A stretch of 64,000 nt of DNA. Origin: a virus. Lineage: Duplodnaviria; Caudoviricetes. The stretch is taken from positions 1 through 64,000 of the IMG/VR virus record IMGVR_UViG_3300030708_002923; one strand, given 5' to 3'. The position numbers and the translations under genes are program-made. How positions within the stretch are numbered: the first letter of the stretch is position 1; the number at the start of each line of letters is the position of its first letter. Below are positions 1-64,000 of the stretch, one piece after another. Below the pieces are notes generated by a model that ran no database searches, was not told where the DNA came from, and saw only the letters and a list, made by a program, of their open reading frames with translations.

Positions 1-3000
1 TTTCGAATACCTGACGAATAAACTCTGTGTTTTCGAGACCACCAGTGTCTGATTGAAAGTAGTATTCACCACCTTTTATTTCTTCGTAAATGTCCAGCGC
101 GTCTATCTCTCCATCATCAGAGTTTTCTACAATAAAACTTTTTAATTTTTGCGCATCAGTGCGATTATCGAAATCATACGCAACATCATCAATGGCCTCA
201 AGCAAGTCGATTACTGAGCCGCTTTCATCAACGATGTCACCGGCCTCGTCGTACTCAAACTCCAGATTAAACGTCGTCCTGCCCTTAGTGCCGGATGGGT
301 CCAAGTAGACGGGGTTCTCGATATTTACATACGTCTTCATGACGCTAAAGTTTTCGTCACCAAGTACTCTCTTTCGGGCGATTGTATCAATCAAAATGTT
401 TTCTACTGATCCAGCAACTTCACCTGTTGCATTAAGTATGTATGAAACATCTTGTTCTTTGATTGCCTTTTCAAGAAATGGTAATGAAACGCCGCCTACT
501 TCATCAATATAGCGTTTTGCAGCATCTAAAACTTCTTGATCAGGGACTTCATCAAGACCGTCAATGCGATCAATCTCATTCTCCACCCTGTTTTTGATGT
601 CAGGGCCTTCTGCGCGAGCATAGTTGAGGTTTACATCGTCAACATTGTCGCTGAAGTAGATGGCCGAGCCAAACGCGCCTTCAGATGAACCTAGACGAAA
701 CTCATTAAAGTCGCCCGATGTTCCATGAAATACGGGCAACACTTCGCCATCTTCATCGACTACCTTGGAGTTACCAAACTTTCTCTTAAAGTATGGAGAC
801 TCTGTACCCATTTCGCGCCACAAACGAGCAGCCTCAACAGCCTCATCTTCAGTCTTGGCACCGGCTGTGGCTACGTCTGTGGCGGCGGGCTTGCGTAGGT
901 CTATTCTGTCAGTGTCAAAAACAACATAAATATCATCAATTTCACCCGCTTTACCGTCATAGACATTCTTGATGATTACGCCATCAAACTGATCCATACC
1001 TCCAACCTCGCGCATCTGTGCGAGTATTTTTTTGTCCATATCGAGCGACCAGGCATCACCCTTGGCATCAAAAACGAACGGCTCTTGAAGGTCAACCTTA
1101 ACCTCGTACAGCTTGCCTGATGGAACAAGCGTATGAAACTTCGGAAAATCGCTGTTGGAGTCGTCATAAACATTAAGAATTGTTTTAGTAACTCGATTAA
1201 GTTCTTGTTCTTCTGGGTATTTACGAGTGTCTATGTAGTTGCCTTCAGCATCCTTTAAAAAACCAACATACTCTGTGTGGCTCGTCCCATGATCAACATT
1301 AATTTTGGCTAAAAGCTGTTCTTTTAAACGCTTCTCGTCACGCAAGAGACCCTCATATTCTTCGCGATACTCAGGCTTCAATACCGGGTCTTTCGGGCGG
1401 TAATACTCCGCTGTTGATGGATTTTTAGAAAAACTAATCCCAGGCAGCAAACCACCCTCTTTCTCGCCTGCACGACTTACATCGAAAGCCGTAATGTCTT
1501 CAGCAGGAGATCCATGATAAACCGTTACACCCTTTGATTCTCGCTCAGTGGCTACGTCTGCGGCGGCGGGTGTGGCGGCGGGGGGCTTGGCTGCGTCGGC
1601 AGCACGACCAGCAGCGCGCGCACCCCTTGCACCCTTATACAGAGCCACGCCGCCCATTCCAAGCGCTCCCAATGCAGCAGCCGCTGACAACTCTTCCTCT
1701 TCTGCTGCGGCGGCTCCTACGGCGATTCCAGGCAATGCAACGCTGTACAGCTTTTGTGGCTTGATGACCCTGTCTCTAACTTTGTCGGTTAGTTCAAAGA
1801 AGGGGAACAATTTTTGAGACGAATAAGGATCTCCGTCAGGGTCCAAATCGATAAACGTATTGGAGCGATGTGCTTTTTTCGCTTTATCAAGCCTGACCTT
1901 GTAATCCTCTGATGTCTCCTTTGGTAAACGTTTGGGCGGAACAAACGACTGCTTCTCAGCAATACTTGGAATCAGGGTGTCGTAGAAGTATTGGTTGCCC
2001 TTAAATACCTTTTCAGCTTGCTCGGCGCCTTCCGCAAAGTCTCCACCTCGTTGTTTCAAGTTTTCGAGACGCTGCAGAAACGCCTCTGGTTTACCAATTA
2101 AATCTATGGCTTCACCGGGAGGCAGTGTCACAAGGGGCGTAATTACGTCTGCACGGCTGAAAGCTACACCGTCATAGCCACCGTCCGCAGCCTCTCGGAA
2201 GATGCGGTTAATCGCAAGTTTAAGCCATTCTTTGGTGTCTTTTAGGGGGGCGTCTGGTACTCTTTTATCACGACCAATCCGAAACTTGCCTTCTCCTCCA
2301 GCAATCCGTCTGCGAGCGATTGCAATTGCGTCGTCAGCGTTATTAACAATCGTACCAACATTTTCATCAGGAACAACATTGGTGACGAAAACGCCGCGAT
2401 CGTCTCGGACTTCAAAATATCCGCCCTTATCGGTTGCGATTAAATTTTTAGAAAATCTAGGTCCGATTTGATATCCACGTGACCGGCCCTTCTGATGCCA
2501 ATCAGACTGGATCTCTTCTACAAACAGAATCTTGCGGCCCCTGTCATCGATACGGTCCTTGGTGCGAATGTGAACCAAAACGTTGGGTATGTCCCTGTGG
2601 TGGGATTCGGTGAAAATATATCTTCCCATTACAGAATCAGGCAGTATATGCTCGCCACTATTTAGAAGACTAATCGCGTAATCTTTTGCTTCGCTCGGAG
2701 AATCGAAAAACGGGACTGAACCGGAGGATCGAGTGCCAAGTCCTCCAGCAGGTTTACCAGGACCAACTATTTCGCCATCAGGACCGAATACTTGATATTT
2801 TTCACGGATGCTTTCTTTTATGCCCGGTAAGTTTTTGTAACGATCACCCGCTTTTACTACTTCATAGCCCTCGGGCAACTCCGTGAATTGCTTCGTCGGA
2901 ACAGTCAGCAAAATCTCTTGGTAGTTGTCGCCGTAAGGAGCCGTGTACTCTTCCCATCTTGGGGAAAGGTCTTTTCGGCCCTTGCTCCAAGCATCATATG

Positions 3001-5086
3001 TTTCCTTATACTCTTTTTGGGACCGAAGATATTCTTGGTACTTTGGCGAAGCCTGAAACTTGCGCAATGCAGCCAACCGGGTTTCGGCCTCGGGCATCTT
3101 GTTAAGAGCCCTTGCTATATCATCAAGGTTTTCGTGCTGATTAAGGACGATACTGCCTGTTCCGTAAGGTGTATCGGAAATTAATTGAACTATGTTTGAG
3201 CGAGCCTCATCAACTAGCTTCTTATACTCAGGATCAGCCAGCTTCGCGTTGATCGTGTTGCGTGCCTCAGTGATCAGTGCAGCATCTTCAGGTGTCCAAC
3301 TAGACCGGGGCCATTTCGTGCTCAAATTCTTTAGTCGTTGTACAATCTCCACCATGTCGCCAGGAACATCATCAAGAATATCAACCGCTTCGATCCAGAC
3401 AACATAATCAGCGTACAGTTTGGTGAAGTGGGTCGAGTTATCCGAAAACCTGTGCATTTGATCGGTAACGTCTTCGCCAGGAGCAAGTATTCTCGCTACA
3501 GCCTTCGCATCGTCATACAGATCATTATAAGCCTTAGTTACCTTAGTGTTGAGATTGTCTAGCCGTCTTGCAACATCTTTTGGAATTTTTTGTGACTCAT
3601 TACTGAGCCTCACCTCGTCGATCTGGACCTTGTTGTCATCCAGATGTTTGATCAACTCGTCCTTGGTGATGCTCTTTTTGCCCGCTGCCTTTGCTTGCTC
3701 CACAAACTCAGCGACCTTGGTGTCAGCAATCTCAGACTTCGTCGCACCACCGCTTCTCAACGTTGAAATAACGGCATCCACGCCCGTCTTGTTTTGAAGC
3801 TTTTCAATAGCAGCCTTTTCTAAAGTAGACTCAAATACCGGGTCTTTTGCTGCAATCGCCTGTTTACCTTGAGTGGGAATAATTTGAAAGGCGTCAAAAA
3901 CTACGTACTCCACCCCATCAACACCAGAACTCCTTACACCATCAAAGCCATCGGCCCTCATAGCAGCCGTTATTACGCTTGGAGGGACAATACCCGACAA
4001 GTCTGTTGTCTTTTCCAGAGCCTCCATCTTCTCATCAACGTACCGTTTTGACGATGACTGAGTTTCTAAATGCTTACGGATTGTGGTCTTTCCTGCTTCA
4101 CCAAAAGACGACTCACCCACGATAAAAGGATTCTTAATATCCAAAAAGGCTTCGACTACTCGACCCCCTTCGCCCGCATATGTAGAGGCTGACGCTTTCG
4201 ATGGAGTAAAGTAAGTGCCCTGACCCTCAGTTTGTTCTGGCTTTGAACCGAGAGTCCTACCCTCCATTCGGGCCGTGTCAAACTCGTCAAACTGCCTCGG
4301 AGTCCCATGATAAACGCGCAAAGGCTCACCAGCATCATCAACGACTGTTGTTTCTTTCAAAGATGCTGCAATCGCCTCTTCTGCCTTCGACAAACTGGCT
4401 GCATCGACCTTCATTGCCGCTTTCAAGCGAGCACCGCTCAATAAATTACCAACCAACGGTGCAGCACCCAACGCAGTAGCTGCAAGCTGAATACCACCAG
4501 CAACACCCGATATACCAGCAGCAGTCAGATGCGCTGCCCTCTGTTCAGGATCTCGCACCGCCAATCGACCAGACTGAACGGCAGAAGTCACATCAGAAGT
4601 TCCTGTAATGTCCACAAGGCTAGAAACATCAGCAACGTTACGAATAGTCTCAGGATCACCCGCCATAACGTCTTCATAAACTTCGCCTGCAAACTCTTTG
4701 TACACCTCACCGCGAGCCTTCGGATCTCGAAGAAACCGCTGCTCTTCTTGCGAGGCCGCTAAACTCAAAGCCTTCATTTGTTCGAGAAACTGCCCCTCCC
4801 AAGGCTCGGGCTTCCGCGTCAAAAATGATTCCGCCTCTTTGCGCTCACGCTCGTCCTCACGCGCATCAATTGCGGCAAACCATCGATCCGACTGATCCTG
4901 ATCCATGCCAGCAGGAACCGTAAACCCACGGTACTCAGGACGTACCGACTCTTCACGAATCTGATTGTATCGATCCGACACAGAGGAATCATATTGTCCA
5001 GGTTCAACCGGCACTTTTAGAGGCTGTCCGACTTCCTTGCGAAAGCCCGACATGCCGCGCATCAATACGTCATCTGATGACGCCAT
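1..5086 (-). CDS. Giant polyvalent protein (>1695 codons, 3' end beyond window) with three ART-PolyVal-like ADP-ribosyltransferase domains and an EEIQSDW domain
   Basis: Not in the ORF track. ATG at 5086 (MASSDDVLMRG) directly follows the stop of 5091..5483. Frame checked at 4312, 2500, 1516, 727 and 25. Motifs: VYHGTPRQFDEF..GQGTYFT..ASTYA..DGFDGV..YVVFD; VYHGSPAEDITAFD..FDGVIIKNVYD..YVVFD; VFHGTSGDFNEF..GSAIYFSD; and VHIRTKDR..LFVEEIQSDWHQKG. Confidence 0.8.
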   Translation of the reverse strand, partial: MASSDDVLMRGMSGFRKEVGQPLKVPVEPGQYDSSVSDRYNQIREESVRPEYRGFTVPAGMDQDQSDRWFAAIDAREDERERKEAESFLTRKPEPWEGQFLEQMKALSLAASQEEQRFLRDPKARGEVYKEFAGEVYEDVMAGDPETIRNVADVSSLVDITGTSDVTSAVQSGRLAVRDPEQRAAHLTAAGISGVAGGIQLAATALGAAPLVGNLLSGARLKAAMKVDAASLSKAEEAIAASLKETTVVDDAGEPLRVYHGTPRQFDEFDTARMEGRTLGSKPEQTEGQGTYFTPSKASASTYAGEGGRVVEAFLDIKNPFIVGESSFGEAGKTTIRKHLETQSSSKRYVDEKMEALEKTTDLSGIVPPSVITAAMRADGFDGVRSSGVDGVEYVVFDAFQIIPTQGKQAIAAKDPVFESTLEKAAIEKLQNKTGVDAVISTLRSGGATKSEIADTKVAEFVEQAKAAGKKSITKDELIKHLDDNKVQIDEVRLSNESQKIPKDVARRLDNLNTKVTKAYNDLYDDAKAVARILAPGEDVTDQMHRFSDNSTHFTKLYADYVVWIEAVDILDDVPGDMVEIVQRLKNLSTKWPRSSWTPEDAALITEARNTINAKLADPEYKKLVDEARSNIVQLISDTPYGTGSIVLNQHENLDDIARALNKMPEAETRLAALRKFQASPKYQEYLRSQKEYKETYDAWSKGRKDLSPRWEEYTAPYGDNYQEILLTVPTKQFTELPEGYEVVKAGDRYKNLPGIKESIREKYQVFGPDGEIVGPGKPAGGLGTRSSGSVPFFDSPSEAKDYAISLLNSGEHILPDSVMGRYIFTESHHRDIPNVLVHIRTKDRIDDRGRKILFVEEIQSDWHQKGRSRGYQIGPRFSKNLIATDKGGYFEVRDDRGVFVTNVVPDENVGTIVNNADDAIAIARRRIAGGEGKFRIGRDKRVPDAPLKDTKEWLKLAINRIFREAADGGYDGVAFSRADVITPLVTLPPGEAIDLIGKPEAFLQRLENLKQRGGDFAEGAEQAEKVFKGNQYFYDTLIPSIAEKQSFVPPKRLPKETSEDYKVRLDKAKKAHRSNTFIDLDPDGDPYSSQKLFPFFELTDKVRDRVIKPQKLYSVALPGIAVGAAAAEEEELSAAAALGALGMGGVALYKGARGARAAGRAADAAKPPAATPAAADVATERESKGVTVYHGSPAEDITAFDVSRAGEKEGGLLPGISFSKNPSTAEYYRPKDPVLKPEYREEYEGLLRDEKRLKEQLLAKINVDHGTSHTEYVGFLKDAEGNYIDTRKYPEEQELNRVTKTILNVYDDSNSDFPKFHTLVPSGKLYEVKVDLQEPFVFDAKGDAWSLDMDKKILAQMREVGGMDQFDGVIIKNVYDGKAGEIDDIYVVFDTDRIDLRKPAATDVATAGAKTEDEAVEAARLWREMGTESPYFKRKFGNSKVVDEDGEVLPVFHGTSGDFNEFRLGSSEGAFGSAIYFSDNVDDVNLNYARAEGPDIKNRVENEIDRIDGLDEVPDQEVLDAAKRYIDEVGGVSLPFLEKAIKEQDVSYILNATGEVAGSVENILIDTIARKRVLGDENFSVMKTYVNIENPVYLDPSGTKGRTTFNLEFEYDEAGDIVDESGSVIDLLEAIDDVAYDFDNRTDAQKLKSFIVENSDDGEIDALDIYEEIKGGEYYFQSDTGGLENTEFIRQVFE

Positions 5087-5090
5087 CTTA

Positions 5091-5483
5091 CTAAGACCCG
5101 ATTAGAGTTACTTGAACCGTTCCAGTTGGTGCGGTCGTGCCAGCAATCCCGCTTTCGGTCGTCACCGCCATGTGAGTATGATTGCCCGACGAAAACGCAA
5201 GACCCTGCGGAATGTACATCTCAACACTACTTGAAGCAGGACACTTCATGATAAACACTGGCACAGTCGTTCCAACTGTAGTCGATTGAGCCGTTGCAGA
5301 GGTATCCTCGTACAACTTCAAGTAGACCGTTTCAGTAGTATTCGCACTGTTGTTCAAGTTGATAGCAAATAACGTTGCACCCTGTTTTGCAAATACATTA
5401 GCCACAGCAGTTGCAGTTGCTGCAGTCTCCTTGAAAATCAAGGTTCCAAGAGGATTACTTACTGTTTTTAGAATATCTGCCAT
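5091..5483 (-). CDS. Small beta-rich putative virion protein (paralogue family of 4)
   Basis: 130 aa, Thr/Ala-rich; shares VYLKL..VGTT.P..CPA..P.G pattern with 35090..35464. Confidence 0.55.
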   Translation of the reverse strand: MADILKTVSNPLGTLIFKETAATATAVANVFAKQGATLFAINLNNSANTTETVYLKLYEDTSATAQSTTVGTTVPVFIMKCPASSSVEMYIPQGLAFSSGNHTHMAVTTESGIAGTTAPTGTVQVTLIGS

Positions 5484-5492
5484 CTCAGAACC

Positions 5493-5867
5493 TCACTGAT
5501 AAACAACGGTGACAATAACATTGCTCGACGGATCGGATACATTTGCCAGAGCGCCACTCTGCACACACCGCAAAGACAAGCCATTGGCAATCGTTAGACC
5601 CGTTGGAAACGAAAGCAAGCGACGAGCACCGCCAGCAATAATAAACTGATAATCAACCTCGGTAGCGTCAACGTCGATTCCACCATCTACAAGATTGTCA
5701 TACAGTTTCAATACCGAGTTATCACTTGTATTTGCAGTGTTGTCTACAAAGATAGAATATACAGTTCCAGGTCCATTCGTAATATTCTGAAGCGTTGAAC
5801 TACCTAAATCATCTTCGACTACAACCTTGTATGTCGTGTACGAATTGTCGAGTGTTGTTGTTGCCAT
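5493..5867 (-). CDS. Small beta-rich putative virion protein (paralogue family of 4)
   Basis: 124 aa; NITNGPGTVYSI..N..VLKLYD resembles NVTGGPGMLHSV..N..VYVKLFN of 35090..35464; GGAGAG RBS. Confidence 0.55.
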   Translation of the reverse strand: MATTTLDNSYTTYKVVVEDDLGSSTLQNITNGPGTVYSIFVDNTANTSDNSVLKLYDNLVDGGIDVDATEVDYQFIIAGGARRLLSFPTGLTIANGLSLRCVQSGALANVSDPSSNVIVTVVYQ

Positions 5868-5914
5868 GCTCTCTCCAACAAAATGTTCTTGTCAACATTA
5901 CCGCATATACAACT

Positions 5915-5958
5915 AAAAGCAAACAAAGAAAAAGACCCTACCAGAGCAAGTAGGGCCT
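5915..5958 (-). terminator. Intrinsic terminator after rusA
   Basis: On the minus strand AGGCCCUAC/GUAGGGUCU stem followed by UUUUCUUUGUUUGCUUUU. Confidence 0.7.
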
Positions 5959-6022
5959 TTAACAAACAGACAGGAGAGTCAAACAATGAAACATGACTCC
6001 CGAAAACTATAGCACTATGCAA

Positions 6023-6571
6023 TCACCACGGCAAATCGTGAAGGAAGCCGTCGTCCTCTTCTTGAAAAACTTCCATCAATGTCTTGCCCATTGTTCGCGA
6101 TGCCGTGTCCCACCAGCCCTCAACAGGCTCTATGCCTGCTGGTCTAAGACGCAAACACAGCCTCGGGCCACGATCACGCTCAGAATAGAAGTCCTGTATC
6201 GTTACCTTCACTGCCAACGCGTCATCTCGCAGTACCCCTGCCATCACCAGCGCATCCAGCGCACATTTGCAAATGTTGTCTGCATCTGGCTTAGATTGCT
6301 TCCAAATCACGTGATCTGGGTCTTTTTTGCGCAATAAACGCTTCGGTCGGTGAGAAAATGCCGCTATTTCGACCTCTACAGGCTCGTCAAGTGGCGCTTT
6401 TCGCCAAACACTTGTCATCACCATTGCCGCAGAACGCTCCCAATCTGCCGTCTTTTTCGGTGTATATAGGCGCACTTTGCCGCCAATAGACGCTCCCCGT
6501 GGCCTTCCTTTGCCTATCGGGTCGCCAGGAACCTCAACCATGTATATCCAATCACTCATATTCTTCCTCAT
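6023..6571 (-). CDS. rusA: RusA-family Holliday junction resolvase
   Basis: VPGDPIGKGRPR..YTPKKT..KPDADNICKCALDAL..GVLRDDA, typical RusA motifs; start may be 6559. Confidence 0.85.
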   Translation of the reverse strand: MRKNMSDWIYMVEVPGDPIGKGRPRGASIGGKVRLYTPKKTADWERSAAMVMTSVWRKAPLDEPVEVEIAAFSHRPKRLLRKKDPDHVIWKQSKPDADNICKCALDALVMAGVLRDDALAVKVTIQDFYSERDRGPRLCLRLRPAGIEPVEGWWDTASRTMGKTLMEVFQEEDDGFLHDLPW

Positions 6572-6866
6572 GCCACTCCATTAAATGATTCCTCAACCTC
6601 TCTATCGACGGAACACCCTCCATTTGAGAACTTGCCATATGCAACTCGTCAACCACCACAAACAACGCACGGATTAGCTGACGATTATCCTTTCTCTTCT
6701 CCAGATCGTTCAATGCCCACGGAATGTCCAATCTTGATGGCACCCTCTTGCACCAGTGCGGAACTGAACGCCATTCATCCTGCTTGCTTGCCTTGTCAGA
6801 CAACCACGAGTACCACTCACCAATCGCAACGCGTAGGTTGCGAGATACAAAAGATGGATCAAGCAT
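6552..6866 (-). CDS. Hypothetical protein (104 aa)
   Basis: ATG at 6866 overlaps the TAA of the upstream gene (TAATG coupling). Confidence 0.6.
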   Translation of the reverse strand: MLDPSFVSRNLRVAIGEWYSWLSDKASKQDEWRSVPHWCKRVPSRLDIPWALNDLEKRKDNRQLIRALFVVVDELHMASSQMEGVPSIERLRNHLMEWHEEEYE

Positions 6867-7831
6867 TAGTTCCACTTCGCCATATTCTTGTTCTTGAACG
6901 TAGAGAAATGAAACGGATCGTCTAACTCCGACCACTCTTCCCAATCTGCACACAGAAACAAGTCATCTATCTCATCGACCGTCACACGGACCCAACGAAC
7001 CTGATCCTTGGACGCTACAAACGACAACGGCCTTGGTATGGATTCAGGATCTTCAAGATACTGTATACGGCAACGCTTCCAAAACTCCTGAGTGTTTGGA
7101 TGAGTCCTGCGAGTATGAAGCCTTAAATATGTACCCAACTCAGGCGTTGGAACCTTTTGTATCGCAGCATGGTGCTTTCTGATGGTTTTCTTGAAGTTGT
7201 GCCATTTGCCTTTGCCCACCACAGGCCCATGCTTGAAAATCCAGAAGTGCAGAAACTTAAACGTTGACCACGCCCATCTTGGCTTATCTGAAGGTGTAGT
7301 CTTGTACTGCTTGTACGGATCTGCAGTAATACGCTCTTGGTCGCGATGGTTGTCCAGGTAAACCGCATATGCGTACCTAAACAGCGTCCTTGATGTGCCT
7401 TTTGACCCACGCAAAACAGCAAGTCTGCCATCTGGATCAGATACGGCGATCTGATTGCCATCCTTCGTTATTGACCACTTACCTGTCTCAAACGATTGGC
7501 TTCTTGCCTCTTCAGCCAACTCCCAATCGATATCACCCGACTGATAGCCGGTGTTGTAGTAAGCGGTTTCTACAGGACGCAAAATATCCAAAAACCTTTC
7601 TGACAGGCCGTCATATTTGACCACTACGTCATTTGGCTTCAAATGGCCCTGCGACTTTTCCGGTATCACCGTCAGTCGAACAAACTTTACCTTGGCCTCG
7701 TCAGTAGGCACCGGCAACGCTTCTAAGTACTCGTCTATTTCAGACTCACTGGTAACGGGAACGCCAAGCACACCCTCAATACCAACAGCAGGAAACCGAC
7801 GAGCCAAACATACATAATCATTCATAATCAC
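6866..7831 (-). CDS. Hypothetical protein (321 aa)
   Basis: Long ORF with CCTGGAG RBS and its own promoter; no family recognised. Confidence 0.75.
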   Translation of the reverse strand: MIMNDYVCLARRFPAVGIEGVLGVPVTSESEIDEYLEALPVPTDEAKVKFVRLTVIPEKSQGHLKPNDVVVKYDGLSERFLDILRPVETAYYNTGYQSGDIDWELAEEARSQSFETGKWSITKDGNQIAVSDPDGRLAVLRGSKGTSRTLFRYAYAVYLDNHRDQERITADPYKQYKTTPSDKPRWAWSTFKFLHFWIFKHGPVVGKGKWHNFKKTIRKHHAAIQKVPTPELGTYLRLHTRRTHPNTQEFWKRCRIQYLEDPESIPRPLSFVASKDQVRWVRVTVDEIDDLFLCADWEEWSELDDPFHFSTFKNKNMAKWN

Positions 7832-7842
7832 TCCAGGCTACG

Positions 7843-7871
7843 ACTCTATATTTGTCAAAAGCGCCCGTCAA
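7843..7871 (-). promoter_or_regulatory. sigma70-type promoter
   Basis: TTGACG-N17-TAGAGT upstream of 6866..7831. Confidence 0.6.
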
Positions 7872-8066
7872 CTCTTTGTTTCTAACAAAATCCCCAGGGG
7901 GGCGCTCCGCGCCCCCCGCGCAAACGCCGCAAGCACCACCACCGCCACAGGGGGGCAGAGCCTCGCACACGCGCCCGATTCCGCGCACGGTTCCACCTAT
8001 GGCACCCGGTCAGGGTCCACAAATCCCCGAAAAATCCAGGGGGAAGGCGGCATATCGCGCAGTCGG

Positions 8067-8444
8067 TCACACGGTCCACCCCCACGCGCGCACGGTAGAC
8101 AACGCGCCCCGCATAGCACCACGGGCAACCCCGGCCACGCTACGCGCTACCCCCTGAACACCACGGGCCACGCTACGCGCAACGCGCGCAACGCTACGCG
8201 ATACACGCGCAACAGTAGAACCCACGGGGGGGGTCACAACCTCGGCCACAACTGGAACCTCCACCAAGGGGGCAACCTCGGCCACGCCCACAAGGGGGGC
8301 GGCTATGGTTACCACGCGGGGGGCTCCAGGGATGCGAAGCTGTGGAACCTTCGCCCACGCAACGAACCGACCCGTAGCAGAGCACCGCGCACGCTGGCGG
8401 GGCGCGTCTGCTGAGAGGTTCGAGAATGCGAGTGCGAAAGTCAT
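8067..8444 (-). CDS. Putative leaderless 125-aa protein with VAR-repeat amphipathic C-terminus
   Basis: MTFALAFSNLSADAPRQRARCSATGRF..VARVSRSVARVARSVARGVQGVARSVAGVARG; ATG lies 7 nt after the -10 box. Confidence 0.5.
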   Translation of the reverse strand: MTFALAFSNLSADAPRQRARCSATGRFVAWAKVPQLRIPGAPRVVTIAAPLVGVAEVAPLVEVPVVAEVVTPPVGSTVARVSRSVARVARSVARGVQGVARSVAGVARGAMRGALSTVRAWGWTV

Positions 8445-8450
8445 GACCAT

Positions 8451-8479
8451 ACTATACCCGACCTTGACAGACCTTGCAA
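8451..8479 (-). promoter_or_regulatory. sigma70-type promoter (leftward)
   Basis: TTGCAA-N17-TATAGT. Confidence 0.7.
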
Positions 8480-8508
8480 GGGGGGTGACGTACAAAAAAC
8501 GAAGAAAG

Positions 8509-8601
8509 TTTTTTCTTCAATGATTCTAAGCACTTACAAGATATCATGCATTTTTTTTAAAAAAAGTTTGGTTTTTTTTCTTCAATGATTTCAAGCACTT
8601 A
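8509..8601. repeat. Two 28-bp direct repeats resembling IHF sites
   Basis: TTTTTTCTTCAATGATTCTAAGCACTTA (8509-8536) and TTTTTTCTTCAATGATTTCAAGCACTTA (8574-8601); near the WATCAANNNNTTR consensus with an upstream A/T tract. Confidence 0.55.
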
Positions 8602-8628
8602 GGTGCCCACATTAGAGACGTCCATCGT

Positions 8629-8657
8629 TTGCCATACCTGACAGAGTATGTTCTATT
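8629..8657 (+). promoter_or_regulatory. Possible promoter for the structured RNA
   Basis: TTGCCA-N17-TCTATT; the -10 match is weak. Confidence 0.3.
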
Positions 8658-8663
8658 GTTTGT

Positions 8664-9627
8664 GTGGCGGGGGAAACACCCCGCAAAAAAATCACTACCG
8701 ACCGGGGCGGACACTGCCAACGCCTAAGAACTAAAGCGGTCCCTTGAATCTTTGAAATCACGAATAAGAATAGACGGGCAACCTGGAAACAGATTGACCC
8801 TGGTACACGGCGCGGCAAAGACGAACCCCGCGCAATCGGCCACCGCTGGAATGCAGTAAGTGCGACAGTAGGAGAGACGACCCCCCATTGCATACATCAA
8901 TAGGGGGGCGCCATCCGAAAGGATTGACACCCCGAAGCCCCGAACCCTATGGAATCCGCCACGGCGGGCAGGGTGAGGCGAGCAGGACAGGCCAACCGAT
9001 TGAACCCCGTGTAAGTTACCCCCCGGCACGTTTCACGGACGGCGGGGGAGTGCCAAGACCCCAACACCTGCGGGCGAGCGCCACTAAGGCTTTGAGCAAC
9101 ATCAAGGCCCCGTCTATAAATCCACCGCGACGAATCGCAGCGCTTACAACGTGTCGAGGTGGTAGAAATGCGATGCGGCGAGCAGTAGCGAGGCCGAGGG
9201 ATTAGTAACCCCGAAGACTACTGCAAGGTATCCCCCCACCTTACACGGGGGGACTGTGAGGCCGTGGCCCGCAGTGAACACCGCCCCGGCGAGCGTATCG
9301 CCGCCCCTTTCTACATAGCCGCCGCAAGGGATTACCCTGGATAATACGGCGGGCAATACCGAAAACCCCTACAACGGTCGCACCTTGCTGAGGGCTTCAA
9401 TCCAAGAGGGATAAAAACGCTTCCCTGTTCTATTGATAGGTAGGGGTCGGGCTCGTACCTCGGCCCCGTTTCATTACATAGCCGCCGCCGAGGCTCCCCC
9501 TATGATTCAGAGAGGGGTTGAGCCCCGGCGGGCGGTGGACCTTTCCCGGTTCGCTGTCCTGCGATTCGTCGCTGTTGACATGCCAACTACCGCAAATGTA
9601 GGATAGCCCGGTTTTAACGGGGCTTTT
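8664..9627 (+). ncRNA. Candidate large structured non-coding RNA (~960 nt), family not recognised
   Basis: No credible ORF; at least 7 long-range helices of 8-14 bp, many local hairpins, GNRA loops on the + strand, and a terminator-like 3' hairpin. Confidence 0.7.
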
Positions 9628-9712
9628 CGATGTATTTTGTACCGATAGGGCGGGGGGCCTACCCCTGATTTTTACACCTTGTCCCGCTGTTGGTCCGGTT
9701 GCCATGTCAACA
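9573..9712. repeat. 15-bp inverted repeat made of two GTTG-N6-CAAC palindromes
   Basis: TGTTGACATGCCAAC (9573-9587) versus GTTGCCATGTCAACA (9698-9712), 14/15 complementary. Confidence 0.6.
9605..9627 (+). terminator. Terminator-like hairpin at the 3' end of the RNA
   Basis: AGCCCG..CGGGGCT stem followed by TTTT. Confidence 0.45.
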
Positions 9713-9867
9713 CCAGCACGGAATAAGCCGCTTCAAAGGCTGCATATCACGTAGCCGATGGGTATTTTCATTCGGGGGCTTGAGAGGTGGCGCGGACCAA
9801 CCCCGCATAAAATCCCCGCCATATTCGCCTGTACTGGTACGAATGACCGAACCTTACCCCCCTTGTA

Positions 9868-10100
9868 CCCTAACCTCTGCCCTAACCTATCGACGAGGTT
9901 AGGGCACCCGATAGCCCGCCTTCAAGGTGCCTTATCGGTTGATGCCCTAACCTACCCTAACCTCTGGCCCAACATTTTGAACCTCTCGGATTTTCTCGAC
10001 TGTCTCGTTCTTCTCTCTCTACTATATTGTATTACCTACCTACCTATTCTGTCTAATAGGTTAGGGTAGGTTAGGGCAATAGAGAATAAACGAGGTTCAA
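9868..10100. repeat. Iteron-like CCCTAACCT/AGGTTAGGG cluster with nested inverted repeats
   Basis: 7 copies of the 9-mer; perfect 21-bp inverted repeat 9943-9963/10058-10078; 11-bp hairpin 9878-9888/9896-9906; TTGAACCTC/GAGGTTCAA 9977-9985/10092-10100. Confidence 0.75.
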
Positions 10101-10156
10101 CCGGGCTTTTCAACCTGCCCCAACGTAGGGGCACCACTGCCCCAACGGGTAGGCAC

Positions 10157-10185
10157 TTGACACCCTTTACCCCTTCCCTTAGACT
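10157..10185 (+). promoter_or_regulatory. sigma70-type early promoter
   Basis: TTGACA-N17-TAGACT, 37 nt before the first early ATG. Confidence 0.75.
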
Positions 10186-10221
10186 GACATACCAGCCAAA
10201 CCCTAACAGACTGGAGATATC

Positions 10222-10551
10222 ATGCCTGTACTCAAACGATACAAGCCGCACGGCGGCTATCCCTTGGCGCCTGGAGCCGGATGGGCGACTGTCCGAAAAC
10301 TGACCAACAGAGAGGCGGTCATGATTCTGAATGCCTCCGAGACTATGGCTGAGCGTGGCCCTGATGGATTGCGCGACACCATCGCGGGCAAGTGCTTTGT
10401 AGCTTTGAATCGATTCGGTCGCCCTAAAGCTGGCGAGTGGAACCAACCCTGTCCCGCCGGTACTCGTGCCATCTACCACCACGGTGGTGGTGGTGGCGTG
10501 TGGTCCGGTTTCTATATCATCGAAAAACTAAAAACCCTGGAGCAATCATGA
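10222..10551 (+). CDS. Early hypothetical protein
   Basis: CTGGAG RBS; ATGA-coupled to the next gene. Confidence 0.65.
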   Translation: MPVLKRYKPHGGYPLAPGAGWATVRKLTNREAVMILNASETMAERGPDGLRDTIAGKCFVALNRFGRPKAGEWNQPCPAGTRAIYHHGGGGGVWSGFYIIEKLKTLEQS

Positions 10552-11108
10552 TGAACAAAAAGACACGCACAATCGATGGCACAACCTATACCGTGACCTA
10601 TGGATTCGATACCAAGTTTGCCGCGAAGCATAATCAACGGCCGTACTTCAGCATCACCCTTGACGTAACCGAGGGGAAACGATGGGTAAGCGGTGGCGCG
10701 GATTCTGATACCATCGCGGAGGTATTCCCCGAACTTGCCAACGTTCTACAATGGCACCTGGCTGACCACTCCGCGACACCTATACACTACGTGGCCAACA
10801 CCATGTACTGGCGGGACCACTTCCCAACGCAGGCCGAGGTACAAGTATCTGAGGATGAGCCAACGCAAACGGTTACCATGGCTCCAAAGTATGAGGACCG
10901 GTACAACTACGGACCCGAGAGACTCGCGGCTCACTTGAAGTCTTGCATGGCTTGGGGCGCGTTACCGTCAGAGCGTGACTGGACGGGCGACAGCCCCGAG
11001 ACGTGGGACCGTGACACGCTCCGTGTGTACCTCGTGACACGTCAAGCGGCCTTGATGGATAACATGCGCGCGGACCTTGCGGCCGTAGGCGTGACCATTC
11101 CCAACTAA
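10548..11108 (+). CDS. Conserved-type phage hypothetical protein
   Basis: PYFSIT..FPEL..WHL..PIHYVANTMY pattern; CCCTGGAGCAATCATG start. Confidence 0.7.
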   Translation: MMNKKTRTIDGTTYTVTYGFDTKFAAKHNQRPYFSITLDVTEGKRWVSGGADSDTIAEVFPELANVLQWHLADHSATPIHYVANTMYWRDHFPTQAEVQVSEDEPTQTVTMAPKYEDRYNYGPERLAAHLKSCMAWGALPSERDWTGDSPETWDRDTLRVYLVTRQAALMDNMRADLAAVGVTIPN

Positions 11109-11144
11109 TCAACCGGGGCCCCGTGCCCCACTGGAGCAAACAAA

Positions 11145-11435
11145 ATGCCAATAGACCAATCATTCAAGTCCTATTCCTCTGCGCTTGCAGAATATGTAAA
11201 CCATCCTGACTACTACAAGGGCCGATGGGCTGTACGCTGTACCGTAATCGCAACGGGCCAAGTCGGTAGGCGGGTATTCGACAGTCACTCGGATGCGACA
11301 GCATTTGTAGATGACTTGGTGGCGCGGGGGGTATGCACTCCCGGTGATGGCAAGTACCGCATTCGTTTCGAGCGCGTTGACCCCTTGCCTGGATTCCCTA
11401 AAGCCCTGGAGCAATCATGCAACGCATCAAGTTAG
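11145..11435 (+). CDS. Early hypothetical protein
   Basis: Starts right after repeat copy 11106. Confidence 0.65.
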   Translation: MPIDQSFKSYSSALAEYVNHPDYYKGRWAVRCTVIATGQVGRRVFDSHSDATAFVDDLVARGVCTPGDGKYRIRFERVDPLPGFPKALEQSCNASS

Positions 11436-11647
11436 AAAACCTCGAAAACGTAGTAGACCGTATCAATTCGGCCGGTGTCGGCACCTACATGGTCGACCAT
11501 ACAAGCGGCGGCGTCCGCCTATCCATGCTGAACGAAACCGGCGGAAGGCGTGCCATCACGCCAATAGGAACCAAGCGCGAAACCTACTACCGCATGCACG
11601 CCTTTCTGGATGGCGTTGAGGCTGCCCAACACGGGGGGCAATCATGA
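11417..11647 (+). CDS. Early hypothetical protein
   Basis: CCCTGGAGCAATCATG start; ATGA coupling downstream. Confidence 0.65.
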   Translation: MQRIKLENLENVVDRINSAGVGTYMVDHTSGGVRLSMLNETGGRRAITPIGTKRETYYRMHAFLDGVEAAQHGGQS

Positions 11648-11967
11648 GCGCCATCATCGACACCATTAACCTGAGCGCCTGTAGCGATTGTCTTCTATTC
11701 ATCGCCAACGGTGACGAGCCAGAAGGTGACGAAACCCTACCCGCTCGCATCCAATCGGAATGGACCGTATCCGACGATACATGTGACCACCATGGCGCCG
11801 TCCACGGTTCCCTATGGTGGGACATCGTGTACGGTGGCGAGCATGAAAGCGAGGCCGACGAGCACAGCGGTTCCCTCGGTTTCTCATGGTCATCGTGCGA
11901 GTGTTGCGGTTCAAGTCTCGGAGGCGACCGCTACCCCTTGACCGCTATCCTCAGACGTAAACCCTGA
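11644..11967 (+). CDS. Early hypothetical protein with CxxC motifs
   Basis: CSDC..FSWSSCECCGSSLGGDRY. Confidence 0.7.
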   Translation: MSAIIDTINLSACSDCLLFIANGDEPEGDETLPARIQSEWTVSDDTCDHHGAVHGSLWWDIVYGGEHESEADEHSGSLGFSWSSCECCGSSLGGDRYPLTAILRRKP

Positions 11968-11979
11968 ACCCCTGGAGCA

Positions 11980-12852
11980 ATGATGTACCCCGAAACGTTC
12001 TGGAATAAACCCGTGCCCGCCAAGTACCGCAAGGCGCTGGAGGGCTTGGGGCTACCCCTTGACATAAGCCGGCGCGACCTATTCCGGTTCGTTGCCTTCA
12101 CCGATTCAGGCAAGCCCCGAAACATTCTCGGGTCTTCCTCTAAAGTAGAGAAGGGCGAAGGCGCTGGTGTTCTCACCGCAATCCTGTACCTGTCGCCCGG
12201 TCGTGAGGCCGGTATCAATATGTGCCCAATGGCGGCAGGCTGTGAAGCTGGATGCCTTGGGACTACCTCGCGCCGGATGACATGGCCTACCCATAAGAAA
12301 GCGCGGGTATGCAAAACGGTATGGCTGATGCTATTCCGTGACCACTTCCTACGGCGCCTGTCTTGGGAGATAATCGGCCACGCTATGACGGCGGAAGCCA
12401 TGGATATGAAACCCGCTATCCGCCTGAACGGGTCGAGTGATGTACTGTGGGAAAACTACAACGTACCTCAGAGCCATCCAGAGGTGCAGTTCTACGACTA
12501 TACGAAGCTGCCAGCGAAAGCCCGCGCAGGCGTGCCGGATAACTACCACCTAACGTTCAGCCTATGCGAGCGCCCCGAGAGCAAGGGTCGAGCCCTGGAG
12601 TGGCTCAACGCAGGCCGAAACGTGGCCATGGTCGTGGGCGGTGAGTCTACAACCGACAGGCCAAGCGTAATGCTGAAGGCGGCAAAGGCGGCGGCAGCTA
12701 CTATCATCGAGCGCGGAACCTTCGAGGGCTTCCCCGCTGTAAGCGGTGACAATGATGACATTCGATTCGATGACCCACCCGGCGCCTGGGTCGTGCTCTA
12801 TGCCAAGAGTGGCGCCCTGACAGACAGTACTGGATTCGTCCAGCGATTCTAA
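11980..12852 (+). CDS. GP88-like phage protein
   Basis: LYLSP..NMCP..GC..GCL..IRLNGSSDV.WE..VQFYDYTK..NYHLTFS..DDIRFDD..GFV motifs. Confidence 0.75.
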   Translation: MMYPETFWNKPVPAKYRKALEGLGLPLDISRRDLFRFVAFTDSGKPRNILGSSSKVEKGEGAGVLTAILYLSPGREAGINMCPMAAGCEAGCLGTTSRRMTWPTHKKARVCKTVWLMLFRDHFLRRLSWEIIGHAMTAEAMDMKPAIRLNGSSDVLWENYNVPQSHPEVQFYDYTKLPAKARAGVPDNYHLTFSLCERPESKGRALEWLNAGRNVAMVVGGESTTDRPSVMLKAAKAAAATIIERGTFEGFPAVSGDNDDIRFDDPPGAWVVLYAKSGALTDSTGFVQRF

Positions 12853-12884
12853 CAATGAGGGGCTTCGGCCCCACTGGAGAGACA

Positions 12885-12980
12885 ATGGGAACACTTGAAG
12901 ACCGATACCAAAACTATGTTCAATGCATGATTGACCTTGGTCAACCATACGTGGACTTTGACACGTGGCTCAACCGATAG
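12885..12980 (+). CDS. 31-aa small protein (not in ORF track)
   Basis: MGTLEDRYQNYVQCMIDLGQPYVDFDTWLNR, exactly bounded by two junction repeats. Confidence 0.6.
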   Translation: MGTLEDRYQNYVQCMIDLGQPYVDFDTWLNR

Positions 12981-12993
12981 CCCTGGAGCAAAC

Positions 12994-13215
12994 ATGAGAC
13001 TGTCCTATAGATTCTTCGATACCCGACAGGAAGCACGGAAGTTCTTTCAGTCCAATAACCTCACACTGGAGGCGTTCTATCACACTTGGCACGGCGAGTG
13101 GTTGATTTGCTATCCAGACCCGCACGCCATCGGGTGTGAGCACCTGCCCGAACTTCAACCCGGTTGCGATGAAATCCTTTGGGAAATGGACCTAATCGTA
13201 GAGTGTGAAGGCTAA
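12994..13215 (+). CDS. Early hypothetical protein
   Basis: CCCTGGAGCAAACATG start. Confidence 0.6.
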   Translation: MRLSYRFFDTRQEARKFFQSNNLTLEAFYHTWHGEWLICYPDPHAIGCEHLPELQPGCDEILWEMDLIVECEG

Positions 13216-13252
13216 CTAATCAACCGGGGCTTCGGCCCCACTGGAGCAAACA

Positions 13253-13612
13253 ATGAGCAAACGAGCAAAGACATATCATGAGATAGAAGACAACCATTGT
13301 ATCTTGAAGATACGACAGGAACGCGAGGAACGGGACGAATACAACAAGTCAATCGGTAAATCTCAACGGGGCTTTGAACTTCACAGCCCGAGACTTCGGG
13401 CCAATGCGAGCCTTAGAACGGTGGTGAAACATGCGCGAGACGCGGCCGACTTTGCGCTTTACCGTTATCGAGTGGAGCGCGATTGGTGGCACACACTCCG
13501 AGATACAAGCCAGGTCAGAGAGTATCAAAACAAAGGGCATGAAGTGGAAATACTTCGAGACAGGTGGCACACACTCGAAGAAATCGCGCAGCACCTTGAA
13601 CGACTCACTTAA
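13253..13612 (+). CDS. Early hypothetical protein with internal RDRWHTL-like repeat
   Basis: Bounded by repeat copies 13217 and 13610. Confidence 0.65.
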   Translation: MSKRAKTYHEIEDNHCILKIRQEREERDEYNKSIGKSQRGFELHSPRLRANASLRTVVKHARDAADFALYRYRVERDWWHTLRDTSQVREYQNKGHEVEILRDRWHTLEEIAQHLERLT

Positions 13613-13644
13613 TCAACCGGGGCTTCGGCCCCACTGGATACCCC

Positions 13645-13848
13645 ATGCACAAAAAGAAATACCGCGTCATCTACCGATGCCGCAGCACCCATTTACCAAG
13701 GTATCAATACGACTGTGGCGGTTACGTTAGCCGAGGTGTTCTCCAACGTAGCCGTATCGTGTCGGCTGCTGACGCTGCCCAAGCCGTCCTGAAGGCTCGC
13801 ACGTTCGATGATTACATCGAACTTGTGACTGTCTACGAGTCTGCCTAA
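13645..13848 (+). CDS. Early hypothetical protein
   Basis: Bounded by repeat copies 13610 and 13851. Confidence 0.6.
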   Translation: MHKKKYRVIYRCRSTHLPRYQYDCGGYVSRGVLQRSRIVSAADAAQAVLKARTFDDYIELVTVYESA

Positions 13849-13885
13849 CCTAATCAACCGGGGCTTCGGCCCCACTGGAGCAAAC

Positions 13886-14158
13886 ATGCAAACGAATGAA
13901 AACGCATTTATCGAACGTTGTTTCTGTATGTCACCGAAGCATCGAGACTGGAACCAAGCATGGGAAGCGATTGCGCGCCATGAATCCAACCGAGAAATGA
14001 ACGATAAAATGACCGCAGCCTGCCCGTTTAGCGGCGAGTCATGGCAATACATGGGCAGCTACAACAAGCCACAAGGGAACGTCCACACGTTCCGCCATCG
14101 CCGTCACCCTGGAGTGAACGGTGAGCGCGTCAACGTGCGCGTGTTCATCCCCAACTAA
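13886..14158 (+). CDS. Early hypothetical protein
   Basis: Bounded by repeats; CPFSGESWQYMGS motif. Confidence 0.65.
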   Translation: MQTNENAFIERCFCMSPKHRDWNQAWEAIARHESNREMNDKMTAACPFSGESWQYMGSYNKPQGNVHTFRHRRHPGVNGERVNVRVFIPN

Positions 14159-14182
14159 ACCGATAGCCCTGGAGCAATCATC

Positions 14183-14374
14183 ATGACACTACAAGAGGAA
14201 CTGGCAGCGTTGAAGCTGGCCGACATAAAAGACAAGCTACTGCGCTACTTGCTCAAAGACGTGGAAGCGAACTTCGAGCACTTGACGAATGAGGAACGCA
14301 CCATCATCGGTGACCCTGAAACATTCAGCGCGCTGTTGGAATCCATTGGGATTGACCAGCACGGAACCCGATAG
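14183..14374 (+). CDS. Early hypothetical protein
   Basis: CCCTGGAGCAA RBS. Confidence 0.6.
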   Translation: MTLQEELAALKLADIKDKLLRYLLKDVEANFEHLTNEERTIIGDPETFSALLESIGIDQHGTR

Positions 14375-14410
14375 CATACCCGACACACACAAACAAACAG
14401 GAGGTGAGTG

Positions 14411-14620
14411 ATGCCTACATACCAAATACACTGCACAGCAGCGATTGAAATATACGCAACCGTCGATGCCGATAGTATAGAGCATGCCAAGCGCATCGCT
14501 TCAAACATTACGATTGTAAACTACGCCAATGAAACGGTAGGCGCCGAGACAGACGACGGAGAGATAACTGAAGTCATCGGCCATGAGGTAGCTGGTATTA
14601 CAATCACAGGAGGTGAGTAA
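14411..14620 (+). CDS. Early hypothetical protein
   Basis: Junction-bounded, ends GGE. Confidence 0.65.
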   Translation: MPTYQIHCTAAIEIYATVDADSIEHAKRIASNITIVNYANETVGAETDDGEITEVIGHEVAGITITGGE

Positions 14621-15039
14621 TGAGCCCTACCGCAAGATTCAAAGAGTCCATCAACGGTAGCGATGTAGTCATCGACCTACGGCCTGGACAGACCTTGACC
14701 CACGTAAAGTATGAGCCTACCGATGAGGGATGGGACCGCACTGTACACACGTGGCATTACGATGCCGATAGCAAAGTCATCACAGTCAACTACTTCAATG
14801 AAGGCCGCGACTGTGATGGCTACATGTCAACCCACTACGAACGCGAATGCTCGGTTGACCGGCTACGCTCTCGAACAGTGAAGCATCCGACTGGTGGACG
14901 GTGGGAGCCATTCACCTTCGACGATGGCACCACTGCCCACGAGTGGGTGACCACTTGGGAAGAACAGACAGGCTGGCCTGACTGGAGAGAGGTCGGCTAC
15001 GAGTACCATGACCAGAACGCCAGAGCGATGGGCTACTAA
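14620..15039 (+). CDS. Early hypothetical protein
   Basis: TAATG coupled; EGRDCDG motif. Confidence 0.65.
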   Translation: MSPTARFKESINGSDVVIDLRPGQTLTHVKYEPTDEGWDRTVHTWHYDADSKVITVNYFNEGRDCDGYMSTHYERECSVDRLRSRTVKHPTGGRWEPFTFDDGTTAHEWVTTWEEQTGWPDWREVGYEYHDQNARAMGY

Positions 15040-15060
15040 ACTTTACCTATGCTGACACAC

Positions 15061-15090
15061 TTGACAGCCAATACCAAACAGGTGTATAAC
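15061..15090 (+). promoter_or_regulatory. sigma70-type promoter for ardC
   Basis: TTGACA-N18-TATAAC. Confidence 0.65.
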
Positions 15091-15120
15091 CCTAATGAGC
15101 AAACAAACCGGAGATTCAAC

Positions 15121-16074
15121 ATGGCTAAAAAACCAACATTCAACACGCACCAAGTCATCACCGATATTATCTTGGCTTCGATGGAGAAGGGCGTACAGCC
15201 CTGGCGCAAAGGCTGGACCGCATTGGGTGGCGCCTTGAGCCGTCCCGTCAGTGGAGGTACAGGCAATCCATACAACGGTATCAACGTGATTCTGCTATGG
15301 GCGGCACAGTCCGAGCGTGGCTACCACTCCGATACTTGGCACACGTACAAGGGTGCCCAAGGCAAGGGCGGTCAGGTACGCAAGGGTGAGAAGGGTACAC
15401 GCATCGTCAAGTGGTTGTTCCTGCCATTCAAAGAGAACGGACAGGTAAAGCTTGATGCCAACGGTGAGCCCGTGACCTTCGCAAAGATGAGGCTGTACAC
15501 AGTCTTCAACGCTTGCCAGATTGATTGGGCAGAGGGTAGCGAGCATGCCCCTGGTCCTGCTCCAACAGTGGAGGAACACGATGGTTCTCAGGCCGGTGAC
15601 GAGTACGAAGATGCCAAAGTCATTCTGGATTCGTGGGCCGATGAGGTCACAATCAGACATGGCGGCGACTCAGCATTCTATCGACCATCGGATGACTTGA
15701 TTCAACTGCCCACCTTTGAACAGTTTGACAGTGAAGCCGAATACTTCTCGACTGCCTTTCATGAGGCGATTCACAGCACGGGCCACAGTACCCGCCTGAA
15801 CCGCTTCAAAAAGGAACGCAAGGGTAGCTACAAGCAAGCCTACGCATTCGAGGAACTGGTAGCAGAGTTGGGTGCAGCGTTCTTGTGTGCGGATGCTGGT
15901 ATCAACCAGCCAGAAGAACCACGCGAGGACCACGCGCAGTACTTGGCCCACTGGCTCGAAGTACTCAAGGGTGACCCGAAGGCCATCGTGTCTGCGGCAT
16001 CCAAGGCAGAGAAGGCAGCGAAGCTTGTAGTGGCAAAGGCTGGCGAGGCCGGTCAACAGCAGGCAGCGAAGTAA
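15121..16074 (+). CDS. ardC: ArdC-like antirestriction/ssDNA-binding protein (ArdC-N plus zincin domain)
   Basis: PWRKGW..YNGINVILLW..W.TY..GGQVRKGEKG..VFNA..AFYRPSDD.IQLP..FHEAIHSTGH..RLNR..YAFEELVAELGAAFL..YLAHWL; GGAG RBS before ATG 15121. Confidence 0.9.
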   Translation: MAKKPTFNTHQVITDIILASMEKGVQPWRKGWTALGGALSRPVSGGTGNPYNGINVILLWAAQSERGYHSDTWHTYKGAQGKGGQVRKGEKGTRIVKWLFLPFKENGQVKLDANGEPVTFAKMRLYTVFNACQIDWAEGSEHAPGPAPTVEEHDGSQAGDEYEDAKVILDSWADEVTIRHGGDSAFYRPSDDLIQLPTFEQFDSEAEYFSTAFHEAIHSTGHSTRLNRFKKERKGSYKQAYAFEELVAELGAAFLCADAGINQPEEPREDHAQYLAHWLEVLKGDPKAIVSAASKAEKAAKLVVAKAGEAGQQQAAK

Positions 16075-16144
16075 ACCGGGAGAGGGAAGCAGTTTGCGGT
16101 CTGCTTATCAAAACCGCCTACCTTTCAACCATCATGGAGAACAA

Positions 16145-16378
16145 ATGATGATTCGATACCTAATCGTTGACACGGAAATAGACCCCAATGAAACAGGCTC
16201 TCAGGGCATGTCTGCGGCATTCGTTCGCAACAGCAAAGACAGAGTCATGCACACAACTAACATTGAAAAGGCTCGCCGATGGCGCGACAGTCGCAATGAC
16301 GGCATCGACGAGGGAGAGCCTGGTTTTTCGATTCTCGAAATAAACACAGAGACGGGCGCACAACGCCTTGTTTCATAA
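16145..16378 (+). CDS. Early hypothetical protein
   Basis: GGAG RBS. Confidence 0.55.
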   Translation: MMIRYLIVDTEIDPNETGSQGMSAAFVRNSKDRVMHTTNIEKARRWRDSRNDGIDEGEPGFSILEINTETGAQRLVS

Positions 16379-16395
16379 CAAACAACAGGAGGTGA

Positions 16396-16680
16396 ATGAT
16401 GAACATGCCAGAAGGATTGAAGTACTGGACCGCTGACGAGGTAGCCGAATGCCTTGATGGAATCGGGCCTGACCTATATCGCAAGCTGTGGGAGATTCTT
16501 GCTGAAGCCAAGAACCCTACACCACTTGGGGGCGACGGTTCCAATGGAACAGTCGAGACACCAGATGGTCGGCTGGACGAGGACAACGACGACAAGGCCC
16601 CACACTGGTGGGTCAAGCTTACGCCAGCCGAGCAGACAACTATCGCATCAGCATACATCGCTGAACGTGGAGGTGAGTGA
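16396..16680 (+). CDS. Early hypothetical protein
   Basis: Junction-bounded, ends GGE. Confidence 0.65.
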   Translation: MMNMPEGLKYWTADEVAECLDGIGPDLYRKLWEILAEAKNPTPLGGDGSNGTVETPDGRLDEDNDDKAPHWWVKLTPAEQTTIASAYIAERGGE

Positions 16681-17000
16681 TGCCTAAGTATACAGCAGGA
16701 CCATGGGAAGCGTCGGAAGGCTACCCCTCGGACATCTGGCACGTTGACATGCCGAGTCGAGGATATTCCGTCGTCGTATCCCGAGCAGAAGAAGATTGGG
16801 ACGTGGCTGTCGAGGAAGTGCAGGCCAACGCACACCTGATCGCGGCGGCACCTGAGTTGCTGGATGCTTTGATCATCACACTCGATCTCGCCGTGGGTCA
16901 CGCCTGTGACTCTCGGGGAATCACACCAGCAGAGTGCGCAGACTGGGAGTGGGTGAAGCAGGCTCGCAAACTCATCGCGAAAGCGAAAGGAGGTGAGTGA
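16680..17000 (+). CDS. Common phage protein (TxGPW..ANAxLIAAAPELL family)
   Basis: YTAGPW..ANAHLIAAAPELLDAL. Confidence 0.75.
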   Translation: MPKYTAGPWEASEGYPSDIWHVDMPSRGYSVVVSRAEEDWDVAVEEVQANAHLIAAAPELLDALIITLDLAVGHACDSRGITPAECADWEWVKQARKLIAKAKGGE

Positions 17001-17030
17001 TGCCGAGAAGATGGCAAGGAAGGTGAAGTA

Positions 17031-17207
17031 ATGGAAAACAATGAAGCAAACCGATTGAAGTTAGCCGAGGCCATTTGGGAAACGCTAAGTCTCGACGACT
17101 TACATGAGCAGTTCATCTTCCAAAGTCTCGAACGATACAAAACAGATCCCGACGCATTCGAGGAAGATTGTGCGGCCATGGATCTCGACAATGATGGAGG
17201 TGAGTGA
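17031..17207 (+). CDS. 58-aa acidic protein (not in ORF track)
   Basis: MENNEANRLKLAEAIWETLSLDDL..DLDNDGGE, ends in the junction motif. Confidence 0.6.
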   Translation: MENNEANRLKLAEAIWETLSLDDLHEQFIFQSLERYKTDPDAFEEDCAAMDLDNDGGE

Positions 17208-17695
17208 TGGGTAGATGGCAAGGACCAGAACACCAATACTCAGAGGCTCGACGCGCCTACGAACAACGTGAAGAATATCGCTATGAGCGATGGAAGGAAA
17301 GGAATCCAGAATGTCATAAGTGCGGAGAGCGTGAGCACGAAGACAAGATGACCGACATGTATGGGGATGACTGGTGTACTCATTGTGTCAGTGAGCACGC
17401 ATTCGAGTGTGACGTGTGCGGCAAGACACACGCTAACGAGTACCTGACCGACGTAGACTTAACGATGGGCGAGTACGTATGCGACGAGTGCGACGAGAAG
17501 TGTGCAGCCGACAAGACGCGCCATCATGCTCCAGTAGAGATCCCGATCGGTCACATGGAATATGTACTATGGACTATGGAGAACGCTGCGAAGGACGAAC
17601 CATATGAAGGTACTCAACCGGGCAACGCAAAGAAATGGTTGAGAGAAAGCATTGACCGGATCAAACAATCAATGCCCAAAGAGGACGGTGAGTGA
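17207..17695 (+). CDS. Multi-CxxC zinc-binding protein
   Basis: CHKC, CTHC, CDVC, CDEC. Confidence 0.7.
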   Translation: MGRWQGPEHQYSEARRAYEQREEYRYERWKERNPECHKCGEREHEDKMTDMYGDDWCTHCVSEHAFECDVCGKTHANEYLTDVDLTMGEYVCDECDEKCAADKTRHHAPVEIPIGHMEYVLWTMENAAKDEPYEGTQPGNAKKWLRESIDRIKQSMPKEDGE

Positions 17696-17913
17696 TGCAA
17701 CGGTTCGATGAAGTGATGGTCCGGCGAAGTGTCGGGTGGGGCTCCGGTTGGGAGTATGAATACGGCTACGTAAAGTTTCTATACTCAGAGACGCCTTGGG
17801 TGAGGGTGAGAGTTTTCAAGAGCAAGCGTTTTGGACCCTCATCTTCGACGTTCCATGTCGATAGTGTATTTCCTATCTACGGTCCTATTCAAGCGCATGC
17901 AGGAGGTGAGTGA
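17695..17913 (+). CDS. Early hypothetical protein
   Basis: Junction-bounded, ends GGE. Confidence 0.6.
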   Translation: MQRFDEVMVRRSVGWGSGWEYEYGYVKFLYSETPWVRVRVFKSKRFGPSSSTFHVDSVFPIYGPIQAHAGGE

Positions 17914-18401
17914 TGAACATATTCGTTTTACACCCTATGCCTGACTTGGCTGCGCGTATGCAGTGTGACCGGCATGTAGTCAAGATGACCCTTGAGACTG
18001 CACAGATGCTCTCTACGGCCATCAATGAGTTGGGTGGGCAGGCATCCTACAAGTCTGCCCACGTCAACCATCCGTGCTCTGTGTGGGCACGGGAAACGCT
18101 CGGCAACTTCGTATGGTTGTGGGAGCACGGAATCAACCTCGCCCAAGAGTACACCGCAAGGTACGGGAAGGTACACAAGTCGGAAGTAGTCATCCGTGAC
18201 TGCTACCACACAATGATGCAACGTCAGCTACTCAAGAGCCGAAGGCTGACACCACACCCACTGTGTATGCCTGACGAGTACAAAACAGACTGTGTGTATG
18301 AATCGTATCGAAACTTCTACATAGGTGAGAAGTCACGATTCGCACGATGGAACAAAACAACTGAGTCACCGTCATGGTGGCCGCAACAAACAAGGACATG
18401 A
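17913..18401 (+). CDS. Pyrimidine-dimer DNA glycosylase-like protein (Pyr_excise/DenV superfamily)
   Basis: MNIFVL..CDRHVVKM.LETAQMLST..YK.AH.NHPCSVWAR..EYTARYGKVHKS..MPDEYK..YRNFY. Confidence 0.75.
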   Translation: MNIFVLHPMPDLAARMQCDRHVVKMTLETAQMLSTAINELGGQASYKSAHVNHPCSVWARETLGNFVWLWEHGINLAQEYTARYGKVHKSEVVIRDCYHTMMQRQLLKSRRLTPHPLCMPDEYKTDCVYESYRNFYIGEKSRFARWNKTTESPSWWPQQTRT

Positions 18402-18404
18402 GTG

Positions 18405-18665
18405 ATGATTATCTATGTACTGGACGACGGAGAGACGTGGACCCTGAGTGAGCCCACGGCGGTAACGATCACGGATGAGCAACTGACGCGCATTGAAGGC
18501 GGTGAGAAGTTGTACCACGTCGTACCCGATTGGGATGAGCAACAGGGTGACGATGCCGATGACTTTTTCATTCGGGCTGGCATCGCTGCCCGAGAAGCAC
18601 TGAAGGAAATCAAGAGAGACTACACAAACAGCATCGTAGATGCTCAGAACCAGGGAGATGAGTAA
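18405..18665 (+). CDS. Early hypothetical protein
   Basis: Variant junction at both ends. Confidence 0.6.
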   Translation: MIIYVLDDGETWTLSEPTAVTITDEQLTRIEGGEKLYHVVPDWDEQQGDDADDFFIRAGIAAREALKEIKRDYTNSIVDAQNQGDE

Positions 18666-19036
18666 TGCCCTATAAATATGTATGGCCAGAGGAAGCATTC
18701 GAGGTACGCATCCAGTGTACTGAGGAACAAATACAACAGCATTGTGATGCGGCGCCTGAGAACGACCGTCGAGACTTCGATGATCGTGGTGGGCTTCAGA
18801 TACCGGTGTACCATGTATACAAAAACGATTCGATTGATGAGCGTTTGACTTATTGGTATACGCTCGACAAAAACGAGTGCGATACCTACGAGTTTGATGT
18901 TCGCGATATTCCGACATGGTGGAACTGTTCTTCAGAAAGTCCAGAGAATCATCAAGACTGCATCCAAGAAGCATTGAACGATGGCGTCATTGAGTTTGAT
19001 GGATTGCTACTGAAGATACACAAGATGGCTGAGTGA
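18665..19036 (+). CDS. Early hypothetical protein
   Basis: TAATG coupled. Confidence 0.65.
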   Translation: MPYKYVWPEEAFEVRIQCTEEQIQQHCDAAPENDRRDFDDRGGLQIPVYHVYKNDSIDERLTYWYTLDKNECDTYEFDVRDIPTWWNCSSESPENHQDCIQEALNDGVIEFDGLLLKIHKMAE

Positions 19037-19112
19037 TCCCCATGTCGGACCTATTGTCCTGGCTCCGTACTCTCTAATGAGGCACTATCGCTTCACCAAC
19101 ACAGGAACCCAA

Positions 19113-19337
19113 ATGACTGACGATGAACGAATAGCACTGATCAACGACACAACAACCAGTGACTCTCTAAACTACGCGCTGATACGGGCCGAACGAAACT
19201 CACTAGACCACAGCGCGACAATCTACGACAACTACCCTGTCGGTGCCACCAACATCACAGCCACCGACTGGCAACGCCACTGGACTGAGTCTGATGAAAT
19301 GTTCGATATGATGTGGAACGGTACAACGAACACTTAA
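19113..19337 (+). CDS. Early hypothetical protein
   Basis: ACACAGGA leader; start uncertain. Confidence 0.5.
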   Translation: MTDDERIALINDTTTSDSLNYALIRAERNSLDHSATIYDNYPVGATNITATDWQRHWTESDEMFDMMWNGTTNT

Positions 19338-19527
19338 CAACATTCAACCGAGTGACGTCGAGGACGCTCCACAACACTCATCGCGAGGTGCATCATGTTC
19401 TAAGTCATAGTGCCGGTAAGGGTGAGGGGCCTGGATTACTCACCCAAGTAGACCTTTTATTGTGACCCATGTCCAAACGGAACCAAGCGCCGGTTCTGTC
19501 CACCGAGCCTACAACACAGGAGTATGT

Positions 19528-19740
19528 ATGACTCGCTTACCAAACAGATCAGCCTTTCCAAGTTTCGACTTGGCCCTTGGCCCGCACGACCCCTCCAAAC
19601 TTCAGCACCGTCACCCGTTTACAGAGTGGGTGAAGCCGGTGCCAGAGACAATCCCCCCAATGAATGAACCACAACAAAGTGAATGGATTCGCCTGAACGA
19701 TAGCGTGGTTCGCAGAGCAAACACAGGAGAGCAAAAATGA
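19528..19740 (+). CDS. Early hypothetical protein
   Basis: AACACAGGAG RBS. Confidence 0.5.
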   Translation: MTRLPNRSAFPSFDLALGPHDPSKLQHRHPFTEWVKPVPETIPPMNEPQQSEWIRLNDSVVRRANTGEQK

Positions 19741-19937
19741 CTGAGCAAGAAATCAAACAACTAAAGAGCATGCGGAGACTATTAGAGCAGTGGTCTAAAC
19801 CACAACCCACGGTTGCGATCGGCAACGCAGAGAACGTTCAATCGTTCCCTGAAGAATCTCGTATTGCGTTTCAGCAGCAGCTTGAAGCAATCAACAAGGT
19901 TCTCGAAAGGGCAGAGGCAGAGGACAGCCAAGCATGA
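19737..19937 (+). CDS. Early hypothetical protein
   Basis: AACACAGGAG RBS, ATGA coupling. Confidence 0.6.
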   Translation: MTEQEIKQLKSMRRLLEQWSKPQPTVAIGNAENVQSFPEESRIAFQQQLEAINKVLERAEAEDSQA

Positions 19938-20146
19938 CACCAAGCAAAGAGACACCCATTGGAACACCACTGAAGTCTACCGTGAAGGGATGGGGTAAAG
20001 GTCCATTCGTTTACATGGGCAACGGCAGAGGCGGACAGACAATCATAGTCGCAACGAAGAAGGATGGATTGCAGCAAGCGCGCGCATCTGACTTCTCCAT
20101 CGATTCGATTGCCGCCAAAGCCATTGGTGACTTTATTATCAAGTAG
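19934..20146 (+). CDS. Early hypothetical protein
   Basis: ATGA coupling. Confidence 0.6.
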   Translation: MTPSKETPIGTPLKSTVKGWGKGPFVYMGNGRGGQTIIVATKKDGLQQARASDFSIDSIAAKAIGDFIIK

Positions 20147-20149
20147 CGG

Positions 20150-20178
20150 TTGACTATGGCTTTACTTGCCTGTAAGGT
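20150..20178 (+). promoter_or_regulatory. Possible sigma70-type promoter
   Basis: TTGACT-N17-TAAGGT. Confidence 0.45.
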
Positions 20179-20213
20179 CATACCTACCCTACCTCAACAC
20201 ACTGGAGCAGAAG

Positions 20214-20513
20214 ATGAACAAAGCAGAGCAGTTTAGATTACCGGTGAGCCCGCGCAACATTTCAGTTGAGTTGGTTCGAGAGGTTGAAGACGAAGATACA
20301 GGCGAGGTTGTCGCGGAACACATCATCGAGGTATTTGGTCGGTTCCTTCCTGCGGAGCCCAATGTGGGTCTTGGTCCCCACATTGAGGTTCTGTCAGCGC
20401 ACCGACAAGACAGGGACGTTCGCGTTCCTGTAGAGTTAGAAGATTGGGAGGTTGACACGTTGCTCGACCTTTATCAAGAGCAGTTGCGGACAGAACTTGA
20501 CCGTGACATTTGA
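20214..20513 (+). CDS. Early hypothetical acidic protein
   Basis: CACTGGAGCA RBS. Confidence 0.65.
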   Translation: MNKAEQFRLPVSPRNISVELVREVEDEDTGEVVAEHIIEVFGRFLPAEPNVGLGPHIEVLSAHRQDRDVRVPVELEDWEVDTLLDLYQEQLRTELDRDI

Positions 20514-20550
20514 TTTTTTATGGCATACTTGACGAACACAGGAGAACAAA

Positions 20551-20838
20551 ATGAGCACCAATCAATGTAATAAATGCTACAACCCCATCGGAAACAACAT
20601 CACAGCCCTTCACAACATTCAAGTGATGAAGGCCGTCATGCAAGATTCGATGGTGCGTGCGGACGAGGCCGAGGACAGCGCGCATAAGGTGATGATTCTG
20701 GAATCAACAATCAACCACATTTTAGAAAACATCGAGAGAGATTTTGGTGAAGCGTGGTCGATTCATAAACAACAAATGAAGGAGTTGATGGAGTCTCTGA
20801 GAGATCAGGGAATCATCAGCGATGTAGGAGGTGAGTGA
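20551..20838 (+). CDS. Early hypothetical protein
   Basis: ACACAGGAG RBS; ends GGE. Confidence 0.65.
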   Translation: MSTNQCNKCYNPIGNNITALHNIQVMKAVMQDSMVRADEAEDSAHKVMILESTINHILENIERDFGEAWSIHKQQMKELMESLRDQGIISDVGGE

Positions 20839-21242
20839 TGTTTGTTTTCAACGATGGTGGTAGAGCAGACGCAGGATTCAAGGGGACGACCGGAGATTGT
20901 GCCGTTCGCGCCATGGCGATTGCTCTTGATCTTTCCTACGCTGACGTGTACCGCGAGTTGGCCCAAGCCAACAAAGACGCAGGCCGCAAGAAGTCAGTGA
21001 GGCGAGGCGTGATGAAAGAGGTATACAGCACGGTACTTTCAAAGTACGGATGGGAGTGGCGCTCTGCACCGAAGTTCGACGGACGCAAGGCACGGTATAA
21101 TGACCTACCCAATGGCAAGTGTATCGCTCGCATGGCGGGTCACTACGCAGCGGTCATCGACGGTAATCTACACGACTCGTGGAACTCTGGACGCAAGATG
21201 GTGTACGGCTACTGGGTCAAGGCAACCGAAGGAGGTGAGTGA
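20838..21242 (+). CDS. Putative papain-fold (C39-like) cysteine peptidase-type phage protein
   Basis: GDCAVRAMAIA..GHYAAVIDG..HD, a candidate Cys-His-Asp triad. Confidence 0.5.
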   Translation: MFVFNDGGRADAGFKGTTGDCAVRAMAIALDLSYADVYRELAQANKDAGRKKSVRRGVMKEVYSTVLSKYGWEWRSAPKFDGRKARYNDLPNGKCIARMAGHYAAVIDGNLHDSWNSGRKMVYGYWVKATEGGE

Positions 21243-21251
21243 CAATCACAC

Positions 21252-21280
21252 TTGACACACTTGGACCAACCAAGTAATGT
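21252..21280 (+). promoter_or_regulatory. sigma70-type promoter
   Basis: TTGACA-N17-TAATGT. Confidence 0.55.
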
Positions 21281-21304
21281 ACTCAAACCATACAGGAGAA
21301 TGTA

Positions 21305-21589
21305 ATGAGTAACAACGTTACGAAACTTAGAAAGCGTAAAGCAAACCAGAAAAGAGAATGGTCATGGCCGTCATTCATATCGGCATGGCAAGAGTCAGAG
21401 TCATACGAAGATGTATTAGAGCAGCTTGGCTTTGAAGATACACCACAAGAGCGCAGCTTCATTGGTGGCAAGGCTTCATACGCAAGAAAAAAGGGCGTGC
21501 CCTTGAAAAAGTTCAAGCGTAAGCGCAGAGGATCTAAAATCGATTGGAACGGACTTGCGGACTTAGCAAAGTCAAAGAGTGAATCGTGA
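21305..21589 (+). CDS. Basic hypothetical protein, possibly DNA-binding
   Basis: Lys/Arg-rich, KGVPLKKF..IDWNGL. Confidence 0.65.
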   Translation: MSNNVTKLRKRKANQKREWSWPSFISAWQESESYEDVLEQLGFEDTPQERSFIGGKASYARKKGVPLKKFKRKRRGSKIDWNGLADLAKSKSES

Positions 21590-21712
21590 TTGAATATACA
21601 GAGGTCCTCTCTTTTATAAGAAACGCAAACCACATATTTTGGGCCGTGAGCCTTAATAGAGCGATTGGCAAACTTAACAATCGTTGGTACACAAATCGAT
21701 TGGAGGTAGTAA

Positions 21713-22216
21713 ATGTCAAACATTGAAGACGCAGAGGGGTCATACAAAGTCTTCCTGGCGATCAAAAGCGATTCAGACCTGAATGAAAAGTTTCGCTGCA
21801 CTCGTGACGGAGTCATGTACTACAGCGGCAAAAAGATGACAGAACCTGACTTCTCACAAGTGTCAGTCTACTTGGCACAAAAGTGGAAAGTAGTGTGCTC
21901 GAAGGAAGAGTTGAAGTCTGGCATCATGGCAGCGTCTAAGCGCATCGAGCCTCAACTTATCTACGGAACAAACTTGGCCGAAGACTTCAGACTGAAGGTC
22001 AAAGAGTTCTTAGAGCACAACCCGCCATCGTGCCACAGGTATGACATTACAACTGATGTAGTGGCTGAGTACGTTGATCCTGATGGATGGCAAGAGCAGA
22101 GGCGACTGACAGAAATGAAAGTAGCAAAAGCCCTAAAAGAGCAAGGGCTTCAAAAAGTGCGGGTAACGCACAAGGGAGAAAGAAAAATGCGTTGGTTCCC
22201 GATCACGGGATCGTAA
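21713..22216 (+). CDS. VapE-like protein lacking the ATPase core (N-domain plus C-terminal winged-helix-like part)
   Basis: C-terminus RRLTEMKVAKALKEQGLQKVRVTHKGERKMRW aligns by eye with RRDEMRISEILRELNYEKKRMMLGGKRKYVW of 24304..25638. Confidence 0.55.
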   Translation: MSNIEDAEGSYKVFLAIKSDSDLNEKFRCTRDGVMYYSGKKMTEPDFSQVSVYLAQKWKVVCSKEELKSGIMAASKRIEPQLIYGTNLAEDFRLKVKEFLEHNPPSCHRYDITTDVVAEYVDPDGWQEQRRLTEMKVAKALKEQGLQKVRVTHKGERKMRWFPITGS

Positions 22217-22239
22217 TCATAAACAAACAGGAGAGTGCT

Positions 22240-22734
22240 GTGGAACTCACATCACAAGAAATAATCGCCCTTACGAAGGCGTTCAACACGAAAGCAGTCT
22301 CGATTGCAAAACGGGACATCGACAACAACTCTGAGATTGACGTGAACCTTATCGTCAAGATCGCTGGTAAACTCAAGCGAGGCCAAGAGTCTAAGCCAGT
22401 CAAAGCTACCTCCACAATCCCGTGGAAAGTGGCCCTGGCTCTCTTTGCCAAGCGCTCTGGGTTCACCCGTGAGCAAACTGCAAAGGTGCTGCTTGAGGCG
22501 GTTACCTTCGCACTCGAAACCAACTCCGACAAGAAGACTGAACTTCTTGAAGAAATGGGAGTTGGGGATGCCCTGGCCATGCTGGACCGAGAGGTCTTTG
22601 ACAAGCTGCCCAAGAAGACCCGTGATGGAAACATCACCTTCGAGGTGGCAATGGTCGAGGCTGTTCGAGAGCCAATGTTGGTGGCTGACCAAGACACTTT
22701 AACCCTTGGGGAAGGGGAAGAGGTGGCGAAGTAA
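22240..22734 (+). CDS. Hypothetical protein
   Basis: AAACAAACAGGAGAG RBS then GTG start. Confidence 0.7.
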   Translation: MELTSQEIIALTKAFNTKAVSIAKRDIDNNSEIDVNLIVKIAGKLKRGQESKPVKATSTIPWKVALALFAKRSGFTREQTAKVLLEAVTFALETNSDKKTELLEEMGVGDALAMLDREVFDKLPKKTRDGNITFEVAMVEAVREPMLVADQDTLTLGEGEEVAK

Positions 22735-22740
22735 GTCGCC

Positions 22741-22778
22741 GGGGTCACCGTTTCAGCGGGGCGGTGACCCCACTTTTC
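22741..22778 (+). terminator. Intrinsic terminator
   Basis: GGGGTCACCG/CGGTGACCCC 10-bp stem plus ACTTTTC. Confidence 0.65.
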
Positions 22779-22781
22779 ATT

Positions 22782-23120
22782 ATGGAAAAATCAGATCAAA
22801 TCGAAGATTACGAACGTATCGACACATTCCAACTTGTGTTTCAGATGACTCAATCAATGGGTGGACTACAGAAAGGTAAGCACTCAAAGATGGCCTACAT
22901 CTACGGCACAAGCCGTTCCCGGCTACGCAGCATCCTAAACCGTGAGGCAAAGGCACCAACACTGGATACCGTTGTTTCATGGATGCACAGAGTGTACCGG
23001 CTGACCGGAATGAAGGTCGTGCTGACCATCACACCTGATCTTAAAATGCACTACAGCATCTTGAGTCAGAACCAAGAACGTATCGACGGAATGATCGTTC
23101 CCCCGAAAAACAGTTTGTAG
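22782..23120 (+). CDS. XRE-like HTH protein
   Basis: SKMAYIYGTSRSRLRSILNREAKAPTLDTV. Confidence 0.55.
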   Translation: MEKSDQIEDYERIDTFQLVFQMTQSMGGLQKGKHSKMAYIYGTSRSRLRSILNREAKAPTLDTVVSWMHRVYRLTGMKVVLTITPDLKMHYSILSQNQERIDGMIVPPKNSL

Positions 23121-23151
23121 AAAGTCATACGACCGACTACAGCACAATGCC

Positions 23152-23243
23152 CTTTGGGGATTGATCCCCCCAAAAGTGGGGCTCCTGACTGAGCCCACCG
23201 GGTATCCGGTGGCGCTCTTTCGGGCTCCCCGTCAGGAGTTACC
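23152..23243 (+). promoter_or_regulatory. Structured 5' leader that sequesters the primase RBS
   Basis: CTCCTGAC 23182-23189 pairs with GTCAGGAG 23231-23238; inner GAGCCC/GGGCTC and CCACCGG/CCGGTGG. Confidence 0.6.
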
Positions 23244-24311
23244 ATGTGGATACAAAGCGCTAAAAACGCACGCATTACTACCGTCGCGTCCGACCTTGAA
23301 TACAGTCGAGGCAACGGTCAATCCATCTTTCCATGCCCATCGTGCGGCATGCTTGAAAGGGGATCAAACGATAAAAAGCGTGGCCCTATCGGATTTGGTC
23401 GAAGTGAAATGGCCTGGACTTGCTACAAATGTGGAGCAAAGGGCGACGTAGTAGACTTTGTATCCCAACACTTTTTTCAACAACCGTTGAGAAATCTGGA
23501 CAAAAATCAACGCTCTGTTGTTCGCGATTGGTTTGCCGAGCAAGGCTACTGCACGCCATCGGGAGTTCCAGCACACGTGCAACCAGACCCAAGCAAAAGG
23601 CCGGTTGTTACGCCCGCACCGACTCAAGGGTACGTAAGACCTCCGCAACAAGAACTGAACGATCTTTGGCAACACACTACGACCATAGAATCTGCACTTG
23701 AACAGCCAGCAAGCTTTGCGGAGCAACTGAGCAAGTGGATGATCAATAGAAGATTTTCACCAAAGGTTTTGGACAGCACATCATGTGTTCGCGTTCTACC
23801 TCTTCCCAATGAATACAAATATCCTGAATGGTTTCCGCATCAGTGGGGCGGCATCTATCGAGTAGCAGCACCGTGTTTTGAGCCTGATGGTACATTCGCC
23901 AGTATTCATTGCCGCAGCGTATCATACGCAAAGGGTCGCCAGCCTGCTGGATCAAAGACAAGATGGCCAACCGGGTACGAAGCCGGTGGATTGTTGATGG
24001 CAAACACATATGCTCAACAGATCATGCGTCAACACCTGAACGATTCAATTCAAGGGTTTTTGATTTGCGAAGGTATCACCGACTTTATGAGAGCATGTGA
24101 GCAAGCGCACCGTGAAGATTTGAGGCTCGCTATCGTTGCCGGAACATCGGGTAGCTACAAGTCCCTTGCTAAGATTCCAATACCCCCTAAAATGAAAATA
24201 TATATCGCTACTGATTCAGACGACTCTGGTGATGATTACGCATCAATCATCTGCGATCAGCTTCCCCAACACACCCTATACAGAGTACCCCTGGAGTTAA
24301 ACGATGGCTGA
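23244..24311 (+). CDS. DNA primase (N-terminal zinc finger, C-terminal TOPRIM)
   Basis: CPSC..WTCYKCGAKGDVVDF; ICEGITDF..IATDSDDSGD. Confidence 0.8.
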   Translation: MWIQSAKNARITTVASDLEYSRGNGQSIFPCPSCGMLERGSNDKKRGPIGFGRSEMAWTCYKCGAKGDVVDFVSQHFFQQPLRNLDKNQRSVVRDWFAEQGYCTPSGVPAHVQPDPSKRPVVTPAPTQGYVRPPQQELNDLWQHTTTIESALEQPASFAEQLSKWMINRRFSPKVLDSTSCVRVLPLPNEYKYPEWFPHQWGGIYRVAAPCFEPDGTFASIHCRSVSYAKGRQPAGSKTRWPTGYEAGGLLMANTYAQQIMRQHLNDSIQGFLICEGITDFMRACEQAHREDLRLAIVAGTSGSYKSLAKIPIPPKMKIYIATDSDDSGDDYASIICDQLPQHTLYRVPLELNDG

Positions 24312-25638
24312 TTTGGATGAAGTCCTCTCCGCTGGACAAAGAAGGCTCGGTGATCTACTGAGCATTGCTGAAAATGAGAACTGCATCAATCAGCCAAATC
24401 AAGAACCCGTTGAGGTTCCACTTCCTGAAAACGAAACGGATACCCGTATTGTTGATCTACTCGATCAATACACGGATAGGAATGGTGACCCATCCGGTCG
24501 GTTCAGGAAAAACAAAAACAACCTGTACATCATCTTGCGTAGGGACCGCAGATGGCGTGGCCGGGTGTGGCTAAACAGCTTTACCAACACACTTCAAATC
24601 GATGATCGGGACTACAGGGACACAGACGACACACGCATCGCTTTGTGGGTATCACGAGCATACGGCCTGGAGTACTCTGATGCTGCAGTCAGCGCTACAG
24701 TGCAGTTGATTGGCGAAGAAAACAAACGCAACCCACTATTGGAGTGGCTGGATTCACTTCATTGGGATGGAACCCCACGCTTGGCCTCATGGGTCATCGA
24801 GGCAACAGACTGCGATGATACGGACCTGAACCGGAAGATGGCTGAGAAGTGGTTGATTCAAGCCATCGCACGCGCATATAAACCGGGCTGTAAGGCAGAC
24901 TGCGTATTGATCCTGGCAGGAGATCAGGGCGCCGGTAAGAGCACCTTGTTCCGAACGCTTGCCACAGAAGAATACTTCGCAGATACACCTCTGGATATCG
25001 GCTCCGCAAACTCCTATAGCCAAATCGCACGAGCGTGGATTTATGAGGTTGCCGAGTTGGACTCCGTTCGTCGTTCAGCGAACAGTGCAACAAAAGCATT
25101 CTTGAGCGCGCAAGAGGATAACTTTCGCCCCGCCTATGGGCGCCATGCAATCACGATTAAGCGTCACGTTGTGTTCGCTGGAACAACAAATGAATCACAG
25201 TTCATTAATGACATGACGGGGTCACGTCGGTATTGGCCCATCAAAGTCAATGAGGTCAACCTTCATTGGGTTCGAGAAAATCGAGACCAGCTTTGGGCAG
25301 AGGCAATCGTAGCATTCAAAGCTGGAGAGACTTGGTATCTCGACAAAGAAATGGACGTGAAGCGTCACGATTCGAGCAAGATTTACAGGCAAGATGACCC
25401 ATGGATGGACCCCATCAGCACGTTCCTGATGGTTCAGCAGGGATGGGTGACTATGACTATGGTGATGGAAGAGGGTCTTAAAATCGAGAGGGGCCGAATG
25501 AATCGGAGAGACGAAATGAGAATCTCAGAGATTTTGCGTGAGTTGAACTATGAAAAGAAACGCATGATGCTCGGTGGAAAAAGAAAGTATGTTTGGGCAA
25601 AAAATGAAATACTGAAAGTAAAAAGTAAGGAAGCATAA
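24304..25638 (+). CDS. VapE/VirE-family P-loop ATPase (replicative helicase-like)
   Basis: WDGTPRL..RAYKPGCKAD.VLIL.GDQGAGKST..WIYEVAELD..KAFLS..D.FRPAYGR..VFAGTTN..FIND.TGSRRYWP. Confidence 0.9.
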   Translation: MADLDEVLSAGQRRLGDLLSIAENENCINQPNQEPVEVPLPENETDTRIVDLLDQYTDRNGDPSGRFRKNKNNLYIILRRDRRWRGRVWLNSFTNTLQIDDRDYRDTDDTRIALWVSRAYGLEYSDAAVSATVQLIGEENKRNPLLEWLDSLHWDGTPRLASWVIEATDCDDTDLNRKMAEKWLIQAIARAYKPGCKADCVLILAGDQGAGKSTLFRTLATEEYFADTPLDIGSANSYSQIARAWIYEVAELDSVRRSANSATKAFLSAQEDNFRPAYGRHAITIKRHVVFAGTTNESQFINDMTGSRRYWPIKVNEVNLHWVRENRDQLWAEAIVAFKAGETWYLDKEMDVKRHDSSKIYRQDDPWMDPISTFLMVQQGWVTMTMVMEEGLKIERGRMNRRDEMRISEILRELNYEKKRMMLGGKRKYVWAKNEILKVKSKEA

Positions 25639-27005
25639 TGAATAAAGTAGCATTGGGTGGCGGGGTATTTCTCGCACCTGGATATGAGAATGAAAAAGCG
25701 ATTTTAAGTAGATTTGAAATCGCAAACCCTGAGTATCAAATGGCCATGGGAATGCGTAAACAGGGACGATACGTCCCGATTCCCGACAAGCACATCAACG
25801 CTTGTCACCGTATTCCATACGATCACCCATGGGGTGGTGGTCTTGCAGTGCCACGAAAGGCTGCATCACAAATGGACCTTGGTAAAATCATCGATGTGAG
25901 AACTGATCCGGCAGCGCCATCTTTGCATCTTACGAAAGGATTTTCTCTGAGGGATTATCAACTGAAGGCCCTGGACTCTTGGAAGTCAAACGGTGGAGAG
26001 GGTGTAGTCATCGCACCATGCGGTGCCGGTAAGACTGCAATCGGCGTTGCTGCCATGGCTGAGTACAACACGAAGGCCCTGGTTTTAGTTCATACGAACG
26101 ATCTGGCAGTACAGTGGATGAATCGAATCGAATCGATGCTCAACGAAAAGGCAACACAGTATGGCGCGGGTAAGAAAAATGATTCTGGACGGATTGTTGT
26201 CGCAACTTTTCAAACACTTGAACGAATGTCATTCACCGAACGATACACATTCGGCCGACAGTTTGGGCTCTGTATTGTCGACGAAGCCCACCACGTACCA
26301 GCCCATACCTTCTGCTCGGTCATGTTCTGCATGCCCGCCAGATACAGGCTTGGGCTTACAGCAACACCAGAGCGACCAGACGGATTGACCTCCATACTTT
26401 GGTGGCACTTCGGATCACCTGTGTATGAGATCACAAATGAACAGCTTACAATCTCCGGTCATGTAGTTGCTCCTGAAATTGAATGGCTATTCACTGACTA
26501 TTTGGGTCCACCAAATCGTGTGGATTGGTCCAAGCTGATTACAAAAATGACTACGGATGAAGGGCGCAACGAAAAGATTCTAAACAGGATTTTATCCGCG
26601 TGTCGAGAAGGCAGGCAGATTTTGGTTCTATCGGATCGGGTAGACCATTGCGTTTCATTGGCAGATACGCTTCAGACACACAATATTATTGCAGAGCCAT
26701 TGGTTGGCAGGATGACAAAAAAACAACGAACAGAGGTATTACAACGTGCGAATGATCGAGAAATTCAAGTCGTATGTGCCACAACGGTCGCAGATGAGGG
26801 ACTCGATTTGCCGTCACTCGATACAGTTGTGCTCACTACTCCGACAAAAGCTATGGGTAGAATCCAGCAAAGAATCGGACGGGTCATGCGACCACACCCA
26901 CAGAAAAAGAATCCGATCGTTATTGATTGCGTTGATGATAGTGGACCAATGCGTGGATTGGCTCGAAAACGACATAGACTCTACACTAAACTTGGATGCT
27001 CCTAA
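25638..27005 (+). CDS. Superfamily 2 DExH helicase (XPB/UvsW-like)
   Basis: LRDYQ, APCGAGKT, DEAHH, GLTATPER, ADEGLDLP, QRIGRVMR. Confidence 0.9.
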   Translation: MNKVALGGGVFLAPGYENEKAILSRFEIANPEYQMAMGMRKQGRYVPIPDKHINACHRIPYDHPWGGGLAVPRKAASQMDLGKIIDVRTDPAAPSLHLTKGFSLRDYQLKALDSWKSNGGEGVVIAPCGAGKTAIGVAAMAEYNTKALVLVHTNDLAVQWMNRIESMLNEKATQYGAGKKNDSGRIVVATFQTLERMSFTERYTFGRQFGLCIVDEAHHVPAHTFCSVMFCMPARYRLGLTATPERPDGLTSILWWHFGSPVYEITNEQLTISGHVVAPEIEWLFTDYLGPPNRVDWSKLITKMTTDEGRNEKILNRILSACREGRQILVLSDRVDHCVSLADTLQTHNIIAEPLVGRMTKKQRTEVLQRANDREIQVVCATTVADEGLDLPSLDTVVLTTPTKAMGRIQQRIGRVMRPHPQKKNPIVIDCVDDSGPMRGLARKRHRLYTKLGCS

Positions 27006-27006
27006 G

Positions 27007-27216
27007 ATGATCGATGTGTTGAAAAAATTACCGACCGGGTGGTCTATGATTGAAACAAACAACGGCTACCAAATCCGTGACCAAGATGATGAGTTTGTAT
27101 GCGAAGCAAAGTCACCACAGCGATTGAATGAAATCATAAACAACGAATTTGAGTTGGCGCAAATGTACGCCAGCATGATGTACGTTTTGAAATCATCACA
27201 GGCTGCAGAGGCTTAG
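27007..27216 (+). CDS. Hypothetical protein (69 aa)
   Basis: Follows the helicase stop. Confidence 0.55.
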   Translation: MIDVLKKLPTGWSMIETNNGYQIRDQDDEFVCEAKSPQRLNEIINNEFELAQMYASMMYVLKSSQAAEA

Positions 27217-27449
27217 TTTGCTCGTCTGGAAAGTCCAGCCCAATCACGCACACTGACTTTGTTTTTTGTAAAGTCTTCTATCGCTATCGCCAGTCGTAAA
27301 GACGGTATGGATCGGCCCGATTCGAGATCACGAAGATAAGCAACGGACACGCTCAAACCTTTCGGCTTTAGTGTTTCGTTCATCCATTTGCAGAATCCAA
27401 AACGGCTATTGAAAGCAGGTTGGCTTTCCCTAAAAGATCGAATGTCCAT
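27213..27449 (-). CDS. Cro/CI-type HTH regulator
   Basis: VSVAYLRDLESGRSIPSLRLAIAIE. Confidence 0.75.
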   Translation of the reverse strand: MDIRSFRESQPAFNSRFGFCKWMNETLKPKGLSVSVAYLRDLESGRSIPSLRLAIAIEDFTKNKVSVRDWAGLSRRAN

Positions 27450-27480
27450 AAAAAATCCAGTCAGAAAATGTCCGGTTGAG

Positions 27481-27499
27481 GTGATGTTATAACCATCAC
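27481..27499. promoter_or_regulatory. Palindromic operator candidate
   Basis: GTGATGTTATAACCATCAC between the divergent HTH and yqaJ genes. Confidence 0.45.
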
Positions 27500-27538
27500 A
27501 TCGTGATACCATACAGTCAAGCAAAGGAAAAACCAACA

Positions 27539-28453
27539 ATGAGTGAAACATTACCAACAATCGGAAGCAGTAGCATCGGCGCCATCCTTGGCCTCTCCCC
27601 ATGGAGTAGCCCATGGGACGTTTGGGCAAGAGCCCATGGTCTGAGTGAAAGTTCGTCATCAGCGGCAACGCAAAGAGGACACATCTTAGAACCGGCTATT
27701 GGAGCGCACTATGCGCACCTAAACAATGTGGAAATCAAAAAAGGGCCAGAGTACGAGGCCGATCCAATCATTGGGCCTGAGTCTTGGATGCACGCTCGAC
27801 CAGATTTTTTCGTGAAGTCAGACGATAATCACTGGCTGCTGGAGATTAAATCTACTCGAAAGTTTGATCACAGATGGGGGTTTTCAGGATCAAATGGTGT
27901 ACCTCCATACTACGCTGCACAGTGTATTTGGCAGATGGCAGTGACCGATGACGAGCGATGCGATCTGGCAGCATTTGCAACCATGAATGATGAATATAGA
28001 TCCTATACGATTCATCGTGACGAATCTGTTGAATCGAAAATGCTTGAATATGTCAGGGATTGGTACGACAGGCACATTCGTGGAGGGGCACCACCAGAGG
28101 TGGATGGATCTACTGCATGCTCCAAGTCGCTCGCAAAGATGTTCGAGCAAGAGTCAAAAACGTTTATTGAGCCATCCGAAACCCACATGGATTTAGCAAA
28201 ACAGCTTCATCAAATCCGAGCACAGTGTGCTGAGTTGGATGAGAAAAAACGAATGATTGAGAACAAAATAAAAGAAGAGATAGGCACCGCATATGGTATT
28301 AGTGGTGTAGCAACGTGGTCACAGAGCAAACCACGGAGCAGATTTGATCGCGCTTCATTTGAGGCCGATCACCCACACATCGCCAAAAACTACTTGAAGG
28401 TTGGCGAACCAACACGAACATTCAGATTTCAATACACAGGAGAACAAAAATGA
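27539..28453 (+). CDS. YqaJ-like (lambda Exo family) exonuclease
   Basis: IGSSSIGAILGLSPWSSP..RGHILEP..ARPDF..LEIKST..YYAAQCIWQM. Confidence 0.9.
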   Translation: MSETLPTIGSSSIGAILGLSPWSSPWDVWARAHGLSESSSSAATQRGHILEPAIGAHYAHLNNVEIKKGPEYEADPIIGPESWMHARPDFFVKSDDNHWLLEIKSTRKFDHRWGFSGSNGVPPYYAAQCIWQMAVTDDERCDLAAFATMNDEYRSYTIHRDESVESKMLEYVRDWYDRHIRGGAPPEVDGSTACSKSLAKMFEQESKTFIEPSETHMDLAKQLHQIRAQCAELDEKKRMIENKIKEEIGTAYGISGVATWSQSKPRSRFDRASFEADHPHIAKNYLKVGEPTRTFRFQYTGEQK

Positions 28454-29268
28454 GCAATGCACTTCATCCAGCACATCAGTTTCGCAACGTAGTCGAATCC
28501 AAGGCATCGGACTTCCTCCAAGCAATGGCAGGTACGGAAGAGGGCGCCAAGGCCGCAGGGCGTGTCGCACTTGCGTTTAGACAAGCAGCACAAACCAACG
28601 ACCGTTTGTACGGTTGTGATCCAGTATCAGTGGCGCAAGCTGTGGCACTTTCGGCAATGACGGGGCTTATGCCCGGTGGCCCACTACCAGACGTTTATCT
28701 GCTGCCAAGAGGCAAAAGCCTACAGTGGCAGGTATCACATCGGGGCTTCGCTAAACTCGCAGCCAGAAGCGGTGTACGTCTTCGGACAAAGGCTGTATTT
28801 GAAAGCGATACGTTTCACGTCATTGAAGGTACAGAGCCGAAGCTTGAGCATGTACCAGACCTTTCTGCCGACCAGTCTTGGGACACGCTTGTAGCAGTCT
28901 ATGTAGTCGCACACTACAAAGATGGCAGCAAAGACTTTGTTGTGATCCGAAAGGCCGACATTGAAAAGCGTAGAGCAAACTCAGACTCGTACAAGCGAAA
29001 CAAAAATCAATCACCGTGGGGTCAGTGGCCTATTGAAATGGCGCTGAAGACAGGGCTTCGATACGCGTTCGCACGCGGCATCGTTTCGATGGACGACACA
29101 ACCACTAGCGCATATGAGCATGACGGTATGCAAGATGCATCAACTGATGACTTGCAGGTTGTTGAAATGAACGATGTTCCAGAAATGAACACCATGAATG
29201 TTTTGTCTGATCAGCTTGATGAACTGGTTCAACAAACCGAAAAACAAGAAACGTTAGTGGAGGACTAA
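28450..29268 (+). CDS. recT: RecT-family ssDNA annealing protein
   Basis: CDPVSVAQAV..GL.P..YLLP..WQVSHRG..SPW.QWPIEMALKT; adjacent to YqaJ. Confidence 0.85.
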   Translation: MSNALHPAHQFRNVVESKASDFLQAMAGTEEGAKAAGRVALAFRQAAQTNDRLYGCDPVSVAQAVALSAMTGLMPGGPLPDVYLLPRGKSLQWQVSHRGFAKLAARSGVRLRTKAVFESDTFHVIEGTEPKLEHVPDLSADQSWDTLVAVYVVAHYKDGSKDFVVIRKADIEKRRANSDSYKRNKNQSPWGQWPIEMALKTGLRYAFARGIVSMDDTTTSAYEHDGMQDASTDDLQVVEMNDVPEMNTMNVLSDQLDELVQQTEKQETLVED

Positions 29269-29275
29269 ATAGCAA

Positions 29276-29497
29276 ATGGCCCGTGACTACAAACGCGAAT
29301 ACGAACAATACCACAGCAAACCAAAGCAAAAAAAACGTAGAGCGGGCCGTAATGCTGCCAATCGTATTATGAAGATGGTTGGAAAGATAAAAAAGGGTGA
29401 TGGCAAAGACGTGCATCACAAAGATGGAAACCCACAAAACAATCAAAAATCAAACTTAAAAGTAATAAGTAAATCTAAAAATAGATCACAAAAATAA
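29276..29497 (+). CDS. Small HNH endonuclease-like protein
   Basis: KGDGKDVHHKDGNPQNN..SNL.V.SKSKNRS. Confidence 0.75.
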   Translation: MARDYKREYEQYHSKPKQKKRRAGRNAANRIMKMVGKIKKGDGKDVHHKDGNPQNNQKSNLKVISKSKNRSQK

Positions 29498-29508
29498 AAG
29501 GAAGTATC

Positions 29509-30165
29509 ATGAGTCTTTTTGAAGAATCAAAGCAGCAAAAAAATCCATTTGGTGAAAAGAAAAAGGAACACGAAAAGTCTGATTCTATACCTCAAATAAA
29601 CCAAACGTCTTCATTTTTGAGAATCTTAAACGCAGTGTTTGATGAACAAATGTTGTCTGAAAATGAATCTAAAAACTGTGATGGATTTAGAACACGTTTG
29701 TGCGACTCTTCCTGGCCTCTTCATAACCTTCAAGGTAATGTCACTGAGCCCACGTGGGCAAACATGATCAATGCCACTATTGCTGGAATGAAGAAAACGA
29801 TCAGCAACAGTCAACCCAACGGTGACTGGAAAATTCTCCAATACGAAACCAAGATTGATCACGACTCATCTGCTGTAGAGCGATTGTTTTTGGTTGTTAA
29901 GTTTGTAGATGTAGACAATAATAACGATCTTCAGTACACAAACGGTGCTCCTGTAGCAACAACTGTAAATGTTCAAAACAGCCCAATACCGCCTGAGTTG
30001 ATTGAAGCGTTAACAAATAAACCGACTGACGATTCTCGCCTGACTGGACTACTTGAGCAACTTGTAGAGGCAATTGCAGACAAAAAAACTCCAGCAAACA
30101 AGACCAAATCAGAGCCAGTTATCTCAAAAGATCCTGAACCTGAACCTGTTGTTTTCAACGACTAA
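29509..30165 (+). CDS. Hypothetical protein
   Basis: 218-aa ORF with AAGGAAG RBS. Confidence 0.7.
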   Translation: MSLFEESKQQKNPFGEKKKEHEKSDSIPQINQTSSFLRILNAVFDEQMLSENESKNCDGFRTRLCDSSWPLHNLQGNVTEPTWANMINATIAGMKKTISNSQPNGDWKILQYETKIDHDSSAVERLFLVVKFVDVDNNNDLQYTNGAPVATTVNVQNSPIPPELIEALTNKPTDDSRLTGLLEQLVEAIADKKTPANKTKSEPVISKDPEPEPVVFND

Positions 30166-30170
30166 AAACG

Positions 30171-30389
30171 ATGCCGTTGTATCGATTTGTGTGCGGTGTT
30201 TGCAATAACGCTGTTGAGCGCTTGCAAGCATTCGAAGATCCAAGCCCCCATTGTGGGGCTTGTGCTTTAGATCGTGGCACGTCCACTGAAATGAAAAGAG
30301 TAATTTGTGCTACCAACTTCACGTTGAAAGGAAGCGGGTGGGCGAAAGATAATTATGGTTTGAAAAATGACAAAAGTAATAAAACTTGA
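30171..30389 (+). CDS. FmdB-like zinc-ribbon protein
   Basis: MPLYRFVCGVC..E..Q..CGAC..KRVI..F.LKGSGW. Confidence 0.8.
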   Translation: MPLYRFVCGVCNNAVERLQAFEDPSPHCGACALDRGTSTEMKRVICATNFTLKGSGWAKDNYGLKNDKSNKT

Positions 30390-30495
30390 AAGACGATGCT
30401 GTATTGAGTGTGGACACATTTGGTTTGGTGAACTCAATTGTCCAAGGTGTGATGCACCAGGCGAGCCACTTCATGTTGAGCATCAGGTGCGATGA
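30367..30495 (+). CDS. 42-aa zinc-ribbon protein (not in ORF track)
   Basis: MTKVIKLERRCCIECGHIWFGELNCPRCDAPGEPL; ATGA-coupled to the next gene. Confidence 0.6.
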   Translation: MTKVIKLERRCCIECGHIWFGELNCPRCDAPGEPLHVEHQVR

Positions 30496-30989
30496 TGCCA
30501 GATCATTCATTAGACGACATTGTCCACTCTATACAATCTGCGGTTATAGCGGCGACCGATATTGCAGAGCGCCATGAACTTGATTCGATTAAAAAAGAAG
30601 AATTTTGGGAACGCAAGGTTGATGACAATGGAGAACCGGTCACAGATGACGACGGAAGACACATATATGTACCTCGCATGGTCGTCATGGAAATCCCAAT
30701 GTGGGAGGATGGAGTACTGGTACGAAAACGCATACCAGTCCCGTTGCAATCGCTTACGACTGGTCAAAGTCTGCGTGTGGATACGCTCGAAGTTGAAATG
30801 TCTGTTGAGATTTCAGGCCTGACCGCAGACAAGAAAGAAGGCAAGTTGATGGTCCGGCCATGTTCTAATACTCCGTCATGGTTCAAAAAAGAAAGCAATG
30901 CTGCTAAAGTAAAGCTGATCTTCAGGGGCAGTGAGCCTCCAGAAGGTTATGCAAGAATCGACGATCAATTAATCAAACTGCTTCCGTAG
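30492..30989 (+). CDS. DUF2589-like protein (short partner)
   Basis: LDDIVHSIQSAV..VPLQSL..LEVEM..PPEGYARI. Confidence 0.6.
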   Translation: MMPDHSLDDIVHSIQSAVIAATDIAERHELDSIKKEEFWERKVDDNGEPVTDDDGRHIYVPRMVVMEIPMWEDGVLVRKRIPVPLQSLTTGQSLRVDTLEVEMSVEISGLTADKKEGKLMVRPCSNTPSWFKKESNAAKVKLIFRGSEPPEGYARIDDQLIKLLP

Positions 30990-30998
30990 GAGAGCATC

Positions 30999-31604
30999 AT
31001 GGCAGATTCCGGCCTCGTAAAAATGTCAGACCAGTTTGGTGGTCTACCAATGGAACAACTCATTGGTGGTCCGCTGAAAGCAGCCTGTAACGCACAAACC
31101 CTACTGGCTAAGGCATCGAGCGACTTCATTAAAGATGTCGGTCTCGATGACGATGGCAAGGGCAACATGGCTGCACGCACTGTGGACTTTTCGTTCAACA
31201 AGCCTGTACAAGACGCTGCCGGAAACACGACCATGCAAAAGGTGGACCTTCAGGTTCCACTGCTCGCCATCATCAATACACCAAGCTTGTCAGTCAAGGA
31301 AGCTGAAGTGCGCTTCACCATGGAAGTTAAGTCTTCTACTTCGAGCAAGCAGACTTCGGATAGCAAGGCCGACCTTACAGCCAAGGCTAAGTACAATGCT
31401 GGTCTGTTCTCCTGCGAAGTGACCGTACACGGATCAGTGGCGAATCACAGCGAGAACACACGCAGCAGCGACAACAGTGCCAAGTACGACGTAAAGGTCG
31501 TTGCCCGCGACGACGGACCACCAGAAGGCTTGAGCCGCGTTCTTGATATGTTTAATGATGCTATCGCACCCACTCAGGGCGCTACACCAGTTAAGAAAAC
31601 CTGA
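30999..31604 (+). CDS. DUF2589-family protein
   Basis: FGGLPMEQLIGGPLKAA..AQ..VPLLAII..F.MEVKSS..TRSSDNSAKY..PEGLSRVLD. Confidence 0.75.
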   Translation: MADSGLVKMSDQFGGLPMEQLIGGPLKAACNAQTLLAKASSDFIKDVGLDDDGKGNMAARTVDFSFNKPVQDAAGNTTMQKVDLQVPLLAIINTPSLSVKEAEVRFTMEVKSSTSSKQTSDSKADLTAKAKYNAGLFSCEVTVHGSVANHSENTRSSDNSAKYDVKVVARDDGPPEGLSRVLDMFNDAIAPTQGATPVKKT

Positions 31605-31611
31605 TCTTCCC

Positions 31612-31700
31612 CTGGCCCCCCGTCACCCACATCGTCTGTCCCATCTCGGGGCGTGAGCATGGGCGATTCCTACCGGGTGCGGGGGGTCAGTTTACATTTT
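31612..31700 (+). terminator. 79-nt extended hairpin with U-rich tail ending the rightward operon
   Basis: CTGGCCCCCCG/CGGGGGGTCAG, CACCC/GGGTG, ATCG/CGAT, CCCAT/ATGGG, CTC/GAG. Confidence 0.55.
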
Positions 31701-31815
31701 CAACTGTAAGCGTTATCAGTAAATGAATCCACCTTTTTTGGTGTTGTTCAAATTTTGGGCTCAGATGGTCTGAGTCTGATTTCACTCGTGGATTAAAGCT
31801 GAGCCCATCTGAGAG

Positions 31816-32196
31816 TCACGACTCGGATGGGTTTATTTTTTCTATCGTTTCGACGATTTGAATATCCACCATACCTTCATCACTGCAGTCCTGTACCTCA
31901 AAAACAGTTTCGTCAGGCAGGCCGTCAACGTTCTCCAAGAAGTCGATGCTAGCGGTGCGTAACCGCCCCTCTGATCCTTCGTCAGAACAAATCGGAGTCA
32001 ATGTAACCACGGTCTTTTTGGTTGCTTTCAATGTAGCAACAGCAATAGGATCAGGGTTGACCACTGGTGGCTCAACAACCTGTTCAACCGGTTTTTCTTT
32101 TTTACTTCGAGATTTACCGTCGCCATCCACAACAAAACTTAGCCCTGCTGGTACGACAACAAACGTGCCGAAAAACATTAGAGCAAGGCCAATCAT
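31816..32196 (-). CDS. Membrane-anchored hypothetical protein
   Basis: N-terminal hydrophobic helix. Confidence 0.65.
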   Translation of the reverse strand: MIGLALMFFGTFVVVPAGLSFVVDGDGKSRSKKEKPVEQVVEPPVVNPDPIAVATLKATKKTVVTLTPICSDEGSEGRLRTASIDFLENVDGLPDETVFEVQDCSDEGMVDIQIVETIEKINPSES

Positions 32197-32852
32197 TTTT
32201 GTTCAGTGATCTCAAACAGTTCATCGATACGTTTTTTCATACGCTTGATCTGACGCTCAACGTCTTCGCCGTCAAAGTCTGCAGAAATCATCGAAGTCTT
32301 TTTCTGCACTGCACTCAGTTTAGCCTTCACGTCATCCAACTCAGCCTGCATCTTGGCGCTCGCAGCTTTACAAGGTGGCGGCTGTTCTCCCTCCATTCCT
32401 TGTGACTGCGCTTCCATTTTAAGCTTCTGCATTTCCTGTTCGTGCTTTTGCTCTGCTCGCTCACGATAAAAGTTCCAGGCTTTCGACCCACCAGCTACAG
32501 CCATACCAGCAAGAGCAATGGCTACCATTGGTGCGTAGTCTCCACCCAATGATTTAGCTGCGTCCGCAGCGGCCGTAATGTCTTGAGATACACCAACTGA
32601 TTCAACCAAATCGTTCACAGCAGCGGGTGCCGCAACAGTCTCTACGGGTGCCGGTGGTGGCGCAGGTGTAGGCGCAGGCTCTGATACTGGTGCCGGTGGG
32701 GGCTCTGGTGCAGGGGCAGGGGCAGCATCTTCAACTTTTGTTTCTTGTGCCATGGGTTTAGTTTCCTTCTCAACAGGTTTTTCGTCGTAGATTCGAATCG
32801 GTGATCCTAACTCAAGCTTACAATCAGATCCTTCTTTGACCACGCATTCCAT
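32193..32852 (-). CDS. Pro-rich linker, TM and coiled-coil protein (possible lysis accessory)
   Basis: APAPEPPP linker, hydrophobic MVAIALAGMAVAGG segment, coiled coil. Confidence 0.6.
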   Translation of the reverse strand: MECVVKEGSDCKLELGSPIRIYDEKPVEKETKPMAQETKVEDAAPAPAPEPPPAPVSEPAPTPAPPPAPVETVAAPAAVNDLVESVGVSQDITAAADAAKSLGGDYAPMVAIALAGMAVAGGSKAWNFYRERAEQKHEQEMQKLKMEAQSQGMEGEQPPPCKAASAKMQAELDDVKAKLSAVQKKTSMISADFDGEDVERQIKRMKKRIDELFEITEQK

Positions 32853-32858
32853 ATCAGC

Positions 32859-33170
32859 CTACTTGTTCCTGTCTAAAATACGATCTAATTTAGCCACAAT
32901 ATCGTTGTGTACCTTTGTTCGAGTAATCAAAAAGTCTTTAGATTGACTGTCTGCGGTGTCTCTATATTCTTTAATGACTCGATCGTAACGCTCACGCATC
33001 TTTTCAGACCGAGACTCATACTCTTTACGGATCTCATCCAGTTGCTCTTGAAAGCCTTCTACAAGCTTATCAAGCCGTTTCTGCATAGCCATGAACTGAT
33101 ACACCAGAAACGCTGCGAAAACGCCTAAGTGACCCCCTGATAGCAGTGTGTCTACCAGGGCCTCCATCAA
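32859..33170 (-). CDS. TM plus coiled-coil protein (holin/spanin-like candidate)
   Basis: GHLGVFAAFLVYQF TM; lies next to the lysin candidate. Confidence 0.5.
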   Translation of the reverse strand: MMEALVDTLLSGGHLGVFAAFLVYQFMAMQKRLDKLVEGFQEQLDEIRKEYESRSEKMRERYDRVIKEYRDTADSQSKDFLITRTKVHNDIVAKLDRILDRNK

Positions 33171-33742
33171 AACTCCGGTTCGTCAATCAGAGTGTAGGTA
33201 AAAGAGTTGCCCCACTTTTCTCGGGCCGCGTAGCAAATCGACATAAACTCTTCAAAGTCTTTGCTGTGACTGAATACTTGGCAACCAGCAGACCACTTGT
33301 CTACTTGCGTCGACGCTGATCCCGCTTTGTGGATATTGATTCCATAATAGCCTTCAGTAATAGACTGTACGTCAAGGTCAATAACGTCGTCTTTATTGCT
33401 ATCCCGGTAAGTTTTGACCGTACCGTTCCTCTGACAGAGCGCATCATACTTTCCTTGGTGCTTATCAATCTTCCAAACAGACCGATATTGTCCAGGTACA
33501 AGAATAGCAGTTCCTTCAACACGAGAGGGATTTTCCAACCAGTAGTTTCCAGGCTCAGTCGTACACTCCCATGTTCGAGTGATCCAACCCTGCTCATCCT
33601 TGAACACAACACAGATACGGTCATCAAAGCTATTTGCTTTGTGATTCCGGCTACGTATTCCTATGATGTTTAGGTTGTACTCACCTGATTCAAACACAGT
33701 GTGACCAAGAGATTCGACATAATCTAAAATAAGTGGGCGCAT
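33167..33742 (-). CDS. Putative endolysin with a YkuD/L,D-transpeptidase-like catalytic motif
   Basis: Start MRPLILDY at 33742; GINIHKAG..WSAGCQV (His..SxGC). Confidence 0.55.
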   Translation of the reverse strand: MRPLILDYVESLGHTVFESGEYNLNIIGIRSRNHKANSFDDRICVVFKDEQGWITRTWECTTEPGNYWLENPSRVEGTAILVPGQYRSVWKIDKHQGKYDALCQRNGTVKTYRDSNKDDVIDLDVQSITEGYYGINIHKAGSASTQVDKWSAGCQVFSHSKDFEEFMSICYAAREKWGNSFTYTLIDEPEF

Positions 33743-33743
33743 T

Positions 33744-34046
33744 TTATGAACTACACTCTGCGTTGGTAGCTTGGCAGATTTGGGCGATGTTAATCGCTTG
33801 TTTTTGTTGGTTTTCCAGCATCTTTTGAACAATCTCTTCCATCTTATCCAAACGTTGCTCAATGCCTTCAATCTTAACGTCAACAACTTCTTGCTTTCCC
33901 ACACTGACAGCTTTCTTGTTTTCGAGCGCACTGACACGTGTACCAAGTTCATCGACATCTTGAGCCGCAGATTCAAAAGACGCGAATGCAATACCGGTAG
34001 CAAACACCAGAGTGATTCCAGGTACCACCATATCTTTTAAATCCAT
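33744..34046 (-). CDS. TM plus coiled-coil protein
   Basis: AGGAG RBS; N-terminal TM. Confidence 0.6.
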   Translation of the reverse strand: MDLKDMVVPGITLVFATGIAFASFESAAQDVDELGTRVSALENKKAVSVGKQEVVDVKIEGIEQRLDKMEEIVQKMLENQQKQAINIAQICQATNAECSS

Positions 34047-34057
34047 GATAACTCCTG

Positions 34058-34453
34058 TCACTCAGGTTCAGTACAACTATAAGACCCGAGTAGCTTATCC
34101 GTCAACTTGGATGGCTCGCATCGTTGCTTATCTGTTTCACCGGTTCGAATACACAAAGCCCACATACACTGAAGCGACATGGGATCTCCACCAACCTCTG
34201 TAATACAAGGCGGTGGCATATCTGTAAGCTTGTCAGCAATAGCAGACTCCCTTTTAGCCTCTTCGACCGCTACCTCTTGGACTTTAGTGACCAACGCTTC
34301 GTTGCCGTTATTCAACTCTTTGATTGCTTCTGTTTGCGCTTCAATCGCTTTAGCACCAGCGTCGGGCTTGAGGCCCCAACCAGCACCAAAGCCCACCCCC
34401 AAAGATGCAAGAACAGCAATCGTTGTCAGCGTTATTGGTTCCATTTTCGTCAT
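34058..34453 (-). CDS. Secreted or membrane Cys-containing protein
   Basis: Signal-like N-terminus, four Cys in the C-terminus. Confidence 0.6.
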   Translation of the reverse strand: MTKMEPITLTTIAVLASLGVGFGAGWGLKPDAGAKAIEAQTEAIKELNNGNEALVTKVQEVAVEEAKRESAIADKLTDMPPPCITEVGGDPMSLQCMWALCIRTGETDKQRCEPSKLTDKLLGSYSCTEPE

Positions 34454-34466
34454 CCAAGTTCCAAAA

Positions 34467-34688
34467 TCATTTCTTAGCAGGCTTCTTGGCTGCAGGCTTC
34501 TTGGCTGCAGGCTTCTTGGCTGCAGGCTTCTTAGCTGAAGATTTCAAAGCTTTGATTTCCAAATCTTTTTCTTTTACTTTATCTTCAAGTAATGAAATAG
34601 CCTTGAAAAGGTATTCTACAGCCTTTCGCTTGTTACCAAACTTAAGTTGCATTTCAATTTTAGCTTTCTTAATGTACTCTTCAATCAT
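34467..34688 (-). CDS. Small basic protein with histone H1-like (AKKPA)n tail
   Basis: SAKKPAAKKPAAKKPAAKKPAKK. Confidence 0.65.
   Translation of the reverse strand: MIEEYIKKAKIEMQLKFGNKRKAVEYLFKAISLLEDKVKEKDLEIKALKSSAKKPAAKKPAAKKPAAKKPAKK
34477..34536. repeat. 15-bp tandem repeat x4 (coding)
   Basis: GCAGGCTTCTTGGCT x3 plus one variant. Confidence 0.9.
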
Positions 34689-34699
34689 GTTTACCTCTT

Positions 34700-35089
34700 T
34701 TATGATGAAACTATAGAAACTTTAATATCTGCAGTTGGACTATCGTCACCAGACAATGCAGCAGTTGTAACGCACCAAAATGAAAGCCCTGCATCAAACT
34801 CCCAACCATTACTAATTACATATGTTGTTACAACCCCAAGTGGGGCATACAGAGTAATTGTTGGAATCGTAGAAGATCCTCCACCGCCAGTAATATTTGA
34901 TGCGTTAGCAATCTTTACATAACATGCAGGCTCAGTTGTAGTCGGTATACCAGCCGTAGCGTCAATCTCAATCATGTATACTTTACCGGCAGACGCAGCA
35001 GTAACGTTTTCAGCTTCGTTTGTGTCCGCTTTGACATCTACTACAAGCTTGCTTGCAAGATCAGTCAGGCTCGACGTTAAATTAGCCAT
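34700..35089 (-). CDS. Small beta-rich putative virion protein (paralogue family of 4)
   Basis: ENVT..GKVY.I.ID..CYVKI..P..G..F..GLSF. Confidence 0.55.
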   Translation of the reverse strand: MANLTSSLTDLASKLVVDVKADTNEAENVTAASAGKVYMIEIDATAGIPTTTEPACYVKIANASNITGGGGSSTIPTITLYAPLGVVTTYVISNGWEFDAGLSFWCVTTAALSGDDSPTADIKVSIVSS

Positions 35090-35464
35090 CTAAACACTCG
35101 TTACAATCGTTACAGCGATCGTCTCATTGCCAGAAACGCTTGGCGCAGTGTTATCACTCGGAGTTCCGTTTTCAGTCGCACAAACCGTAAGTGCTTTATA
35201 CAAAACTCCACCAGGAATTTCATACGTGTATGTAGACGTTGCCGGACAGGACAATACCCAATCAGGCGCTGTAGTTCCTACATTTGCTGAATATTCATTG
35301 AACAGCTTCACATAAACCGCAGCATCGTTGCCATTTACAATCTTGACGGAGTGAAGCATTCCAGGTCCACCCGTCACGTTTCTCTGTGCTGCATTGGTTA
35401 TGTTTGCATCGTGCAGAACATTGAACGATACAGCACGATCAAATTTGGTACTACTAAACGCCAT
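35090..35464 (-). CDS. Small beta-rich putative virion protein (paralogue family of 4)
   Basis: NVTGGPG..VYVKLF..VGTTAPD..CPA..PGG. Confidence 0.55.
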   Translation of the reverse strand: MAFSSTKFDRAVSFNVLHDANITNAAQRNVTGGPGMLHSVKIVNGNDAAVYVKLFNEYSANVGTTAPDWVLSCPATSTYTYEIPGGVLYKALTVCATENGTPSDNTAPSVSGNETIAVTIVTSV

Positions 35465-35477
35465 TTAATTGCTCATC

Positions 35478-35687
35478 TCAGTCGCCAGTTGTGGCCACGG
35501 CTTTCTTTTCGGCTGCGTCCACATAGCCTTGGCCGAGAATGTAAGAGACACAAACACCAGCGGTCAGCTTGAGCGCTTCGCCAAGTGCAATGTCTTCACT
35601 CAAAAATGCCAACACTGGAGGCAAAAGTGCTCCAAGAAATGCGGCCCAAAACTTACGTGATGAGAGTTTAATCTTCAAAGTTTCCAT
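35478..35687 (-). CDS. Holin-like protein
   Basis: KLSSRKFWAA..YILGQGYVDA with two TM segments. Confidence 0.7.
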   Translation of the reverse strand: METLKIKLSSRKFWAAFLGALLPPVLAFLSEDIALGEALKLTAGVCVSYILGQGYVDAAEKKAVATTGD

Positions 35688-35702
35688 GGTGTCTCCTTTG
35701 GA

Positions 35703-36560
35703 TCATCCAGCAGAAGGGCTATCGCCAGTAACGTATGTAGGCAAAAAGCCATCAGGTGCAAAGTTTACTCGATACCATATTTTCCAAGTTGTATCTGTGT
35801 CCGTAGCCCCGCCTGGAGCACTACTACTATAAAATGTGGGGCAGAAAAAGATATACACTGGATCAGTACCAACATATTCGTGTACTTGTTTTGTCGGGTC
35901 TATTGAATCCAAAACACGATTGTTTACATCGAGATTGTAAACCGACGTTTTGTGAATCATTGGGTTTCCGTCTGCATCACCATCATCAATTGCTGGTCCA
36001 ATCCAACAATACGCTCGACGACAGTTCGCTTCAGTTTCTGTGCTGATTGCTGTGTCACCACCTACCTGAACACGCACAGCTTCATTCGAAGCAATGTTGT
36101 TGTAGCAGCCCATGCCAACCCACTCTACATCACTCGTGTCAGTTGTGCAGGAAGAGTCTGCAATGCCAACGACAACACCTGCCCCTTCTTGGTTACCACT
36201 GCCGCTGTTGGCCCCTACAGCATGTCGCCAAACCAAAAACTCAATACTAAATTTATCAGCAAAAGTAAGAGGACCGTTTGGTCCTTCAATTTTTCTATAG
36301 TATCGTTTCCCGTTTTGGCTCGATTGATTCCATCTTTCTGCATTGTTGTCCAACTCCAGTTGAACTCTGATACCGTCACCACTCACAGTAAGCGCGTTTA
36401 CAGTGCCTGTGGAACCAGGGTCAGCGCCCGTCCACGAAGCAGACGTAGGATCAAGAGAGATCCAACGACTAATATTGTCGTTTTGTAGATTATCGAGATT
36501 ACCAACACTTAGATTTTTTTGTATTGGTCCTGGTATGCGTCCACGTCTATTCATAATCAA
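35703..36560 (-). CDS. Putative virion or receptor-binding beta-sandwich protein
   Basis: 285 aa, beta-rich, in the tail-fibre cluster. Confidence 0.45.
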   Translation of the reverse strand: MIMNRRGRIPGPIQKNLSVGNLDNLQNDNISRWISLDPTSASWTGADPGSTGTVNALTVSGDGIRVQLELDNNAERWNQSSQNGKRYYRKIEGPNGPLTFADKFSIEFLVWRHAVGANSGSGNQEGAGVVVGIADSSCTTDTSDVEWVGMGCYNNIASNEAVRVQVGGDTAISTETEANCRRAYCWIGPAIDDGDADGNPMIHKTSVYNLDVNNRVLDSIDPTKQVHEYVGTDPVYIFFCPTFYSSSAPGGATDTDTTWKIWYRVNFAPDGFLPTYVTGDSPSAG

Positions 36561-36919
36561 GCAGCATCAATGAGGTTAATGTATCCAGTCGCGTTGACCT
36601 TGTTGGCTGTGGTGCTTGCTGCAGTAATTACAACAGCCGTCGAGTTGTTGCCCTTGATAGTCCATCCAGGTACAGCGAGAACCGTAGACTCAGCAGGAAC
36701 CTTGACTATGATTTTGTCACCGTCCGACGTGCCGCCTATCCTAATCGTAACAATTTCTTGAGTGGTGTTGATGTTCGACAGCCAGATCCAAACCTCTTCA
36801 AAGTCAGCAGCAACACTCGTCACGGTGTGAACAGTTGTAAACGTTCCGGAATCAACAGCTAAAGCTAAAGGTCGACCGTCTGTGCTGCCGCTTAGTTTAT
36901 TTCTCGAAATTGTTGCCAT
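36557..36919 (-). CDS. Tail-fibre partner protein
   Basis: LSGSTDGR..HT..EEVWIW..PAES..GY pattern, directly after the fibre gene ending LHMQVFA. Confidence 0.6.
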   Translation of the reverse strand: MATISRNKLSGSTDGRPLALAVDSGTFTTVHTVTSVAADFEEVWIWLSNINTTQEIVTIRIGGTSDGDKIIVKVPAESTVLAVPGWTIKGNNSTAVVITAASTTANKVNATGYINLIDAA

Positions 36920-36928
36920 TGTGAACTC

Positions 36929-38542
36929 CTACGCAAAAACCTGCATGTGCAGAATAAGATTTGAATCGTCAGCAGCAGTTCCACCACCGCCAGCATAAGT
37001 TTTAAGGTCCGATGCAGGGATGGTCTTCATTTGACCGCCATCGTTAACAATAAACCCATCTGAGTCTGCTACTGTAATCGACCCACCAACAGATGTATTT
37101 CCGTCCAGCAGATTCAATTCTGTCGTAGTGACCGTAGCCCCATCCAGAATCTCAAGTTCTGCTTCACTAATAACGGCACTGCCAATTGTAAAGCCAGTGG
37201 CTGTCACTGTGCTCGCAAAAACAGCAGCTTGAGTGTCATCAACAGTTATCGCTGGAGTAAGTGAACTACCGTTGTGAGTAAAAACGATAAACTTACCTTT
37301 AGTATCGTTAGCTGTCCCACTATGGCTGGCTTCAATCATCGCCAAACCGGTGCCGGAATGATCACCAAAAAGAACGCGAGTTTCTGCGTCACCTTCACCA
37401 TTCTCATCCGTCGTGTTTTGAAGCAAAAGGTACGCATCTGCTCCAGCCACATGAAGCATGTTAGCAGGGGCATTTGTTCCGATACCAACGTTACCATCGG
37501 TGTGAATCCGCATACGCTCTGCGGCGGCATCTGTGCCACTGACCTTGGTCTTGAATTGAATACTCGAAGTGCCCGTACCGTCACCACCACCAGAGGCAAG
37601 AATCAAATCACCACCGTTTAGGTCGTTTGCGCCTGTGGTCGTTGAGCCTGCAGAAATGGTCAGAGACTTACCAACAGTAGTTCCTGTGTTGGTTACGGTG
37701 CTGATCGTCGTTGCTGTTGTATTTCCGGCAGTGCCCAATGTTGCATCGCCACCAGAAACGATGAGGTCCGTTCCAACGGTTACACCAGCATTAAACAAAG
37801 CCGCTCCAGCGTCTGACATATCAAGCGTCAAAGCCGTGATGTCGTCAGTGTCATCCGTGCCTTTAAAAACAATATCAGCATCGCCCGCTTGCGTATCGAG
37901 AGTAATGTTACCCGAAGTGGTTGCAATAGTGACTGCGGCGTCACCTGTAGTAATGTCGTCTGCAGCACTTGATCCAGTAGCAACAGCATCAGCAACCCAT
38001 TTAGCGCCATCATATTTTAAGAACTGACCTGTAGATGGTGAGTCCTGACCAATCTTCGTAACGTGGCCGGAACCATCAAAAGTAATCGCAGCAGTCCCAC
38101 CGGCCTCTTTGAGTGATCCACCATCGTCGAGAATGATGTCACCAGTGACTTGAACATCGCCAGCAGCCGTTACCTTTTGGGCCTCGTCAATCGTGACCGC
38201 AGCAGTCAACGACGAACCGGTATGTGTAGACAAGATCATCTTGCCTTTAGTGTCATCCGATGAGCCGCTATGGCTTACTTCAATCTGCCCAAGAGATGCA
38301 TTTGCATGATCTTCAAAGATCAGCCTTGACTCACAACCACCATCTGAGTTTTCAGAGGTTGAGTTTTGAATCGTTACATACGGGGCCGTTCCCTTGACTT
38401 GCAATTGTGTGCCAGGAGCAGTGTCACCTATACCTACACGATTGTTCGTTTCATCGATGGACAGTGTACCGCTATCGACCTCAAGGTCGGTGACGACAAG
38501 TGCTCCCCCGCCACCTGAAAACTTAGAATTGAAGCTTGGCAT
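36929..38542 (-). CDS. Tail fibre protein
   Basis: RVGIGDTAP and GNVGIGTNAP repeats, internal duplicated RxxFxDHxxxxLxxIExSHSG module, GQFLKYDG knob. Confidence 0.75.
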   Translation of the reverse strand: MPSFNSKFSGGGGALVVTDLEVDSGTLSIDETNNRVGIGDTAPGTQLQVKGTAPYVTIQNSTSENSDGGCESRLIFEDHANASLGQIEVSHSGSSDDTKGKMILSTHTGSSLTAAVTIDEAQKVTAAGDVQVTGDIILDDGGSLKEAGGTAAITFDGSGHVTKIGQDSPSTGQFLKYDGAKWVADAVATGSSAADDITTGDAAVTIATTSGNITLDTQAGDADIVFKGTDDTDDITALTLDMSDAGAALFNAGVTVGTDLIVSGGDATLGTAGNTTATTISTVTNTGTTVGKSLTISAGSTTTGANDLNGGDLILASGGGDGTGTSSIQFKTKVSGTDAAAERMRIHTDGNVGIGTNAPANMLHVAGADAYLLLQNTTDENGEGDAETRVLFGDHSGTGLAMIEASHSGTANDTKGKFIVFTHNGSSLTPAITVDDTQAAVFASTVTATGFTIGSAVISEAELEILDGATVTTTELNLLDGNTSVGGSITVADSDGFIVNDGGQMKTIPASDLKTYAGGGGTAADDSNLILHMQVFA

Positions 38543-38551
38543 GAGGCCCCC

Positions 38552-38983
38552 TTATGTTTTGTCGTGCCAATGAAGTCGTGCTTTTTCAACAACACAAGCT
38601 TCACCTGGCTTGATCCAGAGATAACACTTGCCTGTAGTTGTTTGGCCTGATGGTGCAGTAATAAACAACTTGTCCAGTGAGATTACGGTATGAACCGTAC
38701 CTGAAGTGCCACCTTCAGTAACCGATATGCTTTCTGCTTTGGAAGTCAACGGATCATCACCGGCTGAGTCCCAAGTCAAATACACGTCGAACGTTTTTGT
38801 GGCATCAGCCCAAGATGTAAAAACAATATCTAACTGAGAAAACGAACATGAACCCGGCAACGCCTTAGAACGGGCGTCACTTGGGGTTCCTGTTGTCTGC
38901 TCGGCAAGTAACGTTGAAGTAAACGCACTTGTCGAACTGATAGATGTTTTTGCTGTATTTGTGACGAAACCTGAAGCCATCAC
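38552..38983 (-). CDS. Putative virion protein
   Basis: Thr/Ser-rich, in the structural cluster. Confidence 0.5.
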   Translation of the reverse strand: MMASGFVTNTAKTSISSTSAFTSTLLAEQTTGTPSDARSKALPGSCSFSQLDIVFTSWADATKTFDVYLTWDSAGDDPLTSKAESISVTEGGTSGTVHTVISLDKLFITAPSGQTTTGKCYLWIKPGEACVVEKARLHWHDKT

Positions 38984-39010
38984 GACCTCCAGATAGCTAG
39001 AGGTTCAATA

Positions 39011-39619
39011 TCAAGTAGATGGGTTGACGATGTCTACGACGAACACGTCTGAGCGGCAGGAGTTACCGGCATTAGCAACGCTCCATTCTCCGCTTACTGC
39101 AAGAGTTTGCTCTACAGTTGTGTTGAGCGTGAACGATGCTTTCAAAGAGCGCTTCGTGGCTGTCGCAGCAGCGTCGGGATCTTGAAATTCAATCATAGCA
39201 ACTGCTGTACCAGAAGAGCCAATAGTGCGTACTTGAATAAGGGCATCAATGTAAAAAACATCATTATCTTCTTGATCTACTGCAGTTGTTGCCAGAAGTT
39301 CTTCACGACTAGCGAGAGCAGTGGTCGTAGGCCCAAGACTTAAATAAATCTTCAAGGTGTCAGTTGAATTTTGAGCCGTTGTAATTCCCATAGAACGAAC
39401 GCGAATTGTCGAGCCAGCAACAAGCGTGTTTGCAGGAATCGCCAAAGAATCCAGTGCTGTTTCAGTCGTTGTGTTCGTCAAGGCGGCACTTGCCGCTGTT
39501 TTAGTAGCAGCTTGCCCACCGACATACATTTTTGCACCAGCGCCACGGCCATGATCAACCATCATGCCGATACCGTGTTCAAGCGCTCGGCCTGCGGAAA
39601 GTTCAGGGATTCTAGACAT
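39011..39619 (-). CDS. Putative virion protein
   Basis: Ala/Thr-rich beta-type sequence. Confidence 0.5.
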   Translation of the reverse strand: MSRIPELSAGRALEHGIGMMVDHGRGAGAKMYVGGQAATKTAASAALTNTTTETALDSLAIPANTLVAGSTIRVRSMGITTAQNSTDTLKIYLSLGPTTTALASREELLATTAVDQEDNDVFYIDALIQVRTIGSSGTAVAMIEFQDPDAAATATKRSLKASFTLNTTVEQTLAVSGEWSVANAGNSCRSDVFVVDIVNPST

Positions 39620-39702
39620 TATTTACTCCATTGGGGAAGGGGAAGTGTGATTCGTTTTCAACAATAACATGATTAATATACAGAAGAGGTTCTTTATTTT
39701 GT

Positions 39703-42700
39703 TCAGTTTTCTGAGGTTTTTAGTTCTCGTAAATGCTGTTTGATTTTGAAGGACGTATTGGCTTCGTTTTCCAAATCTATATGAACGGGCGATAATCCAA
39801 TAAGCTTCAATAAGTACAGTGGGTAAAAATCTTTGTATCTCAATTTATAGTTTGTACCATCTGTACCTTGATAACTAAAGTCTTCTCGCATAGCGCGATG
39901 AGCCGTTGCTGTATCCAAGTATCCTTTTACCCCTGGTGCTACAGTAGCATCAAATGTGTCTGTGGGGCGTGCCATCGTTACAGGTCGTGGAGGCTCTCCA
40001 GGCTTCATAGAAACATCATAGGTGAACTTTCTTGTGGGCTTCACAACGCCAAGCTGCACCAAACCAGGAACACGAGCCAAGAGCGGACGTTCTTTGTCGG
40101 CCTGATAATATGCATCGGCCGCTCTCACCATCGCTTCTGTAAGGCCAATATTTGATCGATCTATGGCATCAATTACATCAAGCATACGACCAGTAAACGG
40201 AGTCTGCATAAACTCCAATACAAAGTTTGAAACACCGGGATTGGTGGCAATGTAAATACCTCTTCCTGGCATTTCGATGTTTCGAACGTTTACTTTTCTG
40301 CCAGTTTTATCGTCAAAAACAAACTTCAACTCACTTTCAGGTAGATGTACAATTCCAAACTTGTCGTGCAATACACCACCGAAAAGGTCATGGTCAAGCT
40401 GTACGATAAATGATGGAACCTGATTTGTTGCACGCTCTAAAGCAAATCCACGAGCAGGGTCCAAGCCAGTCGTTGGTTTATATAAGAATTCCAAAAAGTA
40501 TGGGTTTGCTCTCGACAACAGACCAAATAGTGATTTTTGAGCCTGCTCTTCACCAACAATATTGGGTGTAAAGGGCAGTGCCGAAAAAGCACCAATTATA
40601 TCCGAAATCAAAGCAAACACATCAGAAGTTGATAAATACGGTATACGCATGGCGTGATCACCGATTTTGAATGGCAAAAATGTCCTTGTTCTATCCCACG
40701 GACTTAAAACCCTTTCAGGATCTTCAAGTTCTGTGACCTTTAGCTGGCTCGCTCTGGCAATCTTCAATTGAGTGAGAACACGATCAGGGTTTTCAACTAT
40801 TGATTTTGCTATCAGTTTTGTCGCTTGTTTGAAGTATGTATAGAAGGCAAAAACCTCACTAATGTAATTTTTCTCCCAATCACTCAAATCTGAATAATCA
40901 AGTGCAATTTCTCGCGTTCTTTTGGCCGCTTGTTTTATGTCGGCACCGTTTTCCATTTCTCGCAGCATGATGCGAATACGGAAGTAGCTGTCGATCGCTG
41001 TGGCTACTTCTCCAAAAAAACGATTCGATCGCGCAAAAAATCCATCGGGCCTTAATATCATGCCCAAGGTCACAGCACTCAAACCGGCACCACCCGCAGC
41101 GCCAGCAACAGCACCCACAGGGCCTCCACCCAAAAGACCAATCATTCCACCAATCGTTCCACCAATTGCGCTACCGCCAACCCAAGGGTTTGCTTGAGTG
41201 AAAGCATTCAAAATGCGAGAGTGAATGTTTGTGTTGTTGAGTGTACTTACAAAAGACCCCTTCACACCCTCTTCAATCAATGCGTTGGCCATGCCGTCAG
41301 CGGTTAATACTCGACCATCTGGGAGCACATACGGTGCCGTATCAGGCTTGTGTGTGCCATCACCAAAGGTTCGAGCCAAAACACCGGAAACAAAGTTGAT
41401 TCGCTTTGTGTTGTTATACGAGCCAACAGCATCAGTCATAACGCCAGGAAAGCGTACAAGATCAGCGCCAGCAGCAGCAAGACCTTGACCAAGTTGAACT
41501 TGACTTACTGTGCCAAGATAAACGCCCATAAAGTATGGGACCATGGGAACACCGCCGCTACCAATCAACAGTCCCTTGTAGAAATTCTTGGGCAGGGCCG
41601 GGAAGTTTTGCGCGTAAATTCGAGCAGCGTCTTTCATTTCTTTGGCTATCGTTACAGATATCTCTGGCTGATCCCCTGTAAGCGCATACTCTACAGTGCC
41701 ATTTTTTCCGAAGTTGCGTTCAAGACGAAACGATGGCTCTTTGTATATGTCAGCCATGGTTTCTTCTAATCCTTGAATCAAAGATTCTGGTAGAAGGAAC
41801 GTTTCATCACCCAACTTGAGGACACTGACAGTGCCAAGCTGACGCTTGATTCCCATCTGATCCAGTATTCGAGATGCTTCGTCTTTTGCAGCCTTTTCGA
41901 GTTCTCCAAAAACCTTGCTATCTGGATGATTTTTTTGTGATGGAAGCGCCTCAGATATACCGTACAAATCCTCGGGGGCCTTTGCAGGCGCTTGCAATAG
42001 TCCTGCTTTTTGTCCTGCTGTTCCGCGTTGAATGATCACTTTGTCTTGGAACGCCAACTCTTGATCAATATAAAACGCTATTCGCTCGATATACTTTTGA
42101 CGATCCAGGCCTGCCACTTCTCCTAAATCTGCACGCTTAGATATCTGTTCAAATAGTGCCCGCCTGTTTGTGTTGTATCCAGCTTCAGCCAGTTCTTTCG
42201 CAAGGCCACGACGCAGTTCCGAAATCTTGCCGAACACCAAAACGTTGGTGAGCAGTGCGATTGTATCAGCGTCTGTTTTTGATGTTTTACCAAGTAGCTT
42301 TTTGGCTGCTTTAGGTGACAGTGGAACCAATGATTTCGTGGCGCCCACTTGATACATTTGAATCAAGTCACCTTGATAATATGATTTGTAAATTTTCAGA
42401 ATATCTTGATTGCTGAAATTCCAATTTACTTTTTGACCCTCAACTCCCATTGCTATTTTGAAGTGGTCCATAGCTGTTTCAAAAACAAAACTGTATTTTT
42501 CTAACAAACCATTGTGCAAAACTTGAATCGCATCTGCAGCAATAATTTTCTGCTGGTCTGTTATTCCAGCAGACTTGACACCTTTTTGCTTCAACGTTCG
42601 CAACGCAATTAACGACTCACGCTCAAGTCTAGTCATCCCATGATAACCATCAAGTATGTCCTGAATATCATTTAAGTTATTCAAAATGTAATCTATATCT

Positions 42701-45700
42701 AAAACACCACTTTTACTTGTAATTACGTCCGGAATAATGCGAGCCGGAACTCCAGTTTTTTGTTGTGCTGCTTTTTGCTTCGTTAGCGCATCAGCATCCA
42801 TCCCGGTTCGCAATTTCGTAAACACATCAACAATTTGAAACAGCTTGTCTACTTTTGCCAGCGGTACAAGCGGCACGAGTAACGAAATTTGATCCTGATA
42901 AAAATCAATAAAATACTCAGCGCCGTTTCGTTTTGCAGACTCAATAGCGTTGACGAGATCCTCATTCACCTTGCCCGTCATTCGAATGTGTTTTTCGATC
43001 ACTTCGACAAGGTCAGGGTTTGCATTTTCCCTGTTGAATCTGAGTTCTTTGCGAGAAAACTTGTCTACCAGTTTTTTAATTTCTGAGCCCAACTCTTTAG
43101 TCAACTCAGTAGATTCGAAAAGTATGCCCAACTTTCTTACGAAACCAGGGTGAACATCGCCCCTGCGAATCCTATTCAACGGCCCCGCTTCAATGTCTTG
43201 CATGACCTTGTGAACTAAGTCGTACTCAGCGACGGACATAATCCTCAAATTTGCTTCAGGATCTAACAATCCCTTCGGCAAAATATCGGATGCAGGCTGT
43301 TGGGATATTTCTTGAATGATCGTCCTCATGCCTGCAATCTGTCGATCAGATAGCGTAAAAAACTCGGTTTCACGTATTTGCTGGTCTACCAAGACTTTTG
43401 GACCTGGAGAGTTGATGCGTTGCCGCTCATCAAATGCGGCCAAGTCATCCGGTCGAACAAGCGGTGAAAGGTTACTGCGATCTACATTTCCATCTTGACC
43501 TCTCTGAGCCAAGAATTTCGCTTTCGTATCTGGAAAGTCGCCTAAGTTTTCGATCAGTCGCTTTTTGACGTTCTCCAAAATCTGAACAGCCCTGGATACT
43601 GGAACAATGTATCGGCCTGTACCCACGGTTGTTGTCTTTGCACGCTTTAGCGTGCTGCGGAACCTGTCAGTTTTGATGTATGCAATTGTTTTGATGAGAA
43701 CATCGATGGCATCATCTGTTGTGTCGGCGTAAACTCTCCGTGGAATACGCACGGTTTGACCTGTGGTGGGGTCAACATCAGCATCAACACGAGTGATGAA
43801 TTTATCACCAAGGTATTGATGAATCACTTCTGGGTTCATTGACGGCTGTTTGGCAGATTCTTCTCGTGCAAATCTAGCAGGTTTGCTGTCGAGTACTTGC
43901 CGTCTTGCGTCTGCATTTACGAAAATTGCGTATGGTCGTTTTCTAACCACGCTTGCGGTTAGCGCATCGATGTTCCTGCGATCAGATGGCAATGTACCAA
44001 ATTCAAGATCCCAATATTGCCGAACTGACTTTGGCAGTAACCCTGGTTTATTTCTGAGTTTGCTCCAGAAGTTGTGCAAACCAATGTACAACTCATCAAA
44101 CATTCTACGCAGAAATCCGTTTTTTGCATCCTTGGTGCGTCTGTACAGCCTCCAAGCTTCAGCAAACTGCTCATGACCAACATCGGTCAGGCGTTTTTTA
44201 CCCTGATTGTTGACGGTGTGATCAAACAAACCAAATAGCTTTTGGTTGAAATTATCACCCATGAGCGTGGCCATGAAGTGACCGTTCTCATGCCAGAGCG
44301 CATCAACATCGCCCGCAGTAAACAAGTTGATGATTGATTGTCGGGTGTTTGAATCATATTCGAAGTAACCCAAAGGTATGTCTTTTTTACGAGCAAATCG
44401 AATATCTGGGTCTGCCGCTGTATCTTCGAGCGTCAAGACAATGCGACCACCGTCCGCATCGGTTGTGCGTGTTGTTCCCTCGGGCATGTCTCCCATAAAC
44501 CGCGCTGTTGGGCCTGCCGATCGATTCCGTGTAACGTTGAGGTTGCGAATTACCTCTACAGCGCTTCCAAATTGCGTATCTACAGCATCGGAGATTTTAA
44601 ATGCTTGAAACTCAATTAGGGCCATAAATCGCTGTGCATCACCCACATCGATTAGTTTGTCATTCACCAGACCTTGTACTTGTCGTTGTATTTTTCTGTA
44701 CTCTGGAGATGAACGAAAAACACGAACTTCGCTGACACCCAAGTCGTTGATTACTTCTTTCGAAAGCTTGCGAATTGATTGAATATCGCCTGATGATAGT
44801 ACGTCAGCAGCAATATATTTATCTGGGTCACGGTCAGCTAACAGTAAAACGCGTTTTAGTATTTCTCGTTCAGCTACTGTTAGATCATTTGTAAGGATCT
44901 TGCCTTTGTTTTTTCGTTGTCGTAATCCAGCTTGTATCAATGAGTTTATTCGTACGAGTGAATCTGAAGATTTTGTTTCAACAACACCATCAAATAACTT
45001 TTGTTTTGCAAGCTGATATCGAATACTTGGAGATCCTTGACCTTTTAAAATTTGAGTGACTGCGCCAGGAGTATTCGCTGCCGTTCTGAAACCCATGCCA
45101 CCAGCTTTAAATAGACGCTTCTCCATGTTGAGAAACATGTCTAAAAACATACCTAAATTTTGTAACAGGTTGTACTCAATGTCATCTGGCGAATACCCCA
45201 ACGCGGTTGCGACCTCCGCAAATCCAACTTGGAATCCACCGAGTGCTGCCATCATTCTTGCGTCAAATCTAGTAATGAAATCATCGTCTGGATCACGAAT
45301 ACCCAAGCGAAGCATTTTGTCTAAACCAGCCGGTGTTGGTGCATAAATGCCGTTTGGTAATCCAAGATTTTTCAACAATGAAGCCAAAATCGCGTCTGTT
45401 CCTGCAAGCTGAGTAATCCAGTTGTCCGTCAAGCTATACTCAACCTCTGCTGCTCCAGTGGTTACCGCACCAGCCCAATTCAATACTTCGCCAATCATAG
45501 ATCGCTTAAAAAACGTTCCGTACTTTGGATCATCAACGCGATCTGTCATTACGTCAAATGCTGCACGAGTTGTTCTTCGAGCACCAATTTCACCTGTTTC
45601 TTCTTCTTGAAATTTCAATAGCGATAAACCCCACCCATCCAACTCTTTTTGTGAAGGTATTGTTGCTTCTAAAATTTCTTCAAAAAGGTACTGTGTTGCA

Positions 45701-47409
45701 AATGTACGGAACGGAATAGCATTCAAAAGACTTTGAATCTTATCGTCTTCAACGCCCTGGTGAACACTCTGAATCGCAGTGACCAATACAGGATCAATAT
45801 CCATCTGTAATATCGGATGATCCTGTGGTACTAAAATAGCAACTTGCTTGAATAGATTCAGATCAGGCTGCTCTTTCATCAGCGACGGGTGTAGGTCGTT
45901 GTATGAGAGTTGTAGAAAAGACTCTTGTATTCTTTCATCTTTTTCTTCGTCAGAAATACGACCATATTTGAACGCTTCGTATACAACCAACAAGCTATCG
46001 TCAGCAGGAGATGGTTTTAAGTTACGAGATTTTACGTCCAAGTCATACTTGGTTTGAACCATCATGTCTTGACGGACACGTGATCGAGCCTCTTGATATT
46101 CGGGGTCATTTAATACTTGTGCTCGAATGTCTTTTAAATCGAGCAGAAACTGATCCTGCATCGGAGATTTCTGAAACAAAGCATTCAATGTAGCAAAAGG
46201 ATGCTTTGGAACCATGCCAGGAATTTTTGGTAGTTCGAATGTTTCGGGCTTGAAATCAATGTCTTCACTCGACTGAGTTTTCAACATCTCTTCATGCGCT
46301 TCGAGAGATTCTTTTGTCTTTTGTTGTAAATCTTTAAAGTCTACGATGCCGTGTCTATCGAGAAGCTTTACCGCATCTTTAACGCCCAAAACATCGGCAG
46401 TTTCAACAATATTTGTCACCATTGCATCACGAGCCTGGTCGGACAAAATTGTGTAGAGGTCAGCAAAATCGTCGCCTAATCCAAAGTTAACCCAACCCCT
46501 TTTTGCGAGATCAAGCAAATGGTCTGTTTTGCTATATTCGCCGGGAACATCTGCAAGCCCACCAATACCGAGCGCTCCGATTCCGCCTACGCCCGTCATG
46601 CTGATTCCACCCAGTAGTGCGCCCGCAACACCACCGCCAAGGGCGATTACTGGTCCGGCTGCTGCGGTCGCAAGATAACCCTTGTAAAAACCATACCCAA
46701 CACCAGCGGCACCCGTAGCGATCGAAATACCTTTTAGACGGTCATTGGTGACCTTCACCCCAAACAATTCTTTATCTTGGGCTTCAGTGATGATTTCACC
46801 CTTTTCGTCGGTGATACCCATTGCTGCAGTGTCTTTGACTGGAATGTTCAACGACTGAGGTATAGGTTCAGCCAAAACACTATAGGCGCGGTTGTAAAGG
46901 CTTTTACCCTGACTTTTGCGGGCCTCTGCAGCGGCAGCTTGGTAGGTAGGTATTGTACCAAAACGTGGGTGAACACGAGAAAAAGCAGAGACATAGCTAC
47001 TGCCAATGTATTTTGAAAGCAATCCTTCATCCGGCAGATCACCAACTACAACACCTCTTTCACCAAGCGTGTCGTTTACTCTTTTTTCAAGCGCCTCTTT
47101 GTCTAAAGGGTTCGACTCAAACCACTCTTCAACCGCATCAGCACCCCTCATTTTTACCTCTACAGGTATGTTGAAGTCTTTATTGATGTAGTCGTTTCTG
47201 AGTTGTATTCTGTATTCATTAAATACAGCGTTCTTTTCGTCTAATAACTCAAGTGGCGGCTCTACTCGTTGTTGGAAACGCTCTACAGCCTCATCGTCTG
47301 CAATTTCACCTTCATCAATTGAATCCTCTTCATCAGAATCAGATTCTAAATTTTCTTCAAGGTTTTCAAGATCAACGTCTTCAAGGTCTTTTTCATCTTG
47401 AATTGCCAC
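39703..47409 (-). CDS. Giant internal virion/ejection-type protein with a zincin (HExxH) domain
   Basis: 2568 aa; DALWHENGHF..HEQFAEAW near 44170-44295; Gly-rich hydrophobic segments; position in the podovirus ejection-gene block. Confidence 0.65.
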   Translation of the reverse strand: MAIQDEKDLEDVDLENLEENLESDSDEEDSIDEGEIADDEAVERFQQRVEPPLELLDEKNAVFNEYRIQLRNDYINKDFNIPVEVKMRGADAVEEWFESNPLDKEALEKRVNDTLGERGVVVGDLPDEGLLSKYIGSSYVSAFSRVHPRFGTIPTYQAAAAEARKSQGKSLYNRAYSVLAEPIPQSLNIPVKDTAAMGITDEKGEIITEAQDKELFGVKVTNDRLKGISIATGAAGVGYGFYKGYLATAAAGPVIALGGGVAGALLGGISMTGVGGIGALGIGGLADVPGEYSKTDHLLDLAKRGWVNFGLGDDFADLYTILSDQARDAMVTNIVETADVLGVKDAVKLLDRHGIVDFKDLQQKTKESLEAHEEMLKTQSSEDIDFKPETFELPKIPGMVPKHPFATLNALFQKSPMQDQFLLDLKDIRAQVLNDPEYQEARSRVRQDMMVQTKYDLDVKSRNLKPSPADDSLLVVYEAFKYGRISDEEKDERIQESFLQLSYNDLHPSLMKEQPDLNLFKQVAILVPQDHPILQMDIDPVLVTAIQSVHQGVEDDKIQSLLNAIPFRTFATQYLFEEILEATIPSQKELDGWGLSLLKFQEEETGEIGARRTTRAAFDVMTDRVDDPKYGTFFKRSMIGEVLNWAGAVTTGAAEVEYSLTDNWITQLAGTDAILASLLKNLGLPNGIYAPTPAGLDKMLRLGIRDPDDDFITRFDARMMAALGGFQVGFAEVATALGYSPDDIEYNLLQNLGMFLDMFLNMEKRLFKAGGMGFRTAANTPGAVTQILKGQGSPSIRYQLAKQKLFDGVVETKSSDSLVRINSLIQAGLRQRKNKGKILTNDLTVAEREILKRVLLLADRDPDKYIAADVLSSGDIQSIRKLSKEVINDLGVSEVRVFRSSPEYRKIQRQVQGLVNDKLIDVGDAQRFMALIEFQAFKISDAVDTQFGSAVEVIRNLNVTRNRSAGPTARFMGDMPEGTTRTTDADGGRIVLTLEDTAADPDIRFARKKDIPLGYFEYDSNTRQSIINLFTAGDVDALWHENGHFMATLMGDNFNQKLFGLFDHTVNNQGKKRLTDVGHEQFAEAWRLYRRTKDAKNGFLRRMFDELYIGLHNFWSKLRNKPGLLPKSVRQYWDLEFGTLPSDRRNIDALTASVVRKRPYAIFVNADARRQVLDSKPARFAREESAKQPSMNPEVIHQYLGDKFITRVDADVDPTTGQTVRIPRRVYADTTDDAIDVLIKTIAYIKTDRFRSTLKRAKTTTVGTGRYIVPVSRAVQILENVKKRLIENLGDFPDTKAKFLAQRGQDGNVDRSNLSPLVRPDDLAAFDERQRINSPGPKVLVDQQIRETEFFTLSDRQIAGMRTIIQEISQQPASDILPKGLLDPEANLRIMSVAEYDLVHKVMQDIEAGPLNRIRRGDVHPGFVRKLGILFESTELTKELGSEIKKLVDKFSRKELRFNRENANPDLVEVIEKHIRMTGKVNEDLVNAIESAKRNGAEYFIDFYQDQISLLVPLVPLAKVDKLFQIVDVFTKLRTGMDADALTKQKAAQQKTGVPARIIPDVITSKSGVLDIDYILNNLNDIQDILDGYHGMTRLERESLIALRTLKQKGVKSAGITDQQKIIAADAIQVLHNGLLEKYSFVFETAMDHFKIAMGVEGQKVNWNFSNQDILKIYKSYYQGDLIQMYQVGATKSLVPLSPKAAKKLLGKTSKTDADTIALLTNVLVFGKISELRRGLAKELAEAGYNTNRRALFEQISKRADLGEVAGLDRQKYIERIAFYIDQELAFQDKVIIQRGTAGQKAGLLQAPAKAPEDLYGISEALPSQKNHPDSKVFGELEKAAKDEASRILDQMGIKRQLGTVSVLKLGDETFLLPESLIQGLEETMADIYKEPSFRLERNFGKNGTVEYALTGDQPEISVTIAKEMKDAARIYAQNFPALPKNFYKGLLIGSGGVPMVPYFMGVYLGTVSQVQLGQGLAAAGADLVRFPGVMTDAVGSYNNTKRINFVSGVLARTFGDGTHKPDTAPYVLPDGRVLTADGMANALIEEGVKGSFVSTLNNTNIHSRILNAFTQANPWVGGSAIGGTIGGMIGLLGGGPVGAVAGAAGGAGLSAVTLGMILRPDGFFARSNRFFGEVATAIDSYFRIRIMLREMENGADIKQAAKRTREIALDYSDLSDWEKNYISEVFAFYTYFKQATKLIAKSIVENPDRVLTQLKIARASQLKVTELEDPERVLSPWDRTRTFLPFKIGDHAMRIPYLSTSDVFALISDIIGAFSALPFTPNIVGEEQAQKSLFGLLSRANPYFLEFLYKPTTGLDPARGFALERATNQVPSFIVQLDHDLFGGVLHDKFGIVHLPESELKFVFDDKTGRKVNVRNIEMPGRGIYIATNPGVSNFVLEFMQTPFTGRMLDVIDAIDRSNIGLTEAMVRAADAYYQADKERPLLARVPGLVQLGVVKPTRKFTYDVSMKPGEPPRPVTMARPTDTFDATVAPGVKGYLDTATAHRAMREDFSYQGTDGTNYKLRYKDFYPLYLLKLIGLSPVHIDLENEANTSFKIKQHLRELKTSEN

Positions 47410-47428
47410 GATTAAACCACCTTATATT

Positions 47429-50400
47429 TTATTGAGCGCGTTTTACTGCTGGAACTTCCAATCCAAGGCGTTTAGCCAACTCAGGAATATTGTCGATTGT
47501 AATGCCTTCCTGACCTTTTAGGCTAAAGTTTTTGAATACATCTGGATATTCTGCAAAAGGATCAGACGGAAGATATTTACCATCTGTTCCAGGCACGGAC
47601 TTGCCTGACTCGTTTGCTACGTGTACCTCGAAGTGCAAGTGTGCCGCCTTTGAGCCGCCTGTATTACCGGCAGCGCCGATAACATCTCCTGCCTTCACTC
47701 GATCTCCCGGTGAAAGCTTGGCATCACTCAGATGCATAGACTTCGTTATGCGACCATCGTCGTGCAGAATGTAGACGTACTTACCGGGTCCAGTCCCGAT
47801 ATATTCTCCGTCTTCATTTTTTCTGTTTGCTGTATGGCGACCACCAAGAGTTTCATCGTTGTTTGAAGCAATCACGATGCCGTCAGCAATAGCGAATACG
47901 TCGTCACCTTCGAATGCTCTGAGATCAACACCCTCGTGGGCAATGCCTGATCTTTCTGTAGCGGCATCCGTTACCAATCCCCCATCGCGCGTAACGGGGG
48001 GTTTGTTTACTGCGACGGCTTTGACTGGTGTAGGAGCCGCTGGTTTTTCAAATCTCTTATTGATCTCGTCGTACAGCCTTCTATTGAAGCCTGGAGAAGC
48101 AAATCGGCCAAACTGTCTTGCAATCGTGTTAGCGCCGTCAATCGCATCATCGTATTGAATTGTTTTGTTTTCGACTTGAGTCAACAAATCTTGTGTAGCG
48201 CCAAGCATTGCCCTTCTTGATCTGGCTTGTACAGCAGGATCAGGTCCAGGGGGTACTGATATTCGTGGGACATTGCCAACAGGCAGGTCAGCTTGTACAT
48301 CTGCTAAAGTTTGCTCGGGGCTACGCAAATCACGGTCGTATTGGTCTGTGAGATAATCAGGGTCTCCCTCGAAAGCCCTTTGATCATTTTGAATCGAATC
48401 ACGTGATTCGGCCCTGCTAATAAGTTCATCATCAGAGGCGACTTGCTCTGGAGTTGGATCATAAGACTCAGGTGTCACCATATAATCAGGCGCATCAGCT
48501 TGAGCGATCATTCGAGTATCTGACTCCAGTTGATCCGGTGGCATTTCGCTTTCATCGACTGTTTCACCAATAGGAGCAATCGTTTCAACCGGCGTAACGG
48601 TTGATCCAGCAGACGCTGTAAAGGTTGTTCCCGTAGGAACGCCTTGTGGTGTAGGCGTTCTTCCTGAAGGAACGTTTGCCTCTACAATTGACTCTGCAGG
48701 TAGTGGTGGTGGAGTTGGTGGTGGAGTTGGATCACCCATAATGTTTGACCCTTCGAACCCCTCGGGCAAAGTGTCAATTTGGCCTTCCGTGTGTCTGGTT
48801 CTCGATCCTGCACTTGGGGACAATCCTGCCATTAATGTGTCGCGCTTTTCAGCTTCCGTCATTTGCTGACGACGATCCTCATTTCGAGCCAGTCGTGTAG
48901 CCTCTTCTGGCTCTCTAATAGAAGCAATTTGCTCAAGAACACGATCGTCTAAATCAGTAGTATCGTCTGGGAATCGTTCACCAAATTCGCCCGCAAACTT
49001 ACGAAGCCTTCCCGCAGCCAAGCGGTCATCTTGTTCACGTTTTCTTTCTTCAAACTGCCGATACTTACGACTACCAGGACGAAACGGGTTTCCAAACGGG
49101 TTTTCAACCAACAACCGAGGATCGTCTCGTGGTGGCTCATCTGCTTCAGGCGTCACTGGTGGTGTAGGTGGCGTCTCTTGTATTGGACGCTGTGGTGCAG
49201 GGCTTGCCCTACGCACCCTTCCCCCATAGTCATCATCCATAGCGGCCACAAATCGATCTATAGACTCGTATCGTCCGTATTTGTTGGTATCGAAAAAATC
49301 GGGGCGCTCTCGTTGAGACAAGGTCTTTGCTCTCTCGAAAACATCGATAAGGTCCGATCGACTTGCGTTTCCTTCGCTGATCATATCCATGGTGTTGTTA
49401 AAGTCTGTTGCAATCGATCCGACAGGAAATCTTTTACCTGTCACACTGAAACCTTCTCCAAGTGAATCAGGATGATCCAAAAAATCAACCATATCTGATG
49501 TCGATGCCAATGCTTCTCGGTTGGGATCTAATGATACGTCTGCAATGTACTCCCCGATTGTTTGAGTTGTGATTGCAGAGTCATCAAGGCTTGGTAGGGC
49601 GTTAACCATGATCTGTCGCCGGCCTTCTGGCGTATCTGTTTTGCCTTCTTGCGGCTGCGTGTACTCGTAAGCAGCCAAAACAAACGGCTGTGGAAAAAAG
49701 CTTTTGATGTCTTCCGGCAATCTAAAAAAGCCTTCTACAACATCTTCCAACTCAGCATCTGCAGCGAATTGATCTTCGTTTGTGGCCGAGTTTGCTCTGT
49801 TGATTGCGTTTGTCATCCTATTAATAACTGCCGGAATGATCGGAACGCCCGTAGAGGCAGTTTCCTCTTGCTCTGGAATGTCCTCAACGGGCTCTGGAGC
49901 AGCCTCGGGCTCTGGAGCAGCCTCGGGCTCTGGAGCAGCCTCGGGCTCTGGAGCAGCCTCGGGTGCCGCTACATCGTCAAACATACCCACAGCCTCTCTG
50001 AAGCCCGTTACACGCAAAATGGGGTGGTCCAGCAGCGCCAACTCTTGTCTATTCAGCCTACGACTCTTTGCGAAAGCATTGACCGCATCTTTCCGTCGCG
50101 TTTCCAATTGCTTCCGACGATTTTCCAGCCTCCTTTCAGCACGTGTTTCGCGGTCTGACTGGACCTCCGTACCGCGACCAAGATCAGCAAGAATTGAATA
50201 TGACTTAGACTCGCCTGGACCCAAGGCCATCTTTTTAGCAGCTTCGGCCTGCACATCTGGTGGGGCAGACTCATCCACTCTGATTTCATTGTTTTCATCA
50301 ATGATGTATCCGCCAGGGACCACCTGATTCAAAAATGCTTGCTTTTCCTCGATCGAATCGTTTTCTGCCGGAATGTCAATAGATGCACCGACACCCAAGT

Positions 50401-51226
50401 CTTCTTCAATACGATCAAAAATCGCATCTTCGAGCAATTTTATCTTCGCCTCTAATTCAGGATCGCTCTCAAATTTGTACGTTTTTCCAAGGTATTTTTG
50501 CTGGAGTTCAGGGCTATCGAAAACCTCATTCAAAAAATCTTCATCTAAATTTTGATTTTGATCGACTTTGATGATCGGGAATCTTTCTGCTAACCCTGAA
50601 GGGTCAACAGGTTGACCGACAGGCTCGCCATAAATTTGACTCAATGTATTAGCCGTTTCCGCCTTGATTCTCGTTTCGATTAAATTGTATAGTGGAAAAT
50701 CTTTCGTTTCTTGTAGCACTTTTTGAAAAATCAAAAACTTAGCGATATCTATAGATTTGTCATTTATACCATTCAAAGAGTTTATAAAGATATCTAACTC
50801 TTTGCCTACCTTAGCTTCTTCCTCAAAAGAAGACAGTAATTTTGTATTAGAAACTAGTTGATCGACATAACCATTAACTTCTGTACTTTGAGACAAAGCG
50901 TGTGCGGAATTGTTTTTATCGATCAAATCCTTTAAATCTTTTTCTATTTCACGTTTATCTTTTTCGATTAGCTTATCGTTTCTTGCTCGATCTTTTTTCA
51001 AGTTACTTAACAAAGACGGCAAACGATCAAATCCCACTCTTGACCTTGAACTGGATCGAGTCATTCCCTGACGAGCCAAGAGACGATCAATGTATTGAAT
51101 CTCTCTATCCAGCTTATCTACGGTGGTTTTTACCTGCTGAAAATCTTGCTCGTATGACTTCATCTGCGTCGATGCAGACGACCTAAATGATTCATTAAAT
51201 TTTTGTGTCCAACTCAAATCGGCCAT
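47429..51226 (-). CDS. Large virion protein with a C-terminal M23 (LytM) peptidase domain
   Basis: HEGVDL..AIADG.V..YV.ILH..MHL..VKAGDVIG..GNTG..HLHFEV. Confidence 0.8.
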   Translation of the reverse strand: MADLSWTQKFNESFRSSASTQMKSYEQDFQQVKTTVDKLDREIQYIDRLLARQGMTRSSSRSRVGFDRLPSLLSNLKKDRARNDKLIEKDKREIEKDLKDLIDKNNSAHALSQSTEVNGYVDQLVSNTKLLSSFEEEAKVGKELDIFINSLNGINDKSIDIAKFLIFQKVLQETKDFPLYNLIETRIKAETANTLSQIYGEPVGQPVDPSGLAERFPIIKVDQNQNLDEDFLNEVFDSPELQQKYLGKTYKFESDPELEAKIKLLEDAIFDRIEEDLGVGASIDIPAENDSIEEKQAFLNQVVPGGYIIDENNEIRVDESAPPDVQAEAAKKMALGPGESKSYSILADLGRGTEVQSDRETRAERRLENRRKQLETRRKDAVNAFAKSRRLNRQELALLDHPILRVTGFREAVGMFDDVAAPEAAPEPEAAPEPEAAPEPEAAPEPVEDIPEQEETASTGVPIIPAVINRMTNAINRANSATNEDQFAADAELEDVVEGFFRLPEDIKSFFPQPFVLAAYEYTQPQEGKTDTPEGRRQIMVNALPSLDDSAITTQTIGEYIADVSLDPNREALASTSDMVDFLDHPDSLGEGFSVTGKRFPVGSIATDFNNTMDMISEGNASRSDLIDVFERAKTLSQRERPDFFDTNKYGRYESIDRFVAAMDDDYGGRVRRASPAPQRPIQETPPTPPVTPEADEPPRDDPRLLVENPFGNPFRPGSRKYRQFEERKREQDDRLAAGRLRKFAGEFGERFPDDTTDLDDRVLEQIASIREPEEATRLARNEDRRQQMTEAEKRDTLMAGLSPSAGSRTRHTEGQIDTLPEGFEGSNIMGDPTPPPTPPPLPAESIVEANVPSGRTPTPQGVPTGTTFTASAGSTVTPVETIAPIGETVDESEMPPDQLESDTRMIAQADAPDYMVTPESYDPTPEQVASDDELISRAESRDSIQNDQRAFEGDPDYLTDQYDRDLRSPEQTLADVQADLPVGNVPRISVPPGPDPAVQARSRRAMLGATQDLLTQVENKTIQYDDAIDGANTIARQFGRFASPGFNRRLYDEINKRFEKPAAPTPVKAVAVNKPPVTRDGGLVTDAATERSGIAHEGVDLRAFEGDDVFAIADGIVIASNNDETLGGRHTANRKNEDGEYIGTGPGKYVYILHDDGRITKSMHLSDAKLSPGDRVKAGDVIGAAGNTGGSKAAHLHFEVHVANESGKSVPGTDGKYLPSDPFAEYPDVFKNFSLKGQEGITIDNIPELAKRLGLEVPAVKRAQ
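49888..49959. repeat. 18-bp tandem repeat x4 (encodes EAAPEP)
   Basis: CGGGCTCTGGAGCAGCCT x4. Confidence 0.9.
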
Positions 51227-51236
51227 GATTGTCTCG

Positions 51237-51788
51237 CTACTTGCTTAGGTAAAAAATCAACAGCTTGTCACCACTTGTTGCAGTACCACCTGTGTTGTCG
51301 ATTGTATCCGATGTCTTAATAGAAAACTCAGTACTTAGGTCTGTTAAAATACCAGAAGTGCCGTCTTGTTCAAACACTCCAATCAATTCATCTTGAATGG
51401 TAAGACCAGACACAGTGTGATTCCCTGCGGCACCGCCATTAATCAATGCAATCTTAATCGGATTTGTTATTTTGGCACCCGTGATCGCTCCATTCTCAAT
51501 CATTGATGAGTCGACAAAGCCGGACCCAAACAACCCTCGAAGACCACTCGCAGCGGTAAACGTTGACTTGCCGATCACTTGCAACAAAAACGATGCCGTG
51601 AACGAACTTGCAGCAAACGCACGTGAAACAAGCGTCGAGTCAAACAAGTTATCGTCGAAGTTTTCGGACCTTAAATTGGTAGTTCGAAACGCACCCCTCG
51701 CGATGTTTTGTATTTTTTTGGGGGTTACGGGCGGTTCGGTTGGAGACGTAGTTTCTCTTGGCACGTATCGGCCATTGCGCCAAGGCAT
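51237..51788 (-). CDS. Putative virion protein
   Basis: 183-aa ORF in the structural operon. Confidence 0.55.
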   Translation of the reverse strand: MPWRNGRYVPRETTSPTEPPVTPKKIQNIARGAFRTTNLRSENFDDNLFDSTLVSRAFAASSFTASFLLQVIGKSTFTAASGLRGLFGSGFVDSSMIENGAITGAKITNPIKIALINGGAAGNHTVSGLTIQDELIGVFEQDGTSGILTDLSTEFSIKTSDTIDNTGGTATSGDKLLIFYLSK

Positions 51789-51797
51789 CGTAGCCCC

Positions 51798-52685
51798 CTA
51801 TTGTGTGTATCTAGGCATATATCTAGGCATGTAAGGCAGCGGGTTCTGCAGAGCCATTTTTTCGCGCTGTTTTGCTGCTTCTGCTGCACGTAGATTCTGC
51901 AACTCTTGGGCAGTTTCACCAAATTTAGTTTTTACTTCTTGTTGCTTTTCACCAAGTTTTACCTCGCGTTTTAGTTGCCGACCAGCGCGATCGAATGTTG
52001 CGTCTGCTTGTGCGCCCTCTTGGGTGAGACCCTTAGCCATCAAGTCCTTAACATTCTCATCTTTTTTCTCGATTCGTTCACCAAGTTGAGTCGAGCGCTT
52101 GGCTTGACGCCTAGCCGTGTCCTCAAGCTTACGCTCATACGTTTTAGGTTTCAACGCAGCAGCGCCCTTGAACGCCGAACCAACGATATTTCCAGCAAGG
52201 TTAATTCTGGCAAGCTTTTGCCCAAGTTTCTTTTCGGCCCTTTCATCTTCGATGGCTGACATTTCAGCAGCACGCTGTTGTCGTTCTGCAGCCCTATCTT
52301 TCATAGCTTGGGTCTCTGCTCTCATTCTTGCGCCCTGAACCTGTTGTTCAGTTCCGGCGAGACCTTGAAGTAGTCCCGCAGCCTTTGTGGGGTCTACTCT
52401 TGACGGCAACTCTCGCACGATTTGTTGTTGACGGGCTGAAGCCTCTCCCGCAGCCGCTTCGACAAACGCCGCTCTACGCCGCTCTTCATCGGGATCGAGA
52501 CCAGCACGAAGATCGCGATACCGAGCCGCTTGACCGGGATCGGGTGCAAACCGTGCTCTATCGCCAAGATAGCCAAAAAGAGACTCAGCAACGTCACCAC
52601 CGAAACCCAATGCAATTCTTTTGCGATCGATTCCTTCAGTGTACAAAGACTGCTGCAATAGCGCTTCTCGTTCTTTTTCTGTCAT
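51798..52685 (-). CDS. Putative ejection/internal virion protein
   Basis: Helical, Ala/Gln/Arg-rich. Confidence 0.5.
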   Translation of the reverse strand: MTEKEREALLQQSLYTEGIDRKRIALGFGGDVAESLFGYLGDRARFAPDPGQAARYRDLRAGLDPDEERRRAAFVEAAAGEASARQQQIVRELPSRVDPTKAAGLLQGLAGTEQQVQGARMRAETQAMKDRAAERQQRAAEMSAIEDERAEKKLGQKLARINLAGNIVGSAFKGAAALKPKTYERKLEDTARRQAKRSTQLGERIEKKDENVKDLMAKGLTQEGAQADATFDRAGRQLKREVKLGEKQQEVKTKFGETAQELQNLRAAEAAKQREKMALQNPLPYMPRYMPRYTQ

Positions 52686-52694
52686 TGTCTTCTC

Positions 52695-53099
52695 CTACGC
52701 CGAAAATGGTCTACCGTATGTGCTGGCCATGTATTGATCATAAGGGGTTCCAGGCCCACCGCTCATCGACGATTGCAATAATTGATCTGCAGAAGCCATG
52801 CTTGGGCCTCTCGCCTCAGAACTCTCTTTGATGGCCCTGTTGCGCGCCTCTCTGGCTTGTGCGTCTTCTCTACGCTGCGCAACCTCTGCAGCAACCTGAG
52901 CCTTTCTTGCCCTTTCTCGCTGCTTTCTGGCTCTCTTTTTGGCCTCTTTTTCAGCGTCTTTTTGGACCTTGTTTTGCATCAGACCAAGAGTCAGTCCTAC
53001 AGCCGCTCCAACACCCGCACCAATGGGTCCAAGCGCTGCGCCAGCAGCAGCCATTGATGCTGTGCTTGCTCCAACTGTAAGGGCATCATCTACGGCCAT
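52695..53099 (-). CDS. Putative small ejection (pilot-like) protein
   Basis: N-terminal Gly/Ala hydrophobic segment AAAGAALGPIGAGVGAAVG then a charged helix. Confidence 0.55.
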   Translation of the reverse strand: MAVDDALTVGASTASMAAAGAALGPIGAGVGAAVGLTLGLMQNKVQKDAEKEAKKRARKQRERARKAQVAAEVAQRREDAQAREARNRAIKESSEARGPSMASADQLLQSSMSGGPGTPYDQYMASTYGRPFSA

Positions 53100-53119
53100 C
53101 GAATCTCCTTGCTTCTATA

Positions 53120-54001
53120 TTACTTGTATATCACGTCAACTACAAGATTGCGGGCATCAACATAAACGTGCCTGGTACCCCTAACTTCTGGTGCAGGAAG
53201 CCTATACAAACATCGAACCGAAATTTTGTTTTCACCTTCAGTAAGTTTAAAATCATAAGCACTCGGATCGCTGCCCGTCATTAAAGTTGCAATGATTGAA
53301 TGATTCATCCTCCTGCATCTGTATCGTCCACCCCCGGTGCCGAAAATCCTTCTCTCCGTGCCGTTTACATATCTTGGTCCATTACCATCCATCCGATCCA
53401 AAAAAAGAGCAAATATAGCGACATATGTACCAGCCTGAGTTGCTCTATCGAAACCCGAAAGCGATTCCATTTTATTGCCTTCGCCAGTGGCTCGACCTTC
53501 TCTTAAAATTTGGCTTCTTGGATCACCCACCTTTCCGCCCTTTTCGTGTGCATGAAAACTGGCGCATACAAAAGTTGTTCGGGGTATCTCTCCTGGTGGA
53601 ACGTAAACAGTTGTAGATAAACCCTCGATCGGTTGCCAAGCGTTTACATCGGCAAAAAGATCAATATCGTCGATAAATCTACCCTGAACGCTACCAATCC
53701 CCTCGTGTCGATAGTATCGATTAAGTTTATTGTTACTCCTTGACCTGTAATAAGTGTCAGACGACACACCTAAAACATGGGGGCTGGGTGATCCGTAAAA
53801 CTCGGGCTTAAAAATATGAGATGCTTGTATTACCGCCTTTTTATCCGATGCTCCGTCACCAGTTGCGCCAATCTTATTCTCAAAATCATTTCGTGAAAAT
53901 CCCCTGTTCAAATCGAAAGACGTTTGAGAATTTAAAAGTTCTAGTTCACTAGACAATAAAATATCGCCCGTGCTTTTAAACGGGAAAAATCTGAGTGGCA
54001 T
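53120..54001 (-). CDS. Tail-associated protein
   Basis: One of three similar-sized genes after the tail tube gene. Confidence 0.5.
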   Translation of the reverse strand: MPLRFFPFKSTGDILLSSELELLNSQTSFDLNRGFSRNDFENKIGATGDGASDKKAVIQASHIFKPEFYGSPSPHVLGVSSDTYYRSRSNNKLNRYYRHEGIGSVQGRFIDDIDLFADVNAWQPIEGLSTTVYVPPGEIPRTTFVCASFHAHEKGGKVGDPRSQILREGRATGEGNKMESLSGFDRATQAGTYVAIFALFLDRMDGNGPRYVNGTERRIFGTGGGRYRCRRMNHSIIATLMTGSDPSAYDFKLTEGENKISVRCLYRLPAPEVRGTRHVYVDARNLVVDVIYK

Positions 54002-54991
54002 TTATTTCCTCAAAGTAAGACTAGACATTTGAATATTTCTTATTCGAATAGGACGATAAATAACCCTACCACAACCTCTCGAATAATGTTCAAGGTCATA
54101 TCCAACGTCACCAGAATCGGATTCACCAGGGTATTCTGGACCCAAAAATGAAGGTATAAAATAGCCTCCGCCGATACAAAAATGTAAACTACCAAATTGT
54201 TTAACACCACCTACTGTTGTCTCTGTAAAAAGAGAACGATCAACTTCATCATAGTTCAAAACAAACGCTGCCGAATACGAATATCGTGAGGTGAAACGCA
54301 TGTGTTGATTTCCAATGACTTCGTAACTTTCCGAGCCCGTAGGCATTCCCAAGGCATCAGCCGGCTCCATGGTAAAAAGATCAGGTCGGTTATCCTTATT
54401 ACGATGACCCACCGGACCCGTGTATCCAAAATCAATCATTTTGGTGTTCATAAACAATCCGCCACCTGAATCGCTTGGAATTTTTGACGTAAAAGCCAAA
54501 GAAAAAAGACCTTTGGTTCCATTGCAATATTGCCAAGTACTTTTGGCACCCGGTGAATCATCAAATGTATAAAATAATCCTAATTTAGCAGTAGCTGGTT
54601 CACCTGGAAAAAATGTTCGTGCACCATAGTCCCACACTGTTATATCGCAAGATAATCTTGCAACAACTTTTGTTCCGTCATCTTTAAATATCGTATCGGC
54701 ATTTAAGAGCGATCCTGATACATAATGTTCTTCTGAAATAATAACTGGATCACGATTTATATCTGGCTGCGAAGAACTGGGTGCAGGAAAGTCTTGAGAC
54801 GAACTCTGCACTTTAAAACCTTTACTATCTGCAAAAATAGTGCTCGGTACTTTATTTCTATTTATACCTTCTTCAGCGATATTTTCTGAATCAATTTTGA
54901 ATTGTTTTATTTGATGATGAAAGTGTTCGTTCCAAACATTCGCATCTAATTGGTCACCAGAAACTATATTTGGTAATTTTAATTTACTCAT
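54002..54991 (-). CDS. Tail-associated protein
   Basis: N-terminal SGDQLDANVWN motif. Confidence 0.5.
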   Translation of the reverse strand: MSKLKLPNIVSGDQLDANVWNEHFHHQIKQFKIDSENIAEEGINRNKVPSTIFADSKGFKVQSSSQDFPAPSSSQPDINRDPVIISEEHYVSGSLLNADTIFKDDGTKVVARLSCDITVWDYGARTFFPGEPATAKLGLFYTFDDSPGAKSTWQYCNGTKGLFSLAFTSKIPSDSGGGLFMNTKMIDFGYTGPVGHRNKDNRPDLFTMEPADALGMPTGSESYEVIGNQHMRFTSRYSYSAAFVLNYDEVDRSLFTETTVGGVKQFGSLHFCIGGGYFIPSFLGPEYPGESDSGDVGYDLEHYSRGCGRVIYRPIRIRNIQMSSLTLRK

Positions 54992-56043
54992 TACCTCTTC
55001 CTATATTGCACCAAAAGATGTCGATCTAAAATGGTACATTCTATACCTTTATCCAAATCGGTGTGGTCTCCTTTTGCCACCAAAAATTCATCAATATCTT
55101 CAAGCTTCAACCCTTGCGCTTCATATTCTGGCAGTGGGGAAGGGTGAACATCAGATGAAATAGTTTGAAAAGAAAACAATTCTCCACGTAATCCAGACTT
55201 ATCTCTTGCTCCGACACCACATCGGCTGGTTTTGAGTTCAACAGCAGTATACGCACGAACCTCTGCATCAACTTTATTTTTACCAGCAGTCAAGGGCACG
55301 GCACCGCAAAGGTAAACGGTGTTTTTCCAGTTACCATTGAACATTGGCCCAGACTCCGCAACCAAATTTCCATTGACTACGATTCGAAATTGAACGCAAT
55401 AAAAATCTACAGGGACATCTGAAAATTGCCCCAAGGGGAAATTCATTTCGATAAAGCCAGAGGCTGAAGCCCCGTCTGTGCCCCGTAAAGGTGTGTCGAA
55501 CCTACCCCCGTGAGAGTTGGGATTGTGCTGATGATCCCTATATTCGCCACTTACTCCCATCCATCCACCTGCGGGAAGTTTTAGATTAGCTAAACCTGTT
55601 CCGGCCTCTAAATGCTTATCGCCCACTGCATCTTCAGACAGCAAATAGGACATGTGTAAGTCTCTGGCCATTTCCACATCGGTAATCCCTGTGCCTCGCC
55701 AATGAAAACATGCATTAAAATCTATGATTGCCCAACCGTCTGTTTCAGCATCGATTTCTACGCCAGCAAGTTGATGATTGTCAGCATCGCGTTTTACATA
55801 TGCGCTTGTGGTGTGTGGGCATTGAAAATGTTCAAACGCGCCAGAAAACGGTGGTTGAGAAAAGCTAAATACCTCATGAAAAGCACCCTCCTTGAAGCTT
55901 TCTTTGTGAGGAATATCTTTCAAATTATCTGAGTCTATATTTCCATTGCATTCATTAAATATTTGACCAATGCTTTCGAGTGTATCATCTGGATTGATCA
56001 CTTCACCTGATCTAGCAACCTTATTCGGAAACTTAATGGCCAT
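54991..56043 (-). CDS. Tail-associated protein
   Basis: N-terminal SGEVINP..IFNECNGNIDSDNL motif. Confidence 0.5.
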   Translation of the reverse strand: MAIKFPNKVARSGEVINPDDTLESIGQIFNECNGNIDSDNLKDIPHKESFKEGAFHEVFSFSQPPFSGAFEHFQCPHTTSAYVKRDADNHQLAGVEIDAETDGWAIIDFNACFHWRGTGITDVEMARDLHMSYLLSEDAVGDKHLEAGTGLANLKLPAGGWMGVSGEYRDHQHNPNSHGGRFDTPLRGTDGASASGFIEMNFPLGQFSDVPVDFYCVQFRIVVNGNLVAESGPMFNGNWKNTVYLCGAVPLTAGKNKVDAEVRAYTAVELKTSRCGVGARDKSGLRGELFSFQTISSDVHPSPLPEYEAQGLKLEDIDEFLVAKGDHTDLDKGIECTILDRHLLVQYRKR

Positions 56044-56045
56044 AA

Positions 56046-58280
56046 TTATCTTTTTTCCGATACCAAAACATCTGTTAATGGTCTAATGTTTCTTTGATCG
56101 CCCACCTTGGCATCTACACTGTAACCAACAATCATCATTCTTTGGGTTTCGTCTGTAACGTCCGAGTCTTGAGTAAATTGAATAGCAAGTTCAGTAGTCA
56201 ATGATTCGTGCATATGACTTACATCATATCGTATGACAATAGGTCGATGAAATCCCCAACGATCCGAACCAAACGTAGCTTTATCATACACTGGTAACGG
56301 CTCGGTAAGCTGTTGCTGTGTTCTGCCTTTGTTTTTTTCTAATGATACAACTTCGGATCTATTTATTTTGAAGTTTACGTCTGTCTCATTGTCCCCATAC
56401 GCGACGGCGTACAAATTAATATATGCAACTTGAATGCCTGAGTACACGCTGCCGAATGAAAGGGGGCTAGTTTCGTAAAATGGTAGATCAACTGTACGAG
56501 TAAAGTCGAAATCTTTACGATCCGGCCCTTTAGGGCTTGAAGCCCCAAATCCATACTTACTTTTGAAAAAATTACTAAAGACATTGATACCAGGCTTTTC
56601 TGGATCATTGCTACCGAAGTACAAGTACGATCGCGCATCCGTCGTTTCAACAGCACACTGCATTGGATAATTTTCTCGAAAACTCCACGCACCAACCTCA
56701 TAATGCCAAACCAAAAGTAAATTATTCACATTTCCATTGGTCGGAACACACAAGAAATACTCTTTGTTGGCTCTGTTAATGACGCCTACCGCTGCACGAG
56801 CACCCACATAGTCTATTCTTTTCGTAAGATTTTTAATGGGTGTGCTCAATTCTACAATCGAGGTAGCACTACCCGTGTTCTCAAGGGCACCCTTGAGCAC
56901 ATAAACACCATCTTGTGATAAGAATACGAGGCCGGTTCCTGGTACGTCTTGGATTGATCTGGGTGCTACACAGCCGATGTCACGGTTCAGCGTCTGAGCG
57001 TAAAATCCGTTTCTTGGATCACCTTTAATTAGGTACACTCCGCGTGTTTTGAATACGACTAAAGCATTTGTCGAGGCGTACATGCCCGTGATTTGTCCAG
57101 AGTCAGAATCTCCAATATCAAACAGGTTGTCTCTGGGGAAAACTTCCGGCATTCCCTCTGCGCTGTATTTGATCAAGTTGTTGGGCATTCCCGACACGAA
57201 CACCGTGTTTTTAAATGAGGTGATAAACTTGGCCTGTGTCGGAAAAAATCCAAAGTCTTCTGGATCGGTCAATACGCCAAGATTCGAATCACTGATTCCA
57301 TCCTCAATTGCTGTAGAGTCGTTGTCTTGTACTTCTTTTAAAAAATGGAAATTACGACCTGACTCTGGAGTGATTGGATTACCGTCATCATCGAAAATAT
57401 CTCTCGTCCTGTAGAGTCGTCTCGCCACTACATTTTCACCCCCAATGGGGATATTGACTTGAGTAAACCTACGCTTACCGTTTGCACACTCAAAACTACA
57501 AATGTCGCTTGGATCAGACATCGGGCTTTCTTGGCCCCGGCTGTTAACGAACGTGACCCTGTATTGATAAGCACAAAGCTTTCCGTCTACATATTTTGAA
57601 CCGTCATCTGCTTTATCGCCTGAAGTTATTTTCTTTTTTACTTTCTGACCGGTCGGACGCAAACTACCCAACCCCTGACCTTTTTCACGGGTGCCTAAAA
57701 AATATTGTGTGTCATCGCCAAAATCTCCACCTTCATCAACAAATTGATTGTGGTAGGTCCTATAAACAACACTGGCATCAGGCTTTGCTGGCTTTTCGAA
57801 AAAGCCTGCCCTCGTCACGACTCTGCCGTCATAAACGATTGGAGCATCAATACCATTTACCAAATACAAACGACCACCAAAAGTAATGCTCTGAGTGCTT
57901 ACTTCAGATGTTGGTGGCACGTATCTTGGGTTTCCTTCGGGGCCTATCTCCACACCGTTTATGTCTTTTAAAACAACAATCGGACCAGCATCTGTATGAA
58001 TCCTGTTGGTTTTAAGTGTTGCTAACCGCCCTTTGGAGTCTTCGAATATAACGTCTCTGGTTTTCCCATTGTGTCTGGAAAAATAGTGAATCGAGTGGAT
58101 CGTGCCAGAACCAAACCAATCGTATCCATCGTAAGTGATGCAGTCATAGGCTCCAGCAGTTTTCCATCCATCGTAATTGTCCCAAGACATCTCTTTGATT
58201 ACAGCCGCAGAGTCAGCCGAAACTCTCCACCGATTGTCCATGCCTCGTAAGCGGGCAACTTCAAATGTTTGGGTTTTCAT
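56046..58280 (-). CDS. Tail tubular protein B / stabilisation protein-like
   Basis: 744 aa, beta-propeller-like content (YLVNG, IKYS..PEVF, ALVVFK..VY.I.G, IGCVAPRSI); synteny. Confidence 0.65.
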   Translation of the reverse strand: MKTQTFEVARLRGMDNRWRVSADSAAVIKEMSWDNYDGWKTAGAYDCITYDGYDWFGSGTIHSIHYFSRHNGKTRDVIFEDSKGRLATLKTNRIHTDAGPIVVLKDINGVEIGPEGNPRYVPPTSEVSTQSITFGGRLYLVNGIDAPIVYDGRVVTRAGFFEKPAKPDASVVYRTYHNQFVDEGGDFGDDTQYFLGTREKGQGLGSLRPTGQKVKKKITSGDKADDGSKYVDGKLCAYQYRVTFVNSRGQESPMSDPSDICSFECANGKRRFTQVNIPIGGENVVARRLYRTRDIFDDDGNPITPESGRNFHFLKEVQDNDSTAIEDGISDSNLGVLTDPEDFGFFPTQAKFITSFKNTVFVSGMPNNLIKYSAEGMPEVFPRDNLFDIGDSDSGQITGMYASTNALVVFKTRGVYLIKGDPRNGFYAQTLNRDIGCVAPRSIQDVPGTGLVFLSQDGVYVLKGALENTGSATSIVELSTPIKNLTKRIDYVGARAAVGVINRANKEYFLCVPTNGNVNNLLLVWHYEVGAWSFRENYPMQCAVETTDARSYLYFGSNDPEKPGINVFSNFFKSKYGFGASSPKGPDRKDFDFTRTVDLPFYETSPLSFGSVYSGIQVAYINLYAVAYGDNETDVNFKINRSEVVSLEKNKGRTQQQLTEPLPVYDKATFGSDRWGFHRPIVIRYDVSHMHESLTTELAIQFTQDSDVTDETQRMMIVGYSVDAKVGDQRNIRPLTDVLVSEKR

Positions 58281-58283
58281 AGT

Positions 58284-59819
58284 TTACTCGGCCTTGCTTG
58301 GTATTCCGAAACGCTCCCGATCCGCCATAGCGCGATCGAACCCTCTTCGTACATACATTCTATCGGTTCGACTCAAATATTTAGCCTTCATAGCTTCGAG
58401 CATTTCATCTGCACGACGTTCATACAACGAACTATGGTTGAGCATACCATGCTGCATACAAATGTCTCTGAGAGCCGCATATACAAGGTAGTGATGATAT
58501 TGCGGTGGCCACTCTGGTGCATCAGAATCTTTTACGAGCCTATAGGGTCGCTTGTGATATCTCACCTCAACCACGTAATCGCTTTTCGGGGTGTTCCAAA
58601 AACGAAGATACTGACGTGGTCCTGATTCGTTTAATCTATCGAGGCGGAAGGTGTCTCCAGCCGGGTCAATGAAAGAGTCGCCAGGGTCTCCACTGTCTAA
58701 AGGATCTTCTGCTGTCGTATCACCAATAATTTCTCTGCCCTTATCGACATATTCGGTCTCAAGTGAGGCAAGTGTTGCGACATGTCTCCAGGCTCCAGCA
58801 CCCATAACGTAATCAGCAGCAGACGGGTGAGACAAGTATTCATCGCTAAAGACAATTCTACGGTACAACTTTTTCATTCTACCGTTATTGTCGGTGCTGC
58901 CCAAAGCATGCGACACTGTTCGCATAATTCGACGAAGACTGACTGTAAGGCCTGAAGTGCCATCACCCTCGATTCTTATATCAGTAGGTGAAAAATTTTT
59001 GGATGGTACGGGTCCAATTTGGCTCGGATCTAAATCAACAGCAACAACCTCAGACGGTGGCCCCTCCATTCCGGCATAGATGAATGTATAGCAATACTCG
59101 ATTCGATATGGAGCAATAACCCTCGGAAGAAATCCTTCCTCTTTTATCACATTGAAAATTGTTGGAGGATAATCAGGCGACTGAATATTATCGTGCATTT
59201 CTTCAACAGAAACAAAAGGGTTCCCGGTATCGGATCGATCGAGATACAAGTTTTCTTCTTTTCTTGCATCCAAAAACATGAACCGGCCTTCATTTGGGGC
59301 GGTCATTGTTGTTGTGGTGGAGTCGCTTTGAAAACTCAAAGTTTCTTTTGTAGTGATGCCGCGATCCATGATGCCCAAAACCTCGATGCAATCACGGGGC
59401 ATTGGGTATTTTACAAATTCAATTTTCCAAGTAGTAAGTTCGCCCGATGGAAAAATATCGTCGACCAAAAATCTACGTGAATCAATAAACGCTGTGATTT
59501 GATATGTGGCACCATCGTCAGTATTTACGAGCGTCTTGCCCACTATATCTGGTGGCAAATTGATAACTCCAGCACCGGTAGTAGATGGCAATGTCACCAA
59601 GTGGGTACCATCACCCGTTAGCTTGCTGGTGCTGTCTCCGGTGATATCTGCGCGAAGCTGCAACAGTTTGCGATTTTGCATAAACAGCCACTGGTACTGG
59701 CTCGATATCTGAAGGTAGTGACGGTTGACTACACGAGCAATATTGTCGCTGTATTGCTTCAAATCAGGGTTGTAGTCCAACGCGGAATTGATTTCTTCGC
59801 GGATTTCTTTGAGATTCAC
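58284..59819 (-). CDS. Head-tail adaptor / tail tubular protein A-like
   Basis: GGAG RBS then GTG (VNLKEIREEIN); YPMPRDC..; YLRFW.TP..V.YHKRP..P..P..YHHYLVYAAL. Confidence 0.55.
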   Translation of the reverse strand: MNLKEIREEINSALDYNPDLKQYSDNIARVVNRHYLQISSQYQWLFMQNRKLLQLRADITGDSTSKLTGDGTHLVTLPSTTGAGVINLPPDIVGKTLVNTDDGATYQITAFIDSRRFLVDDIFPSGELTTWKIEFVKYPMPRDCIEVLGIMDRGITTKETLSFQSDSTTTTMTAPNEGRFMFLDARKEENLYLDRSDTGNPFVSVEEMHDNIQSPDYPPTIFNVIKEEGFLPRVIAPYRIEYCYTFIYAGMEGPPSEVVAVDLDPSQIGPVPSKNFSPTDIRIEGDGTSGLTVSLRRIMRTVSHALGSTDNNGRMKKLYRRIVFSDEYLSHPSAADYVMGAGAWRHVATLASLETEYVDKGREIIGDTTAEDPLDSGDPGDSFIDPAGDTFRLDRLNESGPRQYLRFWNTPKSDYVVEVRYHKRPYRLVKDSDAPEWPPQYHHYLVYAALRDICMQHGMLNHSSLYERRADEMLEAMKAKYLSRTDRMYVRRGFDRAMADRERFGIPSKAE

Positions 59820-59832
59820 GTCAGGCTCCAGT

Positions 59833-59873
59833 AAAAGAAAACGGCTGCTGAGATAGTATACCCCAGCAGCCGT
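59833..59873 (-). terminator. Intrinsic terminator after the decoration gene
   Basis: ACGGCTGCTG/CAGCAGCCGT stem plus UUUUCUUUU on the minus strand. Confidence 0.75.
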
Positions 59874-59904
59874 GAATGGACCGAGGTCCGGTAGCGAATA
59901 AGTC

Positions 59905-60342
59905 TTAGTAAAGACCCTGATCAATGATCATGACGGCGGCAACATTTGTGGTTGCTGAGTCATCAGACAAAGCGATTCCACACATCTGGAAAGTTGCAGC
60001 CACAGCAAGGTCTGCACGACCAGCAACGCTGATCGGTCCCGCAAGACCAAGTCCAACATCACAGTCGGCATGAACATTTGCTGTGTCAAACTTGCCAGCA
60101 GTTTGAACTCGCACAAGGGCTCCATCAGCAACGGTCTCAGTAGCGATTCCGAAAACACCACTGTTACCATTCGTGCCTACGGCAGCAGCCTTCTTACAGG
60201 CTGTTCCAAGAACACCCTTTGTTGTGCTGTTGCTTACTGCAACCCAATCGCCCGCAGTGATTGCTCCGTCAGCGAACAATTCTACGAACTTTTTAGGAAA
60301 ATGATTGTCGCCATCGACGCCATCACGCTTGAAAATTGCCAT
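59905..60342 (-). CDS. Capsid decoration/cement-like protein
   Basis: AITAGDWV..VFGIATE..G..V.VQTAG; directly after the capsid gene. Confidence 0.65.
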   Translation of the reverse strand: MAIFKRDGVDGDNHFPKKFVELFADGAITAGDWVAVSNSTTKGVLGTACKKAAAVGTNGNSGVFGIATETVADGALVRVQTAGKFDTANVHADCDVGLGLAGPISVAGRADLAVAATFQMCGIALSDDSATTNVAAVMIIDQGLY

Positions 60343-60373
60343 GTTGTCCTCCCTCTTTTGACTATATGGCTAT

Positions 60374-60406
60374 GAAATAGGATGGGGATCAACACGACCC
60401 CCACCC
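60374..60406 (-). terminator. Terminator-like hairpin after the major capsid gene
   Basis: GGGUGGGGGUC/GAUCCCCAUCC stem followed by UAUUUC. Confidence 0.5.
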
Positions 60407-60418
60407 AATCAGGATGAC

Positions 60419-61477
60419 TTAGAAGGTTTCCAAGTCGAATGCTACACCGCTGGAACCAAGGTGCTTGGCGATCAGTTGACCACGGCACCGAAGCTTGGCA
60501 GCACGAACATCGTACTCACCCGACACAGTCTCGAAGTCCGAGAGGTCGAAGTAACCTTGTGGGTCCCACAGGGTGTAGATGTCGTTCATGTTCAGCAAGT
60601 AGAAGCTGATAGGATCAGCAGTAGAACCAGGGGTTCCGCCAGCGTTAGGCATGTTGTACTCAACGTTGATTGGAATACCTTGGAAGGTTTCAACCATGCG
60701 GCCACCATCAATCTGTGCTTGATCAACGTACCGCTCGTGAGCCTGAAGAGCACGCTTCAGGTTCTTGAATCCAGCGCGAGAAGCAAGAATGACGTTGGGC
60801 TTGCCAGAAGGCGACACAGCATCGATTTCAACCAACAGGTCATAAAGACCCGCGAGGCCGTTAGCGTTGAAAGATCCAGCGCCATCGAAGCGTTGGTTCT
60901 GCCAACCAGTCTTACCGCTGTAGGTAGACTTGCTTACGTTACCAACAGTGTTGCCTTGAGAGCCAACAGCTTCAGGCTCAAGGAAACCTTGGTGGTCACC
61001 AGTGGTCACGTCGAACCCGTTAAGCGTGTTCCAATCTTCCCAACCAGTTTGGCCACCCTTGACGATTTGCTTGACGTACTCACGCTTGAGAGCGTTAGCG
61101 GTCATGAGCACGCGGCTTTCAAGAATCGAAAGGATTGCAGCATCGCCTGAGTTGACCATTTCTTCTTCAGAAGAGATAGCGACTGGACGCACAACGTGAC
61201 CAAAATCGTATTGTGCAGGTTGGAACACATCTTCGACACTAAGGTCAATGCGCTCAAAACCAGTTTGCATACGAGTAGTTGAAGAGTGCTCACCGAAGCC
61301 GAGAGGCACAACGATCCGAGATCCACCGGCTTGCACTGGCTTTCCAGCACCGTGAACACGTTCTTGTGCGTCAAGGAAGGCTACGGATTCGTGAACGTTG
61401 TCACGAAAGTCCTTCATCAGGATATGCATGGTTGTGGAAAGCAGTTCGTTTCCAATGGTAAGGTCGGTGGTTGCCAT
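60419..61477 (-). CDS. Major capsid protein (HK97 fold)
   Basis: 352 aa; GGSRIVVPL, VAISSEEE.VNSG.AAILS.LESR; lies between the scaffold-like and decoration-like genes. Confidence 0.8.
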   Translation of the reverse strand: MATTDLTIGNELLSTTMHILMKDFRDNVHESVAFLDAQERVHGAGKPVQAGGSRIVVPLGFGEHSSTTRMQTGFERIDLSVEDVFQPAQYDFGHVVRPVAISSEEEMVNSGDAAILSILESRVLMTANALKREYVKQIVKGGQTGWEDWNTLNGFDVTTGDHQGFLEPEAVGSQGNTVGNVSKSTYSGKTGWQNQRFDGAGSFNANGLAGLYDLLVEIDAVSPSGKPNVILASRAGFKNLKRALQAHERYVDQAQIDGGRMVETFQGIPINVEYNMPNAGGTPGSTADPISFYLLNMNDIYTLWDPQGYFDLSDFETVSGEYDVRAAKLRCRGQLIAKHLGSSGVAFDLETF

Positions 61478-61489
61478 TTTTGGCTCCTA

Positions 61490-62452
61490 TTAGCGGTTAT
61501 TTTGAAAGGCTTTTGCAGCTTCGGGGTTTGACTGGAGCCAAGCAGCAATCGAAGCTGCACCTTGCTTCTTGACATCAGGGGGAATTTCAGCGACACCAGG
61601 AGAACCGCTCACAGAACTACGCTGTACTTGTCGCGCCGCTTGGGCACGGGCTCTCCGTTGTGTTTCTTTTCTCTTACGCTCTTCAGCAATCATATTGCGA
61701 GCAACGACAAGATCGTATGCATCTTGAGTAGATAGAGGCGCATCAGTATTTTGACGACTTGCAACCAACTCAGCAACCTGAGTTTTGAAGGCATCATCTT
61801 TCATTTCAGGGTGTGCTTCGAGAAAGTCCAGGTAACGACTCTTCTGGCGCTGTTCTTCCGATACCTGCTGCATCGGAGAAAACACGTTTGAAACAGCCTC
61901 TGCAATTCCACGATTGATATGAGCCTGAATACCCTCTTCAGACATGATGTCCGGCAACTCACCTTCAGGTGTTTTCAACGCTTCTTTGATCCGTGGGTCA
62001 TCAATAACAGATGCAAACTCAGCTTGTCGACGAGCAAAATCACGCTCCAAGCTTTGGATTTGTTGTTCACGCTTTTGATATTGCTCGACTCTCTTTTGGT
62101 GAGATGCATCTAAATTTGTTTTGTGATTTTTGTATGCAACTCTGAAATTGTGAAGCATACGTCGAGCAACGGTCGGAAGGTCTTTTATGTCTTGTTCATT
62201 GATGTTTTCGTAAAAAGCATCAGTGCTCAATTCTTTGTCATCTATATCGGAAAACAAAGGATCAAAAGAACGCTCTGTAACTACGGGCGCTGGCTCACTT
62301 GAAAATGTTGCATCTTGATTAGAATTGAAATTCTCAGGAGCACTTACATTTTGCTCTGAATCTATCTCATCAAGCAGACCTGTAGAACCAGCCGGGACAT
62401 CATCATTTACCGGTAAATCATTCTCATTATTTTCAATCATTTCGTCTGACAC
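61490..62452 (-). CDS. Scaffolding protein
   Basis: Acidic disordered N-terminus, coiled coil, directly before the capsid gene. Confidence 0.65.
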   Translation of the reverse strand: MSDEMIENNENDLPVNDDVPAGSTGLLDEIDSEQNVSAPENFNSNQDATFSSEPAPVVTERSFDPLFSDIDDKELSTDAFYENINEQDIKDLPTVARRMLHNFRVAYKNHKTNLDASHQKRVEQYQKREQQIQSLERDFARRQAEFASVIDDPRIKEALKTPEGELPDIMSEEGIQAHINRGIAEAVSNVFSPMQQVSEEQRQKSRYLDFLEAHPEMKDDAFKTQVAELVASRQNTDAPLSTQDAYDLVVARNMIAEERKRKETQRRARAQAARQVQRSSVSGSPGVAEIPPDVKKQGAASIAAWLQSNPEAAKAFQNNR

Positions 62453-62516
62453 AAAAATCTCCTTTCGGTTTAAAATCTAACATTTTTTAAAATACTTTCG
62501 CAACAATGCAACTTTA

Positions 62517-63113
62517 TTACTGCATTGCTGCCGCAAGTGTTTCGTCTTGAGCGCCCATATCGTCGGGTGGAGGCGCCATATCGCCGCCTTCATCTGCTGC
62601 TGCCATTTCAGCTTCAGGTCCACCCTCCTGAAGTTCTTTTACAGCTTCGATGAATTTTTTGTCTTTTGCCATCATTTTCAACAAAGCGGTAACCTTACGA
62701 AGATCGGTATCCGTCACAATAGTAAAAGGATCGAATCCAAGTTTCGACTCAAATTCTCCACCACCAACCATTTTGATCAATTCAGAAATAGCGACCAGTG
62801 GAAGGAACAAATCACCAGGAATCGGTTGATCCATTTTGCCTTTTTCAGCGCCTTCAAAATCGATTTCAATCTTTGGCATATCTACCGCTGAAATCTTGGA
62901 AAGCGTTTGATTGAACGTATCCAAAAGAGTCTTGAGCGCCTTCACTGTAAACGGCTTTGTGGGTGCCGGTGCAGATTGAGCCAACTGCTGCAGTTGTGCC
63001 TCTGAATCGTCCATAGCTTCCTGTGGAGCGGCTTCAGCGGCAGGTGGAGCAGCCTCTGGTGGCATGGCTGCTTGATCTTCAGCCATTGGTTGACCTTTTT
63101 CGTATCCGTACAT
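62517..63113 (-). CDS. Hypothetical head-region protein
   Basis: 198 aa, acidic Ala/Pro-rich ends. Confidence 0.65.
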   Translation of the reverse strand: MYGYEKGQPMAEDQAAMPPEAAPPAAEAAPQEAMDDSEAQLQQLAQSAPAPTKPFTVKALKTLLDTFNQTLSKISAVDMPKIEIDFEGAEKGKMDQPIPGDLFLPLVAISELIKMVGGGEFESKLGFDPFTIVTDTDLRKVTALLKMMAKDKKFIEAVKELQEGGPEAEMAAADEGGDMAPPPDDMGAQDETLAAAMQ

Positions 63114-63122
63114 GACAAACTC

Positions 63123-63719
63123 CTAAATGATGCCTTTGTCTCTTTCGATTCTAAATTGTTTAAATGCTGGATGGTTCTCTAACCGATCACAATAGTCATC
63201 GTACTCTTTTACTTCTTTTTCCATCCTTGTGTCCCATTTACTATATTCTTTTTCTACGTCCCAGTCACCATCTACAGGCGTCAACCCGCGCTGCTTACAT
63301 ATATCTCGACGATGTTGCTTACTTGTCAACATTACACCAAGACCGCGATCATAGTATGGAAATTGTTCACTAAATCTATCTATTCTCGCCATTGGAACCC
63401 ATTTTGAGTTTTTCGATTTACACTTTGGACACTCGCGCGAATCTTCAAAATGTTCTCCAGCGCTAAAGTCTGTCAAATCATCGAACTGATGATCACAGTC
63501 TTTACACATGTATAAATGCATGACGAGGCCGGTCATCTTCCTAGATTTAGCAGGTGCCTGGTTGTGGGGGTCATTTGATTGAGCAACCGATACTCTAAAA
63601 ACACGCTTAGAATCTTGCCCGCAAGCAGAGCAGCCTATGACGTCTGGACGATCGGAGAATCTACATGTGTGGTCTTGTTCATGGCCACACTCATCACACT
63701 TATAACTATAGACTGGCAC
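63123..63719 (-). CDS. Double zinc-ribbon (FmdB-like) protein
   Basis: GGAGG RBS, GTG start; YKCDECGH..CSACG and YMCKDCDH..CPKC. Confidence 0.7.
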   Translation of the reverse strand: MPVYSYKCDECGHEQDHTCRFSDRPDVIGCSACGQDSKRVFRVSVAQSNDPHNQAPAKSRKMTGLVMHLYMCKDCDHQFDDLTDFSAGEHFEDSRECPKCKSKNSKWVPMARIDRFSEQFPYYDRGLGVMLTSKQHRRDICKQRGLTPVDGDWDVEKEYSKWDTRMEKEVKEYDDYCDRLENHPAFKQFRIERDKGII

Positions 63720-64000
63720 TCGCAGCCTCCAACACTTGAGCAATCGCAGGACCCTGCTCTTCAGGAGGAAGGGCGGCGATTTGTTGCAATATTTCCATTA
63801 CTTCAGGGTTATCTCCAAATATTTCAGCCATAGCCGCCAAAGCTTGGTCAGGTGGCATCTGAGAAATCTGTGCGATCATTTCTTGTGGATCAGTTGCCTG
63901 TTCAGCCCCCTCTACAGGCGCTTCAGCCGGTGCTCCAGGGGGCGCCTCAATGGGCTCTTGAGGTGGTGTAGCTTTAGATTCTTTAGTTTTATCCTGACTT
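63706..64000 (-). CDS. C-terminal end of an upstream gene, probably portal (partial)
   Basis: Open frame from the window edge to TAG at 63706; Pro/Glu/Gln-rich tail; identity inferred from synteny only. Confidence 0.45.
   Translation of the reverse strand, partial: SQDKTKESKATPPQEPIEAPPGAPAEAPVEGAEQATDPQEMIAQISQMPPDQALAAMAEIFGDNPEVMEILQQIAALPPEEQGPAIAQVLEAASASL

What the first reader, a model, noticed from the sequence alone, without database searches (positions are those of the whole stretch)
8664..9627. Candidate ~960-nt ornate, pseudoknotted non-coding RNA in a phage control region
Seen in sequence: no credible ORF, but dense complementarity. Long-range helices are 8702-8710/9281-9289 (CCGGGGCGG) plus 8712-8717/9271-9276; 8958-8965/9261-9268; 9005-9015/9240-9250 (11 bp); 8770-8778/9109-9117; 8982-8990/9554-9562; 9127-9140/9559-9572 (14 bp); 9121-9128/9532-9539; and 8860-8866/9376-9382. 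Several cross each other (pseudoknots). Local hairpins carry GNRA loops only on the + strand (CTG-GAAA-CAG at 8783, ATCC-GAAA-GGAT at 8913-8924, CC-GCAA-GG at 9322), and a terminator-like hairpin ends it. Established: giant phage-associated RNAs such as GOLLD and ROOL are of similar size and pseudoknot-rich. I could not match hallmark motifs of RNase P, tmRNA or group I/II introns. Inference: a new or highly diverged large ncRNA class.
Basis: partly seen in the sequence, partly recalled or inferred. Interest (0 to 1): 0.92.

Follow-up and report, generated by a model that had tools for sequence, protein, structure and literature searches.

The report
New large structured RNA in marine phages
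The roughly 0.9-kb gene-free stretch is a real, evolutionarily conserved, intricately folded non-coding RNA gene found in a lineage of uncultured marine phages. It matches no catalogued RNA family, so it looks like a new class of large phage RNA whose job is still unknown.

Summary
Window 8664 to about 9545 (+ strand, tail to 9627/9675) has no ORF and no coding signature. It lies at a fixed place between divergent operons of a 73-kb uncultured marine phage.

I collected homologous stretches from about 12 lineages, all in marine viral or metagenome contigs. They share islands of sequence and, above all, base pairs kept by compensatory changes:
- **3' hairpin (20 sequences):** 96.8% paired, 46 double-changed cells against 12.9 in shuffles.
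- **Core (10 sequences):** 98 pairs, 93.9% paired, 20 covarying pairs against 11.3.
- **Long-range helices:** 8770-8778/9109-9117 and 8804-8810/9007-9013 are kept.

Two hairpins have freely varying stems but invariant, mutually complementary loops: CACG (8960-8963) and CGUG (9263-9266). One lineage has CUCG and CGAG instead, which fits a kissing-loop pseudoknot.

Half of the lineages, but not the window, carry a hammerhead-like ribozyme in the hypervariable linker (window 9311-9471).

Rfam 15 gives no family hit. I found no tRNA or tmRNA, and no paper describing this RNA.

**Verdict:** a genuine new family of large structured phage RNA. Its function is unknown, and expression could not be tested.

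The parts
8629..8657 (+). Promoter-like element P1: -35 TTGCCA (8629-8634), a 17-nt spacer, and -10 TCTATT (8652-8657). The start site is inferred at about 8663-8666.
   Evidence: The block TTGCCATACCTG is unique in the window. It is conserved with the same spacing in distant relatives (alignments). The consensus promoter scan did not call it, so it is inferred.
8667..8684 (+). 5' hairpin P1: GCGGGG / CCCCGC with loop GAAACA.
   Evidence: Every lineage has a GC-rich hairpin here with a different stem, for example GACGGG/CCCGUC, UGGCA/UGCCA and GGCGGG/CCCGCC. This was read by eye and not formally counted.
8690..8745 (+). Lineage-specific peripheral insertion.
   Evidence: It is replaced by unrelated sequence in L004 and absent in lineages B to G.
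8749..8759 (+). Conserved motif UCUUUGAAAUC. Bases 8749-8753 may pair with 9213-9217 (GAAGA).
   Evidence: The motif UCUUU(G/C/U)A(A/C)AUC is present in nearly all lineages. The helix is 98% paired in 10 sequences but shows no covariation (helix 1), and it is not kept in lineage B.
8770..8778 (+). 5' strand of the long-range helix that closes the roughly 340-nt core domain. It pairs with 9109-9117.
   Evidence: 100% paired in family A with a G-C to A-U compensatory change. In 10 sequences it is 98.9% paired, with AU:6 and GC:4 at one pair (helix 2).
8779..8799 (+). GNRA hairpin: GGCAA-CUG-GAAA-CAG-UUG-CC.
   Evidence: CUG/CAG changes to CCG/CGG in L004 and L029, and the hairpin is expanded in L048 and L244.
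8804..8810 (+). 5' strand of the second long-range helix. It pairs with 9007-9013.
   Evidence: UACACGG/CCGUGUA becomes CAAGCGG/CCGUUUG in L004 and L029. Three pairs show double changes (helix 4). It is broken in L237 and L240, where the alignment is doubtful.
8940..8978 (+). Hairpin domain: an outer helix (about 8943-8947 / 8972-8976) around hairpin 8955-8959/8964-8968, which carries the invariant loop CACG (8960-8963).
   Evidence: The outer helix has 6 covarying pairs in family A. The inner stem has at least 9 variants in 22 sequences, with 13 double-changed cells against 2.7 in shuffles. The loop is invariant except in lineage E.
9007..9013 (+). 3' strand of the helix with 8804-8810.
9020..9048 (+). 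Hairpin: CCCCCCGGCACG-UUUCA-CGGACGGCGGGGG.
   Evidence: 12 pairs, 99% paired, 2 of them covarying (helix 10).
9109..9117 (+). 3' strand of the helix with 8770-8778.
9134..9174 (+). Variable-size hairpin domain closed by AUCGCA/UGCGAU.
   Evidence: The closing helix covaries (C-G to G-C in 5 of 10 sequences). The interior differs in length between close relatives (helix 12).
9225..9309 (+). 3' sub-domain closed by AAGG/CCUU (9225-9228 / 9306-9309). It holds hairpin 9232-9252, hairpin 9254-9274 with the invariant loop CGUG (9263-9266), and the near-invariant hairpin CGGCGA/UCGCCG (9287-9292 / 9298-9303).
   Evidence: See, helices 16-19; helix 18 has 5 covarying pairs. The stems around CGUG have at least 8 variants. 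GGCGA/UCGCC becomes GGUGA/UCACC in L244, L240 and L260.
8960..8963 (+). Loop CACG, the proposed kissing partner of CGUG at 9263-9266. The contact crosses the 8770/9117 helix, so it forms a pseudoknot.
   Evidence: Both loops are invariant in all lineages except E. There, three independent assemblies have CUCG and CGAG, which again are complementary.
9311..9471 (+). Hypervariable linker. It includes a partial duplicate of the start of the 3' module (9312-9338 against 9475-9501).
   Evidence: It differs even between relatives about 90% identical elsewhere. The duplicate is repeat D8. No Rfam family matches. In other lineages this place holds a hammerhead-like motif or a conserved module of about 110 nt.
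9475..9541 (+). 3' module: the conserved leader ACAUAGCC followed by a 19-bp interrupted hairpin.
   Evidence: In 20 sequences of about 10 lineages it is 96.8% paired, with 11 pairs and 46 cells changed on both sides (shuffles 12.9 +/- 2.7, 0 of 500 as high). Many pairs are G-U.
9606..9675 (+). Two hairpins followed by U runs (9606-9627 and 9651-9667): candidate 3' ends.
   Evidence: 9651-9667 is called terminator-like. 9606-9627 has only 4 U and is preceded by a promoter-like site, TTGACA-18-TAGGAT, at 9575-9604. The true 3' end is not determined.

Best explanation
The interval encodes a member of a previously uncatalogued family of large (about 0.8-1.1 kb) structured non-coding RNAs. It is read from the + strand and appears to be the first rightward (early) transcription unit of a lineage of uncultured marine ~73-kb phages.

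Shown:
- The sequence is non-coding.
- It sits at a fixed genomic place in all relatives.
- At least 19 core helices plus a 19-bp 3' hairpin are maintained by compensatory changes.
- Two long-range helices close a multi-helix core.
- Two hairpin loops (CACG and CGUG) are invariant and change together in one lineage.

Inferred:
- A host-type promoter (8629-8657) starts the RNA near 8664.
- The RNA folds into a compact particle whose CACG and CGUG loops kiss, either within one molecule or between copies.
- The RNA acts in trans as a folded RNA or RNP early in infection, rather than as an antisense or coding element.
- A hypervariable linker (9311-9471) separates the core from the conserved 3' hairpin module. 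In about half of the lineages this linker carries a type III hammerhead-like ribozyme that would cut the transcript in two. The window's copy lacks it, so it would stay in one piece.

The biochemical function is not known.
For: - **Non-coding:** stops in all frames; variable columns fall 50/38/48 over codon phases, and indels are 14, 19, 13, 8, 1 nt long.
- **Family:** about 12 lineages, recovered by DNA motif and through the flanking 321-aa gene, all from marine samples. The window's own genome holds one copy.
- **Structure, 3' module:** 96.8% paired, 46 double-changed cells against 12.9 in shuffles.
- **Structure, core consensus:** 98 pairs, 93.9% paired, 20 covarying pairs against 11.3 +/- 2.1 in shuffles and 3-5 when partners are slid.
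- **Structure, independent test:** the window's own MFE fold, which does not depend on the alignment, has 30 covarying pairs against 14.8 +/- 2.7.
- **Strand:** the + strand fold is 83% conserved against 70% for the - strand fold. Many conserved pairs are G-U. The hammerhead in relatives lies on the same strand.
- **Kissing loops:**
- **Hammerhead-like motif in relatives:** RF00008 scores 32.5 bits, E = 6.6e-6, over the full model. Stems I and III are 100% and 94% paired with 5 covarying pairs.
- **No known family:**
Against: - The transcript, its ends and its abundance are therefore inferred.
- The promoter is weak by E. coli consensus and was not called by the scan.
- A promoter-like site lies inside the 3' tail (9575-9604), so the RNA may end earlier or read through.
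- The kissing contact rests on one evolutionary event.
- The core consensus came from RNAalifold on the same alignment it was tested on, which is partly circular.
- Lineages B to G differ so much in the 5' half that a common full-length structure was not derived.
- Nothing found here points to a function.
Confidence: 0.85

Rival explanations
1. It is not a separate RNA gene but the long structured 5' leader of the early operon. It would act in cis, for example through processive antitermination, control of transcript stability, or timing of early-gene expression. In some lineages the hammerhead would detach it from the mRNA.
For: - It lies directly upstream of the + strand early genes.
- The hairpin at 9606-9627 is a weak terminator.
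- A hammerhead between the core and the downstream sequence is what one would expect if a leader has to be cut from a message.
Against: - About 800 nt separate the RNA from the first early ORF at 10437. That stretch holds a better terminator-like site (9651-9667), three promoter-like sites (9575-9604 and 10157-10185; about 9704-9735 read by eye from the alignment) and a repeat cluster.
- Known cis-acting antitermination RNAs are ten times smaller.
- The strong conservation of unpaired nucleotides and of loop-loop contacts is more typical of a trans-acting folded RNA.
Confidence: 0.12
2. The conservation reflects a DNA-level element between divergent operons, such as a replication origin, a packaging site or protein-binding sites, and not an RNA.
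For: - It is intergenic between divergent gene blocks.
- Repeats and iteron-like 9-mers lie nearby at 9866-10100.
- A conserved 21-bp motif at 8610-8630 is repeated four times in relative L094.
Against: - Hairpin stems vary freely while pairing is kept.
- Many conserved G-U pairs would be A-C mismatches on the other strand.
- Loop sequences are conserved in a strand-specific way.
- A hammerhead motif is embedded on the same strand in relatives.
- The repeats lie outside the conserved structured part.
Confidence: 0.03

Closest known systems
GOLLD RNA (large ornate RNA of phages and prophages, in Rfam)
   Same: - It is phage-encoded, more than 800 nt long, and built of many helices with conserved loops.
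- It has a conserved region joined to a more variable one by a linker that accepts insertions.
- Its function is unknown.
- Covariation-detected kissing loops in GOLLD turned out to be bridges between RNA copies in a nanocage (bioRxiv 10.1101/2024.12.08.627333, read).
   Different: - The Rfam model gives no match, even at E = 10.
- This phage has no tRNA genes nearby or anywhere in the window.
- The position differs: here it is the first early unit between divergent operons.
- The hammerhead-bearing linker is not a GOLLD feature, to my knowledge.
ROOL RNA (large ornate RNA of phages and prophages, in Rfam)
   Same: It is a large phage-associated structured RNA of unknown function. A conserved kissing loop, first seen by covariation, mediates multimer assembly.
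   Different: There is no model match. ROOL is about 580 nt, occurs in rumen and Firmicutes contexts, and is often near tRNAs. The sequence and helix order are unrelated.
Hammerhead ribozyme type III (Rfam RF00008)
   Same: In lineages C, D, E and G the linker holds a GUC site, stem I, CUGANGA, stem II, GAAAC and stem III in type III order. Every core nucleotide is conserved, only N7 varies, and the stems covary.
   Different: - It is absent from the window's own RNA.
- Relatives score 32.5 bits, below the gathering score of 48.5.
- They carry 1 extra nucleotide, or in lineage D a 14-nt hairpin, between A9 and stem II.
- Cleavage activity is untested.
OLE RNA
   Same: It is a large (about 600 nt), highly conserved multi-helix ncRNA that works as an RNP and dimerises.
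   Different: OLE is bacterial (Bacillota), not phage-borne. It has partner-protein genes next to it, and no model match was found here.

Membership tests
GOLLD / ROOL / OLE / HEARO / raiA (Rfam large ncRNAs) | A match to the family covariance model at or near its gathering score. | tested here: not met
   The whole window at gathering threshold gave 0 hits. Window 8300-10100 at E up to 10 gave only chance-level small-family hits. Eleven related loci gave 0 hits.
GOLLD / ROOL | Frequent adjacency to tRNA genes in phages and prophages. | tested here: not met
   ARAGORN finds no tRNA or tmRNA in the 64-kb window.
Group I / group II introns, RNase P RNA, tmRNA | A covariance-model match; for tmRNA, a tRNA-like domain and a tag reading frame. 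| tested here: not met
   No Rfam hit. ARAGORN finds no tmRNA.
Hammerhead ribozyme type III (in the window itself) | The CUGANGA and GAAA core, with three stems around an NUH site. | tested here: not met
   There is no CUGANGA anywhere in the window's RNA. A short-segment Rfam scan of 9305-9480 found no ribozyme.
Hammerhead ribozyme type III (in relatives L094, L092, L091, L234, L248, L249, L251-253, L256) | A conserved catalytic core, three covarying stems, and a score at or above the Rfam gathering threshold. | tested here: inconclusive
   The core is fully conserved, and stems I and III covary. The score is 32.5 bits against a gathering score of 48.5, with an insertion after A9. Self-cleavage was not tested.
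Protein-coding gene (standard or recoded) | A conserved open frame, an excess of third-position variation, and indels in multiples of three. | tested here: not met
   TAA, TAG and TGA occur in all six frames. Phase counts are 50/38/48 and indels are 14, 19, 13, 8, 1 nt long. The longest ORFs have no Pfam hit.
Structured ncRNA (generic) | Base pairs maintained by compensatory substitutions beyond controls. | tested here: met
Structured ncRNA (generic) | A transcript of the expected strand and size. | not testable with these tools

The most novel reading that the evidence does not exclude
This is a new class of large 'ornate' phage RNA. Its invariant CACG and CGUG loops would bridge separate copies into a homo-oligomeric RNA assembly, as was found for ROOL and GOLLD. 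Alternatively, its conserved unpaired core could be a new catalytic or ligand-binding centre. Either way, it would be deployed as the very first transcript of infection to take over or disarm the host, with lineage-specific self-cleaving ribozymes trimming it.
Probability: 0.25. Interest if true: 0.92.

Novelty: categorically new. Interest (0 to 1): 0.82.

Why it matters
Bacterial and phage RNAs longer than about 500 nt with conserved, complex folds are very rare: rRNAs, RNase P, group I and II introns, OLE, GOLLD, ROOL, HEARO. Each one has revealed unusual biochemistry, most recently RNA-only nanocages.

A new family of 0.8-1.1 kb would add a fresh and well-defined target for structure and function work. 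Its features are:
- a covariation-supported core;
- a supported loop-loop pseudoknot;
- a modular linker that exchanges ribozyme-like cassettes;
- a fixed 'first transcript' position in abundant uncultured marine phages.

It would also show that phages use large RNAs at the onset of infection. The family gives natural hammerhead variants with an insertion next to A9.

It carries a practical warning too. Rfam scans of kilobase stretches missed the hammerhead that a 91-nt scan found.

Tried and rejected
- **Recoding or a hidden gene:** rejected.
- **Cultured relatives:** blastn of the region and tblastn of neighbouring proteins against GenBank phages gave nothing, or only remote tail-protein hits.
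- **Bacterial genomes:** the motif scan returned only chance GC-rich matches, none confirmed by nhmmer. That scan was wasted, and no prophage or host was found.
- **Metagenome motif scan:** about 70 of the 85 hits were chance matches in GC-rich coding DNA.
- **A second viral-contig motif scan** added no new lineage.
- **The conserved ~110-nt module of lineages A and B, and the window's linker:** checked for known ribozymes (twister, pistol, hatchet, HDV-like). There was no credible hit; the best was 13 bits, on the wrong strand.
- **The 11-nt segment 8932-8942,** which another note says is complementary to early-gene hairpins: it lies in a stretch deleted in L033, L022 and L048 and changed in L004 and L029, so it is not a conserved feature.
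- **One full-length alignment of all lineages** with MAFFT and RNAalifold was too noisy. I used anchored blocks instead.
- **Expression data** could not be obtained.
- **My last script** failed on a missing motif. I redid the analysis with DNA alignment, fold_alignment and the count of structure pairs.
- **Literature searches** found no description of this RNA. The library is incomplete, so prior publication cannot be excluded.

Full report
**Setting.** The window is bases 1-64000 of a 73,021-bp IMG/VR virus record rated complete. Genes left of 8444 run on the - strand: RusA, a 321-aa protein, and an ART-PolyVal giant protein. Genes right of 10437 run on the + strand. The finding therefore lies in a ~2-kb gene-free gap between divergent operons. 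No cultured phage in GenBank resembles the region or its neighbours.

**Checking the observation.**
- TAA, TAG and TGA interrupt all six frames between 8500 and 10430, so no stop-codon recoding opens a gene.
- The longest local ORFs have no Pfam or PHROG hit.
- In relatives, indels of 14, 19, 13, 8 and 1 nt break the frame of the longest + strand ORF (8888-9205), and variable columns show no third-position excess: 50/38/48.
- The + strand folds at -375.5 kcal/mol, z = -3.3 against dinucleotide shuffles. The - strand gives z = -1.7.
- So the raw observation holds. A single sequence, however, cannot tell which helices are real.

**Finding relatives.**
- The flanking 321-aa protein led to one related viral contig. 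There the intergenic DNA shares only islands with the window.
- An invariant island (CCCCGGCGAGCG..UCGCCGCCCC) used as a pattern found two more viral contigs and ten marine metagenome contigs. The other metagenome hits were chance GC-rich matches.
- A profile of the 321-aa protein gave eight viral loci (three from contigs already held) and 29 protein clusters, all from marine samples. Their contigs supplied many further copies.
- In total I have about 12 lineages, labelled A1-A4 and B to G. Pairwise similarity outside the islands is often undetectable by blastn.
- In every case the element sits between two features. One is a small - strand gene with a conserved Arg-rich N-terminus (window 8067-8444). 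The other is the + strand early genes.
- The own genome has one copy.
- A pattern scan of bacterial genomes gave only chance hits.

**Evidence for RNA structure.**
1. *The 3' module (window 9475-9541).* It aligns without structural guidance in 20 sequences. Its 19-bp interrupted hairpin is 96.8% paired. Eleven pairs and 46 cells are changed on both sides, against 12.9 +/- 2.7 cells in shuffles (0 of 500 as high). Slid controls reach only 41-57% pairing.
2. *The window's own minimum-energy fold.* It owes nothing to the alignment. Projected on seven family-A sequences, it has 83% of cells paired and 30 pairs with double changes. Shuffles give 14.8 +/- 2.7, and slid controls give 5-11. The - strand fold is only 70% conserved.
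3. *RNAalifold consensus of the core (8745-9312) on ten sequences of six lineages.* It has 98 pairs in 19 helices and is 93.9% paired. Twenty pairs covary, against 11.3 +/- 2.1 in shuffles (0 of 500 as high) and 3-5 when partners are slid. This consensus was derived from the same alignment, so the shuffle test is somewhat favourable to it.
4. *G-U pairs.* Conserved G-U pairs are frequent. On the other strand they would be A-C mismatches, which fixes the + strand.

**Architecture, in window coordinates.**
- A promoter-like block has -35 TTGCCA (8629-8634), 17 nt, then TCTATT (8652-8657). It is conserved in spacing across lineages.
- It precedes a 5' hairpin (8667-8684) whose stem differs in every lineage.
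- A window-lineage insertion (8690-8745) follows. It is replaced in L004 and absent elsewhere.
- The near-universal motif UCUUUGAMAUC comes next (8749-8759).
- Helix 8770-8778/9109-9117 closes a domain of about 340 nt.
  - In family A it is 100% paired with a G-C to A-U change.
  - In ten sequences it is 98.9% paired.
- Helix 8804-8810/9007-9013 has three covarying pairs.
- Inside the domain lie a GNRA hairpin (8779-8799), a hairpin with a conserved GACGAAC loop, a variable-length C/G hairpin, the CACG hairpin domain (8940-8978) and hairpin 9020-9048.
- After a size-variable domain (9134-9174) comes a 3' sub-domain closed by AAGG/CCUU (9225-9228 / 9306-9309). It has three hairpins. One carries the loop CGUG (9263-9266). 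Another is the near-invariant CGGCGA/UCGCCG, which shows GGUGA/UCACC in L244, L240 and L260.
- Then follow the hypervariable linker (9311-9471), the 3' module, and hairpins with U runs at 9606-9627 and 9651-9667.

**The loop-loop contact.**
- The hairpin at 8955-8968 has at least nine different stems in 22 sequences. The hairpin at 9260-9269 has at least eight. Both stems covary significantly.
- Their tetraloops are nevertheless invariant, CACG and CGUG, and they are complementary to each other.
- Lineage E is the only exception. It is known from three separate assemblies that are 98.4-99.6% identical, and it has CUCG and CGAG, which are complementary again.
- This coordinated A-to-U and U-to-A change in loops about 300-400 nt apart supports base pairing between them.
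- The contact crosses the 8770/9117 helix, so it is a pseudoknot in the formal sense.
- The data cannot say whether it forms within one molecule or between copies. In ROOL and GOLLD, kissing loops first seen by covariation proved to be intermolecular bridges (bioRxiv 10.1101/2024.12.08.627333).
- It rests on one evolutionary event.

**The linker and the hammerhead.**
- The stretch 9311-9471 differs even between relatives about 90% identical elsewhere. In the window it contains a partial duplicate of the start of the 3' module.
- In lineages C, D, E and G the same place holds a type III hammerhead-like motif.
  - Its parts are a GUC site, stem I, CUGANGA, stem II, GAAAC and stem III.
  - Stem I occurs as CGGUGC/GCACCG, CGGGUC/GACCCG, CAGUGC/GCACUG and CGGCGC/GCGCCG.
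  - Only the N7 core position varies.
- Stems I and III are 100% and 94% paired, with five covarying pairs.
- Rfam's Hammerhead_3 model matches over its full length at 32.5 bits, E = 6.6e-6 in a 91-nt scan, below the gathering score of 48.5.
- The motif has one extra nucleotide, or in lineage D a 14-nt GAAA hairpin, after A9. Activity needs a test.
- The same motif was missed when 1.1 kb was scanned, which shows that the filters can hide short families.
- For that reason I rescanned the window's linker and the conserved ~110-nt module of lineages A and B as short pieces. No family appeared.
- A 159-nt linker module is 95% identical between L033 (lineage A1) and L234 (lineage E), although their cores are only distantly alike. 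Linker cassettes therefore appear to move between lineages.
- The window's RNA has no hammerhead core.

**Comparison with known families.**
- Rfam 15 gives no hit at gathering threshold in the window or in eleven related loci. Only chance-level hits appear at E up to 10.
- ARAGORN finds no tRNA or tmRNA.
- The RNA resembles GOLLD and ROOL in several ways. It is phage-borne and large, with conserved loops on variable stems, a modular linker, a covariation-supported kissing loop and an unknown function.
- It nevertheless fails their membership tests and lacks their tRNA neighbourhood.
- Three literature searches found no description of it. The library is incomplete.

**What it most likely does.**
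- I regard as shown that this is a conserved, strand-specific, structured non-coding RNA gene.
- I infer, with less confidence, that it is an independent early transcript made by host RNA polymerase, and that it works as a folded particle or RNP.
- Half of its relatives would process the RNA with a hammerhead. A cis-acting leader role is the main rival (about 0.12). A DNA-level element is unlikely (about 0.03).
- Nothing here reveals the biochemical function.
- The neighbouring small Arg-rich protein and the virion-borne ADP-ribosyltransferase protein are leads only.

**Verdict.** Expression, the RNA ends, hammerhead activity and any multimer formation remain to be tested.

Noticed in passing
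L094:3195-3255 (- strand); also L092, L091, L234, L248, L249, L251-253, L256 (coordinates): A type III hammerhead-like ribozyme motif is embedded in the linker of the homologous RNA in four to five lineages. It has 1 nt, or a 14-nt GAAA hairpin, inserted after A9. It scores below the Rfam gathering threshold, but its core is fully conserved and its stems covary.
   Followed up: yes
L094:2900-4000 compared with L094:3185-3275: The Rfam 'evalue' scan of 1.1 kb reported no hammerhead. The 91-nt scan of the same DNA gave 32.5 bits. Filter loss can hide short families in kilobase scans.
   Followed up: yes
window 8067-8444 (- strand): A real small gene is divergent from the RNA. Its N-terminus is conserved in all lineages (MTFALAFSxLxADAPRQRARCxxTGRFVAWxKVPQLRVPGAPRVV, Arg-rich), and a low-complexity V/A/R repeat tail follows. 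It has no Pfam or PHROG family. It could be a nucleic-acid-binding regulator or a partner of the RNA.
   Followed up: partly
window 8509-8536, 8574-8601 and 8610-8630: There are two copies of a 28-nt AT-rich element (TTTTTTCTTCAATGATTYYAAGCACTTA). Next to them lies a 21-bp motif (CATTAGAGACGTCCATCGTTT) that is conserved in relatives and repeated four times in the opposite orientation in L094. These are likely promoter or operator elements of the divergent control region.
   Followed up: partly
window 9575-9604, about 9704-9775, 10157-10185: Further sigma-70-like promoter matches lie downstream of the RNA, together with a conserved non-coding block (..TTGAACGCC..ATATCRCGTRGCCGATGG..) shared with distant lineages. 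They suggest several early promoters after the RNA gene.
   Followed up: no
window 9866-10112: This is a cluster of CCCTAACCT-type repeats and inverted copies (repeat families D6, D10, D17), plus three copies of a hairpin element like the one at 9602-9629 (D2, D4). It may be an origin or a protein-binding array.
   Followed up: no
L033 and L234 linker (about 159 nt): A linker module is 95% identical between lineages whose RNA cores are only distantly alike (blastn finds only short matching segments), which indicates horizontal exchange of linker cassettes. A separate ~110-nt module (CCCCCGGCGCAUGUUCGCCGG...CAUAUCGGGGGGAAGCC) is conserved more strongly than the core in lineages A and B, but it is missing from the window and from L004.
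   Followed up: partly
window 2-5086 (- strand): A protein of more than 1695 aa carries ART-PolyVal ADP-ribosyltransferase domains, probably a virion-injected polyvalent protein. Related contigs have it at the same place.
   Followed up: no

Follow-up and report, generated by a model that had tools for sequence, protein, structure and literature searches.

Hairpin Modules and Hairpin-Less Joints in the Early Region

The DNA analyzed here (hereafter the window) is a stretch of 64,000 nucleotides from an uncultured marine phage, whose genome is about 73 kb long and encodes a podovirus-type (SU10-like) adaptor protein. Its early genes follow a sigma-70-like promoter, TTGACA-17-TAGACT, on the plus strand at 10157..10185 (10/12 matches in a promoter scan), and five of their borders carry the module stop-AATCAACC-GGGGC(UUCG)GCCCC-ACUGGAG-N6-AUG. 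Direct reading and a repeat finder, in which they form family D1, both located the five copies, each placed after a stop codon and before the next ATG as originally predicted, with starts at 11106, 12849/12850, 13216/13217, 13609/13610, and 13850/13851. The ORFs that meet at these joints are bordered by 10548-11108|11145, 11980-12852|12885, 12994-13215|13253, 13253-13612|13645, and 13645-13848|13886.

All five joints lie on the plus strand, and in each the 3′ flank of the hairpin is ACUGGAG or ACUGGAU. Joint 1 (11106..11147) reads TAA-TCAACC-GGGGC(CCCGU)GCCCC-ACUGGAG-N9-AUG; the predicted change of loop on a preserved stem was evident here, with GGGGC/GCCCC intact around a variant 5-nt loop, CCCGT in the DNA. 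Joint 2 (12850..12887), which follows a GP88-like gene, reads TAA-CAATGA-GGGGC(UUCG)GCCCC-ACUGGAG-N6-AUG and deviates in its upstream part (TAACAATGA). Joint 3 (13217..13255) is the canonical copy; joint 4 (13610..13647) has its SD weakened to GGAU, and joint 5 (13851..13888) has 37 identical nt in common with joint 3 (copies 13216 and 13850). The 29-nt core said to be common to three copies, TAATCAACC+GGGGCTTCGGCCCC+ACTGGA, is indeed identical in copies 13217, 13610, and 13851. At two mismatches or fewer, GGGGCTTCGGCCCC matches the window five times where 0.19 matches are expected, and a search of the whole 73-kb genome found GGGGC-N3-6-GCCCC hairpins confined to positions 10128-13873.

In the predicted RNA fold of joint 3, the hairpin has a stability of about -11 kcal/mol, and the SD is unpaired in the centroid structure. 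The distance from SD to AUG in the modules is normal (6-9 nt), the hairpin lying 5′ of the SD. None of the five copies has the U-tract of an intrinsic terminator after its hairpin, and the only report of a terminator scan of the window among the copies was the reverse strand of one of them, in keeping with the original view that the hairpin is not a terminator. The promoter scan found no site in or adjoining any module copy, and because the hairpin is only 2 nt from the SD, the module has no room for one. The only good plus-strand promoter sites were at 9575 and 10157. Promoter 10157, whose sequence is conserved through the -10 box and leader in the relative L177, probably drives the entire array as a single polycistronic mRNA, so that co-transcription of the genes would be expected.

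The hairpin is missing from half of the early genes, including the first gene behind the promoter both in the window and in the relatives L028 and L029. The second, 20-nt joint of the original prediction, AACCGATAGCCCTGGAGCAA, was found at 12972 and 14158. Its first copy (12972..12996, plus strand) reads AACCGA-UAG-CCCUGGAGCAAAC-AUG, with GGAG 4 nt after the stop codon; the second (14158..14185, plus strand) belongs to repeat family D13. This J-type joint has both flanks in common with the hairpin joint (TCAACCG and CTGGAGCAAACA) and occurs in 3-5 copies per array in the relatives L191 and L177. Further hairpin-less sites on the plus strand are the ribosome site CCCTGGAGCAATCATG at 10535..10550 and again at 11404..11419 (within the end of the upstream gene; repeat family D5), the overlapping stop/start junction GGGGGGCAATCATGA at 11631..11647, and the ribosome site of the GP88-like gene at 11970..11985. 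With at most one mismatch, CCCTGGAGCAA has 10 matches against 1.1 expected, nine of them on the plus strand within 10.5-15.2 kb. The early class has a uniform weak GGAG site, and beyond 14.4 kb the genes change to GGAGGTGAGTGATG.

As for the cargo, originally suggested to be host-takeover or anti-defense genes, nine of ten array proteins searched against Pfam had no family, the tenth being GP88. Just 3′ of the variable array lies a conserved anchor, an anti-restriction protein (15049..16074, plus strand; PHROG 7245 at 1.6e-85), which takes its label from the PHROG annotation and is termed ArdC-like here. The predicted YqaJ-like exonuclease and RecT annealase genes (27503..29268, plus strand) proved to be real Pfam matches (YqaJ at 27503-28453, PF09588, 1.9e-18; RecT at 28450-29268, PF03837, 4.8e-28), and RusA is likewise encoded; YqaJ and RecT are candidates for carrying out exchange at short homologies. 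The proteins scanned or annotated, a subset of the ORFs, included no integrase. The genome also encodes giant virion-associated proteins without assigned function (2568 aa); the 2568-aa protein matched no PDB sequence, the N4 polymerase included, and no polymerase family in Pfam.

Selection on the Hairpin as RNA

We curated 44 modules from the window, about 10 relatives of its lineage, and a few unrelated contigs. They have nine types of stem, some of them complete G/C inversions, and pairing is perfect throughout. Since the hairpins were partly chosen for perfect stems, this complete pairing is circular, and only covariation and loop statistics are informative about selection on RNA. Both are clear: changes on both sides of the stem occur at all five pairs, and 30 of 32 four-base loops belong to the stable UNCG, GNRA, or CUUG families on the sense strand, compared with 0/32 on the antisense strand. 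Given the covarying stems and the restriction of stable tetraloops to the sense strand, sequence comparison establishes that the hairpin is under selection as an RNA structure, as originally suggested.

Loops vary even within single genomes (UUCG, GCAA, CUUG, and 3- and 5-nt loops). What the hairpin conserves is stability alone, with no recognition surface. Its position is also constrained: in 30 of 42 modules, 11-15 nt separate its 3′ end from the AUG. The linkers that flank it are A/C-rich.

Gene Turnover at the Joints

We retrieved relatives with the anti-restriction protein (15049..16074) as query. Among those with 60-90% identity in the flanking genes, the early genes are nearly all non-homologous; the array is hyperplastic, with almost no early genes in common, as expected of the cassette-like array that had been proposed. 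The gain, loss, and reordering of early genes anticipated by the original prediction were found in marine relatives with 88-97% nucleotide identity, where 21 of 22 ends of homology blocks fall at joints. Modules are located exactly at mosaic borders. Joint 1 shares 27 nt with the relative L032, in which it lies between unrelated genes, and its loop variant also occurs in G002. Joint 5 shares 38 nt with the Tara relative L191, whose DNA differs on both sides. Between L035 and G002, homology stops at the 3′ edge of the hairpin, while between L019 and G002 it starts about 10 nt 5′ of the hairpin.

Two crossovers were resolved to the base. That of L191 maps within the microhomology GCAATCATGA, between the sites 10535..10550 and 11631..11647, and that of L177 maps within CTGGAG of the ribosome site 11970..11985. 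Both are inside shared ribosome-site sequence at hairpin-less joints, and the hairpin itself is therefore not demonstrated as a recombination site. The junction after GP88 has a hairpin with another stem and loop in L029 and none in L028. Considered with the hairpin-less crossovers, the lack of the hairpin from this orthologous junction in one of three phages indicates that it is dispensable and not demonstrably recombinogenic. Breakpoints at gene borders are expected in any surviving phage mosaic, irrespective of mechanism. Modules are more similar within than between genomes (0.62 vs. 0.55; permutation p = 2e-4), a modest excess that could reflect base composition.

Distribution of the Module Among Viruses

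In an independent scan with the stem fixed and the loop left free, we found the module layout in more than 115 viral contigs of IMG/VR; the cultured Acinetobacter phage Barton has it as well. The module is not special to the phage analyzed here, and its layout is widespread in viral contigs. A stop codon lies 6-7 nt upstream of the hairpin in 28 of 44 contexts with a YNCG loop compared with 2 of 29 with other loops (Fisher 7e-7), and an SD and start codon lie downstream in 36/44 vs. 9/29 (Fisher 2e-5). The upstream consensus TAA-A-Y-C-AACC and the 3′ flank A-(C/U)-C-(A) are conserved in 44 scan contexts, and only one of 82 fixed-stem hits is followed by a T-tract. In one contig without detectable protein homology to the present phage, 36 of 38 module nucleotides are identical. 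The exact 21-mer together with its ribosome site occurs eight times in viral contigs, each time preceding a start codon, and twice among the 596 billion bases of a bacterial-genome collection. In complete relatives, the modules are restricted to the early region. Pectobacterium phage phiTE carries a nearly identical hairpin behind the same CTAACTAATCAA leader, where it is followed by a T-run and forms a canonical terminator.

Interpretation and Alternatives

We consider it probable that the repeats are promoterless, PeSL-like intercistronic joints in which the hairpin serves as an RNA insulator or stabilizer and the ribosome-site sequence as microhomology for recombination. Host RNA polymerase would transcribe the early operon from promoter 10157, and the hairpin would act in the mRNA, its maximally stable GC stem and tetraloop filling the untranslated gap. 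In the broad scan, the stop codon usually lies 6-7 nt upstream of the hairpin and the SD usually 2 nt downstream, a geometry by which the spacer could remain folded between a terminating and an initiating ribosome. There, it might shield the ribosome site of the following gene against preceding sequence and ribosome traffic, stop exo- or endonucleolytic decay from crossing the junction, and provide every cassette with an equal, context-independent translation start. Hairpin-less joints, with the stop codon 4 nt from GGAG or with overlapping genes, would be the translationally coupled alternative. The case for insulation or stabilization is one of architecture and precedent, and the specific RNA role of the hairpin is suggested on that basis. 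A 5-bp stem would do little to hold back PNPase or RNase R, which counts against a stabilizer, and in the phage's host, termination independent of a U-tract is conceivable. The joint DNA, chiefly its ribosome-site part (C)CTGGAGCAAnCATG, would offer 6-38 nt of identity at which co-infecting relatives could trade cassettes, lose them, and change their order, as in the PeSLs of T4-type phages. The phage's own RecT and YqaJ possibly carry out this recombination.

An unlikely alternative is that the hairpin marks a processing signal, at which a host or phage endoribonuclease (RNase E or G acting on the A-rich UAAAYC linker, RNase P recognizing a minihelix-like hairpin with a 3′ A-Y-C-A flank, or a phage enzyme) cuts to yield monocistronic mRNAs that begin or end with a protective hairpin. 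The flanks conserved in 44 independent contexts would suit such an enzyme, as would the fact that the hairpin abuts the ribosome site on its 5′ side, where a 5′-terminal protective stem would have to be, and there are precedents in the CUUCGG hairpin on T4 gene 32 mRNA and the GUUCGG hairpin of phage 7-11 (PMC8948821). However, linkers in the lineage are C/A-rich rather than A/U-rich, its 3′ flank is more often ACU or AUU than ACCA, stems of 5-7 bp are far below the usual substrates of RNase P or RNase III, the differing loops within one genome argue against a sequence-specific enzyme, and no nuclease gene was identified. It is less probable still that the hairpins attenuate transcription as weak U-tract-independent terminators or pause sites, so that expression declines along the early operon, although the polyG/polyC stem-loop half of PeSLs cuts reporter expression like the rrnB T1 terminator (PMC2839356) and the phiTE counterpart is a terminator. 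The U-tract is lacking in all five copies and the T-tract in all but one of the 82 scan hits; five efficient terminators in 3 kb, without a downstream promoter, would silence the distal genes; and termination leaves the 11-15 nt between hairpin and AUG unexplained.

Two further readings carry little weight. T4 RegA and the coat proteins of RNA phages bring about translational shut-off by binding mRNA, and a later phage protein could likewise bind the SD-adjacent hairpin, or a RegB-like nuclease act on the uniform GGAG sites, to shut off the early class together. The hairpin does adjoin the SD of many early genes, and the switch from a uniform weak GGAG to GGAGGTGAGTGATG after 14.4 kb would fit. 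We nevertheless regard either version as very improbable, since loops vary within genomes and stems can be inverted, stability rather than a recognition surface being conserved, and since half of the early genes have no hairpin. A DNA-level element, already disfavored, is given the least credence: this would be an N4-type hairpin promoter for a virion RNA polymerase, a T7-type promoter with +1 at GGGG, or an attC- or REP-like recombinase or transposase site. The giant virion-associated proteins, the conservation of TAAAYCAACC beside GGGG, and the cassette-like arrays speak for it. Against it, the loop families are RNA-stable and oriented with the mRNA, the SD gap varies from 2 to 16 nt so that a start about 8 nt past the stem would strip the SD from many transcripts, the module is much shorter than attC, and a host-type promoter precedes the array. 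Moreover, no PF00940 polymerase turned up in nine module-bearing genomes, the window genome among them (T7 control, 1e-109), and the giant protein matches no solved protein.

The preferred reading of promoterless joints has a bolder form, which is conceivable but on the doubtful side. UAA-AYCAACC-GGGGC(UNCG)GCCCC-A-SD-AUG may be portable punctuation across unrelated phages, an enzyme-independent integron in which the hairpin gives context-free expression to an ORF and RecT-type annealases move promoterless early cassettes at the joint. If so, such cassettes would move between co-infecting phages that are otherwise unrelated.

Comparison with Known Systems

Among the systems that involve hairpins or cassettes, the C(UUCG)G hairpin class fits the present hairpin by definition, GGGG-CUUCGG-CCCC being found in four of the five copies and a 5-nt loop in the remaining one. 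Tuerk et al. (1988), as summarized in PMC8948821, described (X)n-CUUCGG-(Y)n hairpins as extra-stable and intercistronic in phages, with mRNA stabilization among the proposed roles; according to the same source, T4 gene 32 mRNA is stabilized by a 5′ CUUCGG hairpin, and primer extension stops at the GUUCGG hairpin of phage 7-11. The present hairpin has the same form, phage intergenic position, and extra stability, but it forms one element of a longer, conserved composite (stop, TAAAYCAACC-like linker, hairpin, A, SD, AUG), its loop can be exchanged for those of the GNRA and CUUG types, and it is connected with the turnover of cassettes. The split ribosome site of T4 genes 38/25 likewise has a highly stable tetraloop hairpin within a portable translation-start cassette that is reused ahead of unrelated phage genes. 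There, the hairpin stands between SD and AUG and draws both together, whereas ours is 5′ of an SD whose spacing of 6-7 nt is already normal.

REP/BIME and other intercistronic stabilizer hairpins of bacterial operons were reportedly described by Newbury et al. in 1987. Such hairpins are considered to block 3′-5′ exonucleases, giving mRNA segments differential stability. Like the present hairpins, they are GC-rich, lack a U-tract, and follow stop codons within operons; unlike them, REPs occur in bacteria as longer, imperfect palindromes (about 35 nt) headed by GTAG, are linked to RAYT transposases, and are not fused to the ribosome site of the next gene. The N4 virion-polymerase promoter has a 5-7-bp stem and a 3-nt loop on the template strand and accompanies a virion RNA polymerase gene. 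The loops here are mostly of 4 nt and RNA-stable on the sense strand, and no polymerase was recognizable, although a very divergent one could escape. With integrons, the array has in common an ordered set of promoterless ORFs, one upstream promoter, and structured repeats as exchange points. However, attC sites are 57-141 nt long with paired R/L boxes, while the present joints measure 25-40 nt, contain a hairpin of 14-16 nt, and have no such boxes; the proteins scanned included no tyrosine integrase, and exchange here looks like short-homology rather than site-specific recombination.

The closest likeness is to the PeSLs of T4-type phages (Arbiol et al., 2010, PMC2839356; Comeau et al., 2014, PMC4122927), which are defined by a stable stem-loop, often polyG then polyC, between the upstream stop and the SD/ATG (PMC2839356); terminator activity of this stem-loop and the excision of mini-circles are further traits of PeSLs. 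Both recur as short intergenic modules within a hyperplastic early region rich in ORFans, and both run in the order stop codon, polyG/polyC stem-loop, SD, and start codon (here GGGGC/GCCCC, about -11 kcal/mol). In both, close relatives differ by gene gain, loss, and replacement with breakpoints in the modules (here, 21/22 block ends and two crossovers). By contrast, the promoter scan found neither sigma-70 -35/-10 boxes nor an AT-rich upstream (UP) region in the present module. Only 2 nt separate its hairpin from the SD, and the module joins genes within one operon rather than forming a terminator-promoter unit. The phage that bears it is not a T4-like myovirus, its genome being about 73 kb long and its adaptor podovirus-type (SU10-like). 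As the promoter is missing from every copy, the element is not a PeSL, contrary to what the original prediction had implied, but a PeSL-like joint.

Repeated joints between early genes

Sequence reading of positions 10800-14500, together with a repeat finder, located five direct copies of a hairpin joint at 11106, 12850, 13217, 13610 and 13851, each between a stop codon and the following ATG, as the original prediction had stated. In each joint, the stop is followed by a short linker rich in A and C (TAATCAACC in four of the five copies), a GGGGC/GCCCC stem, ACTGGA(G/T), 6-9 nt and the ATG. Also as predicted, a 29-nt core is identical in three copies, and the copy at 11106 changes the loop (to 5 nt) while retaining the stem; two copies are identical over 37 nt. 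The 14-mer hairpin has five matches versus 0.19 expected from shuffling, and GGGGC/GCCCC hairpins are confined to 10128-13873 within the whole 73,021-bp virus record. The predicted second, 20-nt joint (AACCGATAGCCCTGGAGCAA) was found at 12972 and 14158; this hairpin-less form is referred to as the J-type joint. The ribosome-site core CCCTGGAGCAA occurs 10 times versus 1.1 expected, nearly always in 10.5-15.2 kb. An Rfam search of 7700-14500 returned nothing credible.

The J-type joint at 12972-12980 includes the stop of the upstream gene (CGA-TAG): a 31-aa ORF (12885-12980) terminates at its TAG and encodes a protein ending in Asn-Arg. This joint looks like the hairpin module with the GGGCTTCG core replaced by ATA. 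A sixth GGGGC...GCCCC hairpin, with a 6-nt loop, was observed at 10128-10143. The -35 box of the early promoter follows 14 nt downstream, so the hairpin is outside the early mRNA; it may terminate, or insulate, the non-coding transcript upstream.

Genomic setting of the array

The window covers most of an IMG/VR virus genome with a CheckV completeness of 100%. Leftward genes from 7831 and rightward genes from 10222 are separated by a 2.4-kb GC-rich non-coding region. Ahead of the first early gene, at 10157 on the + strand, stands a sigma-70-like promoter (TTGACA-17-TAGACT), and a promoter scan detected no comparable promoter inside the array. Of ten array proteins tested, one is GP88-like and the other nine lack any Pfam family. 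Downstream of the array lie genes for an ArdC-like anti-restriction protein, a primase-helicase, a DnaB-like helicase, YqaJ and RecT; a RusA gene lies upstream on the opposite strand. From 14.4 kb on, the ribosome sites change to GGAGGTGAGTGATG. This change of "dialect" from (C)CCTGGAGCAAnCATG is abrupt, and across 14395-20840 stop and start overlap at the GGAGGTGAGTGATG sites and G+C content drops. GGAGGTGAGTGATG is an 8-nt complement of the 16S 3′ end (E. coli-type sequence).

No cultured close relative was identified: megablast of the array against cultured phages gave no match, and a protein search with the primase-helicase gave only distant matches (<40% identity). Contig names of close relatives (TARA scaffolds) put the lineage in the ocean.

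Several other features of the genome were recorded. The non-coding stretch (7830-10220) contains no convincing ORF, Rfam match or tRNA, and is kept in relatives at 70-92% nucleotide identity; its conserved parts in viral-contig relatives are 8271-8473, 8749-9310 and 9472-9556, and conservation with the Tara relative L191 spans 7899-9310 and 9472-10551. A tRNA T-arm-like GGTTCGAATCC hairpin occurs on the reverse strand of the non-coding region of another relative (G002, ~2525-2560), and the corresponding site of the window yielded no tRNA. GATC is absent from 9.4 kb (7449-16837), with 0 observed versus ~29 expected in 9022-16837 and 329 in the whole 73-kb genome. This gap closes shortly after the ArdC-like gene, and the pattern suggests avoidance of a GATC-directed host nuclease by the DNA that enters first. 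An ORF of >1695 aa on the - strand (2-5086), cut off by the start of the window, has three stretches that match ART-PolyVal (ADP-ribosyltransferase of polyvalent proteins; 3.6e-41) and probably encodes a polyvalent protein that is injected. Tandem 18-nt and 15-nt repeats were found at 49867-49977 and 34477-34551, on the late-gene (- strand) side, the former within the gene of a 1265-aa peptidase-domain protein (47429-51226).

The hairpin is conserved as an RNA structure

With the ArdC-like and RusA proteins as anchors, we fetched about 15 relatives, which carry 1-7 modules of the same build each, in the early region only. We curated 44 modules, which come from about 10 lineage relatives, a small number of unrelated contigs and the window itself. 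Pairing is perfect in all 44, but it was a selection criterion, so that only covariation is informative. The stems comprise GGGGC, GGGGGC, GGGGGGC, GGGGCC, GGGGCA/UGCCCC, GGGGGG and the fully inverted GCCCCCC/GGGGGGC, and both-side changes occur at all five pairs (eight distinct 14-nt cores). Pairs were counted on a trimmed 14-nt alignment, because whole-module MAFFT misaligned inverted stems and those of different length.

UNCG, GNRA and CUUG are the three classic families of extra-stable RNA tetraloops. On the mRNA strand, 30 of the 32 four-base loops belong to them (UNCG 18, GNRA 11, CUUG 1), versus 0/32 on the complementary strand. One pair of modules, L019_1406 (UUCG) and L035_16247 (GCAA), differs in the whole loop and has near-identical 3′ linkers and non-homologous flanking genes. 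Loops also differ within single genomes, which favours stability over a protein-recognition surface as the target of selection. The earlier suggestion of selection on structure is thus upheld by stem covariation and by stable loop families restricted to the sense strand. Fold z-scores of 60-nt contexts were not significant, since shuffled sequence with its G/C runs folds as well, and they were left out of the evidence. The distance from the hairpin 3′ end to the AUG is 11-15 nt in 30 of 42 modules, and in 28 modules the SD core begins 2-3 nt past the stem; the SD is unpaired in the predicted fold. Modules are more similar within genomes than between genomes (p = 2e-4).

Cassettes turn over at the joints

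Protein identity to the relatives is 60-90% for RusA and 56-76% for the ArdC-like protein, and the relatives share almost none of the twelve array genes of the window; the few common ones stand at different positions. GP88 is the sixth gene in the window and the first after the promoter in two relatives (L028 and L029), and its 3′ junction carries a hairpin in the window and L029 and none in L028. Between L035 and G002, nucleotide identity of ~93% (counted from the printed alignment) extends across gene, linker and hairpin and ends at the hairpin 3′ edge, and homology between L019 and G002 starts ~10 nt 5′ of the hairpin. Contigs retrieved through GP88 (L013-L018) were rejected as not being lineage members.

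A comparison of relatives had been proposed as a check for gain, loss or reordering of genes at the repeat. In relatives from a single metagenome scan (L191, from Tara, L177, L179 and L180; 88-97% nucleotide identity), the arrays are reshuffled and several window genes are exchanged for unrelated DNA. Named by window position, the order in L191 is gene 10222, gene 11644, gene 10548; in L177, GP88 directly follows the promoter. By our tally, 21 of 22 homology-block ends lie within ~15 nt of a joint. As a caveat, selection by itself leaves breakpoints at gene borders in any phage mosaic. Two junctions were resolved to the base, with the parent switch inside GCAATCATGA in L191 and inside CTGGAG in L177, and both crossovers fall at hairpin-less joints. 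The idea of the module as a recombination joint therefore holds for the position of the breakpoints, but the demonstrated recombination substrate is the shared ribosome-site sequence and not the hairpin. The J-type joint is present in 3-5 copies per array in L191 and L177. A 38-nt hairpin module is 100% conserved in L191, where the DNA on either side of it has no match in the window.

The layout is widespread in phages

A broad scan of viral contigs with AACC-GGGGC-NNNN-GCCCC-A, the loop left free, matched >115 contigs, and we compared 73 distinct contexts. A stop codon lies 6-7 nt upstream in 28/44 contexts with a YNCG loop versus 2/29 with other loops (Fisher p 7e-7), and an SD and start follow downstream in 36/44 versus 9/29 (Fisher p 2e-5). 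An unforced upstream consensus, TAA-A-Y-C, emerged in the YNCG contexts and none in the others. The exact 20-mer (hairpin plus ACTGGA) was found in eight further viral contigs, in each of which it precedes G, 6-8 nt and a start codon; one of them agrees with a window module at 36/38 nt in the printed sequences. Among the 20-mer contigs tested, none had credible protein homology with the window phage, the sole match being a 26%-identity helicase (E = 2e-10). A scan of 596 billion bases of bacterial genomes gave two matches to the 21-mer. Both are out of context, in Planctomycetota MAG contigs of 68-70% GC where no start codon follows; we treated them as chance and rejected them as a host clue.

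In the cultured Acinetobacter phage Barton (L174, MW176032, 39763-39810), TAATCAAATCA-GGGGCTTCGGCCCC-ACTGGAG-N8-ATG lies between hypothetical genes 51 and 52. Taken together, the broad scan, the other contigs and Barton indicate that the layout is widespread in phages and not peculiar to the window genome. In Pectobacterium phage phiTE (L175, 129538-129575), the same hairpin and the same CTAACTAATCAA leader precede a T-run, and the feature carries a terminator annotation; a single building block may serve both as terminator and as ribosome-site joint.

Proposed mechanism and alternatives

We propose that the array would be a single early operon, transcribed by the host, with its cistrons linked by two standard kinds of joint. 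At J-type or overlapping joints, where the stop lies 0-4 nt from the SD, translation is probably coupled. At hairpin joints, a folded, nuclease-resistant spacer of ~14-16 nt would lie immediately after the stretch covered by the terminating ribosome and immediately before the SD; such a spacer would uncouple and insulate the downstream start site, limit decay across the junction and let any cassette be expressed at any position. In the DNA, joint identity of 6-38 nt would allow cassette exchange by short-homology recombination, with the phage RecT/YqaJ as plausible agents. For the array as a whole, we judge this promoterless-joint mechanism somewhat probable. Its extension to a portable joint by which phages at large exchange promoterless cassettes appears doubtful.

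Other readings of the hairpin were weighed against the same evidence. Processing of the mRNA at the hairpin is unlikely, and an RNase III site was rejected, the stem being only 5-7 bp. Attenuation of transcription seems less likely again. None of the five window copies has a U-tract after the hairpin, which bears out the view that it is not a terminator and led us to reject an intrinsic terminator; a T-tract follows in 1/82 broad-scan matches. We give little credence to a translational operator. A lambda-type boxB/nut site was rejected, as loops vary within a genome and five copies occur in 3 kb. A split ribosome site was excluded by the position of the hairpin upstream of a normally spaced SD, and gene-60-type bypass by the presence of an SD and AUG for each downstream ORF.

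Least credible of all is a promoter or recombinase site acting at the DNA level. A T7-type promoter (TAAAYCAACC, +1 at GGGG) was rejected because PF00940 is absent from the window genome and from eight other module-bearing genomes, T7 as positive control scoring 1e-109. An N4-type promoter is unsupported: the loops, on the sense strand, are of RNA type, and no polymerase signal came from the giant protein. The 73-kb size, strand layout and giant virion protein had raised an N4-like identity for the phage itself, which was dropped given this missing signal, an SU10-like adaptor and the assignment of the giant protein (2-5086) to the ART-PolyVal polyvalent proteins.

Comparison with known systems

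A phage's host-takeover and counter-defence genes, the fastest-evolving of which reside in its early region, are swapped without breaking expression in ways that are only partly understood. To our knowledge, the sole worked example is the promoter-early stem-loop (PeSL) cassette, which is limited to T4-like phages. The window locus, from a marine lineage unrelated to these phages, shows a simpler solution with no promoter in the joint. As RNA, a standard joint would standardize translation and probably also mRNA stability; as DNA, it marks the sites of cassette exchange. Since viral metagenomes commonly contain the layout and a cultured Acinetobacter phage carries it too, the idea is testable at the bench, with the Barton module as an experimental handle. 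The consensus could aid annotation of early-gene arrays, and synthetic operons could use it as a compact insulator of natural origin.

Two known systems come closest: the PeSLs of T4-type phages and the intercistronic CUUCGG hairpins described for T4 (Tuerk 1988, as cited in PMC8948821). The window element is not a PeSL in the strict sense, because the module has no promoter, the defining part of a PeSL, and it belongs to an unrelated phage lineage. The remainder of the analogy drawn in the original prediction stands: like a PeSL, the element combines a stem-loop, its position between early genes and a signature of gene shuffling.

Follow-up and report, generated by a model that had tools for sequence, protein, structure and literature searches.

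The window analysed here comprises 64,000 nt (positions 1-64000) of the 73,021-nt viral record IMGVR_UViG_3300030708_002923, and between 14.4 and 21.2 kb it carries an array of genes, many of which are joined by one and the same 14-nt element, GGAGGTGAGTGATG. Six exact copies are present (14400, 16669, 16989, 17196, 17902, and 20827), all on the plus strand; they are also the only exact copies of the whole record, with none on the minus strand, and 100 shuffled sequences yielded none. With up to two mismatches allowed, 12 copies were counted in the same interval, again all on the plus strand (shuffled sequences: 0.49 on average, at most 3), and the six exact and six variant copies proposed by an earlier sequence-only reading were therefore confirmed.

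The element consists of an 8-nt Shine-Dalgarno (SD) sequence, GGAGGTGA, one G and a TGA stop codon, the A of which is also the A of the next ATG. GGAGGTGA ends 3 nt and GGAGG 6 nt 5' of this ATG. Because the SD sequence, the G and the TGA are read as codons of the upstream gene, the upstream proteins end in GGE. At nine junctions of the window stop and start overlap as TGATG or TAATG, and the SD sequence sits inside the upstream coding sequence. The GGE tail was found in seven proteins, DGE in one (17207-17695) and GDE in one (18405-18665), much as had been claimed, the exception being a protein that ends in TRT (see below). For the SD/anti-SD duplex of the linker, energies of -15 to -16 kcal/mol were predicted, whereas the major head gene and the other types of junction gave -5.6 to -7.4 kcal/mol; these values were calculated with the near-universal 16S tail, since no host was found from which to read it. 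Elsewhere in the phage, GGAG sites of 4-5 nt serve the major head gene and the replication genes and the structural genes use GGAG, and the linker is thus different from the general ribosome site of this phage.

No two array proteins of the window cluster as paralogues, and the similarity between linker copies stops within a few bases outside the 14-mer, the flanks being unrelated; paralogous array genes were therefore rejected as the source of the repeat. An assembly artefact was rejected as well: assemblers work with k-mers longer than 14 nt, and 41 independent contigs show the same pattern. In a scan of 13.8-22.4 kb for sigma-70 promoters and terminators, promoter-like sites were fewer than in shuffled sequences, and neither they nor terminator-like sites were located at the linker copies; ACTTGAC showed no overall enrichment.

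Linker copies along the array

The switch of junction type is as abrupt as had been described: the start at 14183 is the last to be preceded by a CCCTGGAGCAA-type junction, and an exact copy at 14400-14413, the first 14-mer, provides the ribosome site and ATG for gene 14411-14620. The stop part of this copy is unneeded by the adjacent called gene, since that gene ends at 14374; an overlapping 40-codon ORF from 14289 stops at the linker's TGA, and is unlikely to be a gene. The variant GGAGGTGAATGATG (16388-16401), first in the run after the ArdC operon, starts gene 16399-16680. The view that an upstream protein is read into each copy does not hold for these two, where the called neighbour ends 20-36 nt before the copy.

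Gene 14411-14620 (GGE) is connected to gene 14620-15039 by the variant GGAGGTGAGTAATG, with a TAA stop (14609-14622). After the ArdC operon, the exact copy at 16669-16682 connects gene 16399-16680 (GGE) to gene 16680-17000, which itself ends in GGE at the exact copy 16989-17002, where an ORF of eight codons begins. This relic, MPRRWQGR, is a copy of the first seven codons of the gene at 17207 (MGRWQGP; MTKRWQGP in relative L144), and is followed by a degenerate linker, GGAAGGTGAAGTAATG, starting gene 17031-17207, the whole forming a recombination scar at 17000-17033. An exact copy (17196-17209) leads from gene 17031-17207 (GGE) to gene 17207-17695, the variant GACGGTGAGTGATG (17684-17697) from the latter (DGE) to gene 17695-17913, and another exact copy (17902-17915) from gene 17695-17913 (GGE) to a Pyr_excise-like gene (17913-18401); the copies at 17684 and 17902 are the left and right repeats of an indel relative to L136. 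At the variant GGACATGAGTGATG (18394-18407) the upstream protein ends in TRT because its gene stops at the inner TGA of the motif (18399-18401), with the start of the following gene at 18405. The variant GGAGATGAGTAATG (18654-18667) joins gene 18405-18665 (GDE) to gene 18665-19036, and a degenerate terminal half-linker, ATGGCTGAGTGA (19025-19036), closes the first sub-array.

Farther downstream, a degenerate linker with four mismatches (19384-19397) is followed by a 2-codon ORF, and the exact copy at 20827-20840 connects gene 20551-20838 (GGE) to gene 20838-21242, marking the left edge of a replaceable slot. The right edge is a terminal half-linker, GGAGGTGAGTGA (21231-21242), which ends gene 20838-21242 (GGE) with no start codon following, so the description of the 12 copies as fusions of SD, stop and start is correct in general and fails at this one. 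Degenerate copies at 17018-17033, 19025-19036, and 19384-19397 had been missed. All of these full, variant and half copies lie on the plus strand.

Distribution in related and unrelated viruses

Forty-one relatives, all of them metagenome assemblies, were retrieved through a replication protein without reference to the motif. Upstream of the replication module, their 185 kb of sequence contain 110 exact copies, whereas the 269 kb downstream of it contain none; the reverse strand has none either. The motif is carried by 122 of the 133 one-base-overlap junctions in the arrays (92%) vs. 0/24 in the replication module, and the frequency argument for a generic ribosome-binding site fails, as the motif is absent from the coupled genes found elsewhere in the lineage; SD sequences of at least 8 nt were likewise found at 115/393 junctions in the arrays vs. 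1/548 in the replication module. The 153 motif junctions of the relatives represent 130 distinct gene-family pairs, and 75 families carry the motif at their 5' end. Among the 122 coupled upstream proteins, 93 end in GGE and span 54 families, in agreement with the proposal that this tail is imposed on unrelated proteins. Variation at the positions that change the tripeptide (2, 5, and 7) equals that at the silent ones (3, 6, and 9), and the GGE tail follows incidentally from the DNA motif. At position 9, all 133 of 133 junctions have G or A and none has T, though T would lengthen the pairing with 16S rRNA.

No DNA match was found in cultured phages and no relative among 185,579 prokaryote genomes; at the protein level, even the best matches to cultured phages stay under 38% identity and are scattered over many hosts. 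On unrelated viral contigs, 67 of 117 occurrences of the exact 14-mer are true coupled junctions (about 66 contigs, GC 0.37-0.71), which means that selection alone can produce the 14-mer and that its sequence is largely set by function; 13 of its 14 positions follow from 16S complementarity and the stop/start overlap. On those contigs usually just one junction per locus has the 14-mer, in contrast to 92% of the one-base overlaps in the lineage described here.

Gene gain, loss and swap at linker copies

The close relatives L136 and L137 (92-98% nucleotide identity) differ from the window by whole genes, and these differences are base-exact at motif copies. L136 is without gene 17695-17913, a single chimeric linker replacing the copies at 17684 and 17902; at 18654 it has three extra genes between two linker copies, of which the window's copy is a chimera. 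Gene 20838-21242 is swapped in L136 and L137 for two or three other genes between the copy at 20827 and the startless half-copy at 21231: homology to both stops directly after the ATG of the former, and homology to L135, L136, and L137, whose upstream genes differ, resumes at the first G of the latter. The downstream sequence TCCCCATGTCGG that follows the half-linker 19025-19036 is preceded in L135 by another gene, which closes with an intact GGAGGTGAGTGA, and orphan half-copies with differing upstream genes are thereby found at two array ends. The homology of L137 to the window begins at an intact GGAGGTGAATGATG, to which the degenerate copy 19384-19397 aligns. The anatomy of the linker, its confinement to one zone, its spread through the lineage and the breakpoints at the motif are all directly supported by these observations.

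Two scars lie at SD-like microhomology (AAGGA and GAAGG), and two of the five differences from L136 have no motif boundary. Neighbours were kept in 6/38 comparisons at motif junctions (16%) vs. 84/127 at other junctions (66%); counted by distinct gene pairs, the difference (3/19 vs. 13/28, p = 0.058) is a trend only, and it could simply mean that motif-joined genes are more dispensable. The proposed coincidence of gene-content breakpoints with the motif is base-exact in the relatives but without excess, as 42% of homology ends fall at the motif and its share of gene junctions is 39%. Recent transfer tracts (>98% identical) with mappable ends were not found; the lone transfer-tract case, gene 20838-21242 at 91% identity within a 75% backbone of L141, has a truncation or fusion at its right end and no clean linker. 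The interpretation of the sequence-only reading is thus supported in part, and the gene conversion or homogenisation of junctions that it also put forward is not among the supported parts.

Proposed translational coupling and cassette exchange

On balance, we consider it somewhat probable that the 14-mer is a translational-coupling linker that doubles as a crossover point for cassette shuffling; both the coupling itself and the recombination mechanism are what we infer. The 14-mer would be the standard connector between small accessory genes of early operons. A ribosome finishing the upstream protein at the UGA of positions 10-12 would be held by 8-9 bp of pairing between GGAGGUGA and the 16S tail, and would restart at the AUG whose first base is also the A of the stop, while a second UGA (positions 6-8) would close a second reading frame. 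From such a restart it would follow that accessory genes can be expressed without a promoter or an independent ribosome site of their own, and the GGE tail would be a side effect. Many identical DNA copies in the same orientation would also be spots where crossovers give viable recombinants: deletion between adjacent copies would remove one gene, and exchange between copies of co-infecting relatives would insert or swap genes. The uniformity of the linker would thus be kept by selection for coupling together with copying at every exchange. A RecE-like exonuclease (27539-28453) and a RecT-like annealing protein (28450-29268), encoded on the plus strand at 27539-29268, are possible phage-encoded machinery for short-homology exchange and may help it; 14 bases, though, are short for RecT-type annealing, which counts against the recombination role. 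A more far-reaching version, which we advance tentatively, is a cassette system at the level of translation, in which accessory genes devoid of promoter and ribosome-binding site circulate as units bounded by a 14-nt adaptor (maximal SD, two-frame stops, and start) and pass between co-infecting relatives through recombination at short homology within the adaptor, possibly via excised gene-plus-linker circles and RecE/RecT.

Functional convergence alone might also account for the pattern: an early operon would need very strong coupled translation, each junction would have reached the maximal SD sequence and UGAUG independently, and the motif would have no recombination role, turnover proceeding by ordinary illegitimate recombination filtered by selection. 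Convergence of this kind explains all but one position of the 14-mer by 16S complementarity and stop/start overlap, agrees with the coupled copies on unrelated contigs of widely ranging GC and with breakpoints that do not exceed the motif's share of junctions, and, through a preferred spacer, fits the full sequence kept where no called gene reads in. However, the same 14-mer would have had to evolve separately at 130 gene pairs and at nearly all one-base overlaps of the lineage, rather than at one junction per locus as on the unrelated contigs, and position 9 is never T despite the longer 16S pairing that T would give. Moreover, the startless half-copies that lie at two array ends have no gene downstream to serve and yet mark the edge of homology, and the lone chimeric copies of the relatives are what a deletion between two copies would leave. 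We therefore regard convergence by itself as rather unlikely.

In T4, RegA represses the translation of early mRNAs, and RegB cuts GGAG in early SD sites. It is conceivable, though improbable, that the 14-mer similarly flags one temporal class of mRNA for a phage factor that binds or cuts ribosome sites. The motif occurs in one zone only, later genes use other ribosome sites, and positions 9-11 are conserved beyond the need of SD pairing, even in copies with a decayed SD sequence; nevertheless, no candidate regulator was identified, and a control site leaves the startless half-copies and the base-exact indels unexplained. Nor is there a complementary sequence in the phage, of at least 10 nt in the genome or of at least 8 nt in the conserved non-coding RNA region at 8.7-9.6 kb, and antisense control of the linker was rejected for the same reason. 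Pup, the prokaryotic ubiquitin-like protein, ends in GGE or GGQ, and the GGE tails of so many coupled upstream proteins (93/122) would fit a C-terminal Gly-Gly-Glu that is itself selected, e.g., as a recognition tail. A tag of this kind is very hard to credit, since the tripeptide-changing positions vary like the silent ones and orthologues with a different junction lose the tail; the codons are moreover fixed as GGA GGT GAG, and the motif is retained where no called gene reads in. A programmed frameshift of the RF2 type (SD plus UGA) was also rejected, as by sequence reasoning a P-site GAG cannot pair again after a shift into either of the other frames, and an AUG is already present in the downstream frame.

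The linker, taken as a coupling and shuffling joint, resembles several known systems. Translational coupling of the classical kind, at UGAUG overlaps such as those of E. coli trpE-trpD and trpB-trpA, has the same one-base overlap and an SD sequence inside the upstream coding sequence, but involves single junctions of individual sequence, whereas here one 14-mer recurs unchanged at 130 distinct gene pairs and marks gene-content breakpoints. In zone A of the same genome and the same operon series, a standard connector likewise joins small genes of unknown function and relatives differ at the connectors; it combines a stop with a UUCG hairpin and a weak ribosome site, CTGGAGCAA, without overlap or tail, in contrast to the overlapping 14-mer with maximal SD of the present zone (zone B). 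The promoter-early stem-loop (PeSL) cassettes of T4-type phages, about 100 bp with a sigma-70 promoter and a terminator hairpin, are also short, repeated, same-oriented elements flanking orphan genes in hyperplastic early regions, and mini-circles were demonstrated for them (Arbiol et al., 2010, PMC2839356). In both systems close relatives differ by a gene with two flanking copies vs. a single chimeric copy, the ORFan192 case (PMC2839356) matching gene 17695-17913 vs. L136, and in both an insert would land in an acceptable place because the element carries expression signals. PeSLs act on transcription, whereas the linker would act on translation, has only 14 nt without promoter or hairpin, overlaps the upstream coding sequence in part and sets the protein tail.

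Start-associated sequences (SAS) of Cluster K mycobacteriophages, with the consensus GGGATAGGAGCCC located 3-7 bp before the start, have conserved positions without 16S pairing, and in many cases an inverted repeat lies upstream of them (ESAS) (Pope et al., 2011, PMC3203893). Like the linker, they are asymmetric repeats of 13-14 nt with an SD core, in a single orientation a few bases before ATG, restricted to the non-structural part, found at genes of different families and conserved across subgroups, with some upstream stop codons inside the repeat. The consensus differs, however, the start codon is included in the linker and excluded from SAS, and SAS were not tied to gene shuffling or a fixed protein tail (PMC3203893). 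Integron gene cassettes depend on attC sites with imperfect inverted repeats and the IntI tyrosine recombinase, whereas the linker sequence is without inverted-repeat structure and no integrase was found among the 29 window proteins (a subset of genes) scanned against Pfam or PHROGs. Translation-level cassettes would be distinct from both PeSLs and integrons because a joint inside the coding sequence fixes the protein tail, and no paper was found on this 14-mer or on an equivalent coupling linker as a shuffling joint.

Whether phage mosaicism at exact gene borders arises from chance illegitimate recombination plus selection or from exchange at short conserved linkers is a long-standing question, and the modular theory of phage evolution predicted "linker sequences". 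This lineage is a clean and abundant test case, with one 14-nt connector, 130 gene pairs and base-exact gains, losses and swaps, and the connector would also solve the expression of any incoming gene through translational coupling. If the recombination role is true, the PeSL idea is no longer confined to transcription signals but covers a translation signal within coding sequence, and the linker would show that the needs of regulation can impose one shared C-terminus (GGE) on dozens of unrelated proteins; if the translation-level cassettes are real, they would be a working example of the predicted linkers. The motif is in addition a simple marker for accessory-gene arrays in viromes and a natural design for plug-in polycistronic constructs.

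A third leader, AACA(A/C)AGGAG, had been listed at six places, and it was found at three of them (19513, 19720, and 20535) and not at the other three; a looser form, A(A/C)ACAGGAG, occurs at 14395, 19514, 19721, 20536, 22225, and 28434.

Structure and distribution of the probable coupling linker

The 14-nt connector GGAGGTGAGTGATG, in which a Shine-Dalgarno (SD) sequence, a stop codon and an overlapping start codon are merged, is present in the window in six exact copies, at 14400, 16669, 16989, 17196, 17902 and 20827 (copies are named by their first base), all on the plus strand, while 100 dinucleotide-preserving shuffles of the window yielded none. With up to two mismatches, 12 copies were detected, all on the plus strand and within 14400-21244, against a shuffle mean of 0.49. 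The source record, a 73,021-nt IMG/VR entry rated complete of which the window covers bases 1-64000, contains no further copy of the 14-mer in its remainder. Based on the junction table, three junction types can be distinguished in the plus-strand gene block: CCCTGGAGCAA-type junctions at 10.2-14.4 kb, some with a GGGGC-TTCG-GCCCC hairpin ahead of them, 14-mer junctions at 14.4-21.2 kb (the array), and ACAGGAG-type leaders, interspersed from 19.1 kb onward. A 37-nt connector, composed of a stop, the same hairpin, ACTGGAGCAAACA and ATG in this order, occurs in five copies between genes of the preceding zone (11106-13886).

In the frame of the upstream gene, the motif reads GGA GGT GAG TGA, and its final A is also the first base of the following start codon, ATG. 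The 3' tail of 16S rRNA is complementary to positions 1-8 (GGAGGTGA). The predicted SD duplex of the linker reaches -15 to -16 kcal/mol with the near-universal, E. coli-type 16S tail; the values predicted for the other junction types, the helicase genes and the major head gene are -5.6 to -7.4. A different reading frame is closed by a further TGA at positions 6-8, which is the stop in actual use at 18399-18401. At about ten motif junctions in related phages, the upstream gene stops 0-3 nt before the start, as expected from use of this inner TGA.

The sequence-only reading had stated what would speak against it: a motif equally frequent at all coupled genes, as a generic ribosome site would be. 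Relatives were collected with a replication-module protein (window 22240-22731) and without use of the motif, which gave 41 IMG/VR loci of 75-98% identity, and their junctions were called with a simple gene caller. Upstream of the replication-module gene, on the array side, 110 exact copies were found in 185 kb; none occurred in the 269 kb downstream, and none on the reverse strand. The motif (up to two mismatches) was borne by 153 of the 393 array-side junctions, 95 of them exactly, and by 122 of the 133 one-base overlaps, whereas the replication side, with 548 junctions and 24 one-base overlaps, did not carry it. An SD of at least 8 nt was likewise found at 115/393 junctions on the array side versus 1/548 on the replication side. 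With these counts, equal frequency at all coupled genes does not hold. On the opposite strand, the structural genes, among them the major head gene (identified by a PHROG match), have GGAG-type sites of 4-5 nt, and GGAGGTGA occurs in the whole genome nine times on the plus strand and never on the minus strand. The linker is not the general ribosome site of the phage. Position 9 is the sole motif position without an obvious constraint; among the 133 one-base-overlap junctions, 125 have G there, 8 have A, and none has T or C. The 14-mer is a real, lineage-wide element, and we hold with high confidence that it is an SD-stop-start coupling linker; this grading, and that of the combined statement below, are our own judgement.

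The GGE tail and the 14-mer outside the lineage

In the window, GGE is the C-terminus of seven upstream proteins, while DGE and GDE are found on one protein each, and no paralogy was found among the array proteins. In the relatives, GGE ends 93 of the 122 coupled upstream proteins, which belong to 54 families, and the proposal that the motif imposes this end on unrelated proteins is therefore borne out. Positions that alter the tripeptide (2, 5, 7) are as variable as silent ones (3, 6, 9). In nine families, the tail is present in the orthologues of some genomes and replaced by other ends elsewhere; the Pyr_excise-like protein, for example, terminates with QQTRT in the window, but with WWPQGGE, WWPEGGE or KRKNDNA among the relatives. 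The GGE tail follows from the DNA motif as a side effect. Given the copy counts, the junction table, the tails and the lack of paralogy, the earlier description of the copies and junctions was correct, small corrections aside.

The exact 14-mer was found in at least 119 stretches of IMG/VR. Among the matches listed, 67 of 117 occurrences on unrelated contigs were true coupled junctions, defined by an upstream ORF ending in GGE and a downstream ORF of at least 30 aa, and the contigs with such junctions had GC contents of 0.37-0.71; other listed occurrences included 12 of the inner-TGA type, 21 plain ribosome sites and 10 inside ORFs. The coupled GGE junction was seen in at least about 66 unrelated viral contigs (loci L015-L133), and a few unrelated contigs carry two to three copies (L091, GC 0.68; L093, GC 0.36; L060; L016; L113; L066). 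Phages seem to have adopted the GGE-stop-start junction widely as a solution, and since coupled 14-mer junctions stand on unrelated contigs, function alone can produce the sequence. Peculiar to this lineage are the density and uniformity of the 14-mer in one zone.

Proposed exchange of genes at the linker

Comparison with L136, a locus with 92-98% nucleotide identity to the window, revealed differences that coincide with linkers. L136 is without gene 17695-17913, the difference being exactly one gene and one linker, and its single linker has the left part of window copy 17684 and the right flank that follows copy 17902. At window copy 18654, L136 carries three extra genes, and the window copy consists of the left flank of the first L136 copy and the TAATG of the last. 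In place of gene 20838-21242, two other genes are found in L136 and three in the related locus L137; homology to both ends directly past the ATG of copy 20827 and restarts with the first G of half-copy 21231. No start codon follows this half-copy, conserved promoter-like sequence comes next, and the genes ahead of it are unrelated in the window, L135, L136 and L137. The second array end is alike (degenerate half-copy at window 19025-19036 versus L135 position 265). The motif does not bound two further differences from L136: an additional gene, joined by non-motif junctions, between 18392 and 18405, and a 405-nt stretch, non-coding or small-gene, at 19054-19459.

Two scars were also recognized. 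Between 17000 and 17033, an 8-codon relic repeats codons 1-7 of gene 17207 and is followed by a degenerate linker, which starts gene 17031. The L141 homologue of gene 20838-21242 (L141 2439-2950) shows 91% identity within a backbone of 75%, begins at a linker and runs on into a domain like that of window gene 16680-17000 (AAAPDLL motif; PHROG 1273); the window copy, unlike this homologue, is cut at GAAGG|AGGTGAGTGA. The difference reflects either cassette fusion by linker loss or, conversely, truncation in the window. Both scar breakpoints lie at SD-like microhomology, which fits occasional ectopic pairing of the 5' part of the linker.

Across the relatives, the 153 motif junctions represent 130 distinct gene-family pairs, and repeats of one pair are almost confined to near-identical contigs. 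In 24 non-redundant genomes, each junction was scored for whether its two families remain neighbours in another genome holding both. Adjacency was kept in 6 of 38 comparisons for motif junctions versus 84 of 127 for other array-side junctions (Fisher p=5e-8, the comparisons not being independent), and in 3 of 19 versus 13 of 28 when distinct family pairs were counted (p=0.058). Taken as a test for an excess of breakpoints at the motif, these counts lean in the predicted direction without settling the matter. Greater dispensability of motif-joined genes could also lower adjacency. Homology ends at the motif in 127 of 303 cases versus 2.2% of the sequence, 19 times the value for random positions, and this share is about that of the motif among gene junctions (39%). 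The combined statement, that the coupling linker is also a crossover point making the array a plug-in cassette region, is held with moderate confidence, slightly better than even.

Known systems and genomic setting

The PeSL cassettes of T4-type phages follow the same logic, with two copies versus one chimeric copy as here, but they are promoter-terminator units of about 100 bp, and circular products have been demonstrated for them (PMC2839356). The SAS of Cluster K mycobacteriophages are of similar size, share the orientation and position of the linker and likewise occur at non-structural genes only; their consensus is another one, and they have not been described as taking part in shuffling or setting a protein tail (PMC3203893). 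Classical UGAUG coupling has the translational design alone in common with the linker. Searches of cultured-phage DNA and protein and of prokaryote genomes found no cultured relative or host.

The array genes include an ArdC-N/MPTase gene and a Pyr_excise-like gene, and the adjoining module has genes for helicases and, next to each other (27539-29268), for a RecE-like exonuclease and a RecT-like annealing protein. The ArdC-N and zincin-like MPTase-PolyVal protein (15121-16074) lies in the middle of the linker zone and breaks the coupled run; its gene has its own weak ribosome site and TTGACA in the upstream region. GATC is absent from 8000-16837 (about 8.8 kb) versus 329 sites in the 73-kb genome (about one per 222 nt), and the first site, at 16838, is about 760 nt past the ardC-like gene; this absence fits a region that enters early and is exposed to restriction.

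A degenerate linker and a two-codon ORF (ATG TTC TAA) precede a gene-poor stretch at 19398-19527, whose conservation in L136 and L137 is about 95% and which divides the two sub-arrays; a terminator or promoter region or a small RNA could lie here. Directly past the terminal half-linker, the promoter-like stretch ATCACACTTGACACACTTGG...TAATGT (21243-21290) received no score in a simple sigma-70 scan; it is near-identical in L134-L137 regardless of the preceding gene and is probably where the replication operon begins.
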